Part shown: in pieces, positions 1 to 64,000 of the stretch
Layout: each line of letters starts with the position of its first letter
How positions within the stretch are numbered: the first letter of the stretch is position 1
Source: Gammaproteobacteria bacterium
GTDB lineage: Bacteria > Pseudomonadota > Gammaproteobacteria > Burkholderiales > JAHFRG01
Direction of reading: 5' to 3'
Length of the DNA stretch: 64,000 bases
Assembly (NCBI GenBank): GCA_041495205.1
Contig: JBGQCF010000001.1
Coordinates: 64,429-128,428 of the forward strand
Notes under the pieces: generated by a model
The model's input: the letters and a program-made list of their open reading frames with translations, nothing else
Told to the model about the DNA's origin: nothing
Databases searched by the model: none
Made by a program: the position numbers and the translations under genes

Positions 1-640
1 TTCCAAAGTGGTAAAACCTGCTTAAGCTGATCATTCGAAAGTTCCGGCATCCTATCACCCAAAATTTCATCAGAAGATCGTCATCGCTACTCATCCCGGG
101 GCTGAATTCCAGGCTATATCCGCCTACTAGATGCCACCACTTCCGAAGAACAAGCGTGGGTTGTGAACCCTGACCTTCAACGTCAGTTTTCGTAACCGAC
201 ATGTAATTCTCCAACATCTTAAATTCATCGAAGTCGCTCGGGGTGCTCCCGAAGTCTTGAACAATGACACAAGGATGGCCAGTGTCATACGGCTGAATCA
301 TGGCGGAAAAAAACAGCGCCAGATCGGTCTTCGAGGATTTAATGGCATTTACAAATGCGGTGTCCCACCCTGGGCAGCAGACCATGTCATCATTCACGTA
401 AACAATCCAGTCATTCTTGGCCTGAGCCGCCAAATGATTTACAGAAAGACAGACCCCGATATTTTTCTTTGTATGGCTGTGTTTAAGACCCTGCGATCGA
501 ACCCACTCTAGGGTGCCGTCAGACCCATCATTAACGTGGATTAATATTTCGTGGTCATAGCTTGAAAATTTTCTTATGCTTTCAACGCATAGTTTTAAGT
601 ACGCCAAATTGTTCCATGTCGGAATTAACACGCTGAACAT
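1..640 (-). CDS. Glycosyltransferase family 2, 3'-partial (runs off the left window edge)
   Basis: Absent from the ORF track because it has no in-window stop. My minus-strand translation from ATG 640-638 stays open to base 1: MFSVLIPTWNNLAYLKLCVESIRKFSSYDHEILIHVNDGSDGTLEWV...NDWIVYVNDDMVCCPGWD. It has a GT2-type N-terminus and an acidic DD(D) motif. The + ORF 257..511 is its antisense shadow. Confidence 0.75.
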   Translation of the reverse strand, partial: MFSVLIPTWNNLAYLKLCVESIRKFSSYDHEILIHVNDGSDGTLEWVRSQGLKHSHTKKNIGVCLSVNHLAAQAKNDWIVYVNDDMVCCPGWDTAFVNAIKSSKTDLALFFSAMIQPYDTGHPCVIVQDFGSTPSDFDEFKMLENYMSVTKTDVEGQGSQPTLVLRKWWHLVGGYSLEFSPGMSSDDDLLMKFWVIGCRNFRMISLSRFYHFG

Positions 641-740
641 TGGCAGCACCCCCTATTTATCATCCGTCGAAATATTTCCGAATAATGAATATATACTGGA
701 CACGAGTGCTTATTGCCGCTAAAAAGACAGGGATCTGAAT

Positions 741-2000
741 TTATACCAGCCTGTTTTCAACGACATCCGAGCTGTCACTATTTGTAGCAGCAGCTAACAG
801 AGCTGCTACCGTCAGGCTGTAAAATGCAGCGGTCATCTTAAGGTCGAAAATTTCAACCGTCAGTCCAAAAATAAAAAATCCGACCACCAGGCACACCCCG
901 AGCATCGCGGCAGTTCTTTTCAGGCGTGAGCCGGATTTAGAAGACTGAACAAAGATTGCGAAGGGCACAAAGTAAATGGACAGGATTGATGCCAGCCCCA
1001 AAAGTCCAAACCTCACTGTGGCCGCAAGAATTTCATTATGCACCTCCCCCATTCCTTGGTACGCCGCTTCCTTCGTAATAAAACCTGCTTGACTCAACGG
1101 CCCCATCATCTGGCTGAATCCATCAGGGCCTACACCGAATATCGGGTTTCGTGTAAACAAATAGATAGCGGCCTTCCAATGCTGGAAGCGTATCCCAATT
1201 GCGGTGTCTTCATTCCCCTGGGTAAAAGCGACGATATCTCCGTATATGTCGTCGATTCGGTGATGAATTCCATCAAAGAGTATATAACTGACGAAGCTCG
1301 CTGACACGATTAACGCGATCACCAAGGTGGATCTGGTCAACGTTTTCTCTTTGCTGTGGTATAGCGCCCAAATGATTGCTAATATCGGCACCGCAACCCA
1401 ACCGCCGCGAGAGCCTGTCTGAATAGAGGAATAAATGCCGGCGGCCAATGCCGAAACTTTCAAAATGAGAACCGGAACCGGATCTTTTCGCACCCAGTTA
1501 ACGCTAAACAACGAAAGAAAGCCGAGAATTAGCGATAAATCGCCAAAATGGATGGGATTTAAAAAGTACGAACCCAGCCGACCGCTCAAACCTTTCGGAT
1601 AGAGTGAAATCACCAGAGTCGAGGCAATTGCCCCCAAGGGGAAACCATATTGCAATACCGTTATTGCCGAAATTCGAGTGCGCCGCAACGCTAAATAAAT
1701 TGGAATCGCAAGCAAAAATCTGGAGGGCGCATCGTAAGGTGGTGGCGTAAATTTTGCGTGATAGGCTTGACTGAAAAAAACGGCCAAAACGAGGGAGACC
1801 ATGGCTGCGCTGTAAACGACAGCATTGCGATCCCAGGTTTCATAGGCGTGTTCTTTTTTTGTTTGAGCCAGAAAGTACAGAGAAATTATCACCAGCAAAA
1901 AAAAACATCCGTTAACCCCTCCTTTTAAAGTGAGAAGTAGGATAGGGTAAGAAAATAAAATAATCGGTATCGAACGATTCACGATTGAGCTTATTTTCAC
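741..2000 (-). CDS. O-antigen ligase/polymerase family membrane protein (Wzy_C domain)
   Basis: 419-aa polytopic membrane ORF. TGSRGGWVAVPIL, FGVGPDGF and GEVHNEILAATVRFGLLGL fit the Wzy_C / O-antigen-ligase domain pattern. Sequence alone cannot separate ligase from polymerase. Confidence 0.75.
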   Translation of the reverse strand: MKISSIVNRSIPIILFSYPILLLTLKGGVNGCFFLLVIISLYFLAQTKKEHAYETWDRNAVVYSAAMVSLVLAVFFSQAYHAKFTPPPYDAPSRFLLAIPIYLALRRTRISAITVLQYGFPLGAIASTLVISLYPKGLSGRLGSYFLNPIHFGDLSLILGFLSLFSVNWVRKDPVPVLILKVSALAAGIYSSIQTGSRGGWVAVPILAIIWALYHSKEKTLTRSTLVIALIVSASFVSYILFDGIHHRIDDIYGDIVAFTQGNEDTAIGIRFQHWKAAIYLFTRNPIFGVGPDGFSQMMGPLSQAGFITKEAAYQGMGEVHNEILAATVRFGLLGLASILSIYFVPFAIFVQSSKSGSRLKRTAAMLGVCLVVGFFIFGLTVEIFDLKMTAAFYSLTVAALLAAATNSDSSDVVENRLV

Positions 2001-2253
2001 GATTATAACGTTTACCTAAGTTAAAGCGGTTGTCGAAAGCGCTTCTCTATGGTGGGAAATCGACAGAGGGTTGTTGGCAACCCTGTGTATTCTCCTTGAT
2101 TGAAATGCTTGCTTCGTAGAAATGAGAATATCATTATTATGACTGGCTAGTCGTTAAAATAAAGTTTAAAGGGTTGAGTCCATTTTGTGAATCGTTGTTA
2201 ACGTGATGCTTATTGGCGGATGAAGTGTGCGGAATTATTGAGCGAGTTTTCGT

Positions 2254-2520
2254 TTAACGCAGAGGTGTCCGATTCTCGAGCTGGGCCGTAAACCGGTTCA
2301 ATCCCACTTTCTAACCTCAAATAGGCATCGTCCTGGATTGTGTACCGATGATCAGATAGAAGAATTTCAGCTAAGTCTCGCTGCTTGGGGATGAGCCGCA
2401 GTTATTCATGACCTTGTGCAGGCTCATGTTCACCGAATCATTGGTGTTGGTGGTGTAGATGACGCTCTTGATATCCGGCGGGTAATCAAGAATGGGGTGA
2501 TGCGCGGCCTGTCGAAGGCG
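2254..2520 (-). mobile_element. IS256-family (mutator-type) transposase C-terminal remnant, degenerate
   Basis: Minus-strand reading from 2520: ...ILDYPPDIKSVIYTTNTNDSVNMSLHKVMNNCGSSPSSET*LKFFYLIIGTQSRTMPI*G*KVGLNRFTAQLENRTPLR*. This recalls the conserved C-terminal block of IS256-family transposases (DYPxEIRxxIYTTNxIESLN...RGxFP...LKLLYLA...KWTMPIxxW..ALNxF). It carries three in-frame stops and lacks roughly the first 300 aa. Confidence 0.6.
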
Positions 2521-4401
2521 CTAGGCATGAATTTGTACGGTATTGTATTCCGGCACCCACTTGAGTAAATCCTGTTTTACCTGATCATCCTTAAGCGTAG
2601 TGTTCTGGCCGAGCCATAACGTTACTCCGGCGAGCCATTCCCCATTCACTTGCCTGGCGAGAGCGATGCGAAGTTTCGGGTGGTGTGTCGGCAGGGTATT
2701 TTCATCGTCGGCAAGCAGTTCTTCGTAGAGCTTTTCGCCGGGGCGCAAGCCGGTAAAGACGATTTTTATTTCGTCTTCGCTGAAACCGGAAAGACGGATC
2801 AAATCTTTGGCGAGTTCGGCGATTTTTACCGGTTCGCCCATGTCCATGACAAAAATTTCGCCGCCCTTTCCCATCAGGCCCGCCTGCAGCACCAGTTGCG
2901 CGGCTTCGGAAATGGACATGAAGTAGCGAATGATTTCCGGATGCGTGACGGTCACCGGCCCGCCTTTCTCGATCTGCTCGCGGAATTTCGGGATCACGCT
3001 GCCGGTGCTGCCCAGCACATTACCGAAGCGCACCATCACAAAACGCGTGCTCGATGACTGCTGCAAGGCCTGGCACAGCATTTCCGCAAGGCGCTTGCTC
3101 GCGCCCATGACATTGGTGGGATTGACCGCTTTATCCGTGGAAACCAGCACGAATTTTTCAATCCGGTGCTCGACCGCAGCCTGCGCCAGAACATAAGTGC
3201 CAAGCGCGTTGTTGAGCACCGCTTCCCAGGCGTTTTGCTCCTCCATCAACGGCACATGCTTGTAGGCCGCGGCGTGAAACACGATGGAAGGACGATATTG
3301 CGCCAACACCTGGTCTACCCGCGAGCGGTTCTTCACATCACCGATGACACAGGCCACCGCAGTATCCGGAAAATCGCTTTGAAATTCCTGCTCGATGCGG
3401 TAAAGCGCGTATTCGTTAAGATCGAATAAAATAAGCCTCTGCGGCTTGAAGCGCGCAATCTGCCGGCACAATTCGGAACCGATCGAACCCCCTGCGCCAC
3501 TGATCAAAATCGTTTTCCCGGCAAACAGCCCCTGCAGGCCGGCACTATCCAGAACAACAGGGTCACGCCCGAGTAAATCGTCGAGCTCAACGTGGCGGAT
3601 TTGCGATACCGTGACCTTGCCGCTCAGCAGGTCGTCAAACGAAGGCACCGTCAGGGCCTTCACCCCCGCCTCCACGCAGACATTCATGGCCCGGCGTCGC
3701 GCTGCGTGAGAGGCCGAGGGCATGGCAATGATGGCGTGCTGAATTTGCATGTTTTGTGAGTGAGAGGCAAGCTCGTTGATCTGTCCCAGTACTCTTACCC
3801 CGTGTAAAAGACTTCCGTGTTTTTCCGGGCCATCATCGAGAAATCCCACCACACGCCACTCGTGACTGCGCGCAAGATCCTTGACCAAGCTGGCTGCGGC
3901 ATCGCCGGCACCGAGCACAATCACCGGCTTCGCCTGCAGATTGGCGACGCTGTACAGCCGACGCTCTTTCCATAGCCGGTAGGCAATGCGGCTGCCGCAC
4001 ATGATGAGGAAAAGCAGTATCGGATCCAGAACCAGCACCGAGCGCGGAACCAAAGCCGGAATACGCAGCATCAAGAGCACGAGCGGAGCGGCCATTGCCG
4101 CCGACGCAACCGCAAGGAGGATGCGTTTCAGATCGGGTAGGCTGGCGTAGCGCCAGATGCCCCGGTAAAGGCCAAACCACAAAAAAATGAGCGCCTGCGA
4201 CAGCACAACCCATGGCAGCGTCTGCCACATGCTTCGCAGTTGAGGATGCTCGAAATCCATGTTGAAACGCAGCCAGTAGGCGAGACACCACGCGAGAGCC
4301 ACCGCGACCAGGTCGTGGCCAAAGGCAAGCCAAGCACGGAGGTTGACCCTAGGCGGAAACATAATTGCCGGAATGTCTTTTCCAGTAACGGTCGAAAACA
4401 A
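2521..4401 (-). CDS. Membrane-anchored nucleotide-sugar 4,6-dehydratase, WbpM/PglF/CapD family
   Basis: 626 aa with N-terminal TM helices. VLGAGDAAASL, ILISGAGGSIGSELCRQI, FHAAAYKHVPLME and MGASKRLAEM are the long-form CapD/WbpM signature. The internal Met at 4362 is an alternative start. Confidence 0.85.
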   Translation of the reverse strand: MFSTVTGKDIPAIMFPPRVNLRAWLAFGHDLVAVALAWCLAYWLRFNMDFEHPQLRSMWQTLPWVVLSQALIFLWFGLYRGIWRYASLPDLKRILLAVASAAMAAPLVLLMLRIPALVPRSVLVLDPILLFLIMCGSRIAYRLWKERRLYSVANLQAKPVIVLGAGDAAASLVKDLARSHEWRVVGFLDDGPEKHGSLLHGVRVLGQINELASHSQNMQIQHAIIAMPSASHAARRRAMNVCVEAGVKALTVPSFDDLLSGKVTVSQIRHVELDDLLGRDPVVLDSAGLQGLFAGKTILISGAGGSIGSELCRQIARFKPQRLILFDLNEYALYRIEQEFQSDFPDTAVACVIGDVKNRSRVDQVLAQYRPSIVFHAAAYKHVPLMEEQNAWEAVLNNALGTYVLAQAAVEHRIEKFVLVSTDKAVNPTNVMGASKRLAEMLCQALQQSSSTRFVMVRFGNVLGSTGSVIPKFREQIEKGGPVTVTHPEIIRYFMSISEAAQLVLQAGLMGKGGEIFVMDMGEPVKIAELAKDLIRLSGFSEDEIKIVFTGLRPGEKLYEELLADDENTLPTHHPKLRIALARQVNGEWLAGVTLWLGQNTTLKDDQVKQDLLKWVPEYNTVQIHA

Positions 4402-5377
4402 TCATGCCAAGTGTGTAAGCCGCACTCCAGCCGGCAACCAAAACAATTTGGCTGATCTCATCCTTGCCGATAGCCCACAGGGCGGATAAACCGGCAACGA
4501 GCATCAGAGCATACTCAAACCAGGCGGTTTTGCGATGCCCCCAGCCGATTTGCACCAGCCGCTGGTAATAATGCCCGCGATGCGCCTGCCAGATTTTTTC
4601 CCGCTTCAACGCGCGCTTAAGCAACGTGACGCTGGCATCAACAATAAAAGGCGAAAAAACCAATAGTGGAAACCAGAACGGCCAGTTGTTTTGCGACCAA
4701 CCCATGAGGCCCAGCGTTGCCGCGAGAAAGCCCAGTGGTATGGAACCGGCATCGCCCAAGAAGATTTTGGCCGGGTAGAAATTGAATAACAGAAAGGCAA
4801 GTGCCGCAGCGGCCACGGAGAAATTGACAGCGGCGAAAGACTCGCTGCCCGTCTGCCAGGCGGCGATGCCGTAAAAGCTAAAGCCGAACAGCGCCATTCC
4901 CCCGGCGAGCCCGTCCGAGCCATCCATGAAATTATACAGGTTGGTCATCCAGGCCGTGGCGAGAATGAAAAGCGGCAGTAACAGAACGCCGCCCGCGTTT
5001 GACCACAATATCGCGGCGATGGCCGCAGCCAGAAAATGCGCCGGCAGCCGCCAGACCGGGGAGATGCCGTAGATATCGTCGAGCAACGATATGGCGAGTA
5101 ACAGGGCCAGCGCGATCCAGAGCGGCCATGGCGGCAACAGCAGAAGAAACGAAATGAAGACGCCGAACATCAATCCCAAGCCGCCGGTGCGCGGCACCGG
5201 CGCGGTATGCAGCGAACGAGGATTCGGACGATCAAGCACGATTCGCGACAGACCGCCCTTGACCAGCCACCGCAGCGCCACAAATGCCGCTGCGAACGAC
5301 AGAAGGGGCGCCCAGTAATGGGAATATAGGAAATCCGTAATCAAGGTGCGTTCATCTTCGCTTGAGAAAGAAACCAT
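4349..5377 (-). CDS. Polyprenyl-phosphate HexNAc-1-phosphate transferase (WbpL/WecA/MraY family), initiating transferase
   Basis: 342-aa polytopic ORF. NLYNFMDGSDGLAGG and FLGDAGSIPLGF are Glycos_transf_4 (MraY-like) motifs. It sits between SDR and WbpM-like genes, as wbpL does in Pseudomonas aeruginosa O-antigen loci. Confidence 0.85.
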   Translation of the reverse strand: MVSFSSEDERTLITDFLYSHYWAPLLSFAAAFVALRWLVKGGLSRIVLDRPNPRSLHTAPVPRTGGLGLMFGVFISFLLLLPPWPLWIALALLLAISLLDDIYGISPVWRLPAHFLAAAIAAILWSNAGGVLLLPLFILATAWMTNLYNFMDGSDGLAGGMALFGFSFYGIAAWQTGSESFAAVNFSVAAAALAFLLFNFYPAKIFLGDAGSIPLGFLAATLGLMGWSQNNWPFWFPLLVFSPFIVDASVTLLKRALKREKIWQAHRGHYYQRLVQIGWGHRKTAWFEYALMLVAGLSALWAIGKDEISQIVLVAGWSAAYTLGMIVFDRYWKRHSGNYVSA

Positions 5378-6372
5378 TTTGCGGTTTCCATGAGCCCCTC
5401 GTCTACCGAAAAAGATGGTTTCCAGCCAAGCTCTTTGCGGATTTTTGAGTCCTCGACTTGCAGCGAGTCAAGGAGCCGCTCCGCTTCGGCCGACATACCA
5501 AGCAATTGCGCGGCGAAGCGCAGCGCTGCGGGCGGAAAAGGCCAAAGCCGCGCCGGGCGGTGCATGGCGCGTGCCAGCCGCTTGAGAAGCTGTGCAGTCG
5601 AAACGTCCTCGTTGTCTCTAAGCAGATAAGTTTTGCCTGCCGCTTGCGGATGAGTCGCGCAGATCATTATGGCGTCAACCAGGTTCTCGACGAAGATAAG
5701 ACTCCGCGAGTTGTTTACCGAAGCAAGCGGAAGCGGAATACCGCTTTTTACCGCCTGCAACAGGCGCAGAAAATTGCCTTTTACGCCCGGCCCGTAAACC
5801 AGCGGTGCCCGCAGAATCACCACTTCCAGGTCGGTTTCATCACCGACGCGCTTCAACGCCTGCTCCGCTTCCCATTTGGACACGGCATAAGCATCCTGCG
5901 GGTTGGGAACGTCGGTTTCGGAGAAGCGCTCCCTCTCCCCTGGAGCTTGCCCTGAGTAACGCCGAAGGGGGAGAGGGTGGGGGTGAAAGACAGTTTTTTC
6001 TCCGTTGACCTTCACTGTACTTAAGAAAACCAATCGCTTGACGCCCGTCTGCGATGCCATGCGCGCCAGCCGCTCGGTTGCGTGAGTATTGACCTGGCGG
6101 AATTCCATAAGGGAATCTTCAGCAATTTCCTTCATGATGTGCACGCGCGCCGCCAGGTGAACGATGACGTCTATGCCATGTAACGCCGCCCGCCAGTCGG
6201 TGCCGGGTCCAAGCGAGTCAACACTGCAGGCGATGACCCCGGACGGGAGGACGGGTTTAGTTTGCGAGACTGAGCGGACTGTCCCTTTTACGTCCCAGCC
6301 ACAGGCAAGCAATTGCTTGCACGCTGCCTGGCCGATAAAACCGGTGGCCCCGGTTATCAAGGCGGAAGGCAT
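5341..6372 (-). CDS. NAD-dependent epimerase/dehydratase (extended SDR, WbpK/WbjF-like) with an in-frame palindromic insertion
   Basis: ITGATGFIGQAA Rossmann motif and YAVSKWEAE catalytic YxxxK. A segment VFHPHPLPLRRYSGQAPGERER lies between the conserved VKVNGE and FSETD blocks and is encoded by the hairpin at 5931-5976. Confidence 0.8.
   Translation of the reverse strand: MPSALITGATGFIGQAACKQLLACGWDVKGTVRSVSQTKPVLPSGVIACSVDSLGPGTDWRAALHGIDVIVHLAARVHIMKEIAEDSLMEFRQVNTHATERLARMASQTGVKRLVFLSTVKVNGEKTVFHPHPLPLRRYSGQAPGERERFSETDVPNPQDAYAVSKWEAEQALKRVGDETDLEVVILRAPLVYGPGVKGNFLRLLQAVKSGIPLPLASVNNSRSLIFVENLVDAIMICATHPQAAGKTYLLRDNEDVSTAQLLKRLARAMHRPARLWPFPPAALRFAAQLLGMSAEAERLLDSLQVEDSKIRKELGWKPSFSVDEGLMETAKWFLSQAKMNAP
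5931..5976. repeat. GC-rich palindromic (REP/MITE-like) unit inside a CDS
   Basis: ccctctcccc (5931-5940) is the exact reverse complement of ggggagaggg (5967-5976), with a 26-nt loop and then gtggggg. I saw only one copy in the window. Confidence 0.6.
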
Positions 6373-6392
6373 TTCCTGCCGTGGCGAATCAT

Positions 6393-7460
6393 TTAACGCA
6401 AGAACTCTTCGCCTGTTGTCAGATCTCTATCTTCGACCATCAGCTTGTGCTTTTTTAATAGTTCCAGTGTGCCCCGGAAGTCCAGCACAGAATCTGCAGA
6501 ACTGAACTCTTTAGTAAGCGCATTGCCCACCCCTTTTTCTCCGTCGCCCAACTCCGGAAGCATTGGCCGGATGGCGAAATAATCGCCGCGTTTGACGCAA
6601 TGATGAAGCTCTTCTTCCGAAACCATGATCTCGTGCATTTTTTCGCCAGGGCGTACGCCGATTATCTTAACATCGATGCCGCGGTCACCGATTAACGCCT
6701 TGGCTATGTTTATCACCGTTGCAGAAGGCGCATTGGGAACATAAGTTTCCCCTCTTTTTGCTTCCCGTAATGCGGCAAAGACCGTATTTACGGCTTGATA
6801 GAGGCTGAGCAGGAAGCGAGTCATCTCGGGAGCAGTAATCGTGACCGGCCCACCGTTTCTTATCTGATCATGAAACAGTGGAATTACCGAACCACGGGAT
6901 GACAGCACATTGCCGTAGCGCACGCAGATAAAGCGTGTACTGGGGTTTAGAATGTTCGCCGAAATGAAAATACGTTCCTGCAGCGACTTGGTCATGCCCA
7001 TCACGTTGACCGGCTTGCAGGCCTTGTCGGTGCTGATGCCGATGACAGTCTGCACCGGATAGCTGTTTTCCTGAATGGCGCGGACGATATTGTAAGCGCC
7101 GATACAATTGGTCATGATGGCTTGGGTGGGAAAATATTCACAGGTGGGAACCTGCTTTAATGCCGCCGCGTTGACCACGATGTCAGCGTTTTTCACCGCC
7201 GAGCAAACATCGTCGTAGCCGCGCACATCGCCGATGCGGAATTCGAGCACGTTGAGAAAATTGTTGTAAATCACCTCGTCGGTGGTGACGGTTTTGTGCA
7301 GATACGACACTCGCATCTCGTGCTGCTTGGCCTCGTCCCTGGAAAAGACGATCACTTTTTTGGGCGTGCCGTGTTCGCCGGAAAGCACGCGGCGCACAAA
7401 GGTCTTCCCCATGGAGCCGGTGCCGCCGGTGACCAGAATGGTTTTCCCTTCAAATATCAC
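6393..7460 (-). CDS. UDP-GlcNAc 4,6-dehydratase/5-epimerase (inverting), FnlA/WbjB/Cap5E/WbvB-like short CapD family
   Basis: 355 aa. GKTILVTGGTGSMGKTF, FSRDEAKQHEM, AAALKQVPTCEYFP and RYGNVLSSRGSVIPLF match my recollection of FnlA-type enzymes. The C-terminal tail is longer than in PseB. Confidence 0.8.
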   Translation of the reverse strand: MIFEGKTILVTGGTGSMGKTFVRRVLSGEHGTPKKVIVFSRDEAKQHEMRVSYLHKTVTTDEVIYNNFLNVLEFRIGDVRGYDDVCSAVKNADIVVNAAALKQVPTCEYFPTQAIMTNCIGAYNIVRAIQENSYPVQTVIGISTDKACKPVNVMGMTKSLQERIFISANILNPSTRFICVRYGNVLSSRGSVIPLFHDQIRNGGPVTITAPEMTRFLLSLYQAVNTVFAALREAKRGETYVPNAPSATVINIAKALIGDRGIDVKIIGVRPGEKMHEIMVSEEELHHCVKRGDYFAIRPMLPELGDGEKGVGNALTKEFSSADSVLDFRGTLELLKKHKLMVEDRDLTTGEEFLR

Positions 7461-8323
7461 TTGGATGTCTCCAAAAAGTCTTTCACTAATTCGTCTATCA
7501 TGGCTTCCCAGGTCGGGGGAGCATAGTTGAATTCCGAGCGGAATCTCGATGAATCGAGTCTGCGGTCATACTTGGGCTCTTCATCCGGGATGATTTCTAT
7601 AGGAAGGCGCATTTTCTGCTTGATAAGCGTTAATAAGCCATACTTGCTAATGGGTTCGCTGGACACGTGATAGATGCCCGATGCGCCGGGGTATTTTGCT
7701 ATCAGCATTTCAATAATTCGACTCAATTCGATGGTGGTGAAGCCGGAGAAAATGGCGTTTTTGTAGCCATGAACCACGCCCCTCTGAGCCAGAAACCACT
7801 CCAGCAGACCGCACTTGCGTAAAAGCTCCCTGCCGATAATGGATGTCCTCAATGTGACACATCCGGGCATGTTTACCTCGCCGAGAAGCTTGATCATGCC
7901 ATAGGGATCGTGCGCATCAGGAAGATCGGTTTCCTTGTAATTCCCTCTGGTCCCTGAAAAAACGCAATCTGTGCTGATATGAATCAATCTGGCGCTGAAT
8001 GTATTGCACAGAAGCGCGATCCTGTGGGGCAGAATGGTGTTAATCTCCAGGCTTAAGACGGTATCTTCAGACTCCAGTCTTTGCTTGAGGACACCCGCCG
8101 CATTGATGACAGCTTCGGGACGGAAGTCCTCCATCACTTGGGCAAGCAACCCTATGGAGCTTAATTCGATTCCTGGATAGGCATTCTTGGCGTTAAATAG
8201 CCCGAATGCGGAGTAGTCAGCAAGCTTTCCGCGCAGGGTAACGCGGGTGTCGTGGGCGAGGTAGAGCTGCTTCAGCAACTGGTGGCCCAGCATGCCGGAG
8301 CCCCCGACAATCAGGATGCGCAT
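7457..8323 (-). CDS. RmlD-fold sugar-nucleotide 4-reductase (WbvR-like)
   Basis: The ORF-track start is 8353. I prefer ATG 8323 (MRILIVGGSGMLG Rossmann start). HISTDCVFSG and YGMIKLLGE (YxxxK) fit the dTDP-4-dehydrorhamnose-reductase family. An ATGA overlap joins it to the FnlA-like gene. Confidence 0.7.
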   Translation of the reverse strand: MRILIVGGSGMLGHQLLKQLYLAHDTRVTLRGKLADYSAFGLFNAKNAYPGIELSSIGLLAQVMEDFRPEAVINAAGVLKQRLESEDTVLSLEINTILPHRIALLCNTFSARLIHISTDCVFSGTRGNYKETDLPDAHDPYGMIKLLGEVNMPGCVTLRTSIIGRELLRKCGLLEWFLAQRGVVHGYKNAIFSGFTTIELSRIIEMLIAKYPGASGIYHVSSEPISKYGLLTLIKQKMRLPIEIIPDEEPKYDRRLDSSRFRSEFNYAPPTWEAMIDELVKDFLETSK

Positions 8324-9549
8324 GACTTTTCTTCCACGAGTTGTTTCATCCATTGTTCAAGCTGGTCGAGCAGCCGCCCCCGCTTGAAGTTGGCTTCAAA
8401 ATAAACTCTGCCACGACTTCCCATTGCCGTTCTTTCCGGTCCGGTGAGGCTTGACATCCTGAGCACCGCCTCCGCCAGGGCATCAGGGTTTTCCGGTGCA
8501 ACAGCATACCCGGCACCGGATTCTAGTACTACCCGGGCGGTTTCTCTACCCGCCGCGCTTATGATGGGTCTGCCGCAGGCGAGATACGACTGCAGCTTGC
8601 TCGGAAGCGTCAGGGCAAAAATCGGGTCACGGCGCAAGGTTACCAGCATTACATCTGCGAGCGCAAAATAATGAGGCATGGTTTCCACCGGACGCTGGCC
8701 GAGCAAGTGAACCTGGCCTTGCAGGCCCAGCACATGAACTTGCTCCTCAACCCAATTTTTCCTGTGACCGTCTCCCAGAATCACCCAATGGATGTCGGCG
8801 TAGGGCAGCAGATTTTTCGCGGCCGCCAGAATGGTTTCGAACGACTGTGCAGCTCCGATATTTCCGGCAAACATTACCCGAAAGCCATCTGGCATTTGCT
8901 TCCGCTCCGGCGCATCCACGCTGAGAGTAACCACCTGATACAGCGATTCGGCCCAGTTGGGGAAATAACCCACCTGCAACGGTTCGGCGCCCCGCGCTAT
9001 CACCGAGGCAGTGAAAGCTTCCGATTGCACGAGAATGAGGTCGCATTGGCGGTAAATAAAGCGCACCAGTTTCGTTACCCAATTGAGGATGCGCGGCGAT
9101 CGCACTGCGCCCGTGGCGGAAAGGCTCTCTGGCCACGGGTCCCCCACCCATAGGATAAGCGGCGCTCGTTTCAGCCATTTCAATACGATTGCCGGCAGGC
9201 ATACGGTGATCGGCGACGGTTCATACACAAAAATAAGATCAAACCTGCCGCGGCACTGAAACGGCCCGAAGACGCTGGCGAAAAAGACGAAGGAAAAATA
9301 ATTCAATGCTAGACGCCAGCGTTGCCCTTTTCCTCTTGGGATTAGCGGCACTCTGTAAACCGGCACATCCTGAAATACTTCCTTGCCGCGGGAGAAAAAG
9401 CCGTATCCCGGGAAAAAAATGCCGGTCGGGTAATTCGGTTTGCCGGTGAGCACCGTGATGTCATGCCCGCGTTCCTTCAAGCCGGTTACAAGGTCATTAA
9501 TTCGAAAATTCTCAGGCCAAAAATATTGAGTAACAACAAGTATCTTCAA
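8311..9549 (-). CDS. GT4 glycosyltransferase, WbuB/WbjE-like (L-FucNAc-type transferase family)
   Basis: The N-terminus MKILVVTQYFWPENFRINDLVTGLKERGHDITVLTGKPNYPTG matches my recollection of the WbuB-type pattern (PNYPxG). It has a GT-B C-terminal half. Confidence 0.7.
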   Translation of the reverse strand: MKILVVTQYFWPENFRINDLVTGLKERGHDITVLTGKPNYPTGIFFPGYGFFSRGKEVFQDVPVYRVPLIPRGKGQRWRLALNYFSFVFFASVFGPFQCRGRFDLIFVYEPSPITVCLPAIVLKWLKRAPLILWVGDPWPESLSATGAVRSPRILNWVTKLVRFIYRQCDLILVQSEAFTASVIARGAEPLQVGYFPNWAESLYQVVTLSVDAPERKQMPDGFRVMFAGNIGAAQSFETILAAAKNLLPYADIHWVILGDGHRKNWVEEQVHVLGLQGQVHLLGQRPVETMPHYFALADVMLVTLRRDPIFALTLPSKLQSYLACGRPIISAAGRETARVVLESGAGYAVAPENPDALAEAVLRMSSLTGPERTAMGSRGRVYFEANFKRGRLLDQLEQWMKQLVEEKSCAS

Positions 9550-10697
9550 GATTGTGGTCGAAACAAGATATCATCGTAAACAACCATATATTTCTGAATA
9601 ATCGAGTTCCAGGTAAATCCGGCGGTCACAAATTCTTTCAGCCGTGAACCCATATGTTTCAGGTCGGACGGCTTGCTAAGCAACTCGACCAGCCCCTGCT
9701 GTATCCCTTCTATAGTTGCTGAGACAACTCTGCCGCCACCAACCCTGCCGATGTCGTCAAAACCACATTTATCAGTCAGCAGAACTGGAATTCCTATGGA
9801 GCCTGCCTCCAAAACCACAATAGACATGGCTTCCTGTCTCGAGGGGATAACCAGTATGCTGGCGGCGAGATACGCGCCAGATTTTTCCTTGCCACCGATA
9901 TATCCAACAAAATGAACTCTGTCTGATATTTTCGAAGCCGCCGCGATTTCCCTAAGGCGAGGCAACATTCCATTATCGGGTCCTACGAAAACTAACTGAT
10001 AATTGGGGAACTGATCTTTAATATTACAGAAAGCCCGCAAAAGAATATCGGGACCTTTGATGTAGTTCAGGCGTCCTACAAATAAAATGATAGGGGCCGA
10101 AGGCGTGCCAATTCTTTCCCGGAAACGGCCACCGTCGGGAAACTCGGAATCTGACAAATCCACTCCGTTAGGGATCAACACGACCTTGTCATGGGGTACA
10201 CCGTAACCGGCGAAATGGCCAATTTCTTCGACAGAGATGGCGATGCAGCGGGAGGCGTCCCCAATAATCTTTCTGCCAATTAGCAGGTTGTAAAAGCGTT
10301 TGATGAGTTTTGATCTACCGAAAATAGGTAGGGTTCCCGCCGGGCAGACGACGTAGGGTTTGCGTGCACGCCGGCATATCAGGTAAACCAGCACATTCAG
10401 AATGGTCCAGTGTCCCATGATATGAACGACATCCACGCTACTGATCAGAGTACTCAACGAGCGCAGCGAGAATGCTGGAACAAAAAACCGCTTCAACAAG
10501 CACCGCAGCGCAATTACTTCTATTCCCTCCAGCATCTTCAATCGCTCAGGCGTGATCCCTAAATCAGTGGTAAGAATTGCCGTTTGAACGCCAATCTTTT
10601 TTAAGTGGCGGCTTATCTGTACGGTACGTTCGGCAGCGCCCCCCCCGGTGATCGGGTCAATAAGAACATTCACGTTCAGAACCCTCATAGTAGACAC
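9546..10697 (-). CDS. Glycosyltransferase family 4 (GT-B, group 1)
   Basis: 383 aa. GGAAERTV near the N-terminus and the C-terminal IPSRQEAMSIVVLEAGSIGIPVLLTD block are typical of GT4. Confidence 0.75.
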   Translation of the reverse strand: MSTMRVLNVNVLIDPITGGGAAERTVQISRHLKKIGVQTAILTTDLGITPERLKMLEGIEVIALRCLLKRFFVPAFSLRSLSTLISSVDVVHIMGHWTILNVLVYLICRRARKPYVVCPAGTLPIFGRSKLIKRFYNLLIGRKIIGDASRCIAISVEEIGHFAGYGVPHDKVVLIPNGVDLSDSEFPDGGRFRERIGTPSAPIILFVGRLNYIKGPDILLRAFCNIKDQFPNYQLVFVGPDNGMLPRLREIAAASKISDRVHFVGYIGGKEKSGAYLAASILVIPSRQEAMSIVVLEAGSIGIPVLLTDKCGFDDIGRVGGGRVVSATIEGIQQGLVELLSKPSDLKHMGSRLKEFVTAGFTWNSIIQKYMVVYDDILFRPQS

Positions 10698-10699
10698 CT

Positions 10700-11662
10700 T
10701 TAACTCAGGTGCTGATTTTTATACCATTCAGCAAACTTTGTTAGCCCTAATTCAAAGCTGACTGGTTTTTTGAAACCTAAATTGATCAGCTTTTTAGAGG
10801 AATATACCCGAAAAGGGTTGTCATTAGAGCGTCCTAAAATTCTCAAGGCTATGGAAAGTAGTATGCTGGGGACCGGTACTCTGGGAATGAAGTAGTCTGG
10901 GCGGCCAAAACTTCTTAGTAACACAGTTTCAATGAACCGGTAGTTATTATTGCTACTCTCATCATCTGAAATAATAAATATCTGTCTATCTATATTTAAA
11001 TCCGTTAAGGAAAGAAAAGAAAGACACGCAGTCACGTTATCTACATAAATGGCATTCATTCGTCGTTCGTTATGTACGCAGGACTTGATATAATTAACTA
11101 GCGTACTGCCATTCATTAAGCTGTCAGCGAGTTTAATCAGATTTTTACCTCCAGGACCAAATACGGCAGTCGGTCGCAAAATCACCACCTCCACGCCATC
11201 GGCACTCAGTAAAAACGTTTCAATTTCGTGTTTAATCTGTTCATAGGCCGTGACAGGGTTATAGGGTGTATTTTCATCAACGGCCCGGATCGAGACCTTT
11301 CCCACTACCGTGGCAGTGCTGCAATGAACCAGCCGTTTTGCTTTTGAATCACGGCAGGCCTGAACAAGATTCGAAATCGCTCTTAAGTTATCGGCTTTGG
11401 ATCCCGTTCCCAGGTATGCAAGATTTATGACTATGCTGTCAGGAACAATTAATTTTCTCAGGGTGGTCAAATTCAAAAGATCGCCCTGCACGGTTACAAC
11501 ATTATCTTTCTTAAGTAATGCCGGGGTATTGTTCTGATGGATCAGTAGACGAAGCTGGACATCTTCGAGTATCGGCAAGCGCGGCACGAGGTGCCGGCCT
11601 ATGAAGCTGCTTGCTCCCGTAACGACGTAGGTAGGCATGGTAAGTGCCCTCAAGTCTATCAA
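10700..11662 (-). CDS. NAD-dependent epimerase/dehydratase family protein
   Basis: YVVTGASSFIGRHL Rossmann motif and YEQIKHEIE (YxxxK). The gene is visibly AT-richer than its neighbours. Confidence 0.7.
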   Translation of the reverse strand: MIDLRALTMPTYVVTGASSFIGRHLVPRLPILEDVQLRLLIHQNNTPALLKKDNVVTVQGDLLNLTTLRKLIVPDSIVINLAYLGTGSKADNLRAISNLVQACRDSKAKRLVHCSTATVVGKVSIRAVDENTPYNPVTAYEQIKHEIETFLLSADGVEVVILRPTAVFGPGGKNLIKLADSLMNGSTLVNYIKSCVHNERRMNAIYVDNVTACLSFLSLTDLNIDRQIFIISDDESSNNNYRFIETVLLRSFGRPDYFIPRVPVPSILLSIALRILGRSNDNPFRVYSSKKLINLGFKKPVSFELGLTKFAEWYKNQHLS

Positions 11663-11675
11663 ATGTCGGCCAGTT

Positions 11676-12325
11676 TTATTCTTTAACCGTATCAGGCGGT
11701 GAAGCGCCAGCTTTGCTTATCAAGACATACAATAAGCGGAGATGAATAGTCCAAATCACGACCAACGCTACCCACAGCTGAAGGAAATAAATCATTCCGT
11801 GATACGGAAAATTCAATATACGATTTTGCCATCTTCTGATAAAGCGCGAGGTTCCCATTTTCGGGCTCTCGCGCATTCTCAGCGCCAATTGCTTGGTTTC
11901 CATAAATCAACTGCCAAACCCACTTCTTTCAAAGACCTAACCGTTGTAAAAGTAGTATCACAACCAGCAGGGCGACTGCCGTGGTGATAAGCTTCGCTTT
12001 ATACAATGTGAGCATCATTTCAGTTCTTTGGCGTTTACAAAATTATGTCGTGTTCAGTGGACAATACAGTAATGTCACCCAGCGAGGTCGCGTTCGCGAA
12101 CCATTAACGGATCCAAATACCGAGACGTTTTTCCACGGTGGACTAAACTGCCGCGTAAACCATTAACACAAACAACAGCACGAAGGTGATCGTCACTGAA
12201 AAATAGATGACACCCAACACGTCCGCGCCTAGTTTCCTGAACACAAGATGGGTCGAAACCAGACACAGGACCATGAGAATGGCCTGACCGGACATGTTGG
12301 AAAGGATATTGCGCTTCAGTCCCAT
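11676..12325 (-). pseudogene. Remnant of a Wzx-type (MOP family) flippase gene
   Basis: ORF 12143..12325 encodes MGLKRNILSNMSGQAILMVLCLVSTHLVFRKLGADVLGVIYFSV..., a typical Wzx N-terminus (compare the intact Wzx at 19348..20868), and then stops after 60 aa. Only short broken hydrophobic ORFs fill the remaining ~470 nt. Confidence 0.5.
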
Positions 12326-12352
12326 CTTGCGTTGGACTCACCGGTCAGAACA

Positions 12353-13984
12353 TCATGACTCGCTCGTCGTATCGGAGGCGATATTCGAGGCGGAAGGAGA
12401 CGGCGGATGTCGCTGGATCATGTAAACTGCGGAACCCATGAGCAGACCGATCAGAAACGCCCCGAGGTATTCCCTATACGTTGTCGTGGTAAGCAGTAGC
12501 ATGATCAGGTCAACCATGAACATACCGCCCATGGCGGCCATGATTAGCCGCCGATCAGGAAAATCCTGCCTCAACAGGGGCCGCACAAACCCAATGATGA
12601 GTATACTCAGAGCCAGCAGGAAAAGGACCAATCCCACCCCACCGGTGTCCACCAGCAGGTCGATGAATAGATTATGGCTACCGGCGTCGGTAAGCATTTG
12701 CCCCGTAACAGGGTTGATGCCTCTTGCGGAGGCGCCGAACCCGTCACCCACCAGCACATGGAACCAAGGTGATGTCTTGGACGGTTCGAGTGCTGTCTTG
12801 GCGGACAGGCCCTGGGAGTAAGTTTCCAGGGCTCCATTGATAAGGCTACTGCGCGTATCGTAGCTTCTTGGGAAGCTCTCGGTGTATTGTTTGACCGTCC
12901 CGCAAGGGATCGGCGAATGACCTGCCAAGGTCGAGACACCAATGGCTGAGGCAATGACTCCTACCACCACGAGGCTCCTCACCCATTCCTGCTTGTCGGC
13001 AAACCGCATCACAATAAACACGCCAATTACCCACCCCAGCACGGAGCCTTTGGAACCAGCCAGGAACAGGATGACCGCCGCGAGCAATGACCAGAGGTAG
13101 AACATGTTCCTCAAGCGTCCGCCCTGATGGTGCGCGAGCGCCAGGGAAATTAAGCTGGCCATTGCCGCCAGATACCCCACTTGACTGCGATTAACACTAC
13201 CACCTAATAAATCCCCCCTTATTGTCATATTGTGCAGCCCCATCGGCTGACACTCGTAATAAATTTTTTCAAAGAAATGAGGATAAAAATCCACGGGCAG
13301 CGGGAAGATCGTAACCACATAGAGCAGGGAAAAGGCGATAAGAAAAATCTTCAGCTCGGCCAACCGGGCGCAGGCAAGAATACCCAAAGCGATGTATACC
13401 AGCCAATGGCTGAGAAAGACAAATACGTAATACAGAGAATTGTTCGTGCTTCTCAGGCTCCCCTGGAACAAGGTCAGCAGTGGATGCTCGGAGGAAAAAT
13501 TCCGCCACACGGTATAGGGCGATTGCGCGGCCCTGAAGAATCCGATGGCAAAAACGATGGCCAACAGAATCCACGGTAGAAAATGCGGCCAGCGAAGGCG
13601 AGAAAACTCCGCCAGCAAACCTTCGCGCCAGCGGATAATCAACAAGGTCGCCAGCACTACGGTCGACAGGATACCGAACGCCGAAACACCGGGATGGGCC
13701 ATCGATACCTGCGCAATCAGCTGAATCGAAGTTATGAGAAACGCCACCGCAACGGGCACCGAAATAATACACAGCAGCACATACCCGGCCACCAGCACCG
13801 GCAGCAAGAACCAGGTACCCAGGTTGTGCGCAAGCCCGAGCTTCGTAAATATCAGAATAAAGATGATTAACCCCACCGCCGAAAATATCCGGTGCGGCGT
13901 TAACAGCATCTGGGACATGTCGCTGGCAACGTCTGCTTTTATGTCAATCTCCAATATTATTCTTCCATGCTTCCGCAGCACCAC
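12353..13984 (-). CDS. Wzy_C-family membrane protein (candidate O-antigen polymerase)
   Basis: 543 aa with many TM helices. LAGSKGSVLGWVIGV, VGDGFGAS and AGSHNLFIDLLVDTGGVGL parallel the motifs of the 741..2000 protein. Confidence 0.7.
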   Translation of the reverse strand: MVLRKHGRIILEIDIKADVASDMSQMLLTPHRIFSAVGLIIFILIFTKLGLAHNLGTWFLLPVLVAGYVLLCIISVPVAVAFLITSIQLIAQVSMAHPGVSAFGILSTVVLATLLIIRWREGLLAEFSRLRWPHFLPWILLAIVFAIGFFRAAQSPYTVWRNFSSEHPLLTLFQGSLRSTNNSLYYVFVFLSHWLVYIALGILACARLAELKIFLIAFSLLYVVTIFPLPVDFYPHFFEKIYYECQPMGLHNMTIRGDLLGGSVNRSQVGYLAAMASLISLALAHHQGGRLRNMFYLWSLLAAVILFLAGSKGSVLGWVIGVFIVMRFADKQEWVRSLVVVGVIASAIGVSTLAGHSPIPCGTVKQYTESFPRSYDTRSSLINGALETYSQGLSAKTALEPSKTSPWFHVLVGDGFGASARGINPVTGQMLTDAGSHNLFIDLLVDTGGVGLVLFLLALSILIIGFVRPLLRQDFPDRRLIMAAMGGMFMVDLIMLLLTTTTYREYLGAFLIGLLMGSAVYMIQRHPPSPSASNIASDTTSES

Positions 13985-14305
13985 CCTAAAATGTGGATTC
14001 CCAACTTGCCTAAGGCGATCCGGATTTCCGGATTACCGGAGGCGATGCGAATTTCAAACTTTCCATAGGTGCCACCTTGACCAGCACTGTTTCGCTGGTA
14101 ACGTGGATTTCGAGCGGCAGCGCTTTACCGAGCTTGACCGGATCAAAATTCGACTTGACCTCATTGAGTTTCAGCCCGTGGTAATCAAAGAGGGAATATC
14201 AAGGTGGGTCATATCAACATTGGGCTACCCGTTGTTTCTGAGTTCACATACCATGTGTAATTACGGTTCAACAGAACCCGCACACTTGCCGTAATCTTCG
14301 ACAGG

Positions 14306-15199
14306 TTAAGCTGCTGGACGCACGCGTTCCCAATAGGCTGAAAACTCACCTATTCTCTGAATTTCTTCGGTAATGCCGTGCTTGCACCGATAGTCATGAA
14401 CAGCCTGCTTGCAACCATCCAGATAATAATCGTCCACTATGATGTAGCCACCTAGTGATAACTTGGGATATAGATTTGCAAGCGCGTCCATAGTTGATTC
14501 GTACATGTCGCCGTCAAGCCGCAGCAACGCCAGCGCTTTTATCGGCGCGCCTGGTAAGGTGTCTTTGAACCACCCCTTAAGGAATTTCACTTGCTCATCA
14601 AGTAAGCCGTATCTCTCAAAATTACGCTTCACCTGTTCCAACGAAATCCCAAGATAATTGTTGAACGTATGATGCGGATCCCCGGCGTCGGATGGATAAC
14701 GGGCTGCATCCGGCGGGGGTAATCCCTGGAAGGAGTCAGCAGCCCACACAGTGCGATCTGTTACGCCATGCGCCTTCAAAACGCCGCGCATAAAGATTGT
14801 GGCGCCACCGCGCCACACTCCTGTTTCGATCAAGTCCCCAGGAATATTCCTGCGAAGGATCTCTTCGATACAAAATTGAATATTATCCAAACGCTTCAAG
14901 CCGATCATCGTATCGGCTAATGGCGGCCAATCCCTCCCTTCAATTCGGTTGGTGGGATCAAATTTGAAGCGTCGCGCGAGGCAGACGCGGCCGGCTGTGC
15001 CCGTGCTAATAAGGCCATCAACCATCTTTAGTATCCAATAGATAGATTTTCGAAGCGGAGATGTCCTCGGCAGCGTTTCAATAGAAGCTAATGTTTCGCC
15101 CCAAAGATAATAAGTCAGTGTGTGCTTCAGTAGCGTCAGATACAGATACCTCGCGTCTTCTAGTACGGCAAGATCGTTGGCTATAGTTCGTAACATCAT
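14306..15199 (-). CDS. TylF/MycF/NovP-family sugar O-methyltransferase
   Basis: IETGVWRGGATIFMRG, ADSFQGLPPPD and LRLDGDMYESTMDALANLYPKLSLGGYIIVDDY are hallmark macrocin-O-methyltransferase (TylF) family blocks. Confidence 0.85.
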   Translation of the reverse strand: MMLRTIANDLAVLEDARYLYLTLLKHTLTYYLWGETLASIETLPRTSPLRKSIYWILKMVDGLISTGTAGRVCLARRFKFDPTNRIEGRDWPPLADTMIGLKRLDNIQFCIEEILRRNIPGDLIETGVWRGGATIFMRGVLKAHGVTDRTVWAADSFQGLPPPDAARYPSDAGDPHHTFNNYLGISLEQVKRNFERYGLLDEQVKFLKGWFKDTLPGAPIKALALLRLDGDMYESTMDALANLYPKLSLGGYIIVDDYYLDGCKQAVHDYRCKHGITEEIQRIGEFSAYWERVRPAA

Positions 15200-15357
15200 A
15201 GTTATGTGACCCTAAAATAATTTTACTAAACTTCTGCTTGCCCTTATTTAATAGTTATAACCGAATCTGGTGTATGGCGGAAGGCTGAGAAGGCGGCGTA
15301 TCTCTGCTGAAATCCAAGTGTCGAGTTTGGGTTATCAGCAAAAAAGGAGGTACGCCA

Positions 15358-15450
15358 ATGAGTGAGGATAGCGTTGTTCAGTTTCGGAAACCAGGGGAAG
15401 TCGCGGATGCGCTTACCGAGCTGCTTCGGGAAGGCGCGCAGCGACTGATC
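15358..15450 (+). mobile_element. IS256-family transposase N-terminal remnant (about 30 codons) with its own RBS
   Basis: aaaaaggagg SD sequence 8 nt upstream of ATG 15358. MSEDSVVQFRKPGEVADALTELLREGAQRLIE recalls the N-terminus of one IS256 subgroup (..PGxxxDxLTxVLREGAQRLLAQAxEAEV). Similarity ends near 15450, and the IS left end is probably within 15250-15357. Confidence 0.5.
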
Positions 15451-15633
15451 GAGGTGCATGAGCGCGCAGCCGCGGCACTCAATGAAGTCGTAAATCTGCT
15501 TGTGAAACCGGCACTGCCAATTATTTGCGCCGCAGACCGGACAGCCGCCATCCGCGACCACATCCCAATCAGAGTTAGCTGCCTGATACTGGCCGTCGAG
15601 ATATCGCTTGCGAATTACGCCGTTGTGGTGCAT
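15451..15633 (-). pseudogene. 5' fragment of a Zn-ribbon methyltransferase gene, truncated by the IS remnant
   Basis: The N-terminal part of ORF 15244..15633 has CPVCGANNW...ECRGCALMHLD (CxxC...CxxC ribbon as at the N-termini of SAM methyltransferases). The rest of that ORF is merely the antisense of the IS-derived sequence, and no SAM-binding domain follows. Confidence 0.5.
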
Positions 15634-15859
15634 CGTGCACCATCGCAGGATTTTGGCTTAATGTTATCCGGCCCTCTCAATACAGCTTTGCGGGAGCCTG
15701 GTTGCGGGGATATTGGCGGTCTAGCCGATGAGGTGGCCTCAAGAGTAATAACGCCAAGAAACTTTTCCTTACGATTTCTAAACTCTGGGAATTTGAAGTT
15801 ACCTGTCAATTACATGAAACCAATATTGCGAATTCCTTGGGTAATTCGCGGAACCTGCA

Positions 15860-16795
15860 TTATCTTGGAAGCAGGCTATTTATCCTCCAAAAGACCTTAT
15901 GGCCCAACCGATTAAATAAGACATTGAAAGCTCTCCTCAGCGTCAGCAATGTAAAAAAATTATTGGGACACAAGGCGAAAGCAATGCGCAAAGCCGCGAG
16001 GCCAAGCCGATAACGGCCGCCCCGGAAGTGCAGTTGGGAGCTGACAAGATGTGCATTGCTGAGCGCTTTATCCTTAAGTTTCACTAAACTTTGAGGTAGT
16101 GTCCCAGATTCAAACAGGCGCGAGACAACCCGTACCGGCTCTGCTGCCTTGAACTCGTCCATTCTGGAAAAAGTCTCCTGGTCTGGGTGTATCCGATATA
16201 ACGCAAGGACTTCGGGAATTCGCAGAAACCGCCCAACAAGCCCGAGCCGCAACCAGTAGTCGTAATCCAGCATTATTTTTAACGAGCTGTCCCACAACCC
16301 CACGGTCTCATATGCAGAGCGTCTAAAAAATGTTCCCGGTCCTGGCGGGCAAATTACTTTCACCACCATGTCGTGGTAGTTAAAATCAGGAGTCTTTACC
16401 CGGCGAATAAACGCAGAGTTTGGGTCAATCAGATTAAAATCGCAGTATGTCAGGACAACGTCGGGATTTGCCAGGATATGATCTACCGATCTGCTGACGG
16501 CGTTGGGCAGCAAAGCGTCGTCCGCTCCGATCCAGGCTAAGATTTTGCCCTTTGACATTTGCCAGCCTTTGTTGAGGGTGTTGACCTGCCCAAGGTTATG
16601 CTGTGATTCCCAATGGAACTTGCCTATATACTTCTGCAGTACTTCACTAGTATTGTCTGTAGATCCATCGTCCAGTACTATTAATTCAACATTGGGGTAA
16701 TCTTGTTTTAGAACGCTCTGGATAGCCTCATCCAAATAATTTCCATGGTTGTATGCAGGAATAACTATGGAGACCAGAGGAAATTCCTCAATCAT
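15860..16795 (-). CDS. Glycosyltransferase family 2
   Basis: The ORF-track start 16909 would overlap the upstream gene by 65 nt. The internal ATG 16795 gives MIEEFPLVSIVIPAYNHGNYLDEAIQSVLKQDYPNVELIVLDDGSTD, a canonical GT2 start, and a DD motif (IGADDAL) follows. Confidence 0.85.
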   Translation of the reverse strand: MIEEFPLVSIVIPAYNHGNYLDEAIQSVLKQDYPNVELIVLDDGSTDNTSEVLQKYIGKFHWESQHNLGQVNTLNKGWQMSKGKILAWIGADDALLPNAVSRSVDHILANPDVVLTYCDFNLIDPNSAFIRRVKTPDFNYHDMVVKVICPPGPGTFFRRSAYETVGLWDSSLKIMLDYDYWLRLGLVGRFLRIPEVLALYRIHPDQETFSRMDEFKAAEPVRVVSRLFESGTLPQSLVKLKDKALSNAHLVSSQLHFRGGRYRLGLAALRIAFALCPNNFFTLLTLRRAFNVLFNRLGHKVFWRINSLLPR

Positions 16796-16844
16796 CCGAC
16801 AGCCTTTGATATTTGCATGACTTCTGATTCTGGGGTTGATGCCG

Positions 16845-17927
16845 TCAGAAGAAATTGGTGATCTGACTGCGAATGGAGTTGATAACGACAGCTGAAGGGG
16901 AGAAATCATGTTCCAGCTCGTAACGGCCTGTCCATGGCTGTGATACGGCGGTTGTAACGGCCTCGATTATATTCTGAGGGTCAAGGCCTGCGACGATGTG
17001 GGCCCCGCCTTCAACCGTTTCTGGCCTTTCGGTAGTCATGCGGACGCTGATGCATGGTACTTTATAGAAGTATGCTTCTTCCGGCGCGGTACCGGAGTCA
17101 GAAATAATGCAGTAACTGTCCATCAGCAGTTTATTGAAGTCATAAAAACCAAGTGGCGCCATAATTCGTACCCCACGCGGGATCTTGATTGCGCCGAGCT
17201 TGCTTTTTGTGCGTGGATGCATGGGATAGACGACGTCACGCTTGAAGCGCTTGTGCAGTTGCCCCAGTGCTTCAATAATCGCTTGCAGGTAAGATCGGTG
17301 ATCCACGTTCTCGCTGCGATGAGCAGTCACCACAATATACCCGCCTTTATCGAGACCAAGGCGCCGGATAATATTGCTCTTCTTAATTTGCGGAAGGAAT
17401 GCCCACATCGCTTCGAAAGTTGGATTGCCGGTGACGAAAATCTTGGACGGGTGGATGTTCTCGCGCAGCAAGTTTTCCCGGTGATATCGGTTGAAAGGCA
17501 GCAGGATACTGCTCATGTGGTCAATCAGGATGCGATTGCGCTGCTCCGGCATACGGGTATCCCAGGCGCGCAGTCCCGCTTCCATATGAAATGTCTTGAT
17601 GCCGCGGTGAGCCGCCGGCATTACGGAAAGTCCACTAAAGGTATCGCCCAGAATCAGCAATGCATCCGGTTTGATCTTGGCCAGCAATTCGTCGGACTTG
17701 GCGATCACGCCGGCCACTTCGCGGCCGTAGCTGGATGTGTCTATGTTTAATTGATAATCCGGTTTGCGGAGCCGCAAATCTCGGAAGAAAAAATCTTTTA
17801 GCTCCGGCGTGAAATTTTGCCCGGTATGGATCATGATGTGATCGAAATTGAGCTCGTCGAGTTTTTTTAATGTTGACCACAATTTGATCATCTCTGGCCG
17901 AGTGCCGAAAATCGACATTACTTTCAT
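16845..17927 (-). CDS. UDP-N-acetylglucosamine-type 2-epimerase (non-hydrolysing), FnlC/WbjD/Cap5G-like
   Basis: Preferred start ATG 17927, with aagga 7 nt upstream. MKVMSIFGTRPEMIKL...HTGQNFTPELKDFFFRDLRLRKPDYQLN matches my recollection of FnlC/Cap5G-type epimerases. Confidence 0.8.
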   Translation of the reverse strand: MKVMSIFGTRPEMIKLWSTLKKLDELNFDHIMIHTGQNFTPELKDFFFRDLRLRKPDYQLNIDTSSYGREVAGVIAKSDELLAKIKPDALLILGDTFSGLSVMPAAHRGIKTFHMEAGLRAWDTRMPEQRNRILIDHMSSILLPFNRYHRENLLRENIHPSKIFVTGNPTFEAMWAFLPQIKKSNIIRRLGLDKGGYIVVTAHRSENVDHRSYLQAIIEALGQLHKRFKRDVVYPMHPRTKSKLGAIKIPRGVRIMAPLGFYDFNKLLMDSYCIISDSGTAPEEAYFYKVPCISVRMTTERPETVEGGAHIVAGLDPQNIIEAVTTAVSQPWTGRYELEHDFSPSAVVINSIRSQITNFF

Positions 17928-17990
17928 TATCTGGTCCTTTGCATTAATGGTGGCTGACTGAACTGTGGTAATTGGCAACAGCCGTCTTAT

Positions 17991-19307
17991 CTATACCGGC
18001 GTGTTTTGGGTTGGGTGCACAATAAGTCTTACTTCTGGCAGTGGAACGATCATCCTGCCGCCGCCGTCAAGGTACTCCCTGCATTTTCCGGCGATTTCGC
18101 TGAAGTAGCTCCAGGCGAAAATAAGCAAATAGTCAGGCGGAGATTCCTTGAGTATCTCATTGGAGCGGATGAGAAAATGAGACCCCGGCGTATAGTAGCC
18201 CCATTTCGCAGGAGCATCATCAATCAGGTATTCCAGGTGGCTATGGTCAATGCCGCAGTACTGTATGATGGTATTAGCTCTGCCGGACGCGCCGTAACCG
18301 GCGATGCTTCGGCCCTTGGCACGCAACCCTTCGAGGAGTTCCATCAATTTGGCTCTGCGGACTGCAATGTCGGCCGCAAAGCGGATGAAGGTTTCCGCTT
18401 TGTCAAAGCCGGCTGCGATTTCGTCTTTCCGCAACGTCGCCACATGAGGCGATATCACAGCGGCATGGCGCGAATTCTTCTTGCAGACGTAATAGCGCAT
18501 TGAGCCTGCATGTATCGGTATTGGTTTAACATCAAAAATAGTCATGCCAAAACGATCGAAATGGTTGGTCAACGCGATTAGCGAATAATAATAGAGATGC
18601 TCGTGGTAGATCATATCGTATTGCAGACCCTGGATGATCTTGCCGAGATAATGAACATCAAAGACGAATACTCCATCATCGCTCAGTAAATTAAAGATAC
18701 CTTGGGTGACCCCACAAATGTCGGGGATGTGGGCGTACACGTTGTTGGCAACGACCATGTCGGCATTTCCAAACTGACTGGCGATTTTATCGGCAACAGC
18801 TTCGCTGAAAAAATCGTTTATCACGGAAATCCGCGGATCATTAATCGCTTGAACAATATTTGTTGCCGGTTCAACGCCTATCAATGTACGGACGTGTTGC
18901 TCCGCGAGCGGCTTCAACAAGACGCCATCATTACAGCCGATTTCGACGACTGTCGAGTGTTTCGGGTCGAGAAAGCGCAATACCATCTCGCTTGCGTAGT
19001 CAACAAAATGCTCTCTGAGCGTTCGGGTTGCGGAGGAAAAATAGAAATAATTCCCGAACAAAATCCTGGGATCTACAACGTCGCAGAGCTGAACGGCATA
19101 ACAATCACTGCAGAAATACACGCGTAGTGGAAACAACGGCTCCTGCGAAAATTGTTCCGGCTGCAGAAAACCGCCGGCTAGCGCGACGTCACCGAAGTCG
19201 ATAATCTTCTCAAGAGATTGACTTTTGCAGAGCGCGCAGCGCGCGGCCTTGCCTTGAGGCGACTTGCTCTGGTTTTGCGTAAACGCCCCAAGCTTAGTCA
19301 TGGGCAA
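17991..19307 (-). CDS. Zn-ribbon SAM-dependent methyltransferase with C-methyltransferase-type C-terminal domain (TylCIII/KijD1-like architecture)
   Basis: 438 aa. CALCKS...FCSDCYAVQL is an N-terminal Zn ribbon, VVEIGCNDGVLL a SAM motif I, and a long C-terminal Rossmann-like domain follows. It has three paralogues in the window (53260, 55053, 62768). Confidence 0.7.
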   Translation of the reverse strand: MPMTKLGAFTQNQSKSPQGKAARCALCKSQSLEKIIDFGDVALAGGFLQPEQFSQEPLFPLRVYFCSDCYAVQLCDVVDPRILFGNYFYFSSATRTLREHFVDYASEMVLRFLDPKHSTVVEIGCNDGVLLKPLAEQHVRTLIGVEPATNIVQAINDPRISVINDFFSEAVADKIASQFGNADMVVANNVYAHIPDICGVTQGIFNLLSDDGVFVFDVHYLGKIIQGLQYDMIYHEHLYYYSLIALTNHFDRFGMTIFDVKPIPIHAGSMRYYVCKKNSRHAAVISPHVATLRKDEIAAGFDKAETFIRFAADIAVRRAKLMELLEGLRAKGRSIAGYGASGRANTIIQYCGIDHSHLEYLIDDAPAKWGYYTPGSHFLIRSNEILKESPPDYLLIFAWSYFSEIAGKCREYLDGGGRMIVPLPEVRLIVHPTQNTPV

Positions 19308-19347
19308 AAAAGCAACACCGGGAACAGGTGCATATGGTCAGAAAACG

Positions 19348-20868
19348 TTACTTTAAATTATTTCTTGCAGGCCGGAAAAAGCCTAGCAAGGTTTCGCGGT
19401 CTGATTCACACAACAGATATACCCATTCCCAGAAAAGCAGCAGGGACAGGCAAATGATGGTGAACATAATTTTTAGAATCAATATATTCACTAGGCTCAC
19501 GAGCCAAAAGCCTGCAAGGAAAAGCGCTACCACGATGAGCTTAGAAACCGGCTGATGATCTTTTATAATTTGTTCCGGCGCGGGCAACAACCTGTCAGCG
19601 GCGAAAAACAGAAGCGCCGCATCCACCGCGCAGCGGGCATCCCATGCAAATGCAACGCCCGCGATTCCAAACCTGGTCGCGAAAAACCAGACTGCCGCGG
19701 CGTACAGGGGCATTTGCACCGCCAGCAGCTTGGCGGTCACATCCGCCCTGCCCAAGCCTAGCAGCACGGCAAACGGAACCTGGGCCAGCACATTGATCAG
19801 CGTCCCGATCGCAAGCCATCTGGCGACTTGGGCGCTGTGCGCCGCAAAATCGGGACCGACCCATAAAAACAAAAGCTCATCCGCAGTGGCGAGAAGTACT
19901 CCGACTATCGGTACGACAGCAGCCAGCAGGTAATATACAGCGCGCCGCGACAAACCGCGAATCTCGCTGCGCCGATTTGCCGACATGGCACTGAAAACAG
20001 GAAACAGGGCTGCCAGTAAACTGGCGGAAAATATCCAAAGCTTGGTCACCACTTCGTAGGGCGTAGCATAATAACTTACCGCACTCACGGACACGAGGGC
20101 ACCGATCAAGAACCTGTCCAGGGAAACGATGACGGGATTGAGCATGTTGGTAATAGTTAGCCATCCACCGAATTTGACCAGGGGTTTCAGGAATTCGGTT
20201 TGAAACGTATAGCGGCTTTTGAGATCGGGAAGCTGGCGAAGGCATAAAAAAAAGTAAACTAGAAAAACCACGCCGCGGCTGATGATGATGACAGCCACCA
20301 CGGCCGCCAGGTTTTTGGTGAACAGCAACACCAGCAGCGGGGCAAGATAATTGACCGTACTGGCGGGTATCTTGACCTGGTTAACCAGATCAAAGCGGTG
20401 CAGCGCTTCCAGCACGCCGCGAAAAGCGGCCGTTAGCACGATCAACGGGACGGATGCGGCCAACAAATAAAACGAAATCTCGGCTTCCGCCACCAATTGT
20501 GCGGGAATCTTAAGGACGTCCGCTGTCAACCACGGCGTCAACAACCACAGTGCGAAGCCGCCGAGCAATCCGAGCCCCGCATGAAATGTGGCTGAAGTCC
20601 AGATCAGCCCGGGCAGCGCCCCGATTTTTTTGGTTTCGACATATTCGGCGACGAATCTAGTAGTTGCCAGGCCCAGCCCAAAGTCAAACAGCCCAAAATA
20701 TCCCATCACTACCCAAGCGAGGGCTAACAGCCCAAAGCGGTCAGTGCCCAGCCCCTTGATGATGAGCGGAATCGTAAACAGAGCTACTAGGACGGGCGCG
20801 GCCATGCCAAAAAAATTCCACAAGGTATTACGCGCGATCGGCCGTTTGTTTAAGACATTCACATCCAT
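19348..20868 (-). CDS. wzx: Wzx-type oligosaccharide flippase (MOP superfamily)
   Basis: 506 aa with about 14 TM helices. The N-terminus IARNTLWNFFGMAAPVLVALFTIPLIIKGLGTDRFGLLALAW is typical of polysaccharide-biosynthesis (Wzx) proteins. Confidence 0.8.
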   Translation of the reverse strand: MDVNVLNKRPIARNTLWNFFGMAAPVLVALFTIPLIIKGLGTDRFGLLALAWVVMGYFGLFDFGLGLATTRFVAEYVETKKIGALPGLIWTSATFHAGLGLLGGFALWLLTPWLTADVLKIPAQLVAEAEISFYLLAASVPLIVLTAAFRGVLEALHRFDLVNQVKIPASTVNYLAPLLVLLFTKNLAAVVAVIIISRGVVFLVYFFLCLRQLPDLKSRYTFQTEFLKPLVKFGGWLTITNMLNPVIVSLDRFLIGALVSVSAVSYYATPYEVVTKLWIFSASLLAALFPVFSAMSANRRSEIRGLSRRAVYYLLAAVVPIVGVLLATADELLFLWVGPDFAAHSAQVARWLAIGTLINVLAQVPFAVLLGLGRADVTAKLLAVQMPLYAAAVWFFATRFGIAGVAFAWDARCAVDAALLFFAADRLLPAPEQIIKDHQPVSKLIVVALFLAGFWLVSLVNILILKIMFTIICLSLLLFWEWVYLLCESDRETLLGFFRPARNNLK

Positions 20869-20891
20869 TGCTTTCCGTTATGAAGTAGTCA

Positions 20892-21179
20892 TCAACTTTG
20901 GTTCGACGCGGTTTTCAAGCGTGGAGCTCGCATCCAGGAACTTACGAATGCAGTTTGCCGAAGGGGGTGAAAATAATCACGGACGAAATCTATCGCCTTA
21001 TTTCGTCCAGCGCTGAATTCACCTTCAGTCATCGTGCGCATACGTTCAAGAACCGTTGCGAACTCGCGCTGGTTGGAAACGCGCCAGCAGAAAGCCGGGT
21101 TTCCCAACACCGGGTCGGGATTAATCGCATCCTGAAGGCGAAAATTAATAATCGGTTTGCTGGCCATCAGCGATTCCAA
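20892..21179 (-). pseudogene. C-terminal remnant of a paralogue of the 632-aa protein at 23263..25161
   Basis: VSSTVALESLMASKPIINFRLQDAINPDPVLG aligns by eye with FSSNSSSAGLDALLAGLSVVIFLDDEDFNHSPLRG near the C-terminus of 23263..25161. An in-frame TAG lies immediately upstream, and there is no room for the ~530 missing residues. Confidence 0.45.
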
Positions 21180-21300
21180 AGCGACCGTGGACGAAACCTA
21201 TGCATTGAGACTTACCAGCGACCCGATTGTCACTTTCAGTCAAAATAACTTGCTTAGTTTTTGTGAGACGCATAAGTAGAACTCATTAATTGAAGTTAAG

Positions 21301-22215
21301 TTACTTGGATTCCCTGTTTTTTTTTGATGTTTTCAATCCATTCGCTTTCTTACATAGATAGCTCAAATAACTTACAAGATAAAATAAATAAATTCGTAAA
21401 GATCTACGTGAGTAGAGTCGCATGGTATATTTTCTTGCCCGATAATCAGACGCGAGATGCTTTAAATACTCCATGTGTCCATAATTTGAAGAAGGAATAG
21501 GCTCTAACCAACAGCGCGCTCCGGAAACCACTTTCAGGCTAACCCCCCTACTTTTAAGGTGGTAAGAATGAATAACGTCTTCGTAATAAGCCTTGCCTTC
21601 AAATGGATAGAAATTCTCCAATACCAGATTTTTTCTGTGATGCATTACGCAACCCCCAGCCAGCCATTCAACATCGAATGATTCATTATTAGCGTTCTTC
21701 GGATCAATGCCGACAGGTGAACCGGATTTATCAATTTTCCCAGGCTGATAGCCGGCCGAGCCGTTCATGAGCCAATAATAGATTTTCCGTATTATTTTAT
21801 TTCTTTCAGGTTGCTTGTAAACGGATTCACCAGTTGAAAAGCTCATTAGCGATGGTGCAACAGCAACCTCAGTACCGAGTATCCTTAGAGTTTTCAGGAG
21901 ATGCTCGATACAATGCTCGTCCACAAGGATGTCGTCATCCAACTGCATTACGATATCATGCGATGCGTTTCGAAATCCAATCGCTCTTTGTGCAACCTGT
22001 CCCCTGCAGTCTGTGACGATTACCTTTACATTGCGGTAAGAGAAGTTCTGGACTTTGTGGGCTTCATTGGTAGGAATGCAGACGAGTATTTCGTCGGGGA
22101 CGATGGATCCACGATTAAGTACCTCAATCGTGCCTTTTAGGGAATCGTCTCCCAAGGTCGCAATGACCACTGTCATTGGGTATGGCTGTAAATTAAAACG
22201 TGTATCCGATATCAC
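21301..22215 (-). CDS. Glycosyltransferase family 2
   Basis: MTVVIATLGDDSLKGTIEVLNRGSIVPDEILVCIP and QLDDDILV (DxD) indicate GT2. The ORF-track start is a GTG, and Met-14 (22176) is an alternative. The gene is AT-rich. Confidence 0.75.
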   Translation of the reverse strand: MISDTRFNLQPYPMTVVIATLGDDSLKGTIEVLNRGSIVPDEILVCIPTNEAHKVQNFSYRNVKVIVTDCRGQVAQRAIGFRNASHDIVMQLDDDILVDEHCIEHLLKTLRILGTEVAVAPSLMSFSTGESVYKQPERNKIIRKIYYWLMNGSAGYQPGKIDKSGSPVGIDPKNANNESFDVEWLAGGCVMHHRKNLVLENFYPFEGKAYYEDVIHSYHLKSRGVSLKVVSGARCWLEPIPSSNYGHMEYLKHLASDYRARKYTMRLYSRRSLRIYLFYLVSYLSYLCKKANGLKTSKKNRESK

Positions 22216-22328
22216 GATCTTCCAATTAGTATCTTCTGAATCATTTGTCCAGATGGAGTTGAGTGTGCCTGCAATTTCCTGCAGGAACTAGGCACAGGGA
22301 GGAATGATGTTATGGGCTATTCCTGAAG

Positions 22329-23255
22329 TTATTGAGAAACCGAATGGAATAATTCCAGACGGCGTCCCTGTGCTTCCTGGGAACGCAGAGCAACCAGATA
22401 CTCGTCTAAACAGCCCAGCCCCCTTTCTAGCCTCTGCCGCGCCTTGGCGTTGTCCAATGACATATCCCGCGGGCGTTTGGCACGTAAATTCGCATGAGCC
22501 ACTTGACCACGTCGGATCAAGTCATCCGGCAGTGCAAAGCACTTGACCAGTTGAAGTGCGAACTCATATTTAGATGCCCGCTCATCCCCCACCAGATTAA
22601 AAATACCCGAGGCGCCGGACGCGGAAAGTTCATGGGATGCCAGCGCCAGAAAATCCGCAAGGATAGGGGTGAAATAAACATCATCGAACAGTGAAAGAGG
22701 CTTTCCGGCTCGCAGGTTGTAGATAATCCAATCGCTGAACGATTGTCGCTGGGCATGCCCCCAGCCAAAAAAATTTGTTCGCACGATAAGTGCCTGCGGA
22801 CAGGCCTGTTGAACCGCCCGCTCCGCGAGGAGCTTGCTTTGGCCAAACTTGTTAAGCGGCTGCGGTGGGGCATCCTCACTATAAGAGCTGCTATTGCCTG
22901 CAAACAGGTGATCCGTAGAGATGTGAATTAGTTTGATTTTCTTACTCGCCGATGCCAGCGCCACATTCCGTGTAATCTCGGCATTCGCCTGGTACGCCAG
23001 GACAGGAGCTTCCTCACAGCGGTCGACGTTGGTCAGCCCTGCCGTGTGAACAACCAGGTCAGGCGAGAGTTGGTCTAGTTGGTGTCCAAGTCGCACGGGA
23101 TCTTCCAGATCGAGCTTGCACGAAGTCGTTCCCGCCAGTTTAACGGAGTGCAGGTGCGTTCCCAGAATGACATCCCATTTATCACGCACTGCACAAGCCC
23201 AATTGAGTGCCAGCAAACCACTGCCACCAGTAAGGACAACACGCTGTTTCTTCAT
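22329..23255 (-). CDS. RmlD-fold sugar-nucleotide reductase family protein
   Basis: VVLTGGSGLLALNW, HISTDHLFAG and FGQSKLLAE (YxxxK position) fit the family. It is the full-length paralogue of the truncated gene at 48469..49107. Confidence 0.7.
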   Translation of the reverse strand: MKKQRVVLTGGSGLLALNWACAVRDKWDVILGTHLHSVKLAGTTSCKLDLEDPVRLGHQLDQLSPDLVVHTAGLTNVDRCEEAPVLAYQANAEITRNVALASASKKIKLIHISTDHLFAGNSSSYSEDAPPQPLNKFGQSKLLAERAVQQACPQALIVRTNFFGWGHAQRQSFSDWIIYNLRAGKPLSLFDDVYFTPILADFLALASHELSASGASGIFNLVGDERASKYEFALQLVKCFALPDDLIRRGQVAHANLRAKRPRDMSLDNAKARQRLERGLGCLDEYLVALRSQEAQGRRLELFHSVSQ

Positions 23256-23262
23256 TTTTCAA

Positions 23263-25161
23263 TCATCCGTTAATCCCTACTTCTGAGACTAATTTACGCC
23301 ATCGCGGCAACTGGTTGTCCACCCAGAAAAAGTCGCCAGCCGCAGGAGGAAATTCGTTGCGCCTACCTGCCTGCAGCGCGTGCGCCAATTCTTCAGCCGT
23401 GCTCGCAAACCGTATGCCCCCAACCCCGCGCAAAGGACTGTGATTGAAGTCCTCGTCATCAAGAAAAATCACTACGGACAAACCAGCCAGTAAGGCATCC
23501 AACCCGGCAGAGGAACTATTGCTGGAGAATGCCAAATCAAAATTCGGCATGATCTCAGCCAAAGGCGCATCCGTCAGCTCAAATGAAAGAGTTGGACAAT
23601 CCTCCCTTTCAATTGGGCAGACCGGGTGTGGTTTAAGCGTCAAGGATATTTCTGTATCTATCAAATGGGATGCGGCTTCAATACAACGGAGCATTTTGAG
23701 GGTTTGCTTGAAAGTGAAATCGCCAAGAATCAGAACTTTCTTCTGCAAGCTCTGAGCCTGGAGGCCCGCTGATGCCGGAGCATCGACAGGCTTCTTCAAC
23801 TTGCCGGAACCCAAAGCGGTCAAATATTGGAAACGCAAAGCCTCAACCTCGAGGAGTCGTTCAGGCGGATACCCCGCCTCGACGAATGCCTTCCAGGCCA
23901 TCGGGCCATTGACGGCCAAATGATTTGGTAATGGCTTAGCCCAGTTTCGCTTCGAAATCAAGCTGCGTGGGTCATCGAAGTTGTTCAAGTGCCAATAAAC
24001 CACGGTAGCATGCGGCACCCCGATAATTTCACCGTGTCCATGCCGTCGCCACGCGCGAAGCAGGGCACATTCCCAACCCTGATTCTCCCAAATATAAAGC
24101 CCGATTTTTTGGTTGGGCATGTTCTTGAGAGCGACATCGAAAAGCTCTACCCACAAACAGTTGCTAATAGCTGTTGAACCATTCAAAGAGGCTAGCCAAT
24201 CGCTTCGCAAGAGTGGCCATAGCCAGACAGCGGACCCCTTTGGATTGAAGGCGCGACTGATTTCCCTCAAGCGCCAGGAGACCGCATTGAGCCGGATCCA
24301 GTTTTTCAATGCCCGAAGCACAACGCTCCATGACAAGTATGTTTCCAGAAAGGTGTGATACCCCTGTTTGTAAGCATCATGATTAAACAGGCGCAGCCAG
24401 TTAAGGCCCGTCTTGACATCAGGAGTCCCAGGGCTGAGCAGAAAGTGGTGAATCCAGTTGGCACGCTTCCCGCTGTCTTGGAGAAGCTTCGGTAGCCCCT
24501 CCCATTGCCGGGGAGAGAAACGCCCCTTCGCACCGGAAGCCGGATCCAGATTAAAAAAGTATGAACACAGAAAGATGGTGTTGTTACCGGAAAACCATTG
24601 AGGCTTTTGGAGCTTGCGAAGCGGCCATCGCGTCACAAGATGTCTTAGGCTGATCAAGCCCTGCATTGAATATGGCAAGGCACGATAAAAGCTGCGCAGT
24701 GACCATTCCTGCCTGGATTTTTTCACCGGCCGCCAAATAAAGTTGATTCGAAGATTTTGGCATAACCTCCGGATTGCCTGAGCAAGGTTGCGATCAGAGC
24801 TGTCGAGAGTCAGCTCGGAGGGTTTCTCTTCAAGAAGAATTTCCTCCAGGGCCATCAAACGCAGACAACCATAAATTCGCGCCGATTTGAAAGGGCTTTT
24901 TTCAGACAACTGGGTCATCCACCAGAAGCTGAAGCCATCGCCCAGATCGAGATGCTCGACAATACGCTTGCCATCTATCTGGCTCTCACCCAGATCATGG
25001 ATAAATGCGAGGTACTTGGCCCTCAGGCGCTCGGCATGATCTTCCAGATATCGCGGGACAGAAGCGCCTGACGAACGATGGGCGTAGCTTTGCCAGTGCA
25101 ATACTTTTCCGATCGCACCAGGCGGATCGTGCTTATGATCCCAGACAATCACCGAAGCCAT
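23263..25161 (-). CDS. Large uncharacterised surface-carbohydrate biosynthesis protein (possible GT-B-like transferase)
   Basis: 632 aa with no motif I can assign firmly. The C-terminal region KKVLILGDFTFK...LKPHP...FDLAFSSNSSSAGLDALLAGLSVVIF looks like a Rossmann-type transferase end. An RefSeq-style 'surface carbohydrate biosynthesis protein' family may apply, but that is unverified. Confidence 0.4.
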   Translation of the reverse strand: MASVIVWDHKHDPPGAIGKVLHWQSYAHRSSGASVPRYLEDHAERLRAKYLAFIHDLGESQIDGKRIVEHLDLGDGFSFWWMTQLSEKSPFKSARIYGCLRLMALEEILLEEKPSELTLDSSDRNLAQAIRRLCQNLRINFIWRPVKKSRQEWSLRSFYRALPYSMQGLISLRHLVTRWPLRKLQKPQWFSGNNTIFLCSYFFNLDPASGAKGRFSPRQWEGLPKLLQDSGKRANWIHHFLLSPGTPDVKTGLNWLRLFNHDAYKQGYHTFLETYLSWSVVLRALKNWIRLNAVSWRLREISRAFNPKGSAVWLWPLLRSDWLASLNGSTAISNCLWVELFDVALKNMPNQKIGLYIWENQGWECALLRAWRRHGHGEIIGVPHATVVYWHLNNFDDPRSLISKRNWAKPLPNHLAVNGPMAWKAFVEAGYPPERLLEVEALRFQYLTALGSGKLKKPVDAPASAGLQAQSLQKKVLILGDFTFKQTLKMLRCIEAASHLIDTEISLTLKPHPVCPIEREDCPTLSFELTDAPLAEIMPNFDLAFSSNSSSAGLDALLAGLSVVIFLDDEDFNHSPLRGVGGIRFASTAEELAHALQAGRRNEFPPAAGDFFWVDNQLPRWRKLVSEVGING

Positions 25162-26057
25162 TACTGTGGCAACGGATCCAAGATAGCCAGGATTTCTCCA
25201 GGCAGCTTCAAGCGGTAGCGAAGCGCGCCGACATCATCAGATTTTCTTTTTCGAATGGAGAATGCTGCGAAACAAAGCCTTGCATAGGGTGTTACCGCCG
25301 TAACGGATGGCACTCCCCAGTAACCATACGCGTTAATTTCGGAAGGGTTGAACTTGAGAAGCTGCTGAATCAGGCCCTTTGCATTGAGAACGACATAGGA
25401 CGCGCGTTCACCCTCCATGATCCCGTCATAGTTGATAAATTGATAGGATCGATTGAAGTCACCACATCCTTCCTCGGCCGTCAGCCGGAAGGTTGAGACC
25501 AAATGACCGCCGGGAACAACGTGGTTCCAGGCCGCAGCCAGCATCTCGGAAAAACAAATATTCCAATCGACGCAACTGAGCGAAAAAACAACATCAAAGC
25601 GCTTGTCATGAAGCACATCCCGGCTTAAGTCTAATATATCCCCGCACAGGATATGTGCCTTGGGGTTCATTCTTCGCCCAGCCTCAGCGGCTGCCTGATT
25701 GATTTCCACGCCGGTGTAATTTTCAATTCCAAACCGGTCCCGGAGCGCCAGACCCAAGCCGCCACACCCGCAGCCTATATCGAGAATTGCGTCGTCACGA
25801 TCGAGACCCAGCTGGTCGATGATGACGCGTTCGGATTCATAGAACTGTTGCCATGCGACGCGATTCTGCGCGAAGTAGCGGGCCAGTCGATCCGTCTGAT
25901 AAACGATGTTTTTCACTGCTTCGGCGTGTTTCACTTGCGGGGAACGAGCGCTATTTGTAAAGGCTCCAGATTTCATCCGATGCCATGTGCTTTTCGACAA
26001 GCTTGATATCGTCCGGGCTATCGACTGAAAATGACTCAATGTATGGATAGGGCGCAA
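25161..26057 (-). CDS. Class I SAM-dependent methyltransferase
   Basis: ILDIGCGCGGLGLAL (motif I) and FDVVFSLS (motif II). The start is uncertain because the ORF overlaps the upstream gene by 107 nt, and Met-28 at 25976 is an alternative. Confidence 0.75.
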   Translation of the reverse strand: MRPIHTLSHFQSIARTISSLSKSTWHRMKSGAFTNSARSPQVKHAEAVKNIVYQTDRLARYFAQNRVAWQQFYESERVIIDQLGLDRDDAILDIGCGCGGLGLALRDRFGIENYTGVEINQAAAEAGRRMNPKAHILCGDILDLSRDVLHDKRFDVVFSLSCVDWNICFSEMLAAAWNHVVPGGHLVSTFRLTAEEGCGDFNRSYQFINYDGIMEGERASYVVLNAKGLIQQLLKFNPSEINAYGYWGVPSVTAVTPYARLCFAAFSIRKRKSDDVGALRYRLKLPGEILAILDPLPQ

Positions 26058-26721
26058 TGTACTGCCGAAAGGACATATCTAGAATGCGGTTACTGTCGCA
26101 GGCTTCGAGTTTTTCCAGGCGCGTCTCCGCATGCGCTGTAAACGCCTTGAGGTATTGCCAACGAAAAGCAAAAATACCGTAAATTCGACGCGCCATAAGG
26201 GCGGGAGAGAATTTGCCCTTGCAATAAGGAAGCGGTGCGCGAGACGTATAAAGCACCTCTCCGGCTTCGTTATGAATTATTTTGACGGTGTCAGGATTCA
26301 ACCATATCGATTCTTCAGTAATGTGCATTGCCAAGACCGTGCAGGGAATCGACGGATCTGCCCGCAGGGGAGAAACCACAGCATCGATCATGTCTGGCCG
26401 CATCATTGGCTCATCGCCCTGCACACACACGACAATGTCGCTGTCGCCAACAGTCTCCCCTAAGCGTTCAACCGCCTCTGCAACGCGATCAAGCGCTCGA
26501 GTGTGATGAGATCCAGTCATGACGACCGGGATGCCTTTCTTCTTTGAGAACTCTTCAATTTCATGGTCGCAGGTGGCCAACACCAGGTTATCCCATCCAC
26601 GGTACATTTTGGCGCGCAAGTAGACGTGCTCAACCATTGGACGGCCACGAATCGGATGCAGGGGCTTGCCAGGGAATCGCGAGGCCGCCATGCGTGCAGG
26701 TATGACACCAATTATTTTCAT
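25951..26721 (-). CDS. KdsB-like cytidylyltransferase (CMP-ulosonic acid synthetase family)
   Basis: MKIIGVIPARMAASRFPGKPLHPIRGRPMVEHV, VCVQGDEPMM and LEKLEACDSNRIL parallel E. coli KdsB blocks as I recall them (IIPARxxSxRxPGKPL, VQGDEPM, LExLEQLRxL). Confidence 0.75.
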   Translation of the reverse strand: MKIIGVIPARMAASRFPGKPLHPIRGRPMVEHVYLRAKMYRGWDNLVLATCDHEIEEFSKKKGIPVVMTGSHHTRALDRVAEAVERLGETVGDSDIVVCVQGDEPMMRPDMIDAVVSPLRADPSIPCTVLAMHITEESIWLNPDTVKIIHNEAGEVLYTSRAPLPYCKGKFSPALMARRIYGIFAFRWQYLKAFTAHAETRLEKLEACDSNRILDMSFRQYIAPYPYIESFSVDSPDDIKLVEKHMASDEIWSLYK

Positions 26722-27030
26722 TTTAATCTGTTAAAAATATGAAAGAGACTGGGCGAATCAAGATCCAGTAATTATTCAGCACGATTTTCGCCGGCTTTTT
26801 TAAAACGATATTAGTGGGCAACGGAATCCGCGGAGGTGGCCAAAACCACATGCTACTCGGGCCATTACGATCGTCCGAATGCCAATCCTAAATCGAATAT
26901 GCGCTAACCAGGGAACCTTATTTTTTCAACCCATTCTTTCCATGAAGCCTGATGTAAGTCTGGGTTGGATAAAGAACAATATGCTGCTCACACATGAGGA
27001 TTCTCTTGGGATCTGTTCCCGCTGTAATTC
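26722..27030 (-). promoter_or_regulatory. Largest intergenic gap inside the 21-35 kb gene block; candidate internal promoter region
   Basis: 309 nt with no credible ORF. On the minus strand there is a TTGATT-16 nt-TATTTT pair (26761-26756 / 26739-26734), but it lies only 12 nt from the ATG, so the assignment is weak. Confidence 0.2.
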
Positions 27031-28134
27031 TCAATTACTCGTTGGCAGATTTGTCCGATAGAGACGGGCCAGATCATTATCCAGCTGACCCAGTCGTGCA
27101 CTATCACCTGCAGTAGAAACGTTTACCCAGCTCTGAGTCTCATCGGCCAGGTAAAAGGAATTCAAGAGCTGAATCGTCGAGAGAGTGTCTTCATAGTTCA
27201 CAGGAAACGGCTTATCTTTTTCAAAGAACGCAAGAATCTCTTCGTATATCTTTACGTGACCATGACCATAGACATTTCCGGAGAAATCTTCTGAGTTCTT
27301 AGCGCAAGCCGCTGGATCCGGCGTATAGACCTGCAGTTCATTTACGGCAATTCCACCAATTTGTGCCAGACCGTTTTCGCAGACCAAAGAAAGACTCGCC
27401 TCATAATCAATAGGACGCGCGGCAGTGGTGACCTCAAGCGCGCCTATTGCCCCATTTTCAAACGCAATAGCGGCGGTAGCCGTATCCTCGACCTCGATAT
27501 CCACACCCAAAGTTCTGTGGATGCTGCAAACACGGCTAACGTCACCGCCCATGAGTTTGAGCAAGTCGATATGGTGAATACCCTGATTGGTCAGGCATCC
27601 GCCATCCATGGAAAATGTCCCGCGCCAAGGGGCCAGGTCGTAATAGCGTTGGGGCCGGCACCACCGGACACGCACCGCAACCAAACGTAACTGACCAAGT
27701 TCACCGTGTGCTAAACCCTGCAACACACGCTTTACCGCCAAATTATGGCGATTTTGAAATACAGCAAATATTTGAACACCCGCCGCTGCTGCTTTCGCAT
27801 ACGCTTCCTTCACCTGCGAAGGCTTCATGAAGGTCGGTTTTTCGACGATAACGTTTTTTCGGTATCGAGAGATGATATCCAGCGCATGCTCGTAGTGCAT
27901 ACCCGACGGAGTAACAATTGCTACAGTATTTATTTGTGGATTCTCTAATAGCATCTGATGATAATTTTCATAAGCCTTTGCGCCGAACTGCTCATGATAG
28001 GCTTTTGCTTTTTCAGGGATAAGGTCGCATACGGCAGTGAGCTCAACTCCTTCGGTTTGGGCAATTGATCGGCAATGGTGTCCTGAAACGCGCCCGCATC
28101 CAATAATGGCGACCTTGACGGCATTGTTCTTCAT
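27031..28134 (-). CDS. Gfo/Idh/MocA-family NAD(P)-dependent oxidoreductase
   Basis: VKVAIIGCGRVSGHH N-terminal Rossmann motif, EKP motif (VIVEKPT), and a C-terminal alpha/beta domain. Confidence 0.8.
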   Translation of the reverse strand: MKNNAVKVAIIGCGRVSGHHCRSIAQTEGVELTAVCDLIPEKAKAYHEQFGAKAYENYHQMLLENPQINTVAIVTPSGMHYEHALDIISRYRKNVIVEKPTFMKPSQVKEAYAKAAAAGVQIFAVFQNRHNLAVKRVLQGLAHGELGQLRLVAVRVRWCRPQRYYDLAPWRGTFSMDGGCLTNQGIHHIDLLKLMGGDVSRVCSIHRTLGVDIEVEDTATAAIAFENGAIGALEVTTAARPIDYEASLSLVCENGLAQIGGIAVNELQVYTPDPAACAKNSEDFSGNVYGHGHVKIYEEILAFFEKDKPFPVNYEDTLSTIQLLNSFYLADETQSWVNVSTAGDSARLGQLDNDLARLYRTNLPTSN

Positions 28135-29219
28135 GATTTGCGTCCCACGGCCCGTTTTATGAGATCAACCACCTGGGCCATGATCGCACGGGGCGCGACA
28201 GTGAATCTGCTGTAGCCCGCAAGGCAAGGGTGATCAAATGATGCTCGGTAATATACTTTGCTTGAGAGGACGGAGTGTATGGCCTGACTCTGCCCGCCAA
28301 AAGCAACATGCAAGAAGTTACCCGATGTTGGCAAAACCCTGAGACCCAAAGAGCGCATTTCCTCAACAAAAAAGGCCTTCCCTTCGTTGATTCTGACCAC
28401 TGCCTGCGCCATTTCGGATGTCTTATCCAGCATCCTGGACATGAACTCCACAGCAATCGTACTCACCTCGTACATTGGCCGCATTTTGTGCAGAAGAGCA
28501 ATCGTTTCCGGGTGAGCCACGGCGTATCCGATACGAAGACCGGCGGCACCCCACGCCTTGGCAAATGTTCTCGCTACAATCAGATTGCGGGAAGTCGTCC
28601 AGGATACTGCCGACCATTCGTAAAATGGATGATAGGCCTCATCCAGCAGCAAGACCGCCTCTACTGCCTCGCATTCCGCAAGAATCTTGCGCAGCACATC
28701 TGGCGCAAGGACTGTGCCGGTGGGACTGTCCGGGTTAGGCAGGCATAACAGCTTCGGTTTGCGTTTGCGCAGAGCACTAATAATGGCGGCTGGATCCAGG
28801 CGTGGGCCGGCTTCTGTGCCTTCATATTCAATCGGGCATACCTCTGCTCCGAACATCTGGCTATAAACTGGATACATCGCAAACGTCGGGACGGTATGGA
28901 TTACGCCGTCCCCATCCTCGACAAATGCCTCGAACGCGGAGCGAATCGCCCCATCGCTTCCCGGCGTCAAAAGTAAACATTCCGGGCTCACCCCGACCCA
29001 GTGCGCAAGCTTCCGATAGGTTTCTCCCGCTTCCGGATAACTGGCCAATGCCAAAGGCGGAATTTGCTGGAGCACTTCACCCGATAGCGCCATTAGGACA
29101 GGATCCAGATTCTCGTTCTTATCAAGCCACAAACGGTCCAAATTTCTGGGAATTGAATTCAGAGCGCTGGGTCGCAGCAGCTGTGGATTCAAAAGAGATC
29201 GTCTGGGACGTATGCTCAT
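28131..29219 (-). CDS. Class I/II PLP aminotransferase, histidinol-phosphate aminotransferase (HisC)-like
   Basis: LDKNENLDP, PNPDSPTG, LDEAY and RTFAKAWGAAGLRIGY (PLP-lysine block) are HisC-family signatures. Confidence 0.8.
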   Translation of the reverse strand: MSIRPRRSLLNPQLLRPSALNSIPRNLDRLWLDKNENLDPVLMALSGEVLQQIPPLALASYPEAGETYRKLAHWVGVSPECLLLTPGSDGAIRSAFEAFVEDGDGVIHTVPTFAMYPVYSQMFGAEVCPIEYEGTEAGPRLDPAAIISALRKRKPKLLCLPNPDSPTGTVLAPDVLRKILAECEAVEAVLLLDEAYHPFYEWSAVSWTTSRNLIVARTFAKAWGAAGLRIGYAVAHPETIALLHKMRPMYEVSTIAVEFMSRMLDKTSEMAQAVVRINEGKAFFVEEMRSLGLRVLPTSGNFLHVAFGGQSQAIHSVLSSKVYYRASFDHPCLAGYSRFTVAPRAIMAQVVDLIKRAVGRKS

Positions 29220-30181
29220 TGAATTGTTGCTTCATTAACATTAGGGAGAGTTGGGATATCGTTTTCGTCCAACCCATTGATTGCGGCGCGCCCCATGGCC
29301 AGAATCGCCTCCTCGGCGCTGCCGCCAATGTGCGGTGTAACGAGGAAGTTGGGAAGCGCCAGCAGTTCTTTATCCTGGGGCGGCTCTACTGCGAACACAT
29401 CGAAGGCTGCGGCCGCCAGGCGCTTGTCCTGCAGCATCTGCTTCAAGGCCACCTCGTCGACCAATCCTCCCCGGGCGGTGTTGATTAGCACGGCAGTCGG
29501 CTTCATTATGCCAAGCCTGCGGGCATCAAGCATGCCACGGGTGCTGTCATCCAAAGGCACGTGCAGGGTAACGATGTCGGATCGCGCCAAGAGAGTCTCG
29601 AGGCTTACCAGTTCGACACCATGGGCCGCGTAGAAATCGGGATAATCCCGAATGTCGTTCACCAAAATTGGACAATCGAAGGCCTGCAACAGAGGCACTA
29701 AGTCCTTGCCAATATGGCCGCAGCCAATGATGCCAACGGTTCGTCCAGTCAAATGACCTCCGACATGTTGCCGCCATGTACCCGATAAGATTTCACGATA
29801 GGCTGCCGGCACGTGGCGCAGCATGGCGATCGCGAACGAGATGACCAGTTCCGATACCGAGCGGCGGTTAACCCCGCTGGTCCAGCCCAAGCGTTTGCCA
29901 TAGGCACGCATGGCGGCCATGTCAATCATGTCCAGCCCAACGCCATATTTGCTGATGACTTTGAGCCCGGGCAGTCGGGACAATACCGACTCGTCAATTG
30001 TTTCAAGGGCGGTGATCGCCTTGTCATGCCCTCTCAGAAACTCGACCAGGCTGTCCCCCTTTAACTGGAGGCCCGCGTCGTTGAAGGTGACCTGCTGATA
30101 ACGCGCCAGCAATTCGGCGCGCAGAATGGGGTTCCTGGAAAAGGAGCGGGAGCAGACCGCGACTTTGACTGTAGGACTCAT
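29216..30181 (-). CDS. D-isomer-specific 2-hydroxyacid dehydrogenase (PGDH-like)
   Basis: GIIGCGHIGKDL NAD motif, NTARGGLVDE, and PHIGGSAEEA (catalytic His region). Confidence 0.8.
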   Translation of the reverse strand: MSPTVKVAVCSRSFSRNPILRAELLARYQQVTFNDAGLQLKGDSLVEFLRGHDKAITALETIDESVLSRLPGLKVISKYGVGLDMIDMAAMRAYGKRLGWTSGVNRRSVSELVISFAIAMLRHVPAAYREILSGTWRQHVGGHLTGRTVGIIGCGHIGKDLVPLLQAFDCPILVNDIRDYPDFYAAHGVELVSLETLLARSDIVTLHVPLDDSTRGMLDARRLGIMKPTAVLINTARGGLVDEVALKQMLQDKRLAAAAFDVFAVEPPQDKELLALPNFLVTPHIGGSAEEAILAMGRAAINGLDENDIPTLPNVNEATIQ

Positions 30182-31263
30182 CCATTAAGCTCCGCGAGAA
30201 ACTTTTCGCACTGAGAACGAAAGGTTTTGTCGGGTGGGACCTGTACTTGCTGGATTGCCGCGTCGGCGCCCACCGGGAAAATCAGACAAAGCATAGTGCT
30301 CGTATTCTTCTTGTCCTTCATAAGCGCGGAGAGCATTACATCGACTGGAATCGGAGTTGCCGCATATTTTTCATAATTCTTGCGCAGAATTGGATGCATC
30401 CGATGGTAATGCTCCACTGGCAACAGCCCACGCTTTACAGCAATGTAATTGGCCATATCCATGCCAATCGTGACAGCAATGCCATGCGGCACCGCGTAAT
30501 GAGTCGCTGACTCGATGGCGTGACCAAAGCTGTGGCCGTAATTGAAGATGTTGCGAATCCCGCGGTCGAACTCATCCTTCTCAATGAAAGGCTGCTTTAT
30601 GAGTAATGCCGCCCGGATATACCGCAGGAGCACATCTCGAGTTGAAAACAACTGATCGAAATCAGCCGCCAACCGATCAAACGCAGCTATCCCGTCTATC
30701 GCATGCACCTTGATGATTTCCCCAACACCAGAATGAATGTCCTTGTCTTCAAGAGTTTCAAGAAATCCTGTATGGATGAATATGGTCTGAGGGGGATTGA
30801 AGGTACCGAGAATATTTTTGGTAGGACCAAGGTTAATGGAGCTTTTTGAACCAATGCACGAATCTGCCTGGGCCAGCAGCGTCGTCGGTACAAAGCGCCA
30901 GGGAAGGCCTCGCAGTAGCGTGCTTGCAATGAAACAGGTGATGTCCTGAACAATGCCGCCACCGACCGCAACAAGCGTGTGATCACGCCGCACCTTATTC
31001 AGCACCAGGCGCTCCAAAACGGGTATCGTCTTTTCTATCGATTTATTCTCCTCGATTGCCTCAATAACAATGGTGTTGGGATGATCAAGAATGGCACGGA
31101 GATCAGATTCATATAGTCGCGCCACATTGGCATCAATCAGGAAATGAGGCTCACCCTCGAACAGTCGAGCGGGATCAGACAATAGTGTGTTGTCAAAAAC
31201 TACTGAATATGGCCCTCTGTGAGATTGAATCACCAACTGCTCAGACACGACTAAAGCCCCCAT
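30178..31263 (-). CDS. 3-dehydroquinate-synthase-family enzyme (sugar-phosphate cyclase / group III ADH superfamily)
   Basis: GGGIVQDITCFIASTLLRGLPWRFVPTTLLAQADSCIGSKSSINL, GHSFGHAIES and HGIAVTIGM parallel the DHQS blocks GGGVxGDxxGFxAAxxxRGxxxxQxPTTLLAQVDSSVGGK, GHTFGHAIE and HGEAVAxGM. Confidence 0.75.
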   Translation of the reverse strand: MGALVVSEQLVIQSHRGPYSVVFDNTLLSDPARLFEGEPHFLIDANVARLYESDLRAILDHPNTIVIEAIEENKSIEKTIPVLERLVLNKVRRDHTLVAVGGGIVQDITCFIASTLLRGLPWRFVPTTLLAQADSCIGSKSSINLGPTKNILGTFNPPQTIFIHTGFLETLEDKDIHSGVGEIIKVHAIDGIAAFDRLAADFDQLFSTRDVLLRYIRAALLIKQPFIEKDEFDRGIRNIFNYGHSFGHAIESATHYAVPHGIAVTIGMDMANYIAVKRGLLPVEHYHRMHPILRKNYEKYAATPIPVDVMLSALMKDKKNTSTMLCLIFPVGADAAIQQVQVPPDKTFRSQCEKFLAELNG

Positions 31264-31957
31264 CTATGGCGATGTTCTGGCCGGCGAGGTAAGTGTTTTC
31301 TTCGCTGGCAAGCCATAGGACCAAGCGAGCAATTTCGTCGGCCTGTCCGAGCCGACGTGCCGGCACTCTGGAAACAAGGGACTGTATCCCTGCTTCGCCA
31401 AGCACACGGCGGGTCAATTCAGTATCAATAATGCCGGGCGCTATGCTGTTTGCGATGATGCCATCGGCTGAATGTTCAGCAGCCAAAGCCAGCGTCATAC
31501 CGTCTATTGCAAATTTGCTGGTGGAATAGGACGCCCGGTATTCCTTGCTGATCTTGCCCCAGATGGATGACACATTAACTATGCGGCCCCATCCTTTGCT
31601 TTTCATTGCCGGTATTGCCGCTTGGCAAAGCAAAAAAGGCGCAAAGACATTCACCTGCTGAATAGACAGAAAATCATCCGGCGCAATCTCCACAAATGGC
31701 GCGATCTTGTTGATGCCAACATTATTTACCAGCACGTCGGGTGCGGCACGGCGCACGCACTCGGCGCAGGCCCTGATTTGTTCAACGTCCGAAAAGTCCG
31801 CGGCGACCCACTCCTGGCACGCATCATCCGTTTCGTTAATCTTGCGGGTGCGCGTGCCTATCACCCATGCGCCTTCGGCCCGAAACGCTTGCGCAATCGC
31901 CCGCCCTATCCCCCGGGAGGCGCCAGTGACAAATACTTTTTTATCCGAAAAACGCAT
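31241..31957 (-). CDS. Short-chain dehydrogenase/reductase (FabG-like)
   Basis: VFVTGASRGIGRAIA and YSTSKFAIDGM (YxxxK). Confidence 0.8.
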   Translation of the reverse strand: MRFSDKKVFVTGASRGIGRAIAQAFRAEGAWVIGTRTRKINETDDACQEWVAADFSDVEQIRACAECVRRAAPDVLVNNVGINKIAPFVEIAPDDFLSIQQVNVFAPFLLCQAAIPAMKSKGWGRIVNVSSIWGKISKEYRASYSTSKFAIDGMTLALAAEHSADGIIANSIAPGIIDTELTRRVLGEAGIQSLVSRVPARRLGQADEIARLVLWLASEENTYLAGQNIAIDGGFSRV

Positions 31958-31969
31958 ATTTTTATTTAC

Positions 31970-32596
31970 CTATACAGTCCGGATATACCGCAACAGGTAT
32001 GCTCCCACGAGATGGTCAATGACCATGTGGGCATCCTCTGCGGGGCCGTATTCCTTGAGTTCCGTTGGAATATGGATTCCCTCGTCGGCCAGAGTTTTCA
32101 TCTTGCCGCCATCGAAGGCGGTAATAGCCACGGTCTTGATGCCTGCCGAGCGGGCATGGTCAAAGGCCTTGAGCAGATTGGGCGAATTGCCGGAGGCTGA
32201 AATGCCGACCAGCACGTCCCCCTTCTTTCCCAGAATCCGCAGTTGTCTGACGAAAATTTCTTCGTAGCCAAAATCATTAGCCAATGCGGTAATGATTGGA
32301 ACGTTGTCGGTCAGGCTTATCGCGCGGAACGGTTTGTCATAGTGATTGGTGCCAATTGCAAGGTCATTGGCAAAGTGACTCGCGGTGGCGGCACTGCCGC
32401 CGTTACCGATAAAGAATACCGTGGCACCTCGTTCGCGCGCGTCCAGCAAAGTTTGAATAAAGCGCCCAACATCCGCCGTATCGACACGCTGAAGGACAGA
32501 TTGCAGATAGTTAAGGTAGGCGACGGCGAAAGCGACCGGATCAGTGGTGAAAAAACGATCAATGTTGTTCATGGCTGTATGGGTTTGGGATGTCAT
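31970..32596 (-). CDS. SIS-domain sugar-phosphate isomerase, GmhA-like
   Basis: The ORF-track start is 32695. I prefer Met-34 (32596) because the extension overlaps the upstream gene. FFIGNGGSAATASHFANDL and GISASGNSPNLL are GmhA/SIS blocks. Confidence 0.75.
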   Translation of the reverse strand: MTSQTHTAMNNIDRFFTTDPVAFAVAYLNYLQSVLQRVDTADVGRFIQTLLDARERGATVFFIGNGGSAATASHFANDLAIGTNHYDKPFRAISLTDNVPIITALANDFGYEEIFVRQLRILGKKGDVLVGISASGNSPNLLKAFDHARSAGIKTVAITAFDGGKMKTLADEGIHIPTELKEYGPAEDAHMVIDHLVGAYLLRYIRTV

Positions 32597-33611
32597 AGGA
32601 TTGACGCCAAATAGGATCTGCGTAGTAGATTTTGAAAACGAGTTGCATGGTGCGCAAGGCATCTTCGGAGGTGCCGCTCTGCACCGGTCTGTCATTCAGG
32701 ATGCAGTCGGCGAACGCGGCAATTTCTGCGTCCCAGGAGAGATCTTTATTGTAGCGGGTAACCTGCTCCTGGGGATCGCCCTGGTCATTGTCGGGGTCCG
32801 CCTGCACTACGGTCAAAGTTTCGGCGCCGTAACTTTTGGTCCCCGACAGAATCCCGCCGAGGATGAGACTGCCTCGCTCGAGGTTGATATCGAGATGAAA
32901 GCGGTGCCGCCATTGGGTGGCCGAGGAATTGAGCATGCCGACAACGCCTTCGGCCGTCCGCATCAGGGCATAGGCATTGTCTTCCACATCATAGCCCCAG
33001 TGGCTGTTAGAGATGAAGCTCTGAACCTCGTTGAACTCACCTCCGAACAGGCGCATGAGGTCAACCATGTGTATGCCCTGATCAAGCAGCACCCCGCCCC
33101 CGGCAATCTCGCGTTTAGTGCGCCAGTCCCGCTGGTCGAAAGTAATCAGCTTCGCCTTGCCATAGACGCCACGCATATTGATGACTCGACCGAGCTCGCC
33201 GGAGCGCAGGATTCTGAGGGCATCCTGCACGGACTCGTGGTAGCGATGATTGAAGCCATACATGAGCTTGAGGGCGGGATACCGGCGCTCGTGGGCGATG
33301 ACCCGCAGGACGTCTTCGACATTGCGCCCCGGCGGCTTCTCACAAAAAACATGCAATCCGGATTCGAGGCCGGCAATCGTAACTTCCGCGGCAATATCGT
33401 TGGTCATGCAGACTATCAGAATGTCCAGGTCTTCCGTCAGCAAGCGTCGGTAAGCCCTGTAATAGCGAATGCCATCGGCGAGCGTGCCCTCGCCATCAAA
33501 GGTTTGGTCGCACACCGCCACCACGCGCAGACGCGGATCTCGAACGATGCAGTCCTTCCGGCGCTTGCCAACCACGCCGAACCCGGCTATGCCGACTTTT
33601 AGTTGAGTCAT
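32559..33611 (-). CDS. Gfo/Idh/MocA-family oxidoreductase
   Basis: LKVGIAGFGVVGKRR Rossmann motif and VFCEKPP motif. The 352-aa + ORF 32544..33602 is its antisense shadow. Confidence 0.8.
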   Translation of the reverse strand: MTQLKVGIAGFGVVGKRRKDCIVRDPRLRVVAVCDQTFDGEGTLADGIRYYRAYRRLLTEDLDILIVCMTNDIAAEVTIAGLESGLHVFCEKPPGRNVEDVLRVIAHERRYPALKLMYGFNHRYHESVQDALRILRSGELGRVINMRGVYGKAKLITFDQRDWRTKREIAGGGVLLDQGIHMVDLMRLFGGEFNEVQSFISNSHWGYDVEDNAYALMRTAEGVVGMLNSSATQWRHRFHLDINLERGSLILGGILSGTKSYGAETLTVVQADPDNDQGDPQEQVTRYNKDLSWDAEIAAFADCILNDRPVQSGTSEDALRTMQLVFKIYYADPIWRQSYDIPNPYSHEQH

Positions 33612-33691
33612 TGTGCCTCGATTTCCTCTCCGGCTAGTACGATAGTCTGTCCGGGTTTTCTGGGCTGAGCCGGTGGCAGGCAGACTAACAC

Positions 33692-34537
33692 TTACTTAAC
33701 CCAGATCTGATTGAAAGTATGCTTGGCCGAGCCCGTATCAGAATCGAAATAATCCGCATGCGTTTTTTTCTTAAGAGTAAAGCCCGTTTCCTTCAGATAC
33801 ATGCTCGCATTGTCGGCCTGAGCGGTGAATTTATCGTTTATTTCAATCAGAATACCTTTTACCTTGAGCAGGATAGGTTTCCCGCCTTTGAGAATCAAAT
33901 GCTCGATGCCATCGACATCCATCTTTATATAGTCAGGCTGGGGAATCTTCAAACGCTCGACTGCGTCGCACATGGAAAGGCCGATGGTTGGAAACTCGAA
34001 GACTTTACGCATGACTTCACCATCATGGCCATATGACTGACCAAAAGTGGACAGCGCGCCACCCCACTCGGTGTTCGTCATGTTGAGCTTGCTGGCAGCC
34101 AATGTCTCAGCAAGTGGTAGCGGAACGATGGTGATTTGCTCCGTAAGGTCATTGAGAAAGATATTGCGGGCCAGCAGCTCCAGATTGAAGACCGACGGTT
34201 CAAAGGCAAACACCTTGCACCCTCTCTGCTTGGCTGCGTAGCAAGAATAAAGACCAACGTTCGCCCCGATATCCCACACAACCGAGCTATTGGGTATGCT
34301 ATCGATCCATTCGAGGGTCTCTGGTTCCTTTGTAGAAAAAGTGTCGGCACGGTATCTGTTGAGCGCATTGGGGATGGCAAAGCTCAGGTTCAAACCCAGG
34401 TGATTCACCTTTTGTGTTCGGTTCATCGCATTACTGATGATCTGCGCGTAAACATAGCGCCCAACGAAATTTTTTTCCAGAAGGGCAACCGCCCAATTGA
34501 TTAGCCGCTTGAGACCCGATTTGATAATTTGTTTCAA
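33692..34537 (-). CDS. FkbM-family methyltransferase
   Basis: VWDIGANVGLYSCYAA, FAFEPSVFN and IKMDVDGIEHLILKG are FkbM-family blocks. The ORF begins with TTG in the track. Confidence 0.8.
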   Translation of the reverse strand: MKQIIKSGLKRLINWAVALLEKNFVGRYVYAQIISNAMNRTQKVNHLGLNLSFAIPNALNRYRADTFSTKEPETLEWIDSIPNSSVVWDIGANVGLYSCYAAKQRGCKVFAFEPSVFNLELLARNIFLNDLTEQITIVPLPLAETLAASKLNMTNTEWGGALSTFGQSYGHDGEVMRKVFEFPTIGLSMCDAVERLKIPQPDYIKMDVDGIEHLILKGGKPILLKVKGILIEINDKFTAQADNASMYLKETGFTLKKKTHADYFDSDTGSAKHTFNQIWVK

Positions 34538-34851
34538 TTTATAACACCTATTTTGGTAACGTTTCGCCGTAATTTCCTAATGCGTTAAGGCCTCCTTAGA
34601 AAAAACGCTGCTTAACGCGGAAACTGCGGCATTGAGAAGGGCCTCCGGGCTATTAGCAAAATTTATTAATGACGGCGAATCGCCAAAGTCATCTCGGACT
34701 ATTCTGCCTGGGCCGACTGTCCCGGGTGGGACAACGCCAGATAGAAAACGCGATAACCCAATTTCCTTAATATCCGGGCGACAAAATCGAGATGCGAGGG
34801 CAGCGCTGCAAATATGATATCCGCTTTCTCGTGACCCATACCTGGCATGGA

Positions 34852-35769
34852 TTACGCTTCTATTGCTTTGAAGAGTACGGCGCGGAAATCCTGGCAGGAC
34901 AGGATACAGGTCTCACCGGCTGATTGATGTTTCGCGAAATACGCGGCAATGTTTTCGCGGATGGTGGCGCGCGTGAGATGCTCGATTTCCACCTGAAATG
35001 CCCTGCCCAAAGACATCGTGTCGATGACGATCACGCTTTTCTTCGCAATCCGCACGAATTCGTCGACGATTCTTTGATGGCTCGACTGGGTCTGCAGTAT
35101 GGTCGGTTCGAGCAGGGTGGAGAAAACGTGGCAGATAAGAACATGATCCACACTTTTATCGGTGAAAGATCCCAGAAACTCGAAATCGAGGATGCTGCCT
35201 TGACTTAGAGTCCGGTTGACGCTCCCGTCCACGCCAGCTTTGGCCACCCGGAGGCAGCGCTCGTCGATGTCGAAGCCTGTGTACGGCGAACGGGGATACC
35301 TGCTCAAAATGAATTTCAGGTTTTGTCCTTTGCCGCAGCCTGCGTCCAGAAAGCTTTCGCCGTCCTTGTAGCCGATCGTCGCCGGATAGCTATCCAGAAA
35401 CAACTGCAATCTGCTGTCCAAACCGGCGAACTGATTCATGCACTCCTGCTTTGAAAGCTTATCCAGATTCAGATAGCCTCTGCCGCCCTTCGCGTAATGC
35501 ACGAGATTTTGCGTTTTGTATACCTGCAGGGTGTATTCGGTGCGCGCTTCCTTCCAGATGGCGCGAATGGCGCGCCAAAACGACGCCTGCAACGCGAACA
35601 GCGTCCCGAGGGCAGATGGTCGCCCGAGAACTGGATTTTCGACGGACCGCAGAAATTGCTGATCGCTTATCCAGATTTCGAAGTGAACCGGCAAACGGAC
35701 GAGCACCTGAAACAGCGGCTTCAGTTTGCTTGAATACTGATCACGAAGGAGCTGCAGTCGCTTTTTCAT
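34852..35769 (-). CDS. Class I SAM-dependent methyltransferase
   Basis: FLDAGCGKGQNLKFIL motif I, GFDIDERCL, and VDHVLICHVF. Confidence 0.7.
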   Translation of the reverse strand: MKKRLQLLRDQYSSKLKPLFQVLVRLPVHFEIWISDQQFLRSVENPVLGRPSALGTLFALQASFWRAIRAIWKEARTEYTLQVYKTQNLVHYAKGGRGYLNLDKLSKQECMNQFAGLDSRLQLFLDSYPATIGYKDGESFLDAGCGKGQNLKFILSRYPRSPYTGFDIDERCLRVAKAGVDGSVNRTLSQGSILDFEFLGSFTDKSVDHVLICHVFSTLLEPTILQTQSSHQRIVDEFVRIAKKSVIVIDTMSLGRAFQVEIEHLTRATIRENIAAYFAKHQSAGETCILSCQDFRAVLFKAIEA

Positions 35770-35800
35770 TGTGACTATGCGATGGGAAGCGGCGACAATG

Positions 35801-36055
35801 TCACCCCACCAATCCCCACCCCATCGGTGTTCCCTTTTTCACATCCCGATTCACCCGGCGGCCGAGGAGCATGTCGTAATATTTTGGCGCCAGTCCCATG
35901 CCCTGGCGGCGCTCAGGCAGCAGGCGACATGTGGCCGACCACAGGGAGACCGTCGCGCTTCGCATACCGCCTCGAAGAGCGCGTAGCCGAAAGATCTGTT
36001 GATTAGAAAGGACCCGGCGCAGTACGGCTTTCATTTTTCCACCGATTCCAGCCAT
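35801..36055 (-). pseudogene. 3' remnant (SAF-domain end) of a second NeuB-family ulosonic-acid synthase gene
   Basis: C-terminal GMGLAPKYYDMLLGRRVNRDVKKGTPMGWGLVG is identical at 28/33 positions to the C-terminus of the intact synthase at 38342..39385 (GMGLPPKYYEMLLGRRVNQDVKKGTPMRWELVG). Nucleotide similarity over 35801-35905 vs 38342-38446 is about three quarters by eye, and nothing upstream resembles the TIM-barrel part. Confidence 0.6.
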
Positions 36056-37699
36056 CTAAATGTGTGCCACCTTCAATTGAAAATTGACATGAGAACAAAG
36101 CCAGGCCTTAAGCTGGTCCGGCCCCGAGATAATAGGGATTCCATGGGCTGCCCTGTCATCGCTTTGCAAGTGACTGGTAGGATCATAATACACGGAAGGC
36201 TTGCCCAGCTCCCTGGCGATCAACGCCGTCGAAGTAAACGGCATGGAAATCACCGCGCAACTCGACTCGATAACCCGCAAGGCAGAGATTTCTGGTTCAA
36301 CCAACACAATGCCCCCTCGCTTGGATAGCCTGTCTGCGAAATGCCGGTATTGCGGATGCGCAATGTTGCCAATTCTTCGTTTGCGCTTCCACAACATAAC
36401 TACATCCAACTGGTGAGTGGCATCGGCAATGTGCTCCAGAAACCTTTCACTCGTGGCAGGAATGTAGAATTCGTAATCGGCACCCAATAAGCAGTAACTT
36501 GACAGCCTGTGAGGCGTGATATCGAAAACTGCCACTCCGGGCCTTTCTGGTTGTGGCATCTCGACGGCACTACTCTGGAAGTAGATCGGGCCGACGACGC
36601 TTACGTTAGCGCTCTCGCCGACGGCACGGCGGACGAAATCCGCTTGATACTCATCCCATACCAGATAGTGAGGCCAATTCATGGCCTGCCAGCCATACAT
36701 GAGTTTTGGGTAGCCATTTGGTCGCTTAAAAGATTCGCAATTAGTTGAGTAGAAATAAAAGGTGATCCGAGAACCATGCTTTTCCGCTTCGTACGTCCAG
36801 AGTGGCCGGTAGATCCAGCCCGAATTGTGGAACAGATAATCCCGAGCCAAACTGTTGGGCTCATACGTGCGTATCGTTTCGGCTAAAGATGCTTCGCCAA
36901 GCATAAGCGCATGCCACCAACGGCCGCGCAAAAGGTCGAAAACTGCAAGTGCACCTGACGCAATACTCCATCCAATGAAGCGCACCAATGCACCAATTTG
37001 AGTCAATGGCGAGATGGCTGATGGCACCGGGATTACGGGTATGCCGTCAACGGCACTCGGAGCGACACCCTCGACGCTGTGACATAGCGTATCGAGTTCA
37101 CCAATTCTGCCAGGCCATTGCTGATACCAGGTCACAATGTCGTGGCTGCGTCCGTCCTTGCAAGGCTGAGGCAGGTTATCCGCAGTGAGTGTGCCAAAAT
37201 ACGCAAACCTTCCTGGCGCTCGAAACGAGGGACGGATTATTTCCTTCACGCTGCCGGCAAGTCGCCTTGCGATTAACACCATCCCGTAAGCGAGAAACAA
37301 GGCAACAAAACCGTTCCACGCTAACGCCGACCGAATCTTTGCGACCTTGAAACCGTGCTGCTCGACAACTCGACGCCATTCAGGCGGCAGAGGGTGAACC
37401 ACATCGGAGCCAGGCTTTCCGAGCGCGTAGAGCAGTGCTTTATTGAGATTCAACCCACCCACACGAACCAACAGATACTGCCGGATGACAAGTTCCGCAT
37501 CCGTTAAGCCGGCGCCAAAAATGCGCTTTGAAGCGCGGCCCTTGCATTGGTTTAACCGGGTGTTTGTTAAAGCTTCTTTAACGGCCGTAATTCTGCCAAG
37601 TTGATTCGACACTTTCAGGGACCGATAGCCTCGCATCATGCGCCTAAGACGCCGGCGTCCCCTGCGTTGCAGTAAATCAGTAATCAAAGGTATTTTCAT
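36056..37699 (-). CDS. Uncharacterised polysaccharide-biosynthesis protein carrying a PFTS motif
   Basis: 547 aa. AVISMPFTSTALIARELGKPSVYYDP contains the PFTS motif that I recall as the name-giving feature of a RefSeq family ('polysaccharide biosynthesis PFTS motif protein'). Its biochemical role is unknown to me. Confidence 0.45.
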   Translation of the reverse strand: MKIPLITDLLQRRGRRRLRRMMRGYRSLKVSNQLGRITAVKEALTNTRLNQCKGRASKRIFGAGLTDAELVIRQYLLVRVGGLNLNKALLYALGKPGSDVVHPLPPEWRRVVEQHGFKVAKIRSALAWNGFVALFLAYGMVLIARRLAGSVKEIIRPSFRAPGRFAYFGTLTADNLPQPCKDGRSHDIVTWYQQWPGRIGELDTLCHSVEGVAPSAVDGIPVIPVPSAISPLTQIGALVRFIGWSIASGALAVFDLLRGRWWHALMLGEASLAETIRTYEPNSLARDYLFHNSGWIYRPLWTYEAEKHGSRITFYFYSTNCESFKRPNGYPKLMYGWQAMNWPHYLVWDEYQADFVRRAVGESANVSVVGPIYFQSSAVEMPQPERPGVAVFDITPHRLSSYCLLGADYEFYIPATSERFLEHIADATHQLDVVMLWKRKRRIGNIAHPQYRHFADRLSKRGGIVLVEPEISALRVIESSCAVISMPFTSTALIARELGKPSVYYDPTSHLQSDDRAAHGIPIISGPDQLKAWLCSHVNFQLKVAHI

Positions 37700-37744
37700 G
37701 CGAGATTGAAGATGCGCTCAAAGCCTGGAGAGCTGGAAGAGGAA

Positions 37745-38332
37745 CTACGGTTCGTGGTTTTCAAGACGCCAGATCATGGTGAGTGCCCCAGACATAGGCT
37801 TCTGAATATGGGGAGTATCAGCCACGACAAACCCAACCTTCTCATATGCCTTCACGGCTGTAAGATTATCCTTACTAACGCCCAACAAAATCTGCCTGAT
37901 ACTGCGATGTTCCTTGAGCCATCGCGCGCTTGCATTGAGAACCTCTGCTGCTACCCCCTTGCTCCGATAGGCAGGGTCCCCAATCAACATACCCATGATG
38001 GCGTAGCCCAAGCCCGAGTTCACCGGTTCGTACTTGATATTGCCGATGTGCAGTCCGGAGGCCTTCTCGAAGATGCCGAGGAAAAGAATGTCGTCTCGCC
38101 CAATGCGCTCAAGCACATACTGCCTGAGATCAGAGAGTTTCCGCACTACTGTCGCAGCAGCAATGAACTTCTTGGATTCCGAATCACTTAGCCAATCGAG
38201 GTATCTTTGCGTGACATCCTTTTCGGTAAGCTCACGAAGCAGGAATCGTTCAGTGTTTATTTCAACCTTGGCAGTCATCTCACGAAGATATTCTATTGCC
38301 TGCTCAACACTGGCCGTCATGGTTAGACGCAA
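37745..38332 (-). CDS. GNAT-family N-acetyltransferase (RimJ/RimL-like)
   Basis: 195 aa. LRELTEKDV..., GDPAYRSKGVAAEVL (acetyl-CoA binding Q/RxxGxG/A-like block) and AYEKVGF. Confidence 0.7.
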   Translation of the reverse strand: MRLTMTASVEQAIEYLREMTAKVEINTERFLLRELTEKDVTQRYLDWLSDSESKKFIAAATVVRKLSDLRQYVLERIGRDDILFLGIFEKASGLHIGNIKYEPVNSGLGYAIMGMLIGDPAYRSKGVAAEVLNASARWLKEHRSIRQILLGVSKDNLTAVKAYEKVGFVVADTPHIQKPMSGALTMIWRLENHEP

Positions 38333-38341
38333 TCTAGCGCA

Positions 38342-39385
38342 CTACCCCACCAACTCCCACCTCATCGGTGTACCCTTCTTCACATCCTGATTTACTCGAC
38401 GTCCCAAAAGCATCTCGTAATACTTCGGTGGCAATCCCATCCCAGGACGCACACAGCGCAGATTCTCCAGTGTTAGCACCTCCCCTGCCTTGAGATCTGC
38501 TGCAATATAAATTGATCGCCGAAACACCAACGATTTCTTCTCAGCCTCGCTTGGACCATAGGTCACCTGCCCCAATGACTGCCATGCCCGTTCAGTCTCA
38601 ACCACCAGCGCACGCAGTTCCTCGGGTTCTAGCGAGAAGCTACTGTCTACGCCGCCATCGGCACGGCGCAGGGTGAAGTGTTTCTCGATGACCGTGGCAC
38701 CGTGGGCGACCGCCGCCACCGATGCACCCACTCCCATGGTGTGATCTGACAACCCCACTTCACAGTTGAACAGAGTGCGTAGGTGAGGAATGGTGAGCAC
38801 GTTGCTATCTTTTGCTGTAGCTGGATAGGTGCTGGTGCATTTGAGTAAAACAAGATCTCGGCAGCCGGCCTCGCGGGCGGCGCGCACGGCATCGTCGATT
38901 TCGGCCAGTGTCGCCATGCCGGTGGAGATGATCATCGGCTTACCGGTGGTCGCCACCTTTCGGATTAGCGGCAGATGTACGTTCTCGAACGACGCGATCT
39001 TGTAGGCGGGCACATCCAGCCCTTCGAGAAAATCGACCGCGCTTTCGTCGAACGGCGTGCTGAAGCAGAGCATGCCCCGTTCGCGCGCCCGCTGCATGAT
39101 GGGTAAATGCCATTCCCATGGAGTGTAGGCGAGCTTGTAGAGATCGTGCAGACTCTTGCCCTTCCAGAGGCTCTGCTCGTCATCGATGAAAAATTCGCCC
39201 TCTCGGACATCCAGGGTAATGGTATCCGCGGTAAAAGTCTGTAGCTTGAGGGCATGAGCGCCGGCCTTGGCTGCGGCCTCGACGATTTGCAGCGCCCGTT
39301 CAAGCGACTGGTTATGGTTGCCGGACATTTCCGCGATTACAAAAGGCGGCGCGTCGAGTCCGATCTTTCTTTCAGCTATTTGCAT
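38342..39385 (-). CDS. pseI: Pseudaminic acid synthase (NeuB family, PseI-type)
   Basis: The ORF-track start 39628 is an artefactual extension overlapping the upstream gene. ATG 39385 gives MQIAERKIGLDAPPFVIAEMSGNHNQSL. KLQTFTADTITL, SLWKGKSLHDLYKLAYTPWEWH (the insert I associate with PseI rather than NeuB/LegI), YKIASFEN and GLSDHT support the call, with a C-terminal SAF domain. Confidence 0.75.
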   Translation of the reverse strand: MQIAERKIGLDAPPFVIAEMSGNHNQSLERALQIVEAAAKAGAHALKLQTFTADTITLDVREGEFFIDDEQSLWKGKSLHDLYKLAYTPWEWHLPIMQRARERGMLCFSTPFDESAVDFLEGLDVPAYKIASFENVHLPLIRKVATTGKPMIISTGMATLAEIDDAVRAAREAGCRDLVLLKCTSTYPATAKDSNVLTIPHLRTLFNCEVGLSDHTMGVGASVAAVAHGATVIEKHFTLRRADGGVDSSFSLEPEELRALVVETERAWQSLGQVTYGPSEAEKKSLVFRRSIYIAADLKAGEVLTLENLRCVRPGMGLPPKYYEMLLGRRVNQDVKKGTPMRWELVG

Positions 39386-39396
39386 GGTCGTCCTGC

Positions 39397-40086
39397 CTAG
39401 CGTGAAATAAGCTTGCGTCCGAGGATGAAGGCTTCTGCCGCTTCCACGCCAACTGTCGCTCCGCGCCAGCGCGCCAGAGCTTCCACCGCCTGCAGCGATC
39501 GCGGATGGGGAAATTCCCGCAATTCGCCGGCATAGGCGCTGAGGGCGGAGCGCTTGATGTCCAGCGTGGCCGAAATATCCACAAAATAATTGGGCAGGAA
39601 AGGTTCCGCCGAGCCCGGAGGACGCCATTCCGTGGAGGACGGCACTTCGAAGAACAGCAACTCCTGAACCGGATGCCCGGGCTGCGGCCGGCAGGCGGCG
39701 ATTACGGCCTCATGCACCACTTGATGATCGATGTTCACATCGCCGGAGTGGTGAGTGAGCAGCGTTGACGGCCGGTATCGATCGATGAAACTTTCGATCT
39801 TCTTGACCACATCCAACAGGTCCAGCCCGTCGAGGCGGTTATCCGGCAAAGCCAGGCTTTCCACCGAAGCACAACCTAGGATACCGCAGGCGGCTTGTGC
39901 CGCCGCATTTCGCGCCGCCATTCGACCGACATCGCCTGAACTTGCAGCCTCCGGCGCCCTCGAGCCTTCCCCATCGGCCATAAGCAATACATGCACTGAG
40001 CGGCCCTCTTGCGCATAGCGGGCGATGGTTCCGCCGCAACCGAGCACTTCGTCATCTGGATGAGCCGCTACTATCAGGATAGACAT
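39397..40086 (-). CDS. PIG-L/LmbE-family N-deacetylase
   Basis: ILIVAAHPDDEVLGCGGT and HSGDVNIDH metal-binding motifs. Confidence 0.8.
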   Translation of the reverse strand: MSILIVAAHPDDEVLGCGGTIARYAQEGRSVHVLLMADGEGSRAPEAASSGDVGRMAARNAAAQAACGILGCASVESLALPDNRLDGLDLLDVVKKIESFIDRYRPSTLLTHHSGDVNIDHQVVHEAVIAACRPQPGHPVQELLFFEVPSSTEWRPPGSAEPFLPNYFVDISATLDIKRSALSAYAGELREFPHPRSLQAVEALARWRGATVGVEAAEAFILGRKLISR

Positions 40087-40089
40087 GAG

Positions 40090-40875
40090 CTAGTCCAATT
40101 TCGCCGTCAAAACGTTCCTGACAAGGTACGCGGAAATATTGCGTCCGAGGAGCGCGTCCCTCGACGCCACCAATCCCTGATGGGTGCCGCGACCCGTGTA
40201 TTTGATGGATTGGCCGTGCAGGTCGGTCAGGCGCCCTCCTGCCTCGGAAAGAATGAGTTCCGGCCCGGCAACATCCCAATCTCTAACCGGCACATCTTTG
40301 GCGAACGCGTCAGCCGAACCCTCGGCAACACGGCAAATCTTCAATCCCAGGCTTCCGCTTTCGATATATCCTTTGAATGACAAGTCGTTGTACACGCCAG
40401 CCGCCATCCCTCTGGGTTCAGGATAATTGTCAATCAACGTCAGACCCAGCGTCGTCTTGTATGGAAGCCGGCGACCATTCATGAACGCGCCAGAACCCCG
40501 GTTTGCAACAAACATCTCATCCGTGGCGGGCGCATAAACAACCGCAATCAGCGGTTCGCCATGGTCCATTAGGGCAAGCTGAGTGACATATCCGGAAAAA
40601 CCGGCAATGTAACTCGCAGTACCGTCGATCGGATCAATCAGCCAATAGCGCCCTTCGCGGAAATCAGGCGGCCCTCCCCGATCTTCCTCGCTGATTACAG
40701 GGTATTGGGTATGCAATCTGGACAACCCGGCGCAAATCATTTGATGCGCCCACTCGTCAGCCTTTGCGTGATACTGGGTGCCGTCCCACGACCCTTCGGC
40801 TCCACCGTCGGAAAGCCAGCCCCTAAGCGACGCGCCTACTTCGCGCATCATGCCGCTCAAGGCGTCAAGCATCAA
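40090..40875 (-). CDS. Inositol-monophosphatase / CysQ-family phosphatase
   Basis: ISEED, WLIDPIDGT and WDVAGPELIL are the IMPase-family metal-binding motifs. Confidence 0.75.
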   Translation of the reverse strand: MMLDALSGMMREVGASLRGWLSDGGAEGSWDGTQYHAKADEWAHQMICAGLSRLHTQYPVISEEDRGGPPDFREGRYWLIDPIDGTASYIAGFSGYVTQLALMDHGEPLIAVVYAPATDEMFVANRGSGAFMNGRRLPYKTTLGLTLIDNYPEPRGMAAGVYNDLSFKGYIESGSLGLKICRVAEGSADAFAKDVPVRDWDVAGPELILSEAGGRLTDLHGQSIKYTGRGTHQGLVASRDALLGRNISAYLVRNVLTAKLD

Positions 40876-41825
40876 ACCAACTCCTTAACCAGATTCATCT
40901 CATGACCTCTGATTGCCCCGATTTCAAAATCCTTCTGCTCGCGGGCACACTGTGCCAGCCACTCGGACTGGGGCGTCGGTTTCACGCCGGAGAACAAAAA
41001 CAAGTTCGATCCAGTGATATTCAACGCGCTTTCGCGCCACAAAGGTTCAATATCCAAATAGGCCGGCAATCGCTGCCGCAATATCTGCTCAGGGGCATCA
41101 ATCATGCATGGTTCTTTGCCCAATCCGGCAGAGATATCCCGAACCACTTGCCGAACCGCTATCCCCGCGTGGGGCAGGCACTCCCACATCACACGATCAT
41201 TTTCAAGCATTGATTGCAGACTTTCCACGATAGCACTGGATAGGTCCTCTACCCATGCAATTTGGGCAAGGTTCGTCCCGCCATTTACCAGGATAATGGG
41301 ATTGCCGTCCTGTATGCGATTGGCATAAAACGCCACGCGGCCGGTGTGATCATGGCTGCCCCAGAAGATTGGCAGCCTCAGGATTATTGCCTTACGTCCC
41401 TTTGATTGCTGAACATCAACCGCCCGCTCGGCTTCATTCTTCCCAAGCAGGTATTTCCGCGTGACAGGCAGAAGATTCTTCATCTTCTCATCTGCGGGAC
41501 GATCAATCAACTGGTCGGCGTCCCGGCTATGGCCCAACCGCGTCACCCACGTCGAAGAGATAAGAAAATAGGGGACTTTTGCGATACATCCAAGCGCTTC
41601 GCTTACGTCGAAAGAATCGTAGGCCAGGAAATCAAACACCGCATCGAATGCATCCGCTGACACGCTTCTCAAGCCCTGCGATCGTTCGGAGAGAACGCAT
41701 TTTATGCCGGTTGGCAAGTTGTCGCCGCGGCGCGATATCACCGTCACCTCTTGATTTTTGGACAAAAGTCTTCGAATTAGTGCTAACCCGAGGAGGCGGG
41801 TACCGCCGATAACCAACACCTTCAT
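40872..41825 (-). CDS. NAD-dependent epimerase/dehydratase-family protein (atypical SDR)
   Basis: MKVLVIGGTRLLGLALIRRLL Rossmann start. I recognised no clear YxxxK, so the function is uncertain. Confidence 0.55.
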   Translation of the reverse strand: MKVLVIGGTRLLGLALIRRLLSKNQEVTVISRRGDNLPTGIKCVLSERSQGLRSVSADAFDAVFDFLAYDSFDVSEALGCIAKVPYFLISSTWVTRLGHSRDADQLIDRPADEKMKNLLPVTRKYLLGKNEAERAVDVQQSKGRKAIILRLPIFWGSHDHTGRVAFYANRIQDGNPIILVNGGTNLAQIAWVEDLSSAIVESLQSMLENDRVMWECLPHAGIAVRQVVRDISAGLGKEPCMIDAPEQILRQRLPAYLDIEPLWRESALNITGSNLFLFSGVKPTPQSEWLAQCAREQKDFEIGAIRGHEMNLVKELV

Positions 41826-41829
41826 GTTG

Positions 41830-42879
41830 CTACGCTATGAATTCATTCAGCCACGTCCTTCTCAGCTTCAGGCCGTGCGAGAAAGACATGAGACCATCGG
41901 GCGCAGTCACTGAATCCTGCGACTCGCCCAAATAGACGGATACAAAATCGATGCCTGCGGCCAGCACCAAACACGCGGTCGTCGATATGCGCGGGTTTAT
42001 TTCGAACGGTTTCGCATCTCCCGCTCCAGTTTTCACGAGCTGGATGTTGTAACACCCCCCGACGGGTTGAGCTGCGTGAATTGCGGCACAGGAAGCGATC
42101 ACGCGTTCATCGTTATCCGTTTCCGCACGCAGGGTAATTCCACGCTTGATTCCGACCTTTACCGGGACGACGGCGCGCAATTTTCCCGCCCGGTCGGCGG
42201 CCATCATCACCGTATATTCCTGTCCCACAAGCAACTCCTGCAGGACGAACTCCTCCGGACGGCGACCGGAGAGAACGATATGCGCCTGCAATTCCTGTTC
42301 GGAGCGAACGATGGCAACGCCGCGCGAGCCTCGCCCCTGGCGTGGTTTGACGATGCACGGGAAGGGAATTTGCAGATGCCCGCTGAGCGGTTTGGTCTCC
42401 GGAACGGGCACACCGTGTCCCCGGAGAAGTGCGTTGGACGTCAATTTGTCAAGGTGGGCACTGACGAATGTAGCAGATGGAAGCAATACCTCGCATTTCA
42501 TTCCATCCCGCGCATTCGCAATGGGCAGCAGTTCCTCGTCAACGCCGGGGATAAGAAGGTCCGCTTCGATTTCACAGCACAGGCGCTGGAGTTCCCCGAC
42601 GAATGCGGGGGCGGACGCAAATGGTATCTGGTGCCACCGGTTCGATGCGATTGAATGGGGTTTGGCATCATTGTCGGCATCGGCAAAATGCACTTCGTAA
42701 CGCGCATCCAGCAAGCGGTTGAGCGCCTCGGTGCCAGCGCCGCCGCCACCGGTGAAAAGCAGTCTCTTGCTCGCGTTATCAGGAAACCGGCTGGCTACAA
42801 TGGTCGACACTGCCTTCCTTATCAATCCCAGGACCGCATCAAAGCGTAAGGCGATACGCGACGGCGCCCCGCGCCCCAT
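41830..42879 (-). CDS. ATP-grasp domain protein
   Basis: FPCIVKPRQGRGSRGVAIV, FVLQELLVGQEYTV and FEINPRISTT are ATP-grasp blocks. The start is uncertain because of a 41-nt overlap with the upstream gene. Confidence 0.7.
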   Translation of the reverse strand: MGRGAPSRIALRFDAVLGLIRKAVSTIVASRFPDNASKRLLFTGGGGAGTEALNRLLDARYEVHFADADNDAKPHSIASNRWHQIPFASAPAFVGELQRLCCEIEADLLIPGVDEELLPIANARDGMKCEVLLPSATFVSAHLDKLTSNALLRGHGVPVPETKPLSGHLQIPFPCIVKPRQGRGSRGVAIVRSEQELQAHIVLSGRRPEEFVLQELLVGQEYTVMMAADRAGKLRAVVPVKVGIKRGITLRAETDNDERVIASCAAIHAAQPVGGCYNIQLVKTGAGDAKPFEINPRISTTACLVLAAGIDFVSVYLGESQDSVTAPDGLMSFSHGLKLRRTWLNEFIA

Positions 42880-44416
42880 CCGGCATGCCTTCGAATCCCA
42901 AGGACTCGAAAACCTTGCGCGACGGATGATTGCCGCACTTCACCTGACCGGTTACCGAGGCGCCGGGCATGTCGCCGCGAAGCTTCAGCAAAGCCGCTTC
43001 GAGGATGCGGCGACCCAGGCCACGCCCGCGAAACACTTGCGCAAGCGAGTAATCGACTTTCCATGTGTGGTCCTGGCGCTCGAATCGCACCTGTCCGAGC
43101 GCAATACCATCAGTTGTCTCGATGATATAGAGACGGCATCCATCCGGGTTGCGCAAACGCTTCTGAAACCAGACGCGATGGCTTGCCGCGGGGATCGGCT
43201 CCGGCGAGAAAGCGTTGGCGCGAGTACTTGGGTCATTGGCCCACCTCAGCAACAGCGCCTCGTCTTCCAGCCTGGCGAGCCGTACCCGCAGCAGAGTGCT
43301 TTCCGTTACCGTCAGCGCCGCGCAAACGCGATCGACTCCGCTGCCGTCAACCGCGCCGCGACAGCGCAGGGACCAATTTTCATCCAGATCCCGTCGCAGG
43401 AGTTCGTCCAAGGCCTTGGCGATCGTCGGCTCATCCACTTCATCCCGGTTTCCCAGCCAGCGAATCAGGCCGCGTTGATGCAATTCGGCGGCGATGGGGC
43501 GCTGGTTCTCCGACAAGGTCACCACCAAAGCGGGCAACCCGAGGCATAGACGCTCCCAACTGGTCGCCCCGCCGGCGCCTATGGCCAGATCGGCCGCCAT
43601 CATTAGCGGCGCCAGGGATGGCAGGCCACTATGGAGGTGAACGTTCCCGTGCCCCGCCGCCTGCCGTCGTATCTCCGCAGTATGCGGACCGGCGGCATTG
43701 ATGACCGCATCGACCACAATGTCGGTCCGGTTGAGTTGCAGAAATGCGGCGAGGGCGCGACCCATCAGATTGTCGCTGTCGGCGCCGCTGAAAAAAATGA
43801 AAATCCGGCGGATCGGCCCTTCCCGCGGGGGAGTGCGATCACGCAGCTCCCCATAGGCGGGTTGCAGCAGAGCGTATTCCGGCCCCAGCAACAGGCTGCA
43901 CGCCGCAGGCACTTTGCCGGCGTAGCGAATGTCCATCTGCGCCACCAGGTTCTGGTCGAGGAGCAGGTCGCAGTCATGCACCCTGTCGGCCAGATCATCG
44001 ATCACCATGATGCGCTCAGCCGATGTTCGCAGGGCGCTTTCCCAGCGGGAGTCGATGGCGTAGTGGTCAACCACCAGCCAGTCGAGCTTTTTGCCCATGA
44101 ATTCGATAGCGGCGCTGGTTTGCTCAGCATCCTCCTGCCAAGTGGCTCCAAGCCAAGCTGCATGGGCGAGGGTGCCTTTGGCTTGCATTCCTGGCTTGGG
44201 TGCAGACAATCGGCTGACGGTGAAGCTCCGCTCCTCAATCAGGTTGCAGAGGTGACCGTCGTGCTCACGGCAGACGAAAGACACCACTGCACCGTGCTCA
44301 CGTAGCGCATCCGCCAGCGTCAGGGAACGCATGACGTGACCGCGACCAATGGTCAGGGATGCGTCAGTGCGTACAACGACATTAGTCACTCGACCCATGA
44401 GCTGCCCCAATCTCAA
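42839..44416 (-). CDS. pseG: Bifunctional PseG (UDP-2,4-diacetamido-2,4,6-trideoxy-L-altropyranose hydrolase) :: PseH-like GNAT acetyltransferase
   Basis: N-terminal VVRTDASLTIGRGHVMRSLTLADALREHG and GAGGATSWERLCLGLP fit PseG. The C-terminal ~165 aa (LRVRLARLEDEALLLRWANDPSTRANAF...RGRGLGRRILEAAL) is a GNAT domain, as in PseH. Confidence 0.8.
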   Translation of the reverse strand: MRLGQLMGRVTNVVVRTDASLTIGRGHVMRSLTLADALREHGAVVSFVCREHDGHLCNLIEERSFTVSRLSAPKPGMQAKGTLAHAAWLGATWQEDAEQTSAAIEFMGKKLDWLVVDHYAIDSRWESALRTSAERIMVIDDLADRVHDCDLLLDQNLVAQMDIRYAGKVPAACSLLLGPEYALLQPAYGELRDRTPPREGPIRRIFIFFSGADSDNLMGRALAAFLQLNRTDIVVDAVINAAGPHTAEIRRQAAGHGNVHLHSGLPSLAPLMMAADLAIGAGGATSWERLCLGLPALVVTLSENQRPIAAELHQRGLIRWLGNRDEVDEPTIAKALDELLRRDLDENWSLRCRGAVDGSGVDRVCAALTVTESTLLRVRLARLEDEALLLRWANDPSTRANAFSPEPIPAASHRVWFQKRLRNPDGCRLYIIETTDGIALGQVRFERQDHTWKVDYSLAQVFRGRGLGRRILEAALLKLRGDMPGASVTGQVKCGNHPSRKVFESLGFEGMPDGARGAVAYRLTL

Positions 44417-46440
44417 TTCAATCGTTTAAAACCGGCATGGCAGACCGGCCCTTTAAGCAGGTTCATGACGTCCCGCCCCTCCTCGCATTCCTTGATGAGT
44501 GCGAAAACGGGATCCAGCGCCTGGAAAAACTGCGCCACAACATCGGGAGTGTGTTCGGTGCACACATACACGCTTGTCCCGGCCAGATAACCCTTGGCCA
44601 GCATCTCCTGGGTGATCAGGGTTTTATACGCCGGCGCGTTGGGGCTGTTGAAAGAGAATCCGGTCAGCGCCGGCAAGCCGTTAGTGGTGATGGACAGTCC
44701 ATGCTTGCCGGCCAGGGCCTTCCATTTGGCGGTGATCTCCCGTCCGGTTTGGGTGATGTGTTCCCACGACTTGATGCGCTCCATGACTTCCAGCGTCTTG
44801 AGCGCCGCGCTCGGGCCGATACGTTCGGTCCAGAAGGTGCTGCTGATAAAAGTACTCTGTGCGGCTTCCATAACCGCACGTTTGCCGATGGCGGCAGTAA
44901 TGGCGTAGCCGTTGCCAAGCGCCTTGCCGAACATCGCCATGTCCGGCTCAACGCCGTAGAGCTTGTGCAGGCCGCCAAAGGTCTGGCGAAAACCGGACGT
45001 GCACTCGTCGAAGATCAGCACGATGCCTTTGTCGGTGGCGAGCTGCCTGACTTTTTCCAAAAAACCGTTCTCAGGGCCCACATTGCGCGAGACTTCCATC
45101 TTGATCACACCGATATCGTGGTCGCGCACCAGCATTTCCAACTCCGGAAAGTTGTTGTAGCTGAAAGGCAGCACGCTGCCGCGCAGGACCTGGGGTACGC
45201 CCTTGGGCTCCAGACCGGGCAGCAGATGACCGGCCAGATTTTGCTCGTCTCCCAGGTTGGCGGCCAGGTACCAATCGTGCCATCCGTGGTAGCCGCAGAT
45301 GGCGACCTTGTCGCGGCCCGAGGCGGCGCGAGCAATACGGATTGCGATGGCGTTTGCTTCGCCGCCTGAGCGTGCGAAGCGCGCCATATCCGCCCAAGGG
45401 TGCAGCGCAATCAGCTTTTCGGCCAGATAGACTTCTTCCGGGCAATTCAAGGTGGACATATTGCCGGCGGCGATGGTCTGGTGGACGGCCTCGTCCACTT
45501 CCGGATGGCCGTAACCCAGAATGTTGGTGCCGACGCCCATGATGGACATGTCGATGTATTCACGCCCGTCCAGATCCCACACACGGCAGCCCTTGGCCTT
45601 GCTGAAGTAGGCTGGCCACTGCTCGGGCAGAAACATTTCCGGCCGCTTGGAAAGCAGCATGTTGCCGCCGGGAATCACCCGCTTGGCGCGCTTCCAGAGT
45701 TTTTGTCCGGCGCCCAGAGTGGCTCCTTTGTTGCGGACGAGATGTTGGTTGGCCTGGAAGAGTGCCGGCCGTGCTTGGCGGAGCGCCAGCACTTCTTGCC
45801 AGCTAAAGTCGTTGCGCGGGTGGAAGTAGTTAAACACGGCAGCAATGACTTCAAAGTCCGCTGCTTCGTCGACCGTCCACCGCTCCATCGAGGGGTCTTC
45901 CTCATACGCAACGTTGCCGGTCTTGAACAGCCCGGACTCTCGAATGAAGGGCGTGACATGCTCGCGCTCGGCAGGTTTGGTCGCCTGCCGGGCTGCCTGT
46001 TCCAGCGCACGGAAGGAAAACACCTCCGTATCCAACCCGTCCGGGTAGGAGCGCGGCCACGTGTTGCTGAGGTAGTCGACGCCTTGCTCTTTGTGAGCGG
46101 CGATGACCAGATCGACCAGATCCGGGTCAATCAGCGGACAGTCGCCGGTAATGCGCACCACGGCTTCCGGCTGATGCGGCTTCGCGGCCTGGTAGAAGCG
46201 GTCCAGCACATCGTTTTCGCTGCCCTGAAAGACTTCGTAACCGAGACTGCGCACATGATCGGCCAAGGGCTGGTTCCGAGGATCATCCGAGGTAGCCAGG
46301 ATAATCCGGTCAATGCGCTTGGCCTTGGCCAGCCGACGCAGCAACAGCTCAATCATCGGCACGCCATTGATGGGGCGCATGACCTTGCCGGGAAAGCGAG
46401 TGGAACCCATGCGGGCCTGAACAATGGCAATGGTTTTCAT
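44413..46440 (-). CDS. Fusion: SpsF-like cytidylyltransferase domain :: class-III (glutamate-1-semialdehyde aminomutase-like) PLP aminotransferase
   Basis: N-terminal MKTIAIVQARMGSTRFPGKVMRPINGVPMIELL...RITGDCPLIDP is a CTP_transf_3 / SpsF-type domain. The C-terminal ~430 aa has GGNMLLSKRP, ARSGGEANAIAIRIARA, IFDECTSGFR and MFGKALGNGY (PLP lysine block) of class-III aminotransferases. Confidence 0.75.
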   Translation of the reverse strand: MKTIAIVQARMGSTRFPGKVMRPINGVPMIELLLRRLAKAKRIDRIILATSDDPRNQPLADHVRSLGYEVFQGSENDVLDRFYQAAKPHQPEAVVRITGDCPLIDPDLVDLVIAAHKEQGVDYLSNTWPRSYPDGLDTEVFSFRALEQAARQATKPAEREHVTPFIRESGLFKTGNVAYEEDPSMERWTVDEAADFEVIAAVFNYFHPRNDFSWQEVLALRQARPALFQANQHLVRNKGATLGAGQKLWKRAKRVIPGGNMLLSKRPEMFLPEQWPAYFSKAKGCRVWDLDGREYIDMSIMGVGTNILGYGHPEVDEAVHQTIAAGNMSTLNCPEEVYLAEKLIALHPWADMARFARSGGEANAIAIRIARAASGRDKVAICGYHGWHDWYLAANLGDEQNLAGHLLPGLEPKGVPQVLRGSVLPFSYNNFPELEMLVRDHDIGVIKMEVSRNVGPENGFLEKVRQLATDKGIVLIFDECTSGFRQTFGGLHKLYGVEPDMAMFGKALGNGYAITAAIGKRAVMEAAQSTFISSTFWTERIGPSAALKTLEVMERIKSWEHITQTGREITAKWKALAGKHGLSITTNGLPALTGFSFNSPNAPAYKTLITQEMLAKGYLAGTSVYVCTEHTPDVVAQFFQALDPVFALIKECEEGRDVMNLLKGPVCHAGFKRLN

Positions 46441-47303
46441 AGCGCAGCCCAGCGGGCGGGATTCAACAAATCGATGTCGTGGGTTTGCAATTCCCTGGGG
46501 ACTTGCGGCATCGGGCCTGCGATTGCCTGAAGAACCTCCTTGAGTTGCTTCAGGCTATCGACACCGATGATGACTTTAGTGATTTCCGAATACGATAAGG
46601 CGTAACGGAGACAGGCTTGCAATGGGGTCAGCTTGGAGTATGTCAGCCACTTTTCCAGGTTCGACCAGAGCGACGCCCACCGATTGAATTTTTTGGGGCG
46701 GTCGCTTGGTGTCATTAAAAGCAGCCCCTGGAGAAAAACCGACCGCGCGTGGAATTCTATGCCCCGCTCCGTCAGGCGAGGCAGCCAACCCGAATCGATC
46801 AAGCGGCGGTCCATGATGTTAAAAGGCGCCTGGACGATATCAAATTGATACCGGCTGCAGAGTGCGTCGAGTTCTGCGGGTTCGTAGATCGAAATGCCGA
46901 TTTTCCCGACAAGTCCGTCGCGTTTCAGTTGCTGCAAGACTTGGTGGAGCCTATCACCGTCTTGTTCCAGCAGCTGCTGCGGCCGGTGCAACAGAAGGCC
47001 GTACAGGCTTTTGATCTTCAGCCGTTGCAAGGAACTGCGGAGGGCATCTGCCACCCACTGAGAGACATCACTGCAAGCTTCCGGTACGGCCGGCAACTTC
47101 GACACGACCCGCCAGTCCGATATGCCGATCTCACCCAACCGCCTCTCGCTGTCGCCATACGCAATCGCCGTATCGAGCATCTCCATGCCGCTGGCCCTCG
47201 CATGACCGAGGATGGATTGGGCTTCTCCGTATAAAACCTGGCCTTGCTTGTTCGCGATGCCGTAATCGAGGCCAAACTGAACGGTGCCAAGGGCAAGCTT
47301 CAC
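46437..47303 (-). CDS. Aldo/keto reductase
   Basis: MKLALGTVQFGLDYG, LDTAIAYGDSE and GISIYEP fit the AKR family pattern. Confidence 0.75.
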   Translation of the reverse strand: MKLALGTVQFGLDYGIANKQGQVLYGEAQSILGHARASGMEMLDTAIAYGDSERRLGEIGISDWRVVSKLPAVPEACSDVSQWVADALRSSLQRLKIKSLYGLLLHRPQQLLEQDGDRLHQVLQQLKRDGLVGKIGISIYEPAELDALCSRYQFDIVQAPFNIMDRRLIDSGWLPRLTERGIEFHARSVFLQGLLLMTPSDRPKKFNRWASLWSNLEKWLTYSKLTPLQACLRYALSYSEITKVIIGVDSLKQLKEVLQAIAGPMPQVPRELQTHDIDLLNPARWAAL

Positions 47304-48472
47304 GCCAGCAGTCCCTTGAAAGCCCTGATGACATATTCCTGCTGGTCGTCCGTCAGGTCATAAAAAAGCGGAATGCTCAAGGCCTCCTGGTAATAGTTCC
47401 GGGCATTGGGATAATCCTCCGGCTTGAAACCCAGCCTGAGGTAATAGGGTTGGGCGGGCACCGGAATGAAATGCACCTGGGTTCCGACCTGCCGGGACTT
47501 GAGTTCCTGCATCAGTCGTCCCCGGCTCAGGCCCGCCGCTTTAAAATCAATTCGAAGCACATAAAGGTGGTGACCGCTCTGGTCGCGTCCCGCAACCTGG
47601 GCCGGACGACAATTGCGCATGCCGGAAAATGCCTTGTCGTATGCCTTGACGAGGTCGCGCCGGCGCGCAATGAACCTGTCGAGGTTTTTGAGCTGCGACA
47701 GCGCCAGGCCGCACTGGATGTCGGTGATGCGGTAGTTGAACCCCAGTTCCTGCATCTCGTAGTACCAGGGGGACTGCACGCCATCGGTTACGGCTTCCTC
47801 AGGTAATTGAAACGGATCGTCCAGTTTGTTGATGCCGTGGCTGCGCAAGCGTAAAAGTTTTCGGTAGGTGGGCTCGTCGTTAGTGGTGATCATGCCCCCC
47901 TCACCAGCCGCGATCGCCTTTACGGGGTGGAAGGAAAAGACCGTCATGAGCGAGTGCGCGCATGAGCCGACTCGCCGGCCGTCCGGGTACCGGGCGCCAA
48001 GGGCGTGGGCCGCGTCCTCAATCACGACAGCGCCTGCTTTATCGGCAGCCGATTTGATTGTGGGCATATCGCATGGCAAGCCGGCAAAATGAACGGGCAC
48101 CACCGCGCGAGCATCAGGATTTTTTGCAAGAGCCTCGTTGAGGCTGTCCGGGGAAATATTGACCGTATCGGGATCAATGTCCGCGAAGACCGGTCTTCCG
48201 CCGGCATAGAGCGCGGCATTTGCGCTGGCAACGAAGGTAACGGGCGAGGTGATCAGTGATGTGCCCGGGCCGACTCCAGCGGCCAGGGCGGCCAGATGCA
48301 GGCCGGCGGTGCCACTCGCCACCGCCACAGTAAATTTCACACCGACATACTCCGCCACGGCTCGCTCGAATCTCTCAATGGTTGGACCCTGGGTCAGCGC
48401 GCCGCTTCTCAGCACATCCACAACGGCCTGGATGTTTTCTTCATCGATATGATGTTTTCCGTATGGAATCAT
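47300..48472 (-). CDS. pseC: UDP-4-amino-4,6-dideoxy-N-acetyl-beta-L-altrosamine transaminase (DegT family, PseC-type)
   Basis: MIPYGKHHIDEENIQAVVDVLRSGALTQGPTIERFE and FSFHPVKAIAAGEGGMITTND (PLP-Lys) match my recollection of the PseC family signature. Confidence 0.8.
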   Translation of the reverse strand: MIPYGKHHIDEENIQAVVDVLRSGALTQGPTIERFERAVAEYVGVKFTVAVASGTAGLHLAALAAGVGPGTSLITSPVTFVASANAALYAGGRPVFADIDPDTVNISPDSLNEALAKNPDARAVVPVHFAGLPCDMPTIKSAADKAGAVVIEDAAHALGARYPDGRRVGSCAHSLMTVFSFHPVKAIAAGEGGMITTNDEPTYRKLLRLRSHGINKLDDPFQLPEEAVTDGVQSPWYYEMQELGFNYRITDIQCGLALSQLKNLDRFIARRRDLVKAYDKAFSGMRNCRPAQVAGRDQSGHHLYVLRIDFKAAGLSRGRLMQELKSRQVGTQVHFIPVPAQPYYLRLGFKPEDYPNARNYYQEALSIPLFYDLTDDQQEYVIRAFKGLLA

Positions 48473-49107
48473 AGATTCTGCACTTCACGGGCCAATCCGT
48501 TTTGCTCTTGCTGGTGAAGCCTTGCGATGTGCTCGTCAATTCCGCCGAGCTTTCTGCCCAGCACGCGGCAGGCTTTCCGGTTGGATAGGCTCATGTCCTG
48601 CGGCCGCCGGACCAATTCAGGGCGGTCGGCCAGGACCCCGAGCTTGATGCCACCGGGGGTAAGATTGAACCCTTCCGCGATCTTGAGCCCGAAATCGTAC
48701 TTTGAGATGCGCTCGTCCCCGACCACATGGAAGATGCCGCTGGCCTTGAGGCCGATCAGATCATGGACGGCTTGCGCCGCCGCCTCGATAAGGATCGGCG
48801 TGTAAAAGACATCTTTGAACAAGTTCAACTCTTTGCCCGAGCGGAGCGCGCCAACGATCACATCGCTGAACGAACGGCGATAGCTTGGCCCCCAACCATA
48901 GAAATTTGTGCGAACCACGAGGGATTGAGAATGAGCGTCAAGAACTCGACCCTCTGCTTCGGCTTTTGTCCGTCCATAGACATTTTTCGGTGCGACCAGG
49001 TGTGTTTCATTCACCAATGAAGCTTCCCCGGAGAACAAATGGTCCGTGGAGATATGCACCAGCGGCAATCCCAGCCTGGCACAGGCGCGCGCCACGTGGG
49101 CCGCCAA
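48469..49107 (-). pseudogene. 5'-truncated RmlD-fold reductase gene (lacks the Rossmann NAD-binding N-terminus)
   Basis: The 212 aa begin at (TTG)AAHVARACARLGLPLVHISTDHLFSG and align with residues ~95-308 of 22329..23255 (shared HISTDHLF, VRTNFxGWG, SFSD, TPIL, SGIFxxVGDERxSKYxF, RPxDMSL). The in-frame TAA of the upstream gene lies 2 codons before the first residue. Confidence 0.6.
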
Positions 49108-49113
49108 CGAGCA

Positions 49114-50484
49114 TTAATTCAGCAGGTCCACATGTTTGCGTAAGAATGCCGCTCCAATGCGCGCCTTGATTTCGCCTTCAGGATGGGTGGGCACGTGCTG
49201 ACGGACAATCTCCCAGAACCGTTGCTGCAATTCTTCATCTTCTTGCGTTGCCCGCCAAACGCCTTTAATGCGATCATCGACCTCTGCAGCTAAATCACGA
49301 ATTTCTTCTCGAGAGTTGCTGATTAGCTCGACACCTGCTGTTTCGAATGTTTGCGTATGGGTGGCATTTGCCACGCCAGCCACAAAAAGCTCGCGCAGGC
49401 TGAGCATACGTCCTTCTTCCTTATGCCAGGCACGCTTTAAAGTGAACGGAGTAGAGTTCCAATGATATACACTGTAAATCGTCTGTGGCCCGGAGAAGTT
49501 TACAAATGCGAAAGGTCGTTTGAATATTGTAGATACGGCAAATATTCCAGAATCGCTACCCAGATAGAATCGGCAATTACCAAGCAAATAAATGTCCGAA
49601 AAGTCGCCCCTCTCAACGTGATTTGCATAGTCGATCACCTTTGGATTGCTAGATACCAAAGGCTGCTCAGTAGATGACCCCATCCGCAAAACGTAATACC
49701 CCCTGCTTGCCAATTCCTCCGCACAGAGCGCCATACTTTGTACATCAAAATCACGGTACTTGTGATATTTCCAATCCATTCCGCTTTCCACCTGGTCGAG
49801 ATAAGCGCTGTCTCGATTGTGCAAACAGACCCATGACGCACCGATAGGAATACCGAGTCGTTCCAAAAGTTTTCTTCCCCGCGAATGCTCATCTTCAGTA
49901 AATTGAAGATGGGTATCAGTGTTTTCCAGAAAACAGAGATCTGTAGGGGGAAACGTGAGTCGATGTATATCGCCGCCGGTCCACAATTGACACGCTCTTT
50001 CCAGGGAGCCTATTAGCCCTGCGCACGGATATATACGGAAAGTTCTGGCAAACATGAGTCTTAGTTGCTGGTTACTGACCGCGCTCGAGCAGCCAATAAG
50101 ATCAAAAATACGGCGCTTGCGGCGCTCAACGTCGCGCAAACACAGATAACCTTCGGTGTTGCAAAGGTGCCCGATGCGGGAAGCATCTATTACACCAAGA
50201 CGAATCAAAATAAATGGCCGAGCGGCAACAATAAAAACCACTAAAGGCAGAAGCGCAAAGGCCTGTATCCAAGCGATGATTGCTCTCGCCGTCGGCCCTA
50301 TCATGCGACGCGTTTTGCGGATAATAACCGGCCACTCTACGGTTCTCATCCGGACACTCCACGGCGCACAAAAACAAATGTGCCAAGCACCTGCCCGCCC
50401 ATAAGCATTAGGCGCACCCGCATCAAAATCAGATCTCGCAACGAAAGATAGAGCTGATCGACCGCACCGCCGAGGTGTTTGCAA
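49114..50484 (-). CDS. Putative glycosyltransferase of an uncharacterised family (paralogue of 57879..59411)
   Basis: Shared blocks with 57879..59411: W(V/F)xLHxRD(S/A)xY, Y(R)xxD(V/I)xS, RGGY/RGYYV(L/I)R(M/V)G and F(Y/V)(L/V)G(S/V)(D/S)SG. I recall a RefSeq 'TIGR04372 family glycosyltransferase' with this look, but that is unverified. The true start is probably Met-46 (50349) or later. Confidence 0.5.
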   Translation of the reverse strand: MQTPRRCGRSALSFVARSDFDAGAPNAYGRAGAWHICFCAPWSVRMRTVEWPVIIRKTRRMIGPTARAIIAWIQAFALLPLVVFIVAARPFILIRLGVIDASRIGHLCNTEGYLCLRDVERRKRRIFDLIGCSSAVSNQQLRLMFARTFRIYPCAGLIGSLERACQLWTGGDIHRLTFPPTDLCFLENTDTHLQFTEDEHSRGRKLLERLGIPIGASWVCLHNRDSAYLDQVESGMDWKYHKYRDFDVQSMALCAEELASRGYYVLRMGSSTEQPLVSSNPKVIDYANHVERGDFSDIYLLGNCRFYLGSDSGIFAVSTIFKRPFAFVNFSGPQTIYSVYHWNSTPFTLKRAWHKEEGRMLSLRELFVAGVANATHTQTFETAGVELISNSREEIRDLAAEVDDRIKGVWRATQEDEELQQRFWEIVRQHVPTHPEGEIKARIGAAFLRKHVDLLN

Positions 50485-50633
50485 CGGCTGCTGACAAGCG
50501 CGAAGTCAGTCTGGATCTGAAGCCGTTGTACGCCAAACGGGCCGCCCTTTATCCGAATCAGATATTCTGCAATCCTGTTCGTTAGAGGTCTTAAATCAGT
50601 TGTGCAACCCGCTGCTAACAAGATAGCTCGCAA
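50450..50633 (-). pseudogene. Degenerate 5' fragment of a sugar-phosphate nucleotidyltransferase gene
   Basis: (TTG)RAILLAAGCTTDLRPLTNRIAEYLIRIKGGPF resembles the NTP-transferase N-terminus (xAxILAAGxGTRLxPLTxxxPKxLxxIxGKP), but the G-T-R and P-K signature residues are replaced. Homology fades after ~60 codons. Confidence 0.5.
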
Positions 50634-50667
50634 AACTCTTATTCTTAACCTACACGAAACTCGAACA

Positions 50668-51357
50668 CTAATCCTTGTCCCATTGCGATCTCAAATCTTC
50701 GAGTGTTCTCAGGGATAGACTAATATTCTCAAATGGAATTCCTTCCAATTCTTTCATACTACGCTCCCACCATTTGGTAGCTTGAATTTTGTCAATAGTG
50801 TCGTCCGAAAATCTCATTCGGATGATTCTCGCAGGATTGCCACCAACAATTGAATATGGCGCAACGTCTTTTATCACGATAGATCCAGCCGCCACTATCG
50901 CACCATTCCCGATCTTAACCCCTTTGATAATTACAGAATTATCCCCGACCCAGACATCATTTCCGATTTCGGTCTTAACTGATCTTGCCTCTAAATAGCC
51001 CTGAGAATCTGAAGTGAGTATCGTTTCACCGTAAGATTCAGTCGTATTTCTGTACCCTACTTCATGCACAGTGAGAGAGTCCGTTGGATGCGAAAAAGCA
51101 CCCACGGAAACTCTGGATCCAAATGTACAATAATTTCCCGAACATGTATCAGCCAAATAGGAAAAATACGCAACCCCTACATATCTTCCGAGATCACTCC
51201 GATTTATACAACTACATAACCCTAAGAATAAATTCCCCGACAAACGGGAATTCATTATTTTTGCAAACGGCGCAAGCTTGATATGTTCGTTGAAGGTAAT
51301 ATCAATTTCTTTTTTATTATTTAAATAGTCGATCGTGATCTTCTTCATTTTTCGCAT
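50668..51357 (-). CDS. Hexapeptide-repeat acetyltransferase (CatB/Vat xenobiotic-acetyltransferase-like)
   Basis: [53 protein letters not shown] is the LbH core plus the typical GGNPA(R/K)xI tail. The gene is clearly AT-richer than its flanks. Confidence 0.8.
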
Positions 51358-51472
51358 TCTTTCGCGAAGCGCAACAATCGAATATGGCCTGGCTGGGGAA
51401 CGTTAAAAGACCCGGATACGCGAACCTGCATAAGCAATGATTGTATTTACCAGTTGATTGTTGTGGTTTCTA

Positions 51473-52204
51473 TCAGCTCTGGATAAATGACTCATCAGAG
51501 GAATTGATAATTTTTGCCGGCACACCCACTGCAGTAGAGTTAGTCGGCACATCCTTGAGCACCACCGCACCGGCACCTATGATTGAATTCGCACCAATTC
51601 GCACGCGATTAATAAGGACTGCGCCGGTGTGAATGTGGCAGCACTCTCCCAGAACTACGTTCCCGGCAGTCACAACGCCTGGATCAACCTGGCAGCATTC
51701 CTGCAGTACATTGTGGTGGTCAATCTGTACACCGGTGTTTACGATGACGCCTGATTGGATTTCCGCCTTGTACCCGATAATACAGCCGGCATTTATCCAC
51801 ACACCATCGTCGATTCGGGCGTTGGGCAATATTATTGTGCTTGGATGTATTGCCGAAACGAGCTGTAGGTCGCTGTTCCTGACCGACTCAATTTGATTTT
51901 GGCGGTGTCTATTGACCGGGTCGAGACAAAGTACCTTCCTTACCCCCATCCCCAATAGGATTTCAATCCAGTCTGGAGAAACAATTAGAGGGCGCCCTTT
52001 AAAGACACCTTTATGCGGAAACTCCGTCGTCTTACACACCCTTTTCTTATTCTCTTCCTCAATATCGACTTCGGTAAAAGAATCTGAATCGACGACAAAA
52101 CAGGCGATCTTCAGACCGGTCGCTTTCTCGAACCAGGATTCCACCTGCCCGGCAGATCCATCAAAGTACCCGACAATGGCAACGGCGTTTTTACGAGAAG
52201 GCAT
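51473..52204 (-). CDS. NeuD/PglD-family sugar N-acetyltransferase (LbH)
   Basis: N-terminal Rossmann-like VAIVGYFDGSAGQV, then hexapeptide repeats ending VGVPAKII, an architecture like PglD/NeuD. Confidence 0.75.
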   Translation of the reverse strand: MPSRKNAVAIVGYFDGSAGQVESWFEKATGLKIACFVVDSDSFTEVDIEEENKKRVCKTTEFPHKGVFKGRPLIVSPDWIEILLGMGVRKVLCLDPVNRHRQNQIESVRNSDLQLVSAIHPSTIILPNARIDDGVWINAGCIIGYKAEIQSGVIVNTGVQIDHHNVLQECCQVDPGVVTAGNVVLGECCHIHTGAVLINRVRIGANSIIGAGAVVLKDVPTNSTAVGVPAKIINSSDESFIQS

Positions 52205-53285
52205 GGATTGCCGAAATGACCTGCTCTATATTGGACAGCGGTTGTTCCGGCCCCGCAGGAAGGTACACGCCGGCCCTCCCGAAAGGCTCCGAATTGGGGT
52301 AATGCCCGGAATCATTAAAGTAAGGGGCACGGTTCAAGTCAGGGTAAAATGGCCGGCACTGGATACCCTTTTCAGAGAGAAAATGAATCAATTCCTCGCG
52401 GGACTCACAAAGCGCCTCGATGTAGACGGGAACCTCGCCAGCATCCAGATTCACTGGTATCAACCTTATAAATGGAATCCCCGAAAGTCCTTCCGCGTAG
52501 GCCTGATAGATCTTCTTGAGCTTCTCGATTCTTTGCGGGAGCAGTTTGAGTTGTTCTATACCCACTGCCGCCAGAATATCAGTGAATCGAAAGTTGAATC
52601 CCGGGCGATCCCATTTTGCGTTGACGATGTCACCGACTCCGTGAGTTCGCATCGCGACGAGCCTTCTATAGGTCTCCTCGTTTTTGGTGGCGACAAAACC
52701 GCCCTGTCCGGTCGAAATTACCTTTGCCACTGAAAACGAGAAGCAGCCCATGTCAGATTGAGTCCCCAGGAAGCCGTCCGGATTCCGCGAACCCAACGCT
52801 TGTGCGGCATCCTCAATTACGATCAAACCATGACGGCGGGCTATTTCGTTGATGGCACGCATATCCGCGGACCTGCCGCACACGTGTACCGGGATAATTG
52901 CCTTGGTCTTCTTGGTTATTGCTCCTTCGACCAGTTCCGCGTTGATAATCGGCCGCCCCGGCTCTACGTCAACCAACTTCACCGAAGCACCCAACAACAA
53001 AGGGGCGTGCGCAGTCGCTATCCAGGTTCTGTTGGGGACAATAACCTCATCCCCCGGGCCTACACCCGACACCCACGTACTCATCAGCAGAGCGGTACTT
53101 CCGCTCGTTGTCGCGACCACATAGGGAACACCCAGATAGGCCGCGAGGCGGCGCTCGAACTCGGCGACAACGGGCCCTTGGCTGACGTGTTCCTGAGCGA
53201 TCGCCCGCGCGATCGCTTGAGCTTCGCCGTTGTTAAATCCGGTTCTCCACCAACTGACGTTATTTTTCATTCCGCTGGGCGTCAA
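52191..53285 (-). CDS. DegT/DnrJ/EryC1/StrS-family sugar aminotransferase
   Basis: GPVVAEFERRLAAYLGVPYVVATTSGSTAL and FSFSVAKVISTGQGGFV (PLP-Lys block). Confidence 0.85.
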   Translation of the reverse strand: MTPSGMKNNVSWWRTGFNNGEAQAIARAIAQEHVSQGPVVAEFERRLAAYLGVPYVVATTSGSTALLMSTWVSGVGPGDEVIVPNRTWIATAHAPLLLGASVKLVDVEPGRPIINAELVEGAITKKTKAIIPVHVCGRSADMRAINEIARRHGLIVIEDAAQALGSRNPDGFLGTQSDMGCFSFSVAKVISTGQGGFVATKNEETYRRLVAMRTHGVGDIVNAKWDRPGFNFRFTDILAAVGIEQLKLLPQRIEKLKKIYQAYAEGLSGIPFIRLIPVNLDAGEVPVYIEALCESREELIHFLSEKGIQCRPFYPDLNRAPYFNDSGHYPNSEPFGRAGVYLPAGPEQPLSNIEQVISAIHAFS

Positions 53286-54531
53286 TGACGCGAAGATAAG
53301 GAAGTGGCACCAGGAACTTACCGCCTGAGTTTAGAAATGCCTTGTGCCTCTCAAGGATACTTTTCTGGTGCTGCCATGCCAAAACGACCACATAGTCCGG
53401 GTGATCTTCATACATCTTCTCCGACGGGTAAACGGGAATATGATGGCCCGGCGAATAGCGACCGTGCTTCAGAGAGTTGTCGTCCACCAAATACTCCATG
53501 AATGGCGCCAGCTCGAAATGATGGGTCAGCGTCGTCGTACTGTGGGAGGCGCCGAATCCGACAATCCTCTTTCTGGCGTCTTTCAGGTTCCGAAGATTCT
53601 CAAGCACTTGCCCCTTCGCAATTTGTATATCCGAGGCGAACTTTTGGTATGTGGCCACCGCGCGCATCCCTTGGGCACGTTCTTCATCAATTAATTGATC
53701 CACTGACAAATCGCCGCTTCTAGACCCGTTTCGCAATTGACCGATAACGCGGATCGATCCACCTTTGGGTGATGTCTTTGTTGCTTGAATAAGCTCCAGT
53801 CCACATGACCCAAAAATATTCTTCAATACCTCGACTGTAAAATACGAAAAGTGCTCATGGTAGATATAGTCAAACATCCGGATCTTCATCTGTTCGGGGT
53901 GATACCCGGTCTGCACAACAAAGATTCCATCACGCGTCAAAAGTCTTGAAACGGACTTCGTGAAAGCCATGACATCATCTATATTTGCATACATGTAGTT
54001 TGCCGTAACAATGCCGGCTAATCCGCAGTCTTTCATTATTTTTGAAGCGACGTCGTCCGTAAAAAAACCATTTATTGTTGGCAATCCTGCTTCATTTGCC
54101 TGCTTGGCGATTGACTGAGCGGGCTCAACACCCAAAACTTTCATTCCAGTCCGCTTGAAAGACGCCAGCATGGAGCCGTCGTTGCTACCCAGGTCGACTA
54201 CAAGTGAGCCCTCCGGAATGTCGAAGTATCTAACGATCTCTTTCGCATAGTCATCATAGTGATTCCTTAACCCGACCGTGACCCCGCTTACGTAAACATA
54301 ATCAACGTAGCTTGCTTCGGGATTCACCACATAAGGTAGATGAACGTAACCACAATCCCGGCAGATCGCCAGCTCGAGCGGATAGACGGGCTGGGTTACA
54401 TCCTTGTGCTCCTCTCTTACAAACTGATCCTCCAGCGGTGTGGCGCTGAGGCGAAGAACAGTCTCTATGTGGCTACTCCCACACACCCGACAATGCTCGT
54501 CGTGCCGGAGAACTTTTTTACTCATATTCAA
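53260..54531 (-). CDS. Zn-ribbon SAM methyltransferase with C-methyltransferase-type C-terminal domain
   Basis: CRVCGS...ICRDCGYVHL ribbon, VVDLGSNDGSML motif I, and a C-terminal domain colinear with 17991..19307. Confidence 0.7.
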   Translation of the reverse strand: MNMSKKVLRHDEHCRVCGSSHIETVLRLSATPLEDQFVREEHKDVTQPVYPLELAICRDCGYVHLPYVVNPEASYVDYVYVSGVTVGLRNHYDDYAKEIVRYFDIPEGSLVVDLGSNDGSMLASFKRTGMKVLGVEPAQSIAKQANEAGLPTINGFFTDDVASKIMKDCGLAGIVTANYMYANIDDVMAFTKSVSRLLTRDGIFVVQTGYHPEQMKIRMFDYIYHEHFSYFTVEVLKNIFGSCGLELIQATKTSPKGGSIRVIGQLRNGSRSGDLSVDQLIDEERAQGMRAVATYQKFASDIQIAKGQVLENLRNLKDARKRIVGFGASHSTTTLTHHFELAPFMEYLVDDNSLKHGRYSPGHHIPVYPSEKMYEDHPDYVVVLAWQHQKSILERHKAFLNSGGKFLVPLPYLRVIDAQRNEK

Positions 54532-54540
54532 TAGATTTTT

Positions 54541-55056
54541 CTACTGAATCAGTGTTTCAATGCGTGCAACAAATGCCCTACGGCCGGCGCTTTGCTCCTC
54601 CGGCGCCCAATCCGGAAACACAGTTTTTTCTCGCAGAAACGGGCCTTCTGTAGTTTCATGGAATACAAGGAATTGTGATCGAACCAAAAGGGTGTGATAA
54701 ATCGGCTCGGACAGCCGGTAATAAAAGAGCTTGCCTGAGTTAAGGTCACCCATCCTGATGACCTGGCGGATGGTTCCGTCGTCATGGAACAACACCACAT
54801 CCACCTCGCCCTCCAGTATCGCCATTGATTCCGCTTTTCCCAAATGTTTGTGGGGACGAACATAACAATCCGAAGTATGCACAATGAACATTTCATGCAG
54901 CCGGTCACCCGGTGAGCGATGGGCACAGAGGCGGATTCTTTGGCGCGGATTGAGCAGCGCCAATCGCTTCAGCTGCGCCAGGTCCGCGGATTCAACGGTA
55001 ACGACTTCTTCCAGTGGGTAGAGGACTTCATCGCTTTCCTTATGGGTAGGGATCAT
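54541..55056 (-). CDS. Cupin-fold protein (WbuC-like)
   Basis: 171 aa. RLCAHRSPGDRLHEMFIVHTSDCYVRPHKHLGKAESMAILEGEVDVVLFHDDG shows cupin metal-site His residues and fits my recollection of the WbuC cupin family found in FucNAc-type O-antigen loci. Confidence 0.5.
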   Translation of the reverse strand: MIPTHKESDEVLYPLEEVVTVESADLAQLKRLALLNPRQRIRLCAHRSPGDRLHEMFIVHTSDCYVRPHKHLGKAESMAILEGEVDVVLFHDDGTIRQVIRMGDLNSGKLFYYRLSEPIYHTLLVRSQFLVFHETTEGPFLREKTVFPDWAPEEQSAGRRAFVARIETLIQ

Positions 55057-56273
55057 CGCATCCGATCCAAATCCTGTGCACTGCCCGGAAAAATGGATGC
55101 AAAGATGCCCCCTTGCTCGACAAAGCGCGGGTGATTGGCTATCACCTTGGGCTGATTTTGTGGATTAAGGCCCAGAAGGCAAGTGCTGATGTGTCCAGAG
55201 TAAAGCGCTTCGGAGCCTTTTATGTCGAGCGCTCCAATCGGCATTCGCATTCCTTTTTTATTGGCGTTATCGTCGAGCACGCAAGAGATCAGGTCGGTTA
55301 CCCCCATCAAAGAAAGAAAGGCAACCGAAAGGTGCCCTGCTCCAAACAAGGCAATTGGGCCGCGTTCCCGACGGATAGTTTCAAGTTTCTTGCGGATTCC
55401 CGCACGACGACGGACTAAAGTCTCGGCAAAACCACAGGCACGAGCCACTTCGTTTGCGACAACTTGGCGATCCGGATCGCTATTAACCGCAGCCAACGAA
55501 GCTTCCTGCACTATAGCAACGATCGAATTCTCCAAAACATAAGGCACGGATTCAAAATGAACAATCGCAAAACCAGATGCGTACAGTAACTGCTTGAACG
55601 TAAAACTCGTGAAATAGAAAACGTGCTCCTCCCAGATGGTTGTGCAATCGCCCGCATGCAATGCGCGCTCACAGTCAGGGAGTTCCCAGACTATATATCC
55701 TCCCGGTTTGATTAAATCTCTAATGAACTGAATGAACTCGGGCAGGTTGTAAGCATGCTCGACAACGTGGCGCACAATTAATACATCAGCAGCACCGCAA
55801 TGTTCTCGGATCTGCGCAGCTTTTGCCCGCGTCAACACTGATTGGAAAGTCTCAACATTTGCAAGGCTATCCGTGACGCCAAGATCCCGCTGGGGGTTGA
55901 TGCGCCAAGTCTTGCCATAGCCACGGTTTTCCAGTCGCCTTAGGGTCGAATCATCCTTGAAACTATAGGCGCCAAACACCGAGTTCCGGGTAACATCCGG
56001 AAGGGCGATTAGTGTTTCAACGAGATCATCAAGGTGATCCTCCGGTTCAAAGCAGGTCAACCACTCATAGCGTGGTTTTAATTCTTCGACGGGAAAGGTT
56101 TCACCCAGGTGAAGAAGCCCAGTGTCCGGGCAAAGGCGAAGTTGCAGAGGAAATCTTGGCGCTTCAGTCAGATCATCAACTGATAAAAAACGATTTGAAA
56201 TGGGCTGAAGCCCAAGATCGATTAGTAAATCTCCAGAAGACTCCAGGTGCTTGAGCTCTGAAATATTCATCAT
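55053..56273 (-). CDS. SAM methyltransferase, C-methyltransferase-type architecture, Zn-ribbon cysteines lost
   Basis: Colinear with 53260..54531 and 17991..19307 (LGLQPISNRFL, VRHVVEHAYNL, C-terminal GAGHLSVAFL), but the N-terminal CxxC pairs are absent. Confidence 0.6.
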   Translation of the reverse strand: MMNISELKHLESSGDLLIDLGLQPISNRFLSVDDLTEAPRFPLQLRLCPDTGLLHLGETFPVEELKPRYEWLTCFEPEDHLDDLVETLIALPDVTRNSVFGAYSFKDDSTLRRLENRGYGKTWRINPQRDLGVTDSLANVETFQSVLTRAKAAQIREHCGAADVLIVRHVVEHAYNLPEFIQFIRDLIKPGGYIVWELPDCERALHAGDCTTIWEEHVFYFTSFTFKQLLYASGFAIVHFESVPYVLENSIVAIVQEASLAAVNSDPDRQVVANEVARACGFAETLVRRRAGIRKKLETIRRERGPIALFGAGHLSVAFLSLMGVTDLISCVLDDNANKKGMRMPIGALDIKGSEALYSGHISTCLLGLNPQNQPKVIANHPRFVEQGGIFASIFPGSAQDLDRMR

Positions 56274-56282
56274 TAAGAGTGT

Positions 56283-57155
56283 TTAGCCATGATTGAGCAT
56301 TCGAGACAGGCCATCTTCCAGGGAGGTAAACTGAAAACCGGGGGTCAAAAGAGACTTGATCTTGCGGGCATCGAAGGCGTTGTCGGCTTTTTGCTTGCTC
56401 CGGGGGCGGGATTTGACCTCAAGGTTTGGAAATTTGGCCTTCAGAGTAACGACAACATCAGCAAAACAGTAACTCGTTCCACTTGCCACGTTCAATTCAC
56501 CTTCAAAATCGGTATCGATAAGTTCCTCAATCAAGCGGCAAATATCATCAATGTAGATAAACTCTCGCCGTTCCGTTCCATCTCCCCAAAGAGTAATGGG
56601 CGTACCTTCCAATGCCGCGGCAGCGAAACCGGAAGGTCCGTAGGTTTTGCCATTGTCGCCTGGCCCATAGACCAGCGGTGGGCGCAGGCAAACCAATGAG
56701 GTTAGTTGATTGGCGGCGCAGATTTTTCTTAAAAGGCGCTCCGCACTGTACTTGGCGATGCCGTAATAGGACGTTGGATTGATCGGCGTTTGCTCGCTGA
56801 TACAGGTGTTTTCCGTCTCTTCCCCATAAACGGCGGCTGAACTGAGGAAAATAAGGCGCCTGATCGGGTGATCCTCCAGCAAGTGGCAAATATTTTCCAC
56901 GATAGCCATGTTCTGCCGGAAAGCTTCCAAAGTGTCGCCGAACTGCCGTTTAACGGCAGCCATCAACACCAAGGCGCTCTCCTGAGTGAGATGGGGTACG
57001 AGTTGGGCCGCGCTGCTTGAGTTACCCAGATCGATATCCGGCAGGGATCGGCCTATTACTTCCCTGACTCCAGAGCGTGAAAGAAGTCGCTCCAGATGCG
57101 ACCCGATAAAGCCGGAGTGCCCCAGGATAATAACTCTTTCAACCTTTCGCATCAT
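56283..57155 (-). CDS. NAD-dependent epimerase/dehydratase (extended SDR)
   Basis: VIILGHSGFIGSHL and YGIAKYSAE (YxxxK). Confidence 0.75.
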   Translation of the reverse strand: MMRKVERVIILGHSGFIGSHLERLLSRSGVREVIGRSLPDIDLGNSSSAAQLVPHLTQESALVLMAAVKRQFGDTLEAFRQNMAIVENICHLLEDHPIRRLIFLSSAAVYGEETENTCISEQTPINPTSYYGIAKYSAERLLRKICAANQLTSLVCLRPPLVYGPGDNGKTYGPSGFAAAALEGTPITLWGDGTERREFIYIDDICRLIEELIDTDFEGELNVASGTSYCFADVVVTLKAKFPNLEVKSRPRSKQKADNAFDARKIKSLLTPGFQFTSLEDGLSRMLNHG

Positions 57156-57158
57156 GAA

Positions 57159-57866
57159 TCAGGACTTCACCTTGTTCCCGGTTCCCAACACAAAGAGATA
57201 CTGGCACATCGGTGCGAAGCCGGTATGCAAAACCTCATCGTTCATGCCAAAAAGGAACGCATGATCAAAATATTTTCCAATCAATTTCTTCAAATCCTGG
57301 CCATTCATGCAATTTACATGTCCTTCCTTACTTGGCGGCGAAGCATAAGCCTGCGACTCAAGGGATGGCGCACCACAGATGAACACTCCACCGGGCTTAA
57401 TGGAAAGACATATGTTTTTCAGGTAAGCCTCTTCGTGTTCTTTCGGTATATGTTCAATGACATCCAGAGAGAAGGCGGCATCGAACAAATCACCAGCGTG
57501 ATAGGGACCTGTCAGTATGTCATGGACGGCGAGCGTGACGGGCCACTCTCGGTCAATATGCTTACCTGCCTCTTCTATGAACACGGGATCGAAATCAATG
57601 GCATGGAGTTCATCAACCTCGGGGTGTAATAATCGACTGGCAAAAGCATCCCCACAACCCACTTCCAATACACGTGAATAGCCCGTCAGCATTTTTGCAA
57701 CAAATTTGTGGCGGGCAAGGGTAAATCCAAGCAGCTTGGGGTCCAGACGCCACATCACACTGGCCCTGAGACTCATTGGCGAGAGGCCCTTGGCCTTCAT
57801 CATCTCAATCATGAACTGATATTGGTATTCTCTTGTGTATTTTGTGCTCATTTTAAGTGTGTTCAA
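57159..57866 (-). CDS. Class I SAM-dependent methyltransferase
   Basis: VLEVGCGDAFASRLL motif I and FDAAFSLDVIEHI. Confidence 0.75.
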   Translation of the reverse strand: MNTLKMSTKYTREYQYQFMIEMMKAKGLSPMSLRASVMWRLDPKLLGFTLARHKFVAKMLTGYSRVLEVGCGDAFASRLLHPEVDELHAIDFDPVFIEEAGKHIDREWPVTLAVHDILTGPYHAGDLFDAAFSLDVIEHIPKEHEEAYLKNICLSIKPGGVFICGAPSLESQAYASPPSKEGHVNCMNGQDLKKLIGKYFDHAFLFGMNDEVLHTGFAPMCQYLFVLGTGNKVKS

Positions 57867-57878
57867 AAATTGATTTTT

Positions 57879-59411
57879 TCAGAGCAGCCCCTGATTCGCA
57901 TAATTCTGTATAAACGCTTTCCCCATCCTTCCCATGTCTCCGTATCCACTGTACTTCTTATAGAGATCGGTGATTGATCCCTGACGCTTCTCGTCCTCTT
58001 CCGAATACATTGCGTTACCATCCAAACGATCTAGCATCTCCGCAACGACGTCTCTTATGTCCTCTGGGGAGTTATCAATGATGTCTATCTTTTTCTGCTC
58101 ATATCCGTGAGAAGTAAACATACGCCCCAGATTAGTAGAAAGCACTTCATGAAAGGTTGCGTACCGGCGCTCCCCTCTCAGCCAAAGCAGCTTTGGAATG
58201 AAAAGACAGTTTCCGGCATGGGGACGACCGGACATCGGGACGAAATTAGTCATCACAACAGGCACGCCGAATAGAACGGGAGTTAGCACGGGGCCTGACG
58301 AAACTCCGACGAAACAACGGCATTGCGAGAACAGGAAAATATCCATCCTATTTGATCGAACATCGCTGAGAGCGTAGTCAAAAAACCCCGTCATCCCAGC
58401 GAATGGTTTCATCTTTGGGTCTCCCACTCGAATGACATAGCCACCGCGTTGGACTACCTCCTGAATGGCCAGCTTGTAACTCTCGATGTCCGCATTTCGA
58501 TATGAATCATATGCTTCGTCTGCAAGATAGGAACCCGTCTTATACCCCGCATCCCTGACATGAAGGCTTACGAACCACGCATCCCTTGGGATCCCAACCT
58601 TTTCCAGTTGTTCCCTTCCATATTCCTGATCGTCGGCATTTAACTGAAACAGGGGTTTGCGATTTTGTTTTTCCCATTCCTTTTGAACGACGCACTTCGC
58701 ATGTTCGATATAGATGGCTTTGCCCCGCAGGGTGGCGGACATACAGACATCTGATTCCAGATATTTTCTGAGCGGGGAAAGCTGCCGGATGACCTCTTCG
58801 TCATCAAACACGGTTATATATTGCTTCCAGTAATCAAGCATGACGGGGTTGAGGACCGGATCTCCCGGGTGAATTAATTGGATTAATTTGCGCTTAGGAA
58901 GCCACCCGAGAAGCATGGCCTTCACATGCGTGTCCAGGTAGGCATGAGCATTGTAATATTGGAAAATATCCTCATTAATGATCCGGAGTCCCAGAACATC
59001 GAGATGCTTCTGCCTGATAATACTGTCTTGGGTATTAATAAAATCCTGCATGACGTTCTGGAGATTATCGGTGTCCTGCAACATGAGATGCGAGGTGCAG
59101 ACCCTAACCCGCCACTTCAAAATGCACTCCGGATATGCTTCCCGATACCGCTGAAAGTAATACAAGAACAACCTGGAATACGTGATGAGGTCATGGCTGC
59201 GATGCCCGAAGATCAGGCTCAATATCTTTTCGTAACCCCAGCGCCTTTGGGGGACAGCGGAGACCACCGCTGCATAGAAATAATATTTTATCGGGAACGC
59301 AATGCGCTGACAGGCTGATCCGCACTTTGCAAAGATTGAACGGAGGACCTTTAAAGATTGCGCCGCTCGCGGAGGCAGTAACCGTACTATTTGAGCGCGG
59401 CTCAGGAACAT
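57879..59411 (-). CDS. Putative glycosyltransferase of an uncharacterised family (paralogue of 49114..50484)
   Basis: 510 aa. WFVSLHVRDAGY, YRNADIESY, RGGYVIRVGD and FVGVSSGP align with the 49114..50484 protein. Confidence 0.5.
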   Translation of the reverse strand: MFLSRAQIVRLLPPRAAQSLKVLRSIFAKCGSACQRIAFPIKYYFYAAVVSAVPQRRWGYEKILSLIFGHRSHDLITYSRLFLYYFQRYREAYPECILKWRVRVCTSHLMLQDTDNLQNVMQDFINTQDSIIRQKHLDVLGLRIINEDIFQYYNAHAYLDTHVKAMLLGWLPKRKLIQLIHPGDPVLNPVMLDYWKQYITVFDDEEVIRQLSPLRKYLESDVCMSATLRGKAIYIEHAKCVVQKEWEKQNRKPLFQLNADDQEYGREQLEKVGIPRDAWFVSLHVRDAGYKTGSYLADEAYDSYRNADIESYKLAIQEVVQRGGYVIRVGDPKMKPFAGMTGFFDYALSDVRSNRMDIFLFSQCRCFVGVSSGPVLTPVLFGVPVVMTNFVPMSGRPHAGNCLFIPKLLWLRGERRYATFHEVLSTNLGRMFTSHGYEQKKIDIIDNSPEDIRDVVAEMLDRLDGNAMYSEEDEKRQGSITDLYKKYSGYGDMGRMGKAFIQNYANQGLL

Positions 59412-59426
59412 ATTTCCCAGTAATAT

Positions 59427-59879
59427 CTAGCCACTGCTTGAGGAATTCGGCTTGCAGCCATGCGTGGAAATGAGAAACTTTTCAATCCTCACGAGATTCT
59501 CGATCAATCCCGGTACGACTGGAACTGTTTTTAAATCCTCGAGAGATAACCACCGCATAGCCTGTCCCTCACCAAGCACCAGCACCTCGTCGCCAACCTG
59601 GCAATGAACCGGAAAGACATGATTGTGTGCGGCACCAGCCCCACGCCACTCCCAACAAAATAGCTCATCTCTCACTTGACCCGGAACACATCCCAGTTCC
59701 TCACGAAGTTCACGCTCCAACGCGTTCCGCAGGTTTTCGCCCTGCTCGACAAGGCCGCCGAAAAAAGTCCAGAAACCGGGGAAGGGAAGTCCGGGGGCAT
59801 AATCTCGCTGCTGCAACAGTATCCGGCCGTCATTTCTGTAGATGAGCGCCTTCACCGCATGATTCACAGGCTCGGTCAA
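59427..59879 (-). CDS. NUDIX hydrolase
   Basis: Nudix box GGLVEQGENLRNALERELREELG (GX5EX7REUXEEXGU). Confidence 0.85.
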   Translation of the reverse strand: MTEPVNHAVKALIYRNDGRILLQQRDYAPGLPFPGFWTFFGGLVEQGENLRNALERELREELGCVPGQVRDELFCWEWRGAGAAHNHVFPVHCQVGDEVLVLGEGQAMRWLSLEDLKTVPVVPGLIENLVRIEKFLISTHGCKPNSSSSG

Positions 59880-59902
59880 AGGAGAGACCTCATCATCGAC
59901 GC

Positions 59903-61009
59903 TTAAGAGTGTTCAAGAAACACCGGCCCATTGGTGGACATGCTGATGCTTGAGCCGGAGACGAATTCTGTCAGCGCATATCGCAGATCCTCATCAATCT
60001 GCTGCTCCAGACGTGCGCTCATCCATTTGGCCAGTTCTGTCCGATAGGCGTGAACCGCAGGATCCATAATGCGGCACGCCTCAAGGCCAAGTAGCGGTGA
60101 GAGTCTTGCGTCATCGCACTTGCCTGCAGCGGCGATCGAGAGAAAGCTTTTCAGCATGGATTGCAGGGGGCCTGGTGCGCGATCCCATTCGGGATCGCCC
60201 GTCTTCTCATTGCCTTCGGAGCGAATGCAGCCAGGCTCAGAAGTAAAATCAAGCTCGCAGGAGCGTTCGGTTGTCTCAACCTGAATCATCCGGCAACGTT
60301 TCAGAGCATTGCGCTCGAGAACCGCCGCACAGGGGAATTCACCAGCCTGCAGGTCAAGCCTGACTCTTGCGCCGCCGCGCTCAATCGTGACGCCGTTAAA
60401 CCGGACGGGATCAACCGTGAGGGTGCGCAGGAGGGACAGGATATGCGGAAAGACGTCGTGAATGACTGATATTGAAGAATCGTAGTGCTTCTGCTCTCCG
60501 TGGCGAATTTCCGTTGCAGGATCAGTCCATGTGAAGTTGATTCTTTTGACCGAACCGGAGCGGGCAATATCGTCTGCAAAAACTTGAGCATACCGCGCGA
60601 AGCGAAACACATGCCCGGCGCACAGCGGCACACCGAGCTTTCCCGCCATATCGATCAGTAGACCCGCGTCCACCGCTGTAAGCGCGAATGGCTTTTCAAC
60701 CAGAGTCGGCGCTCCGGCAAGAAGCGCTGCTACCGTTGCCGGAAAGTGCGATCGCGCTGCATTCGCAACGATCACCGCCTCGGGCCTGCCGGCGTCGTCA
60801 TATCTCGGCCATTGATTGGCCACCTCGACACGGCCGACCCCGGTCTTTTGCGCCCAGTTTCGCAAGCCCTCGGCATTCCCCGGCGAGTGCATTGAGACGG
60901 CAACCTCGCCCGGCAACAACTCATTTAAAGCGACGGCGATTGTCCGCGCCCAACGGCCGCCGCCAAGTATCGCTATTTTCCGCTGTCCTCGCCGAAACCG
61001 TCCCATCAT
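59903..61009 (-). CDS. Gfo/Idh/MocA-like oxidoreductase
   Basis: KIAILGGGRWARTIAVAL Rossmann start, LVEKPFAL (EKP motif), and a C-terminal domain of appropriate length. Confidence 0.65.
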   Translation of the reverse strand: MMGRFRRGQRKIAILGGGRWARTIAVALNELLPGEVAVSMHSPGNAEGLRNWAQKTGVGRVEVANQWPRYDDAGRPEAVIVANAARSHFPATVAALLAGAPTLVEKPFALTAVDAGLLIDMAGKLGVPLCAGHVFRFARYAQVFADDIARSGSVKRINFTWTDPATEIRHGEQKHYDSSISVIHDVFPHILSLLRTLTVDPVRFNGVTIERGGARVRLDLQAGEFPCAAVLERNALKRCRMIQVETTERSCELDFTSEPGCIRSEGNEKTGDPEWDRAPGPLQSMLKSFLSIAAAGKCDDARLSPLLGLEACRIMDPAVHAYRTELAKWMSARLEQQIDEDLRYALTEFVSGSSISMSTNGPVFLEHS

Positions 61010-61737
61010 CGATCGGGTCGTTCTGCTTTACGACCCGCTACGACATACTGCGCGCCAACCGGTATGCGGGAAAGCGCGCGGTCAAGCGCTCGAAAGAACT
61101 TTTGAGCGAAAGGGGTAAACAGCGTGTAGCGTACTTGCGGCGCGGATAACCCCGCATCAATAAACAAGCGGCGGAGCCGCCAGGGTGGGAGAAGCATGGC
61201 GTTCTTGTCCAATTCGCATGTGCGCACCACCCACTGGGTCGCAGGATTAAAGGGGTTGTGTTCGATCACGACCAACTGCCCGCCCGGTCGAACGACCCTG
61301 GCCATTTCCCGCATGAATTCCGGCCATTGCTGTTTGGGAATATGATGCAACACGCAAATTGCGTACGCACAGTCAAAGACGTTGTCTTCGTGCGGCAACC
61401 GATTGCCTTCATAGGCTTTATAATTGACACCGGGATTTTCGCGCGTGGCCAAGGCCAGGGAATCCTGCGATACATCGATGCCATGAAGCTCGCCCACGGC
61501 TTTCGCGATCTCGCCATGGCCCAAACCAATGCCACAACCGACATCCAGCACCTTCAAACTTTTTAGCGGTCCTACTGAAATGAATGTATCGAGAAGCCGC
61601 TCGACCTTATCACGCACGAAGAACGCATGCTTTTGGCCAAAATATTTCGTCGATCTCTCGATCGCCGCCTGATATGTCCGTGCATACGAATCAAATTCCT
61701 TGCTCATGCCGGAACCTTCAATTACCCGTGCGTCCAT
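61006..61737 (-). CDS. Class I SAM-dependent methyltransferase (Methyltransf_11-like)
   Basis: VLDVGCGIGLG motif I, FDCAYAICVLHHI, and GGQLVVIEHNP. Confidence 0.8.
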   Translation of the reverse strand: MDARVIEGSGMSKEFDSYARTYQAAIERSTKYFGQKHAFFVRDKVERLLDTFISVGPLKSLKVLDVGCGIGLGHGEIAKAVGELHGIDVSQDSLALATRENPGVNYKAYEGNRLPHEDNVFDCAYAICVLHHIPKQQWPEFMREMARVVRPGGQLVVIEHNPFNPATQWVVRTCELDKNAMLLPPWRLRRLFIDAGLSAPQVRYTLFTPFAQKFFRALDRALSRIPVGAQYVVAGRKAERPDR

Positions 61738-61742
61738 ATGGC

Positions 61743-62765
61743 TCAGGCACTTTTATGCCCCCCGATGCCATTGGCATGATCACTCGGGACATTGACAGAA
61801 CGTTCGACAATCACCAGAGGGCGATTCTGCTGCTGAAGATACACTTGACCCAGGTATTTGCCGATGATGGCCAGAAACATCCCATTCAAACTGATACTCA
61901 AGAGTAAAAGCAGCACTATGGTGGCGAAGCCGCCCGGCCAGTCGCTCCCATAAAATATCGCTGCCGCAAAATAATACATCGCCAAACCAACGGTGATCGC
62001 TGAGATGATAAAACTAATGTAGCCTGCCAGCCTGAGCGGAAACAGCGTCATGAAAAAGATTCCATCGCTCGCGAGATTCACCAGTCTGCGCAAGGGAAAC
62101 TTGCTTCGCCCATGCCTGCGTTTGGCACGGTCATAGGGAATACCGGCTTCATTTATGGCGAATGCCGATGTCAATCCCCTGAGGTAAGGGTTGATGTCAT
62201 TCAGGGCCATCACTCTGTCCAGCACCGTGCGATCGATCAGCCGGAAGTCGCCTGCATCGCGGGTGATGCGATCCTCCGATATATGGTTGATAAATGCGTA
62301 GAATGCCCGCCGCCCCCAGGCCAGGAAATGATTTTCCTCGCGACAACGACGAATCCCGACCACGACATCGTGCCCACGTTTCCAAAGATCAAGAAATTCG
62401 AGGATGAGTCCCGGTGGATCCTGGAGGTCACAATCAATTTGCACGACCGCCTCGCCCTGCGCCAGGCGATAGCCCGCCATAAGTGAACGATGAAATCCGT
62501 AATTCCGATTGAACCGCAGCACCTTCACGCGTGGATCGCGCACAGCGATTTCTGTAAGTCGTACAAACGTCGAATCCTCACTATGGTTGTCTGTGAAAAT
62601 CATTTCGACATCGTATCGCGTATCCGACTTGAAGACTTCGCAGAGTGCGTCATAGGCGAGGCGTACATTCGTTTCTTCGTTATAGACAGGCACAACAATC
62701 GACACGAGACGGCGCTGTTGACCAGCTTTCCTTGCAACATCCGTGAGGTCGCTTTCGATGCCCAT
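61743..62765 (-). CDS. GT2 polyprenyl-phosphate glycosyltransferase (GtrB/ArnC/DPM1-like)
   Basis: VSIVVPVYNEETN, FTDNHSEDST and QIDCDLQDPP (DxD) are followed by two C-terminal TM helices (FFMTLFPLRLAGYISFIISAI; IVLLLLLSISLNGMFLAIIG), the GtrB/ArnC architecture. Confidence 0.8.
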   Translation of the reverse strand: MGIESDLTDVARKAGQQRRLVSIVVPVYNEETNVRLAYDALCEVFKSDTRYDVEMIFTDNHSEDSTFVRLTEIAVRDPRVKVLRFNRNYGFHRSLMAGYRLAQGEAVVQIDCDLQDPPGLILEFLDLWKRGHDVVVGIRRCREENHFLAWGRRAFYAFINHISEDRITRDAGDFRLIDRTVLDRVMALNDINPYLRGLTSAFAINEAGIPYDRAKRRHGRSKFPLRRLVNLASDGIFFMTLFPLRLAGYISFIISAITVGLAMYYFAAAIFYGSDWPGGFATIVLLLLLSISLNGMFLAIIGKYLGQVYLQQQNRPLVIVERSVNVPSDHANGIGGHKSA

Positions 62766-62767
62766 AC

Positions 62768-64000
62768 TTAAACCGCCGTCCTATCCATTGCGGATACTTG
62801 TATAAAATCTTCCCCGCTCACAATTGGCAGAACGCGCCCCTGAAAACCCAACTTTTTGAGATACGACAACACCTCGCCCTGGATATGCCAGGCAAGATTA
62901 ACGATTGGAGCAGAGTCAGACATGTCAAGTTCCTCGTCAGACAGGATTGGAATACCGGTCCCGGGAACATAGCATCCCACTTTAGGCGACATTGGCTGTT
63001 CATAGACCGCGCTGATGTGCTCCTCCGTCAACTTGAGGAGTTCCAATATGATTGCAGCTCGACCGGGGAATGCCTTCGCCCTTAATCTGCCATGATTTTC
63101 AATTTCGCTTAGCAGTTCTTTTCTTTTTCTTTGGCGCCATGCCTCTATATTTGCAGCCATTCGAGAAAACCCCTGAGCGAACAGGGACTCTCGTCGAAGA
63201 ACTTCAATTTCATCAACTACTCTACCGGCCGAAACGGGAGTGCGTGAAAGGAAGACGCGGATATTTCCCCCGTATCTCCTGGGGAATTCAAGACCAACGA
63301 TATGGGCATTTAAAGACCTGGCGATAAATTTGAACGACGTATAGCTGTACGTCCGTGGGTGCTCGTGGTAGAACGTGTCGAATTGGTTGAGCTCCAGCAC
63401 GGATCCCAAGTAGTGATTTTCCACGACAAGATGCGACGTCGTGTTTTGCATGAGAACATCGAGCGCCGCCAGCACATCCTCGAGATCTTCAATGTGGGCA
63501 AAGACATTCGTGAACGTAACTATGTCGGGCTTCCCGTATTTTTCGACAAAGCTGAGCGCGACCTCCTTGTTGAAATAATCCTGCATCACGTTGTGGTGCT
63601 TTGACCGCGCCTCAACGGCAGCATCCGTCGGTTCTATTCCGTATGTTCTCGCGCCCTTCTCCTTGAACATCGAAAGCAGGCTCCCGTCATTGCATCCAAT
63701 ATCCAGTATCGTTTTGCCGGCTAAACGCCCGAATTGTGATTCGCACGAATCAACAAGCTCTCTCATCCCATTCAAAACATCTTTCGTTAGTGCGGCCCTG
63801 TAATGGTATGTATGAGGGAATAAAATATGTTTCGGCACCTGGTATTGCTGATGCGCGGTCTTGCAGTTGTTACAGAAAAGGATCTGGATGGGGTATTTTT
63901 CGGTTTTTCTCTGCTCGCCTATCCTGACCAGGTCGTCGCACATTGCGTGATATCCCAGATCCAGAACCTTCTCCAGTTCATGGTTTCCGCAGACTTCACA
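62768..64000 (-). CDS. Zn-ribbon SAM methyltransferase with C-methyltransferase-type C-terminal domain, 5'-partial (start beyond right window edge)
   Basis: The ORF track starts at Met 63943, but the frame stays open to base 64000: CEVCGNHELEKVLDLGYHAMCDDL..., which with the downstream FCNNCKTAHQ forms the N-terminal Zn ribbon seen in paralogues 17991 and 53260. ILDIGCNDGSLL is motif I. Confidence 0.7.
   Translation of the reverse strand, partial: CEVCGNHELEKVLDLGYHAMCDDLVRIGEQRKTEKYPIQILFCNNCKTAHQQYQVPKHILFPHTYHYRAALTKDVLNGMRELVDSCESQFGRLAGKTILDIGCNDGSLLSMFKEKGARTYGIEPTDAAVEARSKHHNVMQDYFNKEVALSFVEKYGKPDIVTFTNVFAHIEDLEDVLAALDVLMQNTTSHLVVENHYLGSVLELNQFDTFYHEHPRTYSYTSFKFIARSLNAHIVGLEFPRRYGGNIRVFLSRTPVSAGRVVDEIEVLRRESLFAQGFSRMAANIEAWRQRKRKELLSEIENHGRLRAKAFPGRAAIILELLKLTEEHISAVYEQPMSPKVGCYVPGTGIPILSDEELDMSDSAPIVNLAWHIQGEVLSYLKKLGFQGRVLPIVSGEDFIQVSAMDRTAV

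Follow-up and report, generated by a model that had tools for sequence, protein, structure and literature searches.

A pseudaminic acid (Pse, a sialic-acid-like sugar) operon in the window, by which we mean the whole 64-kb stretch of DNA that was analysed, raises the question of which sugar is made when Pse genes stand among tailoring genes. The analysis confirmed a genuine Pse operon with tailoring genes, set in a large O-antigen/capsule-type polysaccharide locus. Judged from sequence, the operon very likely makes a derivative of Pse and not plain Pse5Ac7Ac, as an earlier note on this DNA had proposed.

The earlier note also treated the accessory genes as a single system. Judged by their distribution, they are two independent modules (block A and block B), each common elsewhere, and not a single novelty. 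Specifically, the aldo/keto reductase (AKR) and cytidylyltransferase (CT)::aminotransferase genes of block A occur separately (L001, L003) from the ATP-grasp, SDR, IMPase, and PIG-L genes of block B (L008, L062, L063). In the latter three loci, block B stands alongside bona fide PseF and PseH without AKR or aminotransferase. Conversely, the order PseB-(RmlD-like)-PseC-AKR-CT::aminotransferase-PseG::GNAT-PseI is found free of block B in Desulfuromonadales, Pseudomonadota, and Steroidobacter.

Organization of the operon

The operon comprises ten tightly packed genes at 38342-48472, all minus-strand and translationally coupled (Table 1). The coordinates in the earlier note agree with the open reading frames for every gene it named, as does its description of coupling by 4-nt overlaps or 3-11-nt gaps. 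The RmlD-like/PseC, PseC/AKR, AKR/fusion, and SDR/IMPase junctions are 4-nt overlaps, while the ATP-grasp/SDR gap is 4 nt and the IMPase/PIG-L gap is 3 nt. The stop codon of PIG-L is followed, after 11 nt containing an AGGA box, by the PseI ATG at 39385. No promoter or terminator excess was found. The arrangement is seen again in dozens of unrelated genomes, which puts it far beyond chance.

Table 1 Features of the operon and its surroundings (positions in the window)
Feature	Length	Coordinates	Strand	Basis
3' remnant of second pseI allele (recombination scar)		35804..35908	-	similarity to pseI end
TIGR04417 PFTS-motif polysaccharide biosynthesis protein		36056..37699	-	TIGR04417 380.8 bits, cut-off 100
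Second GNAT	up to 195 aa	37745..38332	-	Acetyltransf_3, PF13302 54.3 bits
PseI, pseudaminic acid synthase	347 aa	38342..39385	-	TIGR03586; start by ATG and SD box
PIG-L/LmbE-family de-N-acetylase (block B)	229 aa	39397..40086	-	PF02585 108.5 bits
IMPase-family phosphatase (block B)	261 aa	40090..40875	-	PF00459 (Inositol_P) 143 bits
Extended-type SDR, subtype 1 (block B)	317 aa	40872..41825	-	weak Epimerase match
ATP-grasp carboxylate-amine-ligase-like enzyme (block B)	349-aa ORF	41830..42879	-	ATPgrasp_Ter, ATP-grasp_3
PseG (UDP-sugar hydrolase)::GNAT N-acyltransferase fusion	519 aa	42839..44398	-	TIGR03590 and Acetyltransf_3
SpsF-like CT::class-III GSA-aminomutase-like aminotransferase (block A)	675 aa	44413..46440	-	CTP_transf_3 and Aminotran_3
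AKR (block A)	288 aa	46437..47303	-	PF00248 99 bits
PseC, UDP-4-amino-4,6-dideoxy-N-acetyl-beta-L-altrosamine transaminase	390 aa	47300..48472	-	TIGR03588
RmlD-like reductase remnant, 5'-truncated	212 aa	48469..49107	-	RmlD_sub_bind model positions 83-283 only

The Pse core

PseC, PseG, and PseI are recognisable, as the earlier note had stated, and all three exceed their NCBIfam cut-offs. PseC scores 478.6 bits with TIGR03588 (cut-off 423.5) and 372 bits with DegT_DnrJ_EryC1, and is 90% identical in amino acids to its counterpart in a closely related locus, L024. The PseG domain scores 287.3 bits with TIGR03590 (cut-off 153.6). The ORF of the PseG::GNAT fusion reaches a TTG at 44416; its start is the ATG at 44398, and the 519-aa call was taken from identical contigs. 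PseI scores 502.1 bits with TIGR03586 (cut-off 340.3) on the over-extended ORF 38342-39628, its true start being the ATG at 39385, and shares 85% identity with the PseI of L062. The label pseH did not hold: the GNAT domain fused to PseG matches Acetyltransf_3 (56.8 bits) and scores 21.6-24.7 bits with the PseH model, below the cut-off of 93.1.

The scan that the earlier note had suggested thus recovered PseC, PseG, and PseI, while PseB, PseF, and PseH models gave nothing above cut-off; for PseB this holds for the whole window. The absent PseB and the truncated RmlD-like gene are observations beyond the earlier note, and with them the pathway may be incomplete.

Mosaic structure and integrity

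The window is a mosaic whose flanks share 82-91% identity with a Nitrospiraceae MAG. Between loci that are otherwise 82-91% identical, a 6.1-kb segment running from PseG::GNAT to PseI has been swapped as one cassette. The pseI remnant encodes 33 aa and its own stop codon, with 83% amino-acid and 80% nucleotide identity to the end of pseI, and its start coincides exactly with the end of the similarity to L024. At the opposite side, the RmlD-like remnant lacks the NAD-binding N-terminus, abuts the stop codon of the upstream GT, and has a 365-bp deletion relative to L024, whose gene encodes 304 aa.

This deletion, the recombination scar, and the absence of PseB above cut-off from 64 kb would fit a decaying local pathway, with the accessory genes as dispensable passengers and with plain Pse5Ac7Ac, or nothing, as product. 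We consider such decay highly improbable, since the ORFs and catalytic motifs of all ten operon genes are intact, the operon proteins are strongly conserved across phyla, and L024 keeps the whole gene set although it likewise has no adjacent PseB. Moreover, the same locus contains a PseB/FnlA-like dehydratase (6393-7460), which scores 301 bits, as well as a WbpM-like enzyme.

Beyond PseI lie two further genes. The second GNAT, 9 nt past PseI and 86% identical to that of L024, has relatives flanking Pse genes in L021, L029, L034, L040, and L042, and is a possible capping N-acetyltransferase. The TIGR04417 protein, which comes after Pse clusters in L003, L009, L024, L029, and L034, is a candidate for handling of the Pse residue.

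Block A

Family scans agree with the earlier note on the presence of all six accessory families (PIG-L, IMPase-family phosphatase, SDR, ATP-grasp, CT::aminotransferase, and AKR). In block A, the AKR has the D43/Y48/K69/H105 tetrad and adjoins an SpsF-like CT in 16 of 27 loci. The fusion consists of a CT domain (about residues 1-240; CTP_transf_3, 114.6 bits) and an aminotransferase domain (about residues 244-675; Aminotran_3, 135.2 bits). It carries the motif IVQARMGSTRFPGKV as well as FGKALGNG with its PLP lysine, and homologues at 76-94% identity occur in several phyla.

Canonical PseF is missing, as had been noticed before: with TIGR03584, the CT domain scores 23.7 bits and a KdsB-like protein 29.6 bits, the cut-off being 205.7. 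Both had been put forward as substitutes. The SpsF-like domain is supported in this role because SpsF-like CTs (27 loci) and PseF-like CTs (16 loci) appear nearly mutually exclusive, only 4 loci having both. The genetics of Bacillus subtilis agree, where spsF is required to transfer legionaminic acid and not to make it (PMC7439481). Block A thus probably takes the place of PseF. The KdsB-like protein at 25951 is an unlikely stand-in, for it belongs to another cassette and passes a KdsB subfamily cut-off.

The AKR and CT genes have an experimentally characterised relative, EpaA/EpaB, which 8-epimerises Pse (PMC12053666), and this points to C8 chemistry instead of N-acyl chemistry. In the loci compared, CT and AKR are accompanied by a class-III aminotransferase in some cases and by an EpaB-like SDR in others, but in no case by both. 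By analogy, block A resembles an amino-flavoured sibling of EpaA/EpaB, and there is a chemical precedent for an 8-amino Pse-like nonulosonate (PMC3210612).

Block B

The conserved core of the ATP-grasp ORF begins near residue 36, and residues 1-35 are disordered in the AF2 model (pLDDT 82). Foldseek matches include 2pn1, L-amino-acid ligases, PylC, PurK, and Ddl, and the modelled fold is nearest to carboxylate-amine ligases. The enzyme has 155 cluster representatives at E<=1e-30. In the SDR (AF2 model, pLDDT 94.7), GGTRLLG, S90, and Y125xxxK129 are invariant among 29 homologues. The IMPase-family phosphatase has intact ISEED, LIDPIDGT, and WDVAGPELILSEAGG motifs and meets no equivalog cut-off (CysQ, 126 vs 229). 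PIG-L, with AHPDDE at residues 8-13, falls far below the model cut-offs of BshB1 (82.6 vs 182.5) and, with lower scores still, of BshB2 and MshB.

Of the 42 loci that have a close ATP-grasp, 27 contain all four genes together; they come from many phyla, with an archaeon among them. PIG-L adjoins ATP-grasp in 30 of these 42 loci and in 14 of 15 distant ones, and across phyla 34-36 of the 42 show tight synteny of ATP-grasp with PseG and NeuB. The IMPase slot is occupied by a Metallophos phosphoesterase in L064 and L065, while in L053 a HAD phosphatase lies beside a distant ATP-grasp/PIG-L pair; displacement by unrelated phosphatase families supports an obligatory dephosphorylation step. In other organisms, fusions are found of the types GNAT (PseH-like)::ATP-grasp, formyltransferase::ATP-grasp, PseG..formyltransferase::ATP-grasp, and ATP-grasp::SDR.

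Recurrence, phosphatase displacement, fusions, and PIG-L neighbours together support deacetylation followed by ATP-dependent re-acylation, so that block B most likely exchanges an N-acetyl for another acyl group. The deacetylase/ATP-grasp logic of the earlier note is therefore strongly supported as far as the pairing is concerned. Several observations count against it: the logic needs neither SDR nor phosphatase and leaves both unexplained, ATP-grasp occurs without PIG-L or phosphatase in some loci (Kiritimatiellota/Verrucomicrobiota, L017-L023, L031, L041), and its structural neighbours take in carboxylases (PurK, biotin carboxylase) beside ligases.

The NeuB-family synthase embedded in most block B loci scores nearer NeuB/LegI than PseI (NeuB_NnaB 349-357 bits vs PseI 289-299), which could mean an altered sugar backbone and not an altered acyl group. 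ATP-grasp would then phosphorylate or activate an intermediate, the SDR epimerise or reduce it, the phosphatase dephosphorylate it, and PIG-L free an amine, so that the product would be another nonulosonate isomer or a nonulosonate with an amine. Consistent with such remodelling are the obligatory phosphatase seen from displacement across three families, the ATP-grasp::SDR fusions (in which the SDR is of another kind, RmlD-like and subtype-2, unlike the subtype 1 of the operon), the free-amine CMP-NulOs of Kuenenia (bioRxiv 10.64898/2026.04.20.719630), and the established SDR-based nonulosonate epimerisation by EpaB/AciE (PMC12053666). Backbone remodelling is nevertheless unlikely. Bona fide PseI is retained in the window (502 bits) and L062 (496 bits), enzymes with this class of ATP-grasp fold act as ligases or carboxylases and not as sugar kinases, and fusions with N4-acyltransferases (GNAT, formyltransferase) indicate amine acylation. 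Distant ATP-grasp/PIG-L pairs, which persist without NeuB, SDR, or IMPase nearby, likewise fit a deacetylase-to-ligase couple.

Some of these distant pairs adjoin GT4 (WecA/MraY-like) or GT2 genes with nonulosonate genes absent (L055, L057, L053), and GlcNAc glycosides are the classic substrates of the PIG-L family (MshB, BshB, PIG-L). Both facts would suit action of PIG-L and ATP-grasp on a different GlcNAc-type residue within the repeat unit, such as a lipid-linked one, with the operon position reflecting co-regulation. The tight PseG and NeuB synteny, the covalent fusions with PseG, PseH-like GNAT, and formyltransferase domains, and the travelling of block B with PseG::GNAT and PseI as a single cassette make a target other than Pse distinctly improbable.

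Proposed pathway

We tentatively propose, at somewhat less than an even chance, that the operon yields a CMP-activated derivatised Pse through the core, block A (C8), and block B (N-re-acylation). The substrates, step order, targeted nitrogen, acid identity, and C8 target that we infer are as follows. With PseB supplied from outside the operon, PseC would aminate the 4-keto sugar, PseG::GNAT would N-acylate N4 and free the hexose from UDP, and PseI would condense the hexose with PEP. The CT domain would serve as CMP-Pse synthetase in PseF's stead. AKR and aminotransferase would perform redox and transamination on the nonulosonate side chain, most likely at C8 by analogy with EpaA/EpaB, giving 8-amino or otherwise C8-modified Pse. 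Carbonyl reduction is the usual reaction of AKRs, so block A could run from amine through ketone to alcohol, which counts against this proposal.

In block B, PIG-L would strip an N-acetyl group, the most economical choice being the GlcNAc-derived one, whose nitrogen becomes N5. ATP-grasp would re-acylate the amine so exposed, using a carboxylic acid that probably bears a phosphate, an idea suggested by analogy. The phosphatase would take the phosphate off the new acyl substituent, and the SDR may adjust the redox state of this substituent or its precursor.

Comparison with known systems

The canonical Pse pathway of Campylobacter/Helicobacter comprises PseB-PseC-PseH-PseG-PseI-PseF. The operon shares its bona fide PseC, PseG, and PseI, operon logic, and UDP-GlcNAc origin, but lacks PseB and PseF, would fill the PseH role with the PseG-fused GNAT that fails the PseH model, and interleaves six additional enzymes. 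Mycothiol/bacillithiol synthesis employs a phosphatase, the PIG-L deacetylase MshB/BshB, an ATP-dependent ligase, and the GNAT MshD. The order of chemistry would be the same, namely PIG-L unmasking of a GlcNAc-derived amine, ATP-driven acid ligation, and a GNAT cap (here the second GNAT after PseI); the operon ligase, however, is an ATP-grasp enzyme and not MshC/BshC, and its substrate would be a nonulosonate pathway intermediate.

In 2025, conversion of Pse to 8-epi-Pse was demonstrated for EpaA (CTP_transf_3::Aldo_ket_red) and EpaB (adh_short) of Acinetobacter baumannii prophages (PMC12053666). Likened by domain content, both systems pair CTP_transf_3 with an aldo/keto reductase near Pse genes and have a second enzyme for a presumed keto intermediate. 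In the operon, however, the CT has a class-III aminotransferase as its fusion partner and is the only candidate CMP-Pse synthetase, the AKR is a separate overlapping gene and not fused as in EpaA, and EpaB-like adh_short is absent. SpsF acts in legionaminic acid activation in B. subtilis (PMC7439481), and an SpsF-like CT::AKR occurs in Vibrio B9-25K2 (PMC7371886). There too, a non-NeuA CT serves as CMP-nonulosonate synthetase and clusters with an SpsG/PseG-like hydrolase, but for Leg instead of Pse, and the operon CT is fused to an aminotransferase.

For block B, Cj1437/Cj1438C/Cj1435 of the C. jejuni HS:2 capsule offers a likeness by described chemistry, an ATP-dependent amidoligase (Cj1438C) with a dedicated phosphatase (Cj1435), in which a phosphorylated building block is ligated and then dephosphorylated (PMC11800397). 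There, in contrast, the sugar gives the carboxylate and serinol-P or ethanolamine-P the amine, the phosphatase is of the HAD type, the reaction takes place on the growing polymer, and a deacetylase is absent. The Leg-like cluster of Kuenenia stuttgartiensis, with CMP-NulOs bearing a free amine, likewise has a deacetylase and an N-acylating enzyme between aminotransferase and NeuB genes, and modification ahead of glycan incorporation (bioRxiv 10.64898/2026.04.20.719630). It is Leg-type, re-acylates by formyltransferase and not ATP-grasp, and has no reported SDR or phosphatase. The operon thus appears to join two add-on modules, one like a characterised C8-modifying system and the other a putative, uncharacterised N-acyl-swap set, both widespread in bacteria.

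Organization of the pseudaminic acid operon

The entire 64-kb window is a single polysaccharide locus. In addition to the pseudaminic acid (Pse) operon, it encodes a Wzx-type flippase, Wzy/O-antigen-ligase-like proteins, many GT2 and GT4 glycosyltransferases, several C-methyltransferases, and members of the O-antigen-cluster families TIGR04372 (two copies), TIGR04417 ('PFTS'), and TIGR04326 (a label taken from Leptospira LIC13510). The TIGR04372, TIGR04326, and PFTS families are poorly characterized. The two TIGR04372 glycosyltransferases (49114-50484 and 57879-59411, minus strand) score 188 and 221 bits against a cut-off of 45, and the TIGR04326 'LIC13510' surface-carbohydrate protein (23263-25161, minus strand) scores 538 bits against a cut-off of 250. 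The PFTS protein, which in several genomes is encoded after a Pse cluster, is a candidate enzyme for Pse transfer or polymerization.

According to the ORF listing of the window, every long ORF from 36 to 50.5 kb lies on the minus strand, and the operon genes either overlap by 4 nt or are separated by gaps of 3-11 nt. The true start of pseI is the ATG at 39385, which is preceded by an AGGA box and lies 11 nt past the PIG-L stop codon. A scan of 33.5-51.5 kb revealed no promoter-like or terminator-like excess over background, and scans of the window revealed no tRNA genes or Rfam matches. With a G+C content of 0.57-0.61, the Pse block exceeds the DNA around it; over the span of the operon (38001-48000) the content is 0.55-0.61, versus 0.47-0.55 elsewhere in the locus, compatible with lateral acquisition of the Pse block.

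Genes of the Pse operon and its immediate neighbors
Feature	Coordinates	Strand	Identified by
Truncated RmlD-like gene	48469-49107	-	Pfam
PseC	47300-48472	-	Pfam + NCBIfam
Aldo/keto reductase (AKR)	46437-47303	-	Pfam
CTP_transf_3 cytidylyltransferase::class-III, GSA-aminomutase-like aminotransferase, 675 aa	44413-46440	-	Pfam
PseG::GNAT fusion	42839-44398/44416	-	Pfam + NCBIfam
ATP-grasp enzyme	41830-42879	-	Pfam
SDR	40872-41825	-	Pfam
IMPase-family phosphatase	40090-40875	-	PF00459
PIG-L deacetylase	39397-40086	-	PF02585
PseI	38342-39385	-	TIGR03586
Second GNAT (GNAT2)	37745-38332	-	Pfam
TIGR04417 'PFTS' protein	36056-37699	-	NCBIfam

The earlier note recognized here a Pse gene cluster with accessory genes, and matches to Pfam and NCBIfam models confirm it. 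PseC (TIGR03588, 478.6 bits), the PseG UDP-sugar hydrolase (TIGR03590, 287.3 bits), and PseI (TIGR03586, 502.1 bits) exceed their equivalog cut-offs of 423.5, 153.6, and 340.3, respectively, and the NeuB_NnaB model gives PseI just 295.9 bits. The proposed identity of the PseG-fused GNAT as PseH is not borne out by the PseH model (TIGR03585, cut-off 93.1), against which the fused GNAT scores 21.6-24.7 bits and GNAT2 16.4 bits, versus 122.8 bits for the true PseH of L008 (handles L001-L065 denote related loci from other genomes). A PseH-like role for the fused GNAT is plausible, because it is the sole GNAT in the otherwise canonical operon of L062.

The claim that a canonical PseF is missing holds: against TIGR03584 (cut-off 205.7), the cytidylyltransferase (CT) domain of the aminotransferase fusion scores 23.7 bits and the KdsB-like protein (25951-26721) 29.6 bits, versus 351.6 and 318.6 bits for the true PseF proteins of L008 and L062. 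Both proteins had been put forward as substitutes. The KdsB-like protein can be set aside, as it matches the KdsB subfamily (213 bits versus 193) and belongs to another cassette, whose further genes encode MocA dehydrogenases, a SIS isomerase, and an AroB-related cyclase. The SpsF-like CT gains comparative backing: among the collected loci, an SpsF-like CT occurs in 27, a bona fide PseF-like CT in 16, and both in 4. Because the two types are nearly mutually exclusive, the CT domain fits the role of a putative CMP-Pse synthetase. Some SpsF-like CTs are stand-alone proteins. In B. subtilis, spsF is required for legionaminic acid transfer and not for its synthesis (PMC7439481), and a similar proposal has been made for the SpsF-like CT of Vibrio B9-25K2 (PMC7371886).

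No bona fide PseB (TIGR03589, cut-off 407.8) is encoded in the 64-kb window, where the best score is 301.4 bits (6393-7460), versus 535.7 bits for the true PseB of L003. The sole PseB-like dehydratases of the window lie in 2521-8353 (minus strand). Specifically, 6393-7460 (minus strand) encodes a 355-aa Polysacc_synt_2 protein (FnlA model, 245 bits versus a cut-off of 730) and adjoins a second RmlD-like gene (7457-8353, minus strand), while 2521-4401 (minus strand) encodes a 626-aa WbpM/PglF-like protein (PseB model, 187 bits). One of the two dehydratases may feed PseC in trans.

The accessory genes form two separate blocks

The earlier note treated the accessory genes as one system. The genomic contexts of their homologues instead define two blocks that occur separately, both widespread in environmental bacteria and archaea: block A (AKR and CT::aminotransferase), whose putative relative among characterized systems, EpaA/EpaB, points to C8 chemistry, and block B (ATP-grasp, SDR, IMPase-family phosphatase, and PIG-L).

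An alignment of the ATP-grasp enzyme was scanned against one genome per species, yielding 51 loci, and further loci were added from metagenome and genome contigs carrying other homologues. Among the 42 loci with a close ATP-grasp, genes within 7 kb include PIG-L (30/42), IMPase (32/42), SDR (33/42), a NeuB-family synthase (34/42), and PseG (36/42). The complete four-gene block is present in 27 of the 42, with contig ends cutting several loci. Its hosts include Geomonas, Steroidobacter, Sulfuritalea, Thauera, Devosia, Prochlorococcus and other cyanobacteria, Verrucomicrobiota, Actinomycetota, and the archaeon Methanospirillum. In L008, L062, and L063, block B occurs without block A and alongside bona fide PseB, PseC, PseF, and PseH.

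In two distant variants, an unrelated Metallophos (PPP-type) phosphoesterase replaces the IMPase between SDR and PIG-L, and in an Asgard archaeon the cluster of a distant ATP-grasp/PIG-L pair contains a HAD phosphatase. Such replacement by unrelated families argues that phosphoester hydrolysis is an obligatory step of the predicted block B route. Distant relatives of the ATP-grasp (27-32% identity) retain a PIG-L neighbor in 14 of 15 loci, even without nonulosonate genes, where the pairs adjoin GT4 or GT2 glycosyltransferases; thus, deacetylase and ligase are the conserved couple. The ATP-grasp is also found in fusions (PseH-like GNAT::ATP-grasp, formyltransferase::ATP-grasp, PseG..formyltransferase::ATP-grasp, and ATP-grasp::extended SDR), which suggest that it acts beside the N4/N7-acylating step and with the SDR.

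Some apparent fusions were rejected. NeuB::SDR of L010 is deletion-like rather than a Rosetta stone, its NeuB missing the C-terminus and its SDR the NAD-binding N-terminus, and the long 'fusions' of L033, L037, L040, and L042 are over-extended ORFs of separate genes. In L015, L016, L025, and L027, three genes come after PIG-L: an ORF of 320-337 aa, one for a long DegT-type aminotransferase (428-482 aa), and one for an acetyltransferase like GNAT2. The trio looks like a means of installing a further acetamido group.

The block B proteins of the window retain their signature residues. PIG-L (PF02585, 108.5 bits versus a gathering score of 28.2) carries the AHPDDE zinc/base motif (residues 8-13), with H..DH further downstream, and falls below the specific equivalogs BshB1, BshB2, MshB, and Mca. 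The IMPase (PF00459, 143 bits versus a gathering score of 27) has intact metal-binding motifs A and B (ISEED, LIDPIDGT, and WDVAGPELILSEAGG (WDxAG)), and falls below the CysQ, HisN, and SuhB equivalogs. The SDR motifs (GxxGxxG-like with S..YxxxK) are intact. The ATP-grasp matches Pfam ATP-grasp_3 and ATPgrasp_Ter, and its Lys and Glu-x-Asn Mg/ATP residues (K178, E215, E293/N295) are invariant; none of the characterized subfamilies claims it (PRK12767, 125 bits versus 218). The folds nearest to its predicted structure (pLDDT 82) are those of PurK, PylC, Ddl, L-amino-acid ligases, and an uncharacterized CPS-like protein; Foldseek gives a probability of 1.0 for 2pn1, PylC, Ddl, and the L-amino-acid ligases. 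By this model, the enzyme belongs to the carboxylate-amine-ligase-type ATP-grasp fold, with a putative amide-forming activity. Sequence searches of solved structures with the ATP-grasp, IMPase, PIG-L, and SDR returned remote, generic relatives only.

The common block B loci (e.g. L009, L015, and L024) embed a NeuB-family synthase that NCBIfam assigns to neither PseI nor NeuB. It scores higher against NeuB_NnaB (253-357 bits) than against PseI (213-299 bits), with both scores below cut-off and most loci at 349-357 and 289-299 bits, and judged by these scores it probably represents a distinct clade. Because the synthases of most block B loci fail both models, there is room for a reading in which block B remodels the sugar backbone. 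The window and L062 are the exceptions among these loci, as only there does block B accompany a true PseI.

The 675-aa fusion of block A is highly conserved: its homologues in Nitrospirota, Desulfuromonadales, and Pseudomonadota share 76-94% identity with it. It has its place within the fixed order PseB-(RmlD-like)-PseC-AKR-fusion-PseG::GNAT-slot-PseI. The slot is empty in a Desulfuromonadales MAG and holds a small ORF or a formyltransferase in another lineage. Block A of the window keeps an intact AKR tetrad, CT N-terminal motif, and PLP lysine. In prophages of Acinetobacter baumannii, EpaA (CTP_transf_3::Aldo_ket_red) and EpaB (an adh_short SDR) convert Pse5Ac7Ac to 8-epi-Pse5Ac7Ac in vivo, as determined by NMR (PMC12053666). 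An EpaB-like SDR accompanies the CT and AKR pair in L014, L035, L064, and L065, a class-III aminotransferase accompanies it in 13 loci including the window, and both together accompany it in none of the collected loci. A search of a phage collection for EpaA relatives returned only unrelated AKRs (23-25% identity).

In some block A loci there is an additional NeuB-like protein of great divergence (116-151 bits versus cut-offs of 340-400), encoded either as its own gene between AKR and CT (L029, 4034-5035; L034, 4259-5278) or as an N-terminal domain of an SpsF-like CT of about 600 aa (L014, 4106-5911; L036; L041). The window does not encode it.

The operon is a mosaic

The flanking genes have their nearest relatives in a Nitrospiraceae MAG (locus L024). 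The DNA of the window is 86% identical to L024 over 49097-44413 (RmlD-like gene to fusion stop codon) and 85% identical over 38278-35909 (GNAT2 and PFTS). The intervening 6.1 kb (PseG::GNAT to PseI) has almost no DNA similarity to L024, with protein identities of 32-62%; the gene order of L024 differs and its synthase is not a PseI. The 6.1-kb cassette is nearest to that of L062 (PseG 73%, GNAT 67%, ATP-grasp 70%, SDR 59%, IMPase 67%, PIG-L 79%, and PseI 85%), where the block sits within a canonical PseB/PseC/PseF operon.

Two scars accompany the swapped segment. First, the RmlD-like gene, which is intact in L024 (304 aa), has lost its NAD-binding motif, along with the rest of about 95 codons at the N-terminal end, by a 365-bp deletion, and the remnant begins right after the stop codon of a TIGR04372 glycosyltransferase gene. 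Second, about 100 nt between the PFTS and methyltransferase genes (35804-35908, minus strand) are a 3' piece of a second pseI allele, with 33 codons, its own stop, and 80% nucleotide identity to the end of functional pseI. This fragment is a recombination scar, exactly at the end of the L024 similarity. Thus, the slot from PseG/H to PseI behaves as an exchangeable serotype-type cassette.

Two further gene runs lie in the window. The cassette at 25951-33611 (minus strand) encodes a TIGR04425 AroB-related cyclizing phospholyase (471 bits versus 400), a GmhA-like SIS isomerase, an adh_short SDR, two GFO/MocA dehydrogenases, a HisC/CobD-like aminotransferase, a 2-hydroxyacid dehydrogenase, and the KdsB-family cytidylyltransferase; it is followed by genes for a methyltransferase and the TIGR04326 protein, and has the look of a route to a sugar acid, carbocyclic or aminated, that is activated with CMP. 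The run at 52191-63943 (minus strand) serves another modified sugar. It encodes four zinc-ribbon proteins of C-methyltransferase type (Methyltransf_13/14) and two hexapeptide acyltransferases, together with a DegT aminotransferase, an SDR, a GFO/MocA protein, and a NUDIX hydrolase.

Discussion

Nonulosonic acids cap bacterial surface glycans, and their N-acyl and side-chain variants alter charge, serotype, and phage and immune recognition. To our knowledge, neither an 8-amino route nor a four-enzyme N5 acyl route has an assigned gene set today, and a Tannerella study notes that the genes for most nonulosonate variants are unassigned (PMC5378307). Block B, found in dozens of genomes of many phyla, is a candidate for a general means of exchanging the N-acetyl group that derives from GlcNAc, and block A is a candidate route to 8-amino nonulosonates, a class known chemically and not genetically. 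The window is a single mosaic example rather than a unique system. Confirmation of these routes would improve the prediction of glycan structures from genomes and provide enzymes for rare CMP-sugars.

A tentative reading, to which we attach a low probability, is that the operon makes an 8-amino Pse whose N5 acyl group comes from the four-enzyme route. Specifically, AKR would form a C8 ketone and the CT-fused class-III aminotransferase would aminate it, giving 8-amino-8-deoxy (5,7,8-triamino) Pse, and a non-acetyl acyl group on N5 would result from the action of PIG-L, the joining of a phosphorylated acid by the ATP-grasp, removal of the phosphate, and a step by the SDR.

For block B, the earlier proposal of deacetylation followed by ATP-dependent re-acylation gains comparative evidence, but the phosphatase and SDR require an extended model, which we infer as follows. 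A GNAT or formyltransferase would acylate N4 of the UDP-sugar (later N7 of Pse); because N4 is acylated in this way, the amine unmasked by PIG-L would most economically be the GlcNAc-derived N2/N5. The ATP-grasp would then re-acylate the freed amine. The phosphatase is universal in block B, which suggests by analogy that the incoming acid brings a phosphate, to be taken off once the acid has been ligated. The task of the SDR would be to adjust either the acyl group or its precursor. There is a recent experimental precedent: in Kuenenia, genes for a deacetylase and a re-acylating enzyme lie between aminotransferase and NeuB genes, and CMP-nonulosonates with a free amine and with a formyl group have been detected (bioRxiv 10.64898/2026.04.20.719630). 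The Shewanella ATP-grasp SfmE contributes to a nonulosonate-type flagellin glycan (PMC3765264). We found no assignment of block B in literature joining pseudaminic or legionaminic acid with ATP-grasp, LmbE, PIG-L, or inositol monophosphatase.

The proposed block B route recalls mycothiol synthesis, which uses a phosphatase/PIG-L/ligase/GNAT sequence. The same ligate-then-dephosphorylate logic is seen in Cj1438C/Cj1435 of the C. jejuni capsule, where a phosphate-bearing unit is ligated and then dephosphorylated (PMC11800397).

The two domains that are joined in EpaA, CTP_transf_3 and Aldo_ket_red, are both encoded in the operon, but by neighboring genes with a 4-nt overlap and unfused to each other. 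Block A differs from the EpaA/EpaB system in that the class-III aminotransferase holds the partner role of EpaB. The operon has no EpaB-like adh_short SDR, the single weak match of the window (31241-31957, 56 bits) being in another cassette. By analogy, the simplest inference is a C8 ketone common to both flavors, which the aminotransferase would convert to an amine. Tenacibaculum maritimum contains an 8-amino-3,5,7,8,9-pentadeoxy-manno-nonulosonate (PMC3210612), for which the Tenacibaculum O-antigen paper assigns no genes. The same enzymes could conceivably run in reverse, from amine through ketone to alcohol. If amination of a C8 ketone is the true direction, block A would be the 'amino' sibling of the EpaA/EpaB 8-epimerase.

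Follow-up and report, generated by a model that had tools for sequence, protein, structure and literature searches.

The window (the whole 64,000-nucleotide stretch that was analysed) contains a gene whose product is, with near certainty, a genuine single polypeptide joining an SpsF/FlmC-type cytidylyltransferase domain (hereafter the N-domain) to a glutamate-1-semialdehyde aminomutase (GSAM)-like class III PLP aminotransferase domain (the C-domain). The best overall explanation, which we favour tentatively and with somewhat less than even confidence, is an enzyme with two activities that serves a horizontally mobile version of the pseudaminic acid (Pse) pathway. Two steps are proposed: (i) the N-domain would use CTP to convert the PseI product to CMP-pseudaminate in place of the absent canonical PseF, as judged from homology and the absence of alternatives in the genome; and (ii) a translationally coupled aldo/keto reductase (AKR) and the C-domain would act as an oxidoreductase/aminotransferase pair that turns a secondary hydroxyl of the sugar, probably CMP-linked, into a keto and then an amino group. 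The second step is proposed from gene fusions and synteny, and its position and direction are putative; C8, beside the terminal methyl, would be the most plausible site, with C4 as the alternative. Glycosyltransferases of the locus would then place the product, a Pse derivative with an additional amine, on a surface polysaccharide.

According to the ORF list and its translation, the fusion (P0001) is one uninterrupted minus-strand ORF with an ATG start and 675 codons plus a stop, while a stop codon interrupts the plus-strand reading of the same interval. The translation contains all of the motifs quoted earlier (IVQARMGSTRFPGKV, ITGDCPLIDP and MFGKALGNGY). Its parts are:

44413..46440, minus strand: whole fusion gene P0001 (ORF list, translation, two Pfam domains, co-linear homologues)
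45736..46440, minus strand: N-terminal SpsF/FlmC-type (COG1861, PF02348) cytidylyltransferase domain, residues 1-235 (Pfam CTP_transf_3, 6OEW alignment, invariant residues)
45703..45735, minus strand: inter-domain linker, residues ~236-246 (flanked by the 6OEW match on one side and the GSAM matches on the other)
44416..45702, minus strand: C-terminal GSA-aminomutase-like class III PLP aminotransferase domain, residues 247-675 (Pfam Aminotran_3, PRK06209, GSAM structures)
44923..44925, minus strand: codon for the putative PLP Schiff-base lysine, K506, in FGKALGNGY (aligned to the GK lysine of GSAM structures)

The first-pass annotation had described a single 675-aa polypeptide that combines a cytidylyltransferase with a PLP enzyme, and the ORF, both Pfam domains and the co-linear homologues bear this out. 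It had also asked for a check for a frameshift at the junction, at about 45690-45720; none was found, and the junction lies at about 45703-45735. The chance that an assembly or sequencing artefact merged two neighbouring genes is practically negligible. Adjacent but separate cytidylyltransferase (CT) and aminotransferase (AT) genes do exist in nature (loci L077, L080 and L089, and the relative G020), including the split genes Lp6_764/765 of L. pneumophila Sg6 (PMC3694923). However, a sequencing frameshift at the junction is excluded because the linker DNA has no long homopolymer or frameshift-prone run, the linker is well modelled and homologues span it. The AlphaFold2 model of the whole fusion is confident (mean pLDDT 93.7, pTM 0.82), with linker pLDDT values of 77-86, i.e. 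not disordered. The 120 closest database proteins, which are independent and come from many assemblies, cross the junction unbroken with both domains in the same co-linear architecture (655-690 aa), as do full-length representatives with identities down to 33%. The CT-AT fusion is neither rare nor unusual: the domain-architecture survey, likewise proposed in the first-pass annotation, found the same co-linear fusion in the genomes of at least 599 species of many phyla, hundreds of co-linear homologues are available (again down to 33% identity), and thousands of proteins with CT-AT architecture are already in databases.

The N-domain matches Pfam CTP_transf_3 over residues 4-170 (E 7e-33; 114.6 bits, cut-off 22.6). 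The stand-alone Leptospira cytidylyltransferase 6OEW, a protein of 250 aa, can be aligned through its residues 10-241 to residues 2-232 (E 3e-41); the N-domain is co-linear with this complete protein, C-terminal SpsF-specific part included. Nucleotide-binding residues, on which the first-pass annotation had made its reading of this half depend, are in place: a set of 48 diverse homologues of 32-52% identity shows no change at R10, S13, R15, K19 or D100 (of GDxP), nor at Q8 or, in the C-terminal part, at D191 and D195. The CTP-binding and Mg residues have their aligned counterparts in the PAR..S.RLPGK and GDEP motifs of KdsB structures. Assignment to KdsB itself was rejected; the models TIGR00466, PRK13368 and PRK05450 match residues 1-122 only and score no higher than 77 bits (cut-offs 155-281), a value that the best of them reaches against a cut-off of 255.

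Canonical PseF (TIGR03584, equivalog cut-off 205.7) matches the fusion with only 24 bits over model positions 1-53. It was not found elsewhere in the 98.9%-complete genome, where the best match reaches 36 bits, nor was a second SpsF-type gene found there beyond the fusion. Because neither canonical PseF nor another SpsF-type enzyme was found in the genome, the N-domain is likely, on homology and gene content, to be a CMP-pseudaminate synthetase that replaces PseF. The earlier view that the fusion performs no textbook Pse step therefore holds for the aminotransferase and fails for the CT half, which most likely supplies the PseF function. Six loci have a second, stand-alone SpsF-type cytidylyltransferase directly after PseI, and in these, activation may not rest solely, or mainly, with the fused CT domain.

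Residues 277-617 of the C-domain match Pfam Aminotran_3 (PF00202; E 3e-39; 135.2 bits, cut-off 30.5). The pyridine-nitrogen aspartate (D478) is invariant in the 48 homologues, at least 90% of which retain K506, and both align with the corresponding GSAM residues. Judged from these features, the domain is a complete class III PLP enzyme with its lysine block, as had been claimed. Of the earlier wording 'aminotransferase or aminomutase', the class III PLP assignment stands, while the aminomutase part is weakened because the C-domain lies far under the HemL cut-offs and a true HemL is present elsewhere in the genome. Channelling and amino-migration, also suggested earlier, are hypothetical. We consider it very improbable that the C-domain is a true GSAM or a catalytically dead scaffold, outside sugar chemistry. 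Its top family and structure matches are indeed to GSAM (E 1e-41 to 1e-44 against the structures), and its homologues are labelled 'glutamate-1-semialdehyde 2,1-aminomutase' in databases. However, it scores 187 bits against a cut-off of 527 for TIGR00713, 240 against 486 for its best NCBIfam model PRK06209 and 206 against 398 for PRK00062, and the genuine HemL gene on another contig (C11) reaches 595 bits to GSAM structures versus 153 for the C-domain. Glu406 of GSAM is the residue that excludes 2-oxoacids; in a profile alignment of low confidence at this point, the 'eag' of the FEAGF segment that bears it is a three-residue insertion relative to the C-domain family, in which it is missing. 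The C-domain is also strictly tied to Pse operons, and conservation of its PLP residues speaks against a dead domain. Among its best PDB matches, the closest non-GSAM structure is the aminopentol aminotransferase 6HBS, which might, by analogy, be a weak hint at an amine beside the terminal methyl.

The fusion is embedded in an operon with the order PseC, AKR, fusion, PseG-GNAT, accessory genes and PseI, in which start and stop codons overlap. A PseB-like gene is found 37 kb away:

47300..48472, minus strand: PseC aminotransferase (TIGR03588, 478.6 bits against a cut-off of 423.5)
46437..47303, minus strand: AKR, whose stop overlaps the fusion start (ATGA) (Pfam Aldo_ket_red)
42839..44416, minus strand: PseG hydrolase fused to a GNAT (PseH-like) acetyltransferase, whose start overlaps the fusion stop (TIGR03590, 287 bits against 153.6)
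41830..42879, minus strand: accessory ATP-grasp ligase (Pfam ATP-grasp families)
40872..41825, minus strand: accessory SDR/epimerase-family oxidoreductase (Pfam Epimerase)
40090..40875, minus strand: accessory inositol-monophosphatase/CysQ-like phosphatase (Pfam Inositol_P)
39397..40086, minus strand: accessory PIG-L family N-deacetylase (Pfam PIG-L)
38342..39628, minus strand: PseI pseudaminic acid synthase (TIGR03586, 502 bits against a cut-off of 340)
6393..7460, minus strand: PseB-like UDP-GlcNAc 4,6-dehydratase (TIGR03589, 301 bits, below the cut-off of 408)

PseC, PseG and PseI of the operon each exceed their equivalog cut-offs. The true start of PseI is probably downstream of the listed one because the TIGR03586 model matches residues 94-422. 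The GNAT domains of the PseG-GNAT protein occupy residues 376-509 and score 21.6 bits with the PseH model, under its equivalog threshold of 93. By their sequences, the PseH-like GNAT and the PseB-like gene are plausible but divergent pathway members, the latter being the best candidate for the first Pse step.

Most of the 80 loci surveyed, which come from many phyla, show the arrangement PseB-PseC-AKR-fusion-PseG-PseI, and the organisms that encode the module include SAR11, cyanobacteria, CPR bacteria and archaea. In 55 of the 74 loci with enough flank, the AKR gene immediately precedes the fusion, and at least 95% of 63 AKR orthologues retain its catalytic tetrad (D44, Y49, K69 and H106). Loci that lack the AKR have a non-homologous Gfo/Idh/MocA oxidoreductase at the same place or fused as Gfo-CT-AT, so that the AT half is always accompanied by an oxidoreductase. 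Neither this partner, the best clue to the chemistry, nor the minus strand had been given in the first-pass annotation. AKR-AT, Gfo-AT and Gfo-CT-AT fusions all exist among database architectures, and a CT-AKR fusion has been reported in a Vibrio Pse cluster (PMC7371886). The constant pairing of AT and oxidoreductase points to an oxidise-then-transaminate tailoring of the sugar, and it is possible, though we lean slightly against it, that the pair adds an extra amine to a nonulosonate.

AKRs normally act as reductases, and the direction here could be the reverse. The PLP domain would then strip an amino group from a Pse-pathway intermediate (e.g. one freed by the deacetylase), and the AKR or Gfo enzyme would reduce the ketone to give a hydroxy (Kdn-like or epimeric) nonulosonate. 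AKR and Gfo/Idh/MocA are two families that are interchangeable as ketoreductases on nucleotide-linked deoxysugars (TylCII/EryBII and SpnN/KijD10 types), which would fit such a route, as would the intact AKR tetrad. In addition, the locus survey found no additional N-acyltransferase conserved alongside the AKR/CT/AT module that could cap a new amine, and 6HBS is a deaminating enzyme. However, it would be wasteful to remove an amine just installed by PseC of the same operon, and the PIG-L deacetylase occurs in only a minority of the surveyed loci, which implies that a free amine substrate is not generally on hand; we regard this route as quite unlikely.

It is also unlikely, if a little less strongly disfavoured by the evidence, that only the CT acts on Pse while the AT and AKR serve to build or alter another compound, for instance an N-acyl side chain or a small amino-alcohol that is attached to the sugar later, with the fusion serving co-regulation or complex formation. 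Pse derivatives with varied N-acyl groups are common (PMC11040635), and the ATP-grasp ligase, deacetylase and phosphatase of the window's operon would suit side-chain chemistry. These accessory genes are, however, missing from most loci that retain the CT/AT/oxidoreductase trio. Furthermore, fusions exist for each pair among CT, AT and oxidoreductase and for all three together, for which consecutive steps on a single scaffold are the simplest explanation.

Oxidation followed by transamination of the nonulosonate remains our preferred reading. [quoted passage not shown] 8-amino-8-deoxy-pseudaminic acid). We put this forward as a doubtful but specific proposal; literature searches turned up neither biochemical nor glycan-structure data on such an amination of a hydroxyl, nor any nonulosonic acid bearing a third amino group. 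If true, a sugar class absent from the structural literature would be served by a module present in hundreds of species. Pse-type sugars decorate flagella, capsules and lipopolysaccharides, and shape phage and immune recognition. A pathway variant in which the last enzyme is fused to an uncharacterised, oxidoreductase-coupled aminotransferase is used by a substantial fraction of environmental bacteria and by some host-associated ones, and this suggests that the Pse sugar repertoire is probably broader than the textbook pathway. The window's gene is one more member of this already abundant architecture, which annotation mislabels as 'glutamate-1-semialdehyde aminomutase' or a generic aminotransferase.

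Among known systems, FlmC of Caulobacter crescentus (CCNA_02946) has the same SpsF/COG1861-type domain as the N-domain, and its published sequence, compared by eye, shares with the N-domain the motifs QARMxSTRxPGKV, R(I/L)T(G/A)DCPLxDP, EHVT and RWTVD. Like the fusion, it is positioned just upstream of a PseG homologue (FlmD), in a flagellin Pse pathway without PseF (PMC7591256). FlmC and five other enzymes suffice for Pse glycosylation in E. coli (PMC7591256). In contrast to the fusion, FlmC is a stand-alone protein of about 245 aa with no aminotransferase, and the reconstituted six-enzyme set includes neither an AKR nor a class III aminotransferase. Because Caulobacter makes and transfers Pse in this way (PMC7591256), AT and AKR are dispensable for Pse itself. 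SpsF of Bacillus subtilis is required for transfer, not synthesis, of legionaminic acid, as expected of a CMP-activating enzyme (PMC7439481); it differs from the fusion in being stand-alone and in serving the legionaminic, not the pseudaminic, pathway. The Leptospira interrogans protein 6OEW aligns over its whole length with the N-domain but is also stand-alone. We know of no published activity for it. PseF (TIGR03584) and KdsB share Pfam PF02348 and the CTP-binding and GDxP metal motifs, whereas their models match only the first ~120 residues of the fusion.

The C-domain belongs to the same fold subgroup as the HemL/GSAM-like transaminases (aminoglycoside C-6' aminotransferases, the aminopentol aminotransferase FumI, and ForI), with the PLP lysine and aspartate and full-length alignment; it differs from HemL in falling under every HemL cut-off, apparently lacking the FEAGF segment, being fused to a CT and being bound to Pse operons. 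WbpB/WbpE and GnnA/GnnB are Gfo/Idh/MocA dehydrogenase and aminotransferase pairs of nucleotide-sugar pathways, in which a hydroxyl of a nucleotide-linked sugar is likewise oxidised and then transaminated. FrbH of FR-900098 biosynthesis is a nucleotidyltransferase fused to a PLP enzyme, with the cytidylylated substrate handed to the fused PLP domain. These systems differ from the fusion in using DegT-type or class I/II aminotransferases and UDP (or a phosphonate substrate), and none is known to act on a nonulosonic acid.

Shewanella reportedly makes Kdo8N via the oxidase KdnB and the aminotransferase KdnA, around the cytidylyltransferase KdsB (Gattis et al. 2013). This module would share with ours alcohol oxidation, subsequent PLP transamination of a 2-keto-3-deoxy-ulosonic acid and genetic linkage to its cytidylyltransferase. 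Its oxidase is an Fe-ADH, in contrast to the AKR or Gfo here; KdnA is, to our knowledge, not a class III aminotransferase; and the Shewanella enzymes are unfused and use free Kdo, an eight-carbon sugar, on which they act at the primary C8 alcohol. KdnB has been named Kdo 8-oxidase (PMC5125639). The proposed tailoring by AKR and AT would be analogous to Kdo8N synthesis.

The gene at 44413–46440 belongs to a pseudaminic acid (Pse) operon in which all genes lie on the minus strand and stop codons overlap the next start codons. The features are:

48469–49107, minus strand: RmlD-like ORF (212 aa) matching only positions 83–283 of the RmlD substrate-binding model, without the N-terminal NAD-binding part
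47300–48472, minus strand: PseC, over cut-off
46437–47303, minus strand: aldo/keto reductase (AKR), between PseC and the fusion
44413–46440, minus strand: fusion protein P0001, ATG at 46440, stop codon at 44413–44415, 675 uninterrupted codons
~45703–45735, minus strand: junction of the two halves of P0001 (residues ~236–246)
42839–44416, minus strand: PseG–GNAT, PseG part over cut-off
between PseG–GNAT and PseI, minus strand: ATP-grasp, SDR, inositol-monophosphatase-like and PIG-L deacetylase genes
38342–39628, minus strand: PseI, over cut-off

Our analysis bears out the claim of the first-pass annotation that one polypeptide joins a nucleotidyltransferase to a class III aminotransferase: the ORF is uninterrupted and its product contains both Pfam domains, i.e. 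CTP_transf_3 at residues 4–170 (E 7e-33) and Aminotran_3 at residues 277–617 (E 3e-39). That annotation gave the extent of the ORF correctly but missed its strand; the plus-strand frame has a stop codon inside and was ruled out. The motifs that it quoted are present in the translation. Among solved structures, the stand-alone cytidylyltransferase 6OEW (250 aa) aligns over its entire length with residues 2–232 (E 3e-41) and glutamate-1-semialdehyde aminomutases align with residues ~247–600 (E 1e-41 to 1e-44); the junction lies between these alignments. Across 48 homologues with 32–52% identity to P0001, Q8, R10, S13, R15 and K19 of the CTP-binding motif and D100 of GDxP are invariant in the cytidylyltransferase (CT) half, D478 and E479 are invariant in the PLP-dependent aminotransferase (AT) half, and at least 90% retain the Schiff-base K506. 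Because the CTP-binding residues and D100 are invariant, the concern that the N-domain might lack nucleotide-binding residues falls away, and both halves look catalytically competent from their sequences.

A frameshift at the domain junction, against which the first-pass annotation had cautioned, or an assembly artefact is ruled out by (i) the closest 120 proteins in a 5.8-billion-protein collection, which come from many independent assemblies, are all 655–690 aa long, share 76–94% identity, contain both domains and run intact through the linker; (ii) the presence of the fusion in at least 599 species in a scan of one genome per species; (iii) the linker DNA, in which no long homopolymer was seen; and (iv) an AlphaFold2 model based on a 48-sequence alignment (mean pLDDT 93.7, pTM 0.82; linker pLDDT 77–86), which suggests that the domain arrangement is defined rather than loose. 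The fusion, for which a survey had been proposed, is thus common: the scan found it in Proteobacteria, Cyanobacteria, Chlorobi, Verrucomicrobia, Acidobacteria, Leptospira, Firmicutes, SAR11, CPR bacteria and a Woesearchaeote. Cultured carriers include Marinobacter persicus (L041), Neptuniibacter caesariensis MED92 (L058), Synechococcus MIT S9452 (L056) and Moorena bouillonii (L013). An exhaustive profile-free search returned 41,631 matches (4,560 with E ≤ 1e-30), including dozens of full-length co-linear representatives with identity down to 33%. One 68% identical copy in a MAG binned as 'Bifidobacterium breve' (locus L042, contig CAMDEC010000012.1) has a proteobacterial-type context and may reflect misbinning of the contig instead of a genuine actinobacterial gene.

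Profile models reject a canonical PseF or KdsB identity for the N-domain. In the genome (2.24 Mb, 98.9% complete), we found no canonical PseF (best TIGR03584 score 36 bits, cut-off 205.7), and a search with the N-domain did not turn up a second SpsF-type gene; besides the fusion, PF02348 is represented by just two genes, a KdsB-like one at 25951–26721, which belongs to another sub-cluster, and one on contig C45. We read the CT half as the probable CMP-pseudaminate synthetase of the pathway, an FlmC-type enzyme performing its ordinary last step. Caulobacter FlmC 'resembles cytidylyltransferases' with 'no homology to PseF', its gene is directly upstream of that of the PseG homologue, and FlmC plus five enzymes suffice for Pse-dependent flagellin glycosylation in Escherichia coli (PMC7591256). 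Comparison by eye with the published coding sequence shows that FlmC shares the signature motifs of the N-domain but, unlike P0001, it is a stand-alone protein of ~245 aa (PMC7591256, supplementary file 3). In Bacillus subtilis, SpsF is required for legionaminic acid transfer and dispensable for its synthesis (PMC7439481).

We then compared 80 loci from other species (L numbers), among which the gene order PseB–PseC–AKR–fusion–PseG(–GNAT)–PseI recurs. The AKR is directly upstream of the fusion in 55 of the 74 loci with enough flanking sequence, and at least 95% of 63 orthologues retain its catalytic tetrad (D44, Y49, K69 and H106), which makes it an enzyme rather than a regulator of the KidO type. 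Loci that lack the AKR have a non-homologous Gfo/Idh/MocA oxidoreductase (Gfo) instead, either in the position of the AKR (L083, L085, L086 and L087), immediately downstream of the aminotransferase gene (L078) or within a Gfo–CT–AT fusion protein of 1,029–1,043 aa (L088 and L091). Two unrelated oxidoreductase families thus stand in for each other. Further natural fusions are AKR–AT, Gfo–AT, GNAT–CT–AT and amidohydrolase–AT, and a CT–AKR fusion is known from a Vibrio Pse cluster (PMC7371886), so that the CT, the NAD(P) oxidoreductase and the class III AT are joined in every combination. Split CT and AT genes occur beside PseG in Legionella pneumophila serogroup 6 (PMC3694923) and in several of the compared loci. 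The RmlD-like ORF at 48469–49107 is probably a 5'-truncated remnant; in a variant cluster type that lacks PseG (L039, L042, L043, L048 and L058), RmlD-like genes separate the fusion from a divergent NeuB-like synthase.

In six loci (L019, L026, L033, L044, L048 and L049; triad at 12683–15675 in L019, 10071–13974 in L026 and 14880–17862 in L049), PseI is directly followed, in the operon of the AKR and CT–AT genes, by a second, stand-alone SpsF-type CT, a Gfo/Idh/MocA oxidoreductase and a DegT-type aminotransferase. The second CTs were rejected as canonical PseF, being SpsF-type paralogues, and form one clade in a quick tree (SH-aLRT 100). The triad is a second 'CT + oxidoreductase + aminotransferase' set, with an aminotransferase non-homologous to the AT half. 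This lends weight to a role of such triads on CMP-ulosonates, and shows that the fused CT is not necessarily the sole activating enzyme everywhere. Another CT-centred sub-cluster in the window (25951–33611, minus strand) combines a KdsB-like CT that exceeds the NF003952 cut-off with two Gfo/Idh/MocA oxidoreductases, an SDR, a PGDH-like dehydrogenase, a HisC-like aminotransferase, a SIS-domain protein and a putative sugar-phosphate cyclising lyase related to AroB (above the TIGR04425 cut-off). It is another set of CT, oxidoreductase and aminotransferase, possibly serving an unusual amino-ulosonic or carbocyclic sugar.

The wider 64-kb window is a surface-polysaccharide region that includes WecA-like and WbpM-like genes, glycosyltransferase genes and further genes for sugar tailoring. 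The Pse cassette was most likely acquired horizontally, because the fusion is 70–94% identical to proteins of unrelated phyla; consistent with this, the GC content is 58–59% in the Pse sub-cluster (40001–48000) versus ~50% in the flanking polysaccharide genes, and the fusion is absent from all 30 relatives searched (8–9 congeneric species and 21 from the same order), one of which has a split CT/AT pair. Four large 'surface carbohydrate biosynthesis' family proteins (23263–25161, 36056–37699, 49114–50484 and 57879–59411) belong to TIGR04326, PFTS-motif TIGR04417 and, for two glycosyltransferases, TIGR04372, uncharacterised families defined from Leptospira-type O-antigen loci; they are candidate transferases for the CMP-sugars made in the window. 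Three sugar C-methyltransferase-like proteins (Methyltransf_13/14 domains), a WbuC cupin, a DegT aminotransferase and two hexapeptide acyltransferases (50668–56273 and 62768–63943) appear to form a pathway of their own, leading to a branched or methylated amino sugar. The PIG-L deacetylase and ATP-grasp ligase (39397–42879) recur with the module in few loci only (L016, L024 and L038; the IMPase-like phosphatase also in L016), which suggests that the sugar is optionally de-N-acetylated and re-acylated. According to the SugarBase preprint, another organism carries out deacetylation and formylation on CMP-sugars; the preprint has nothing on the CT–AT/oxidoreductase module.

The PLP half was rejected as HemL; a genuine HemL (595 bits to aminomutase structures) is encoded on another contig. 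We infer the PLP step, its position and its direction as follows: the obligate redox partner would oxidise a sugar hydroxyl and the PLP half would then transaminate the ketone, a common logic in sugar pathways. In Pse5Ac7Ac, C4 and C8 alone carry free hydroxyls. The favoured site is C8, where oxidation beside the C9 methyl would yield a methyl ketone, the kind of substrate that class III (omega) transaminases typically accept. The aminopentol aminotransferase 6HBS, which acts on a CH3–CH(NH2)– group of this kind, is among the best structural-sequence matches of the PLP half. The reverse order, deamination followed by AKR reduction of the ketone, is a less likely alternative that draws on the usual role of AKRs as reductases, and the absence of a conserved extra acyltransferase with the module complicates the amination reading. 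In the literature searched, characterised CT–AT fusions, SpsF with GSA aminomutase, triamino nonulosonic acids and AKRs with nonulosonic acid returned genome-annotation mentions only.

In brief, the fusion represents a variant of a known pathway that is still uncharacterised, and databases already list its architecture under generic or misleading labels. We agree with the first-pass annotation that the fusion is real, with both domains intact, and that its PLP step lies outside the textbook Pse pathway. The fusion is widespread, its CT half probably performs the ordinary last step and the oxidoreductase is the informative partner. For oxidation followed by transamination on an ulosonic acid, as favoured here, the closest precedent is Kdo8N (KdnB, KdnA and KdsB).
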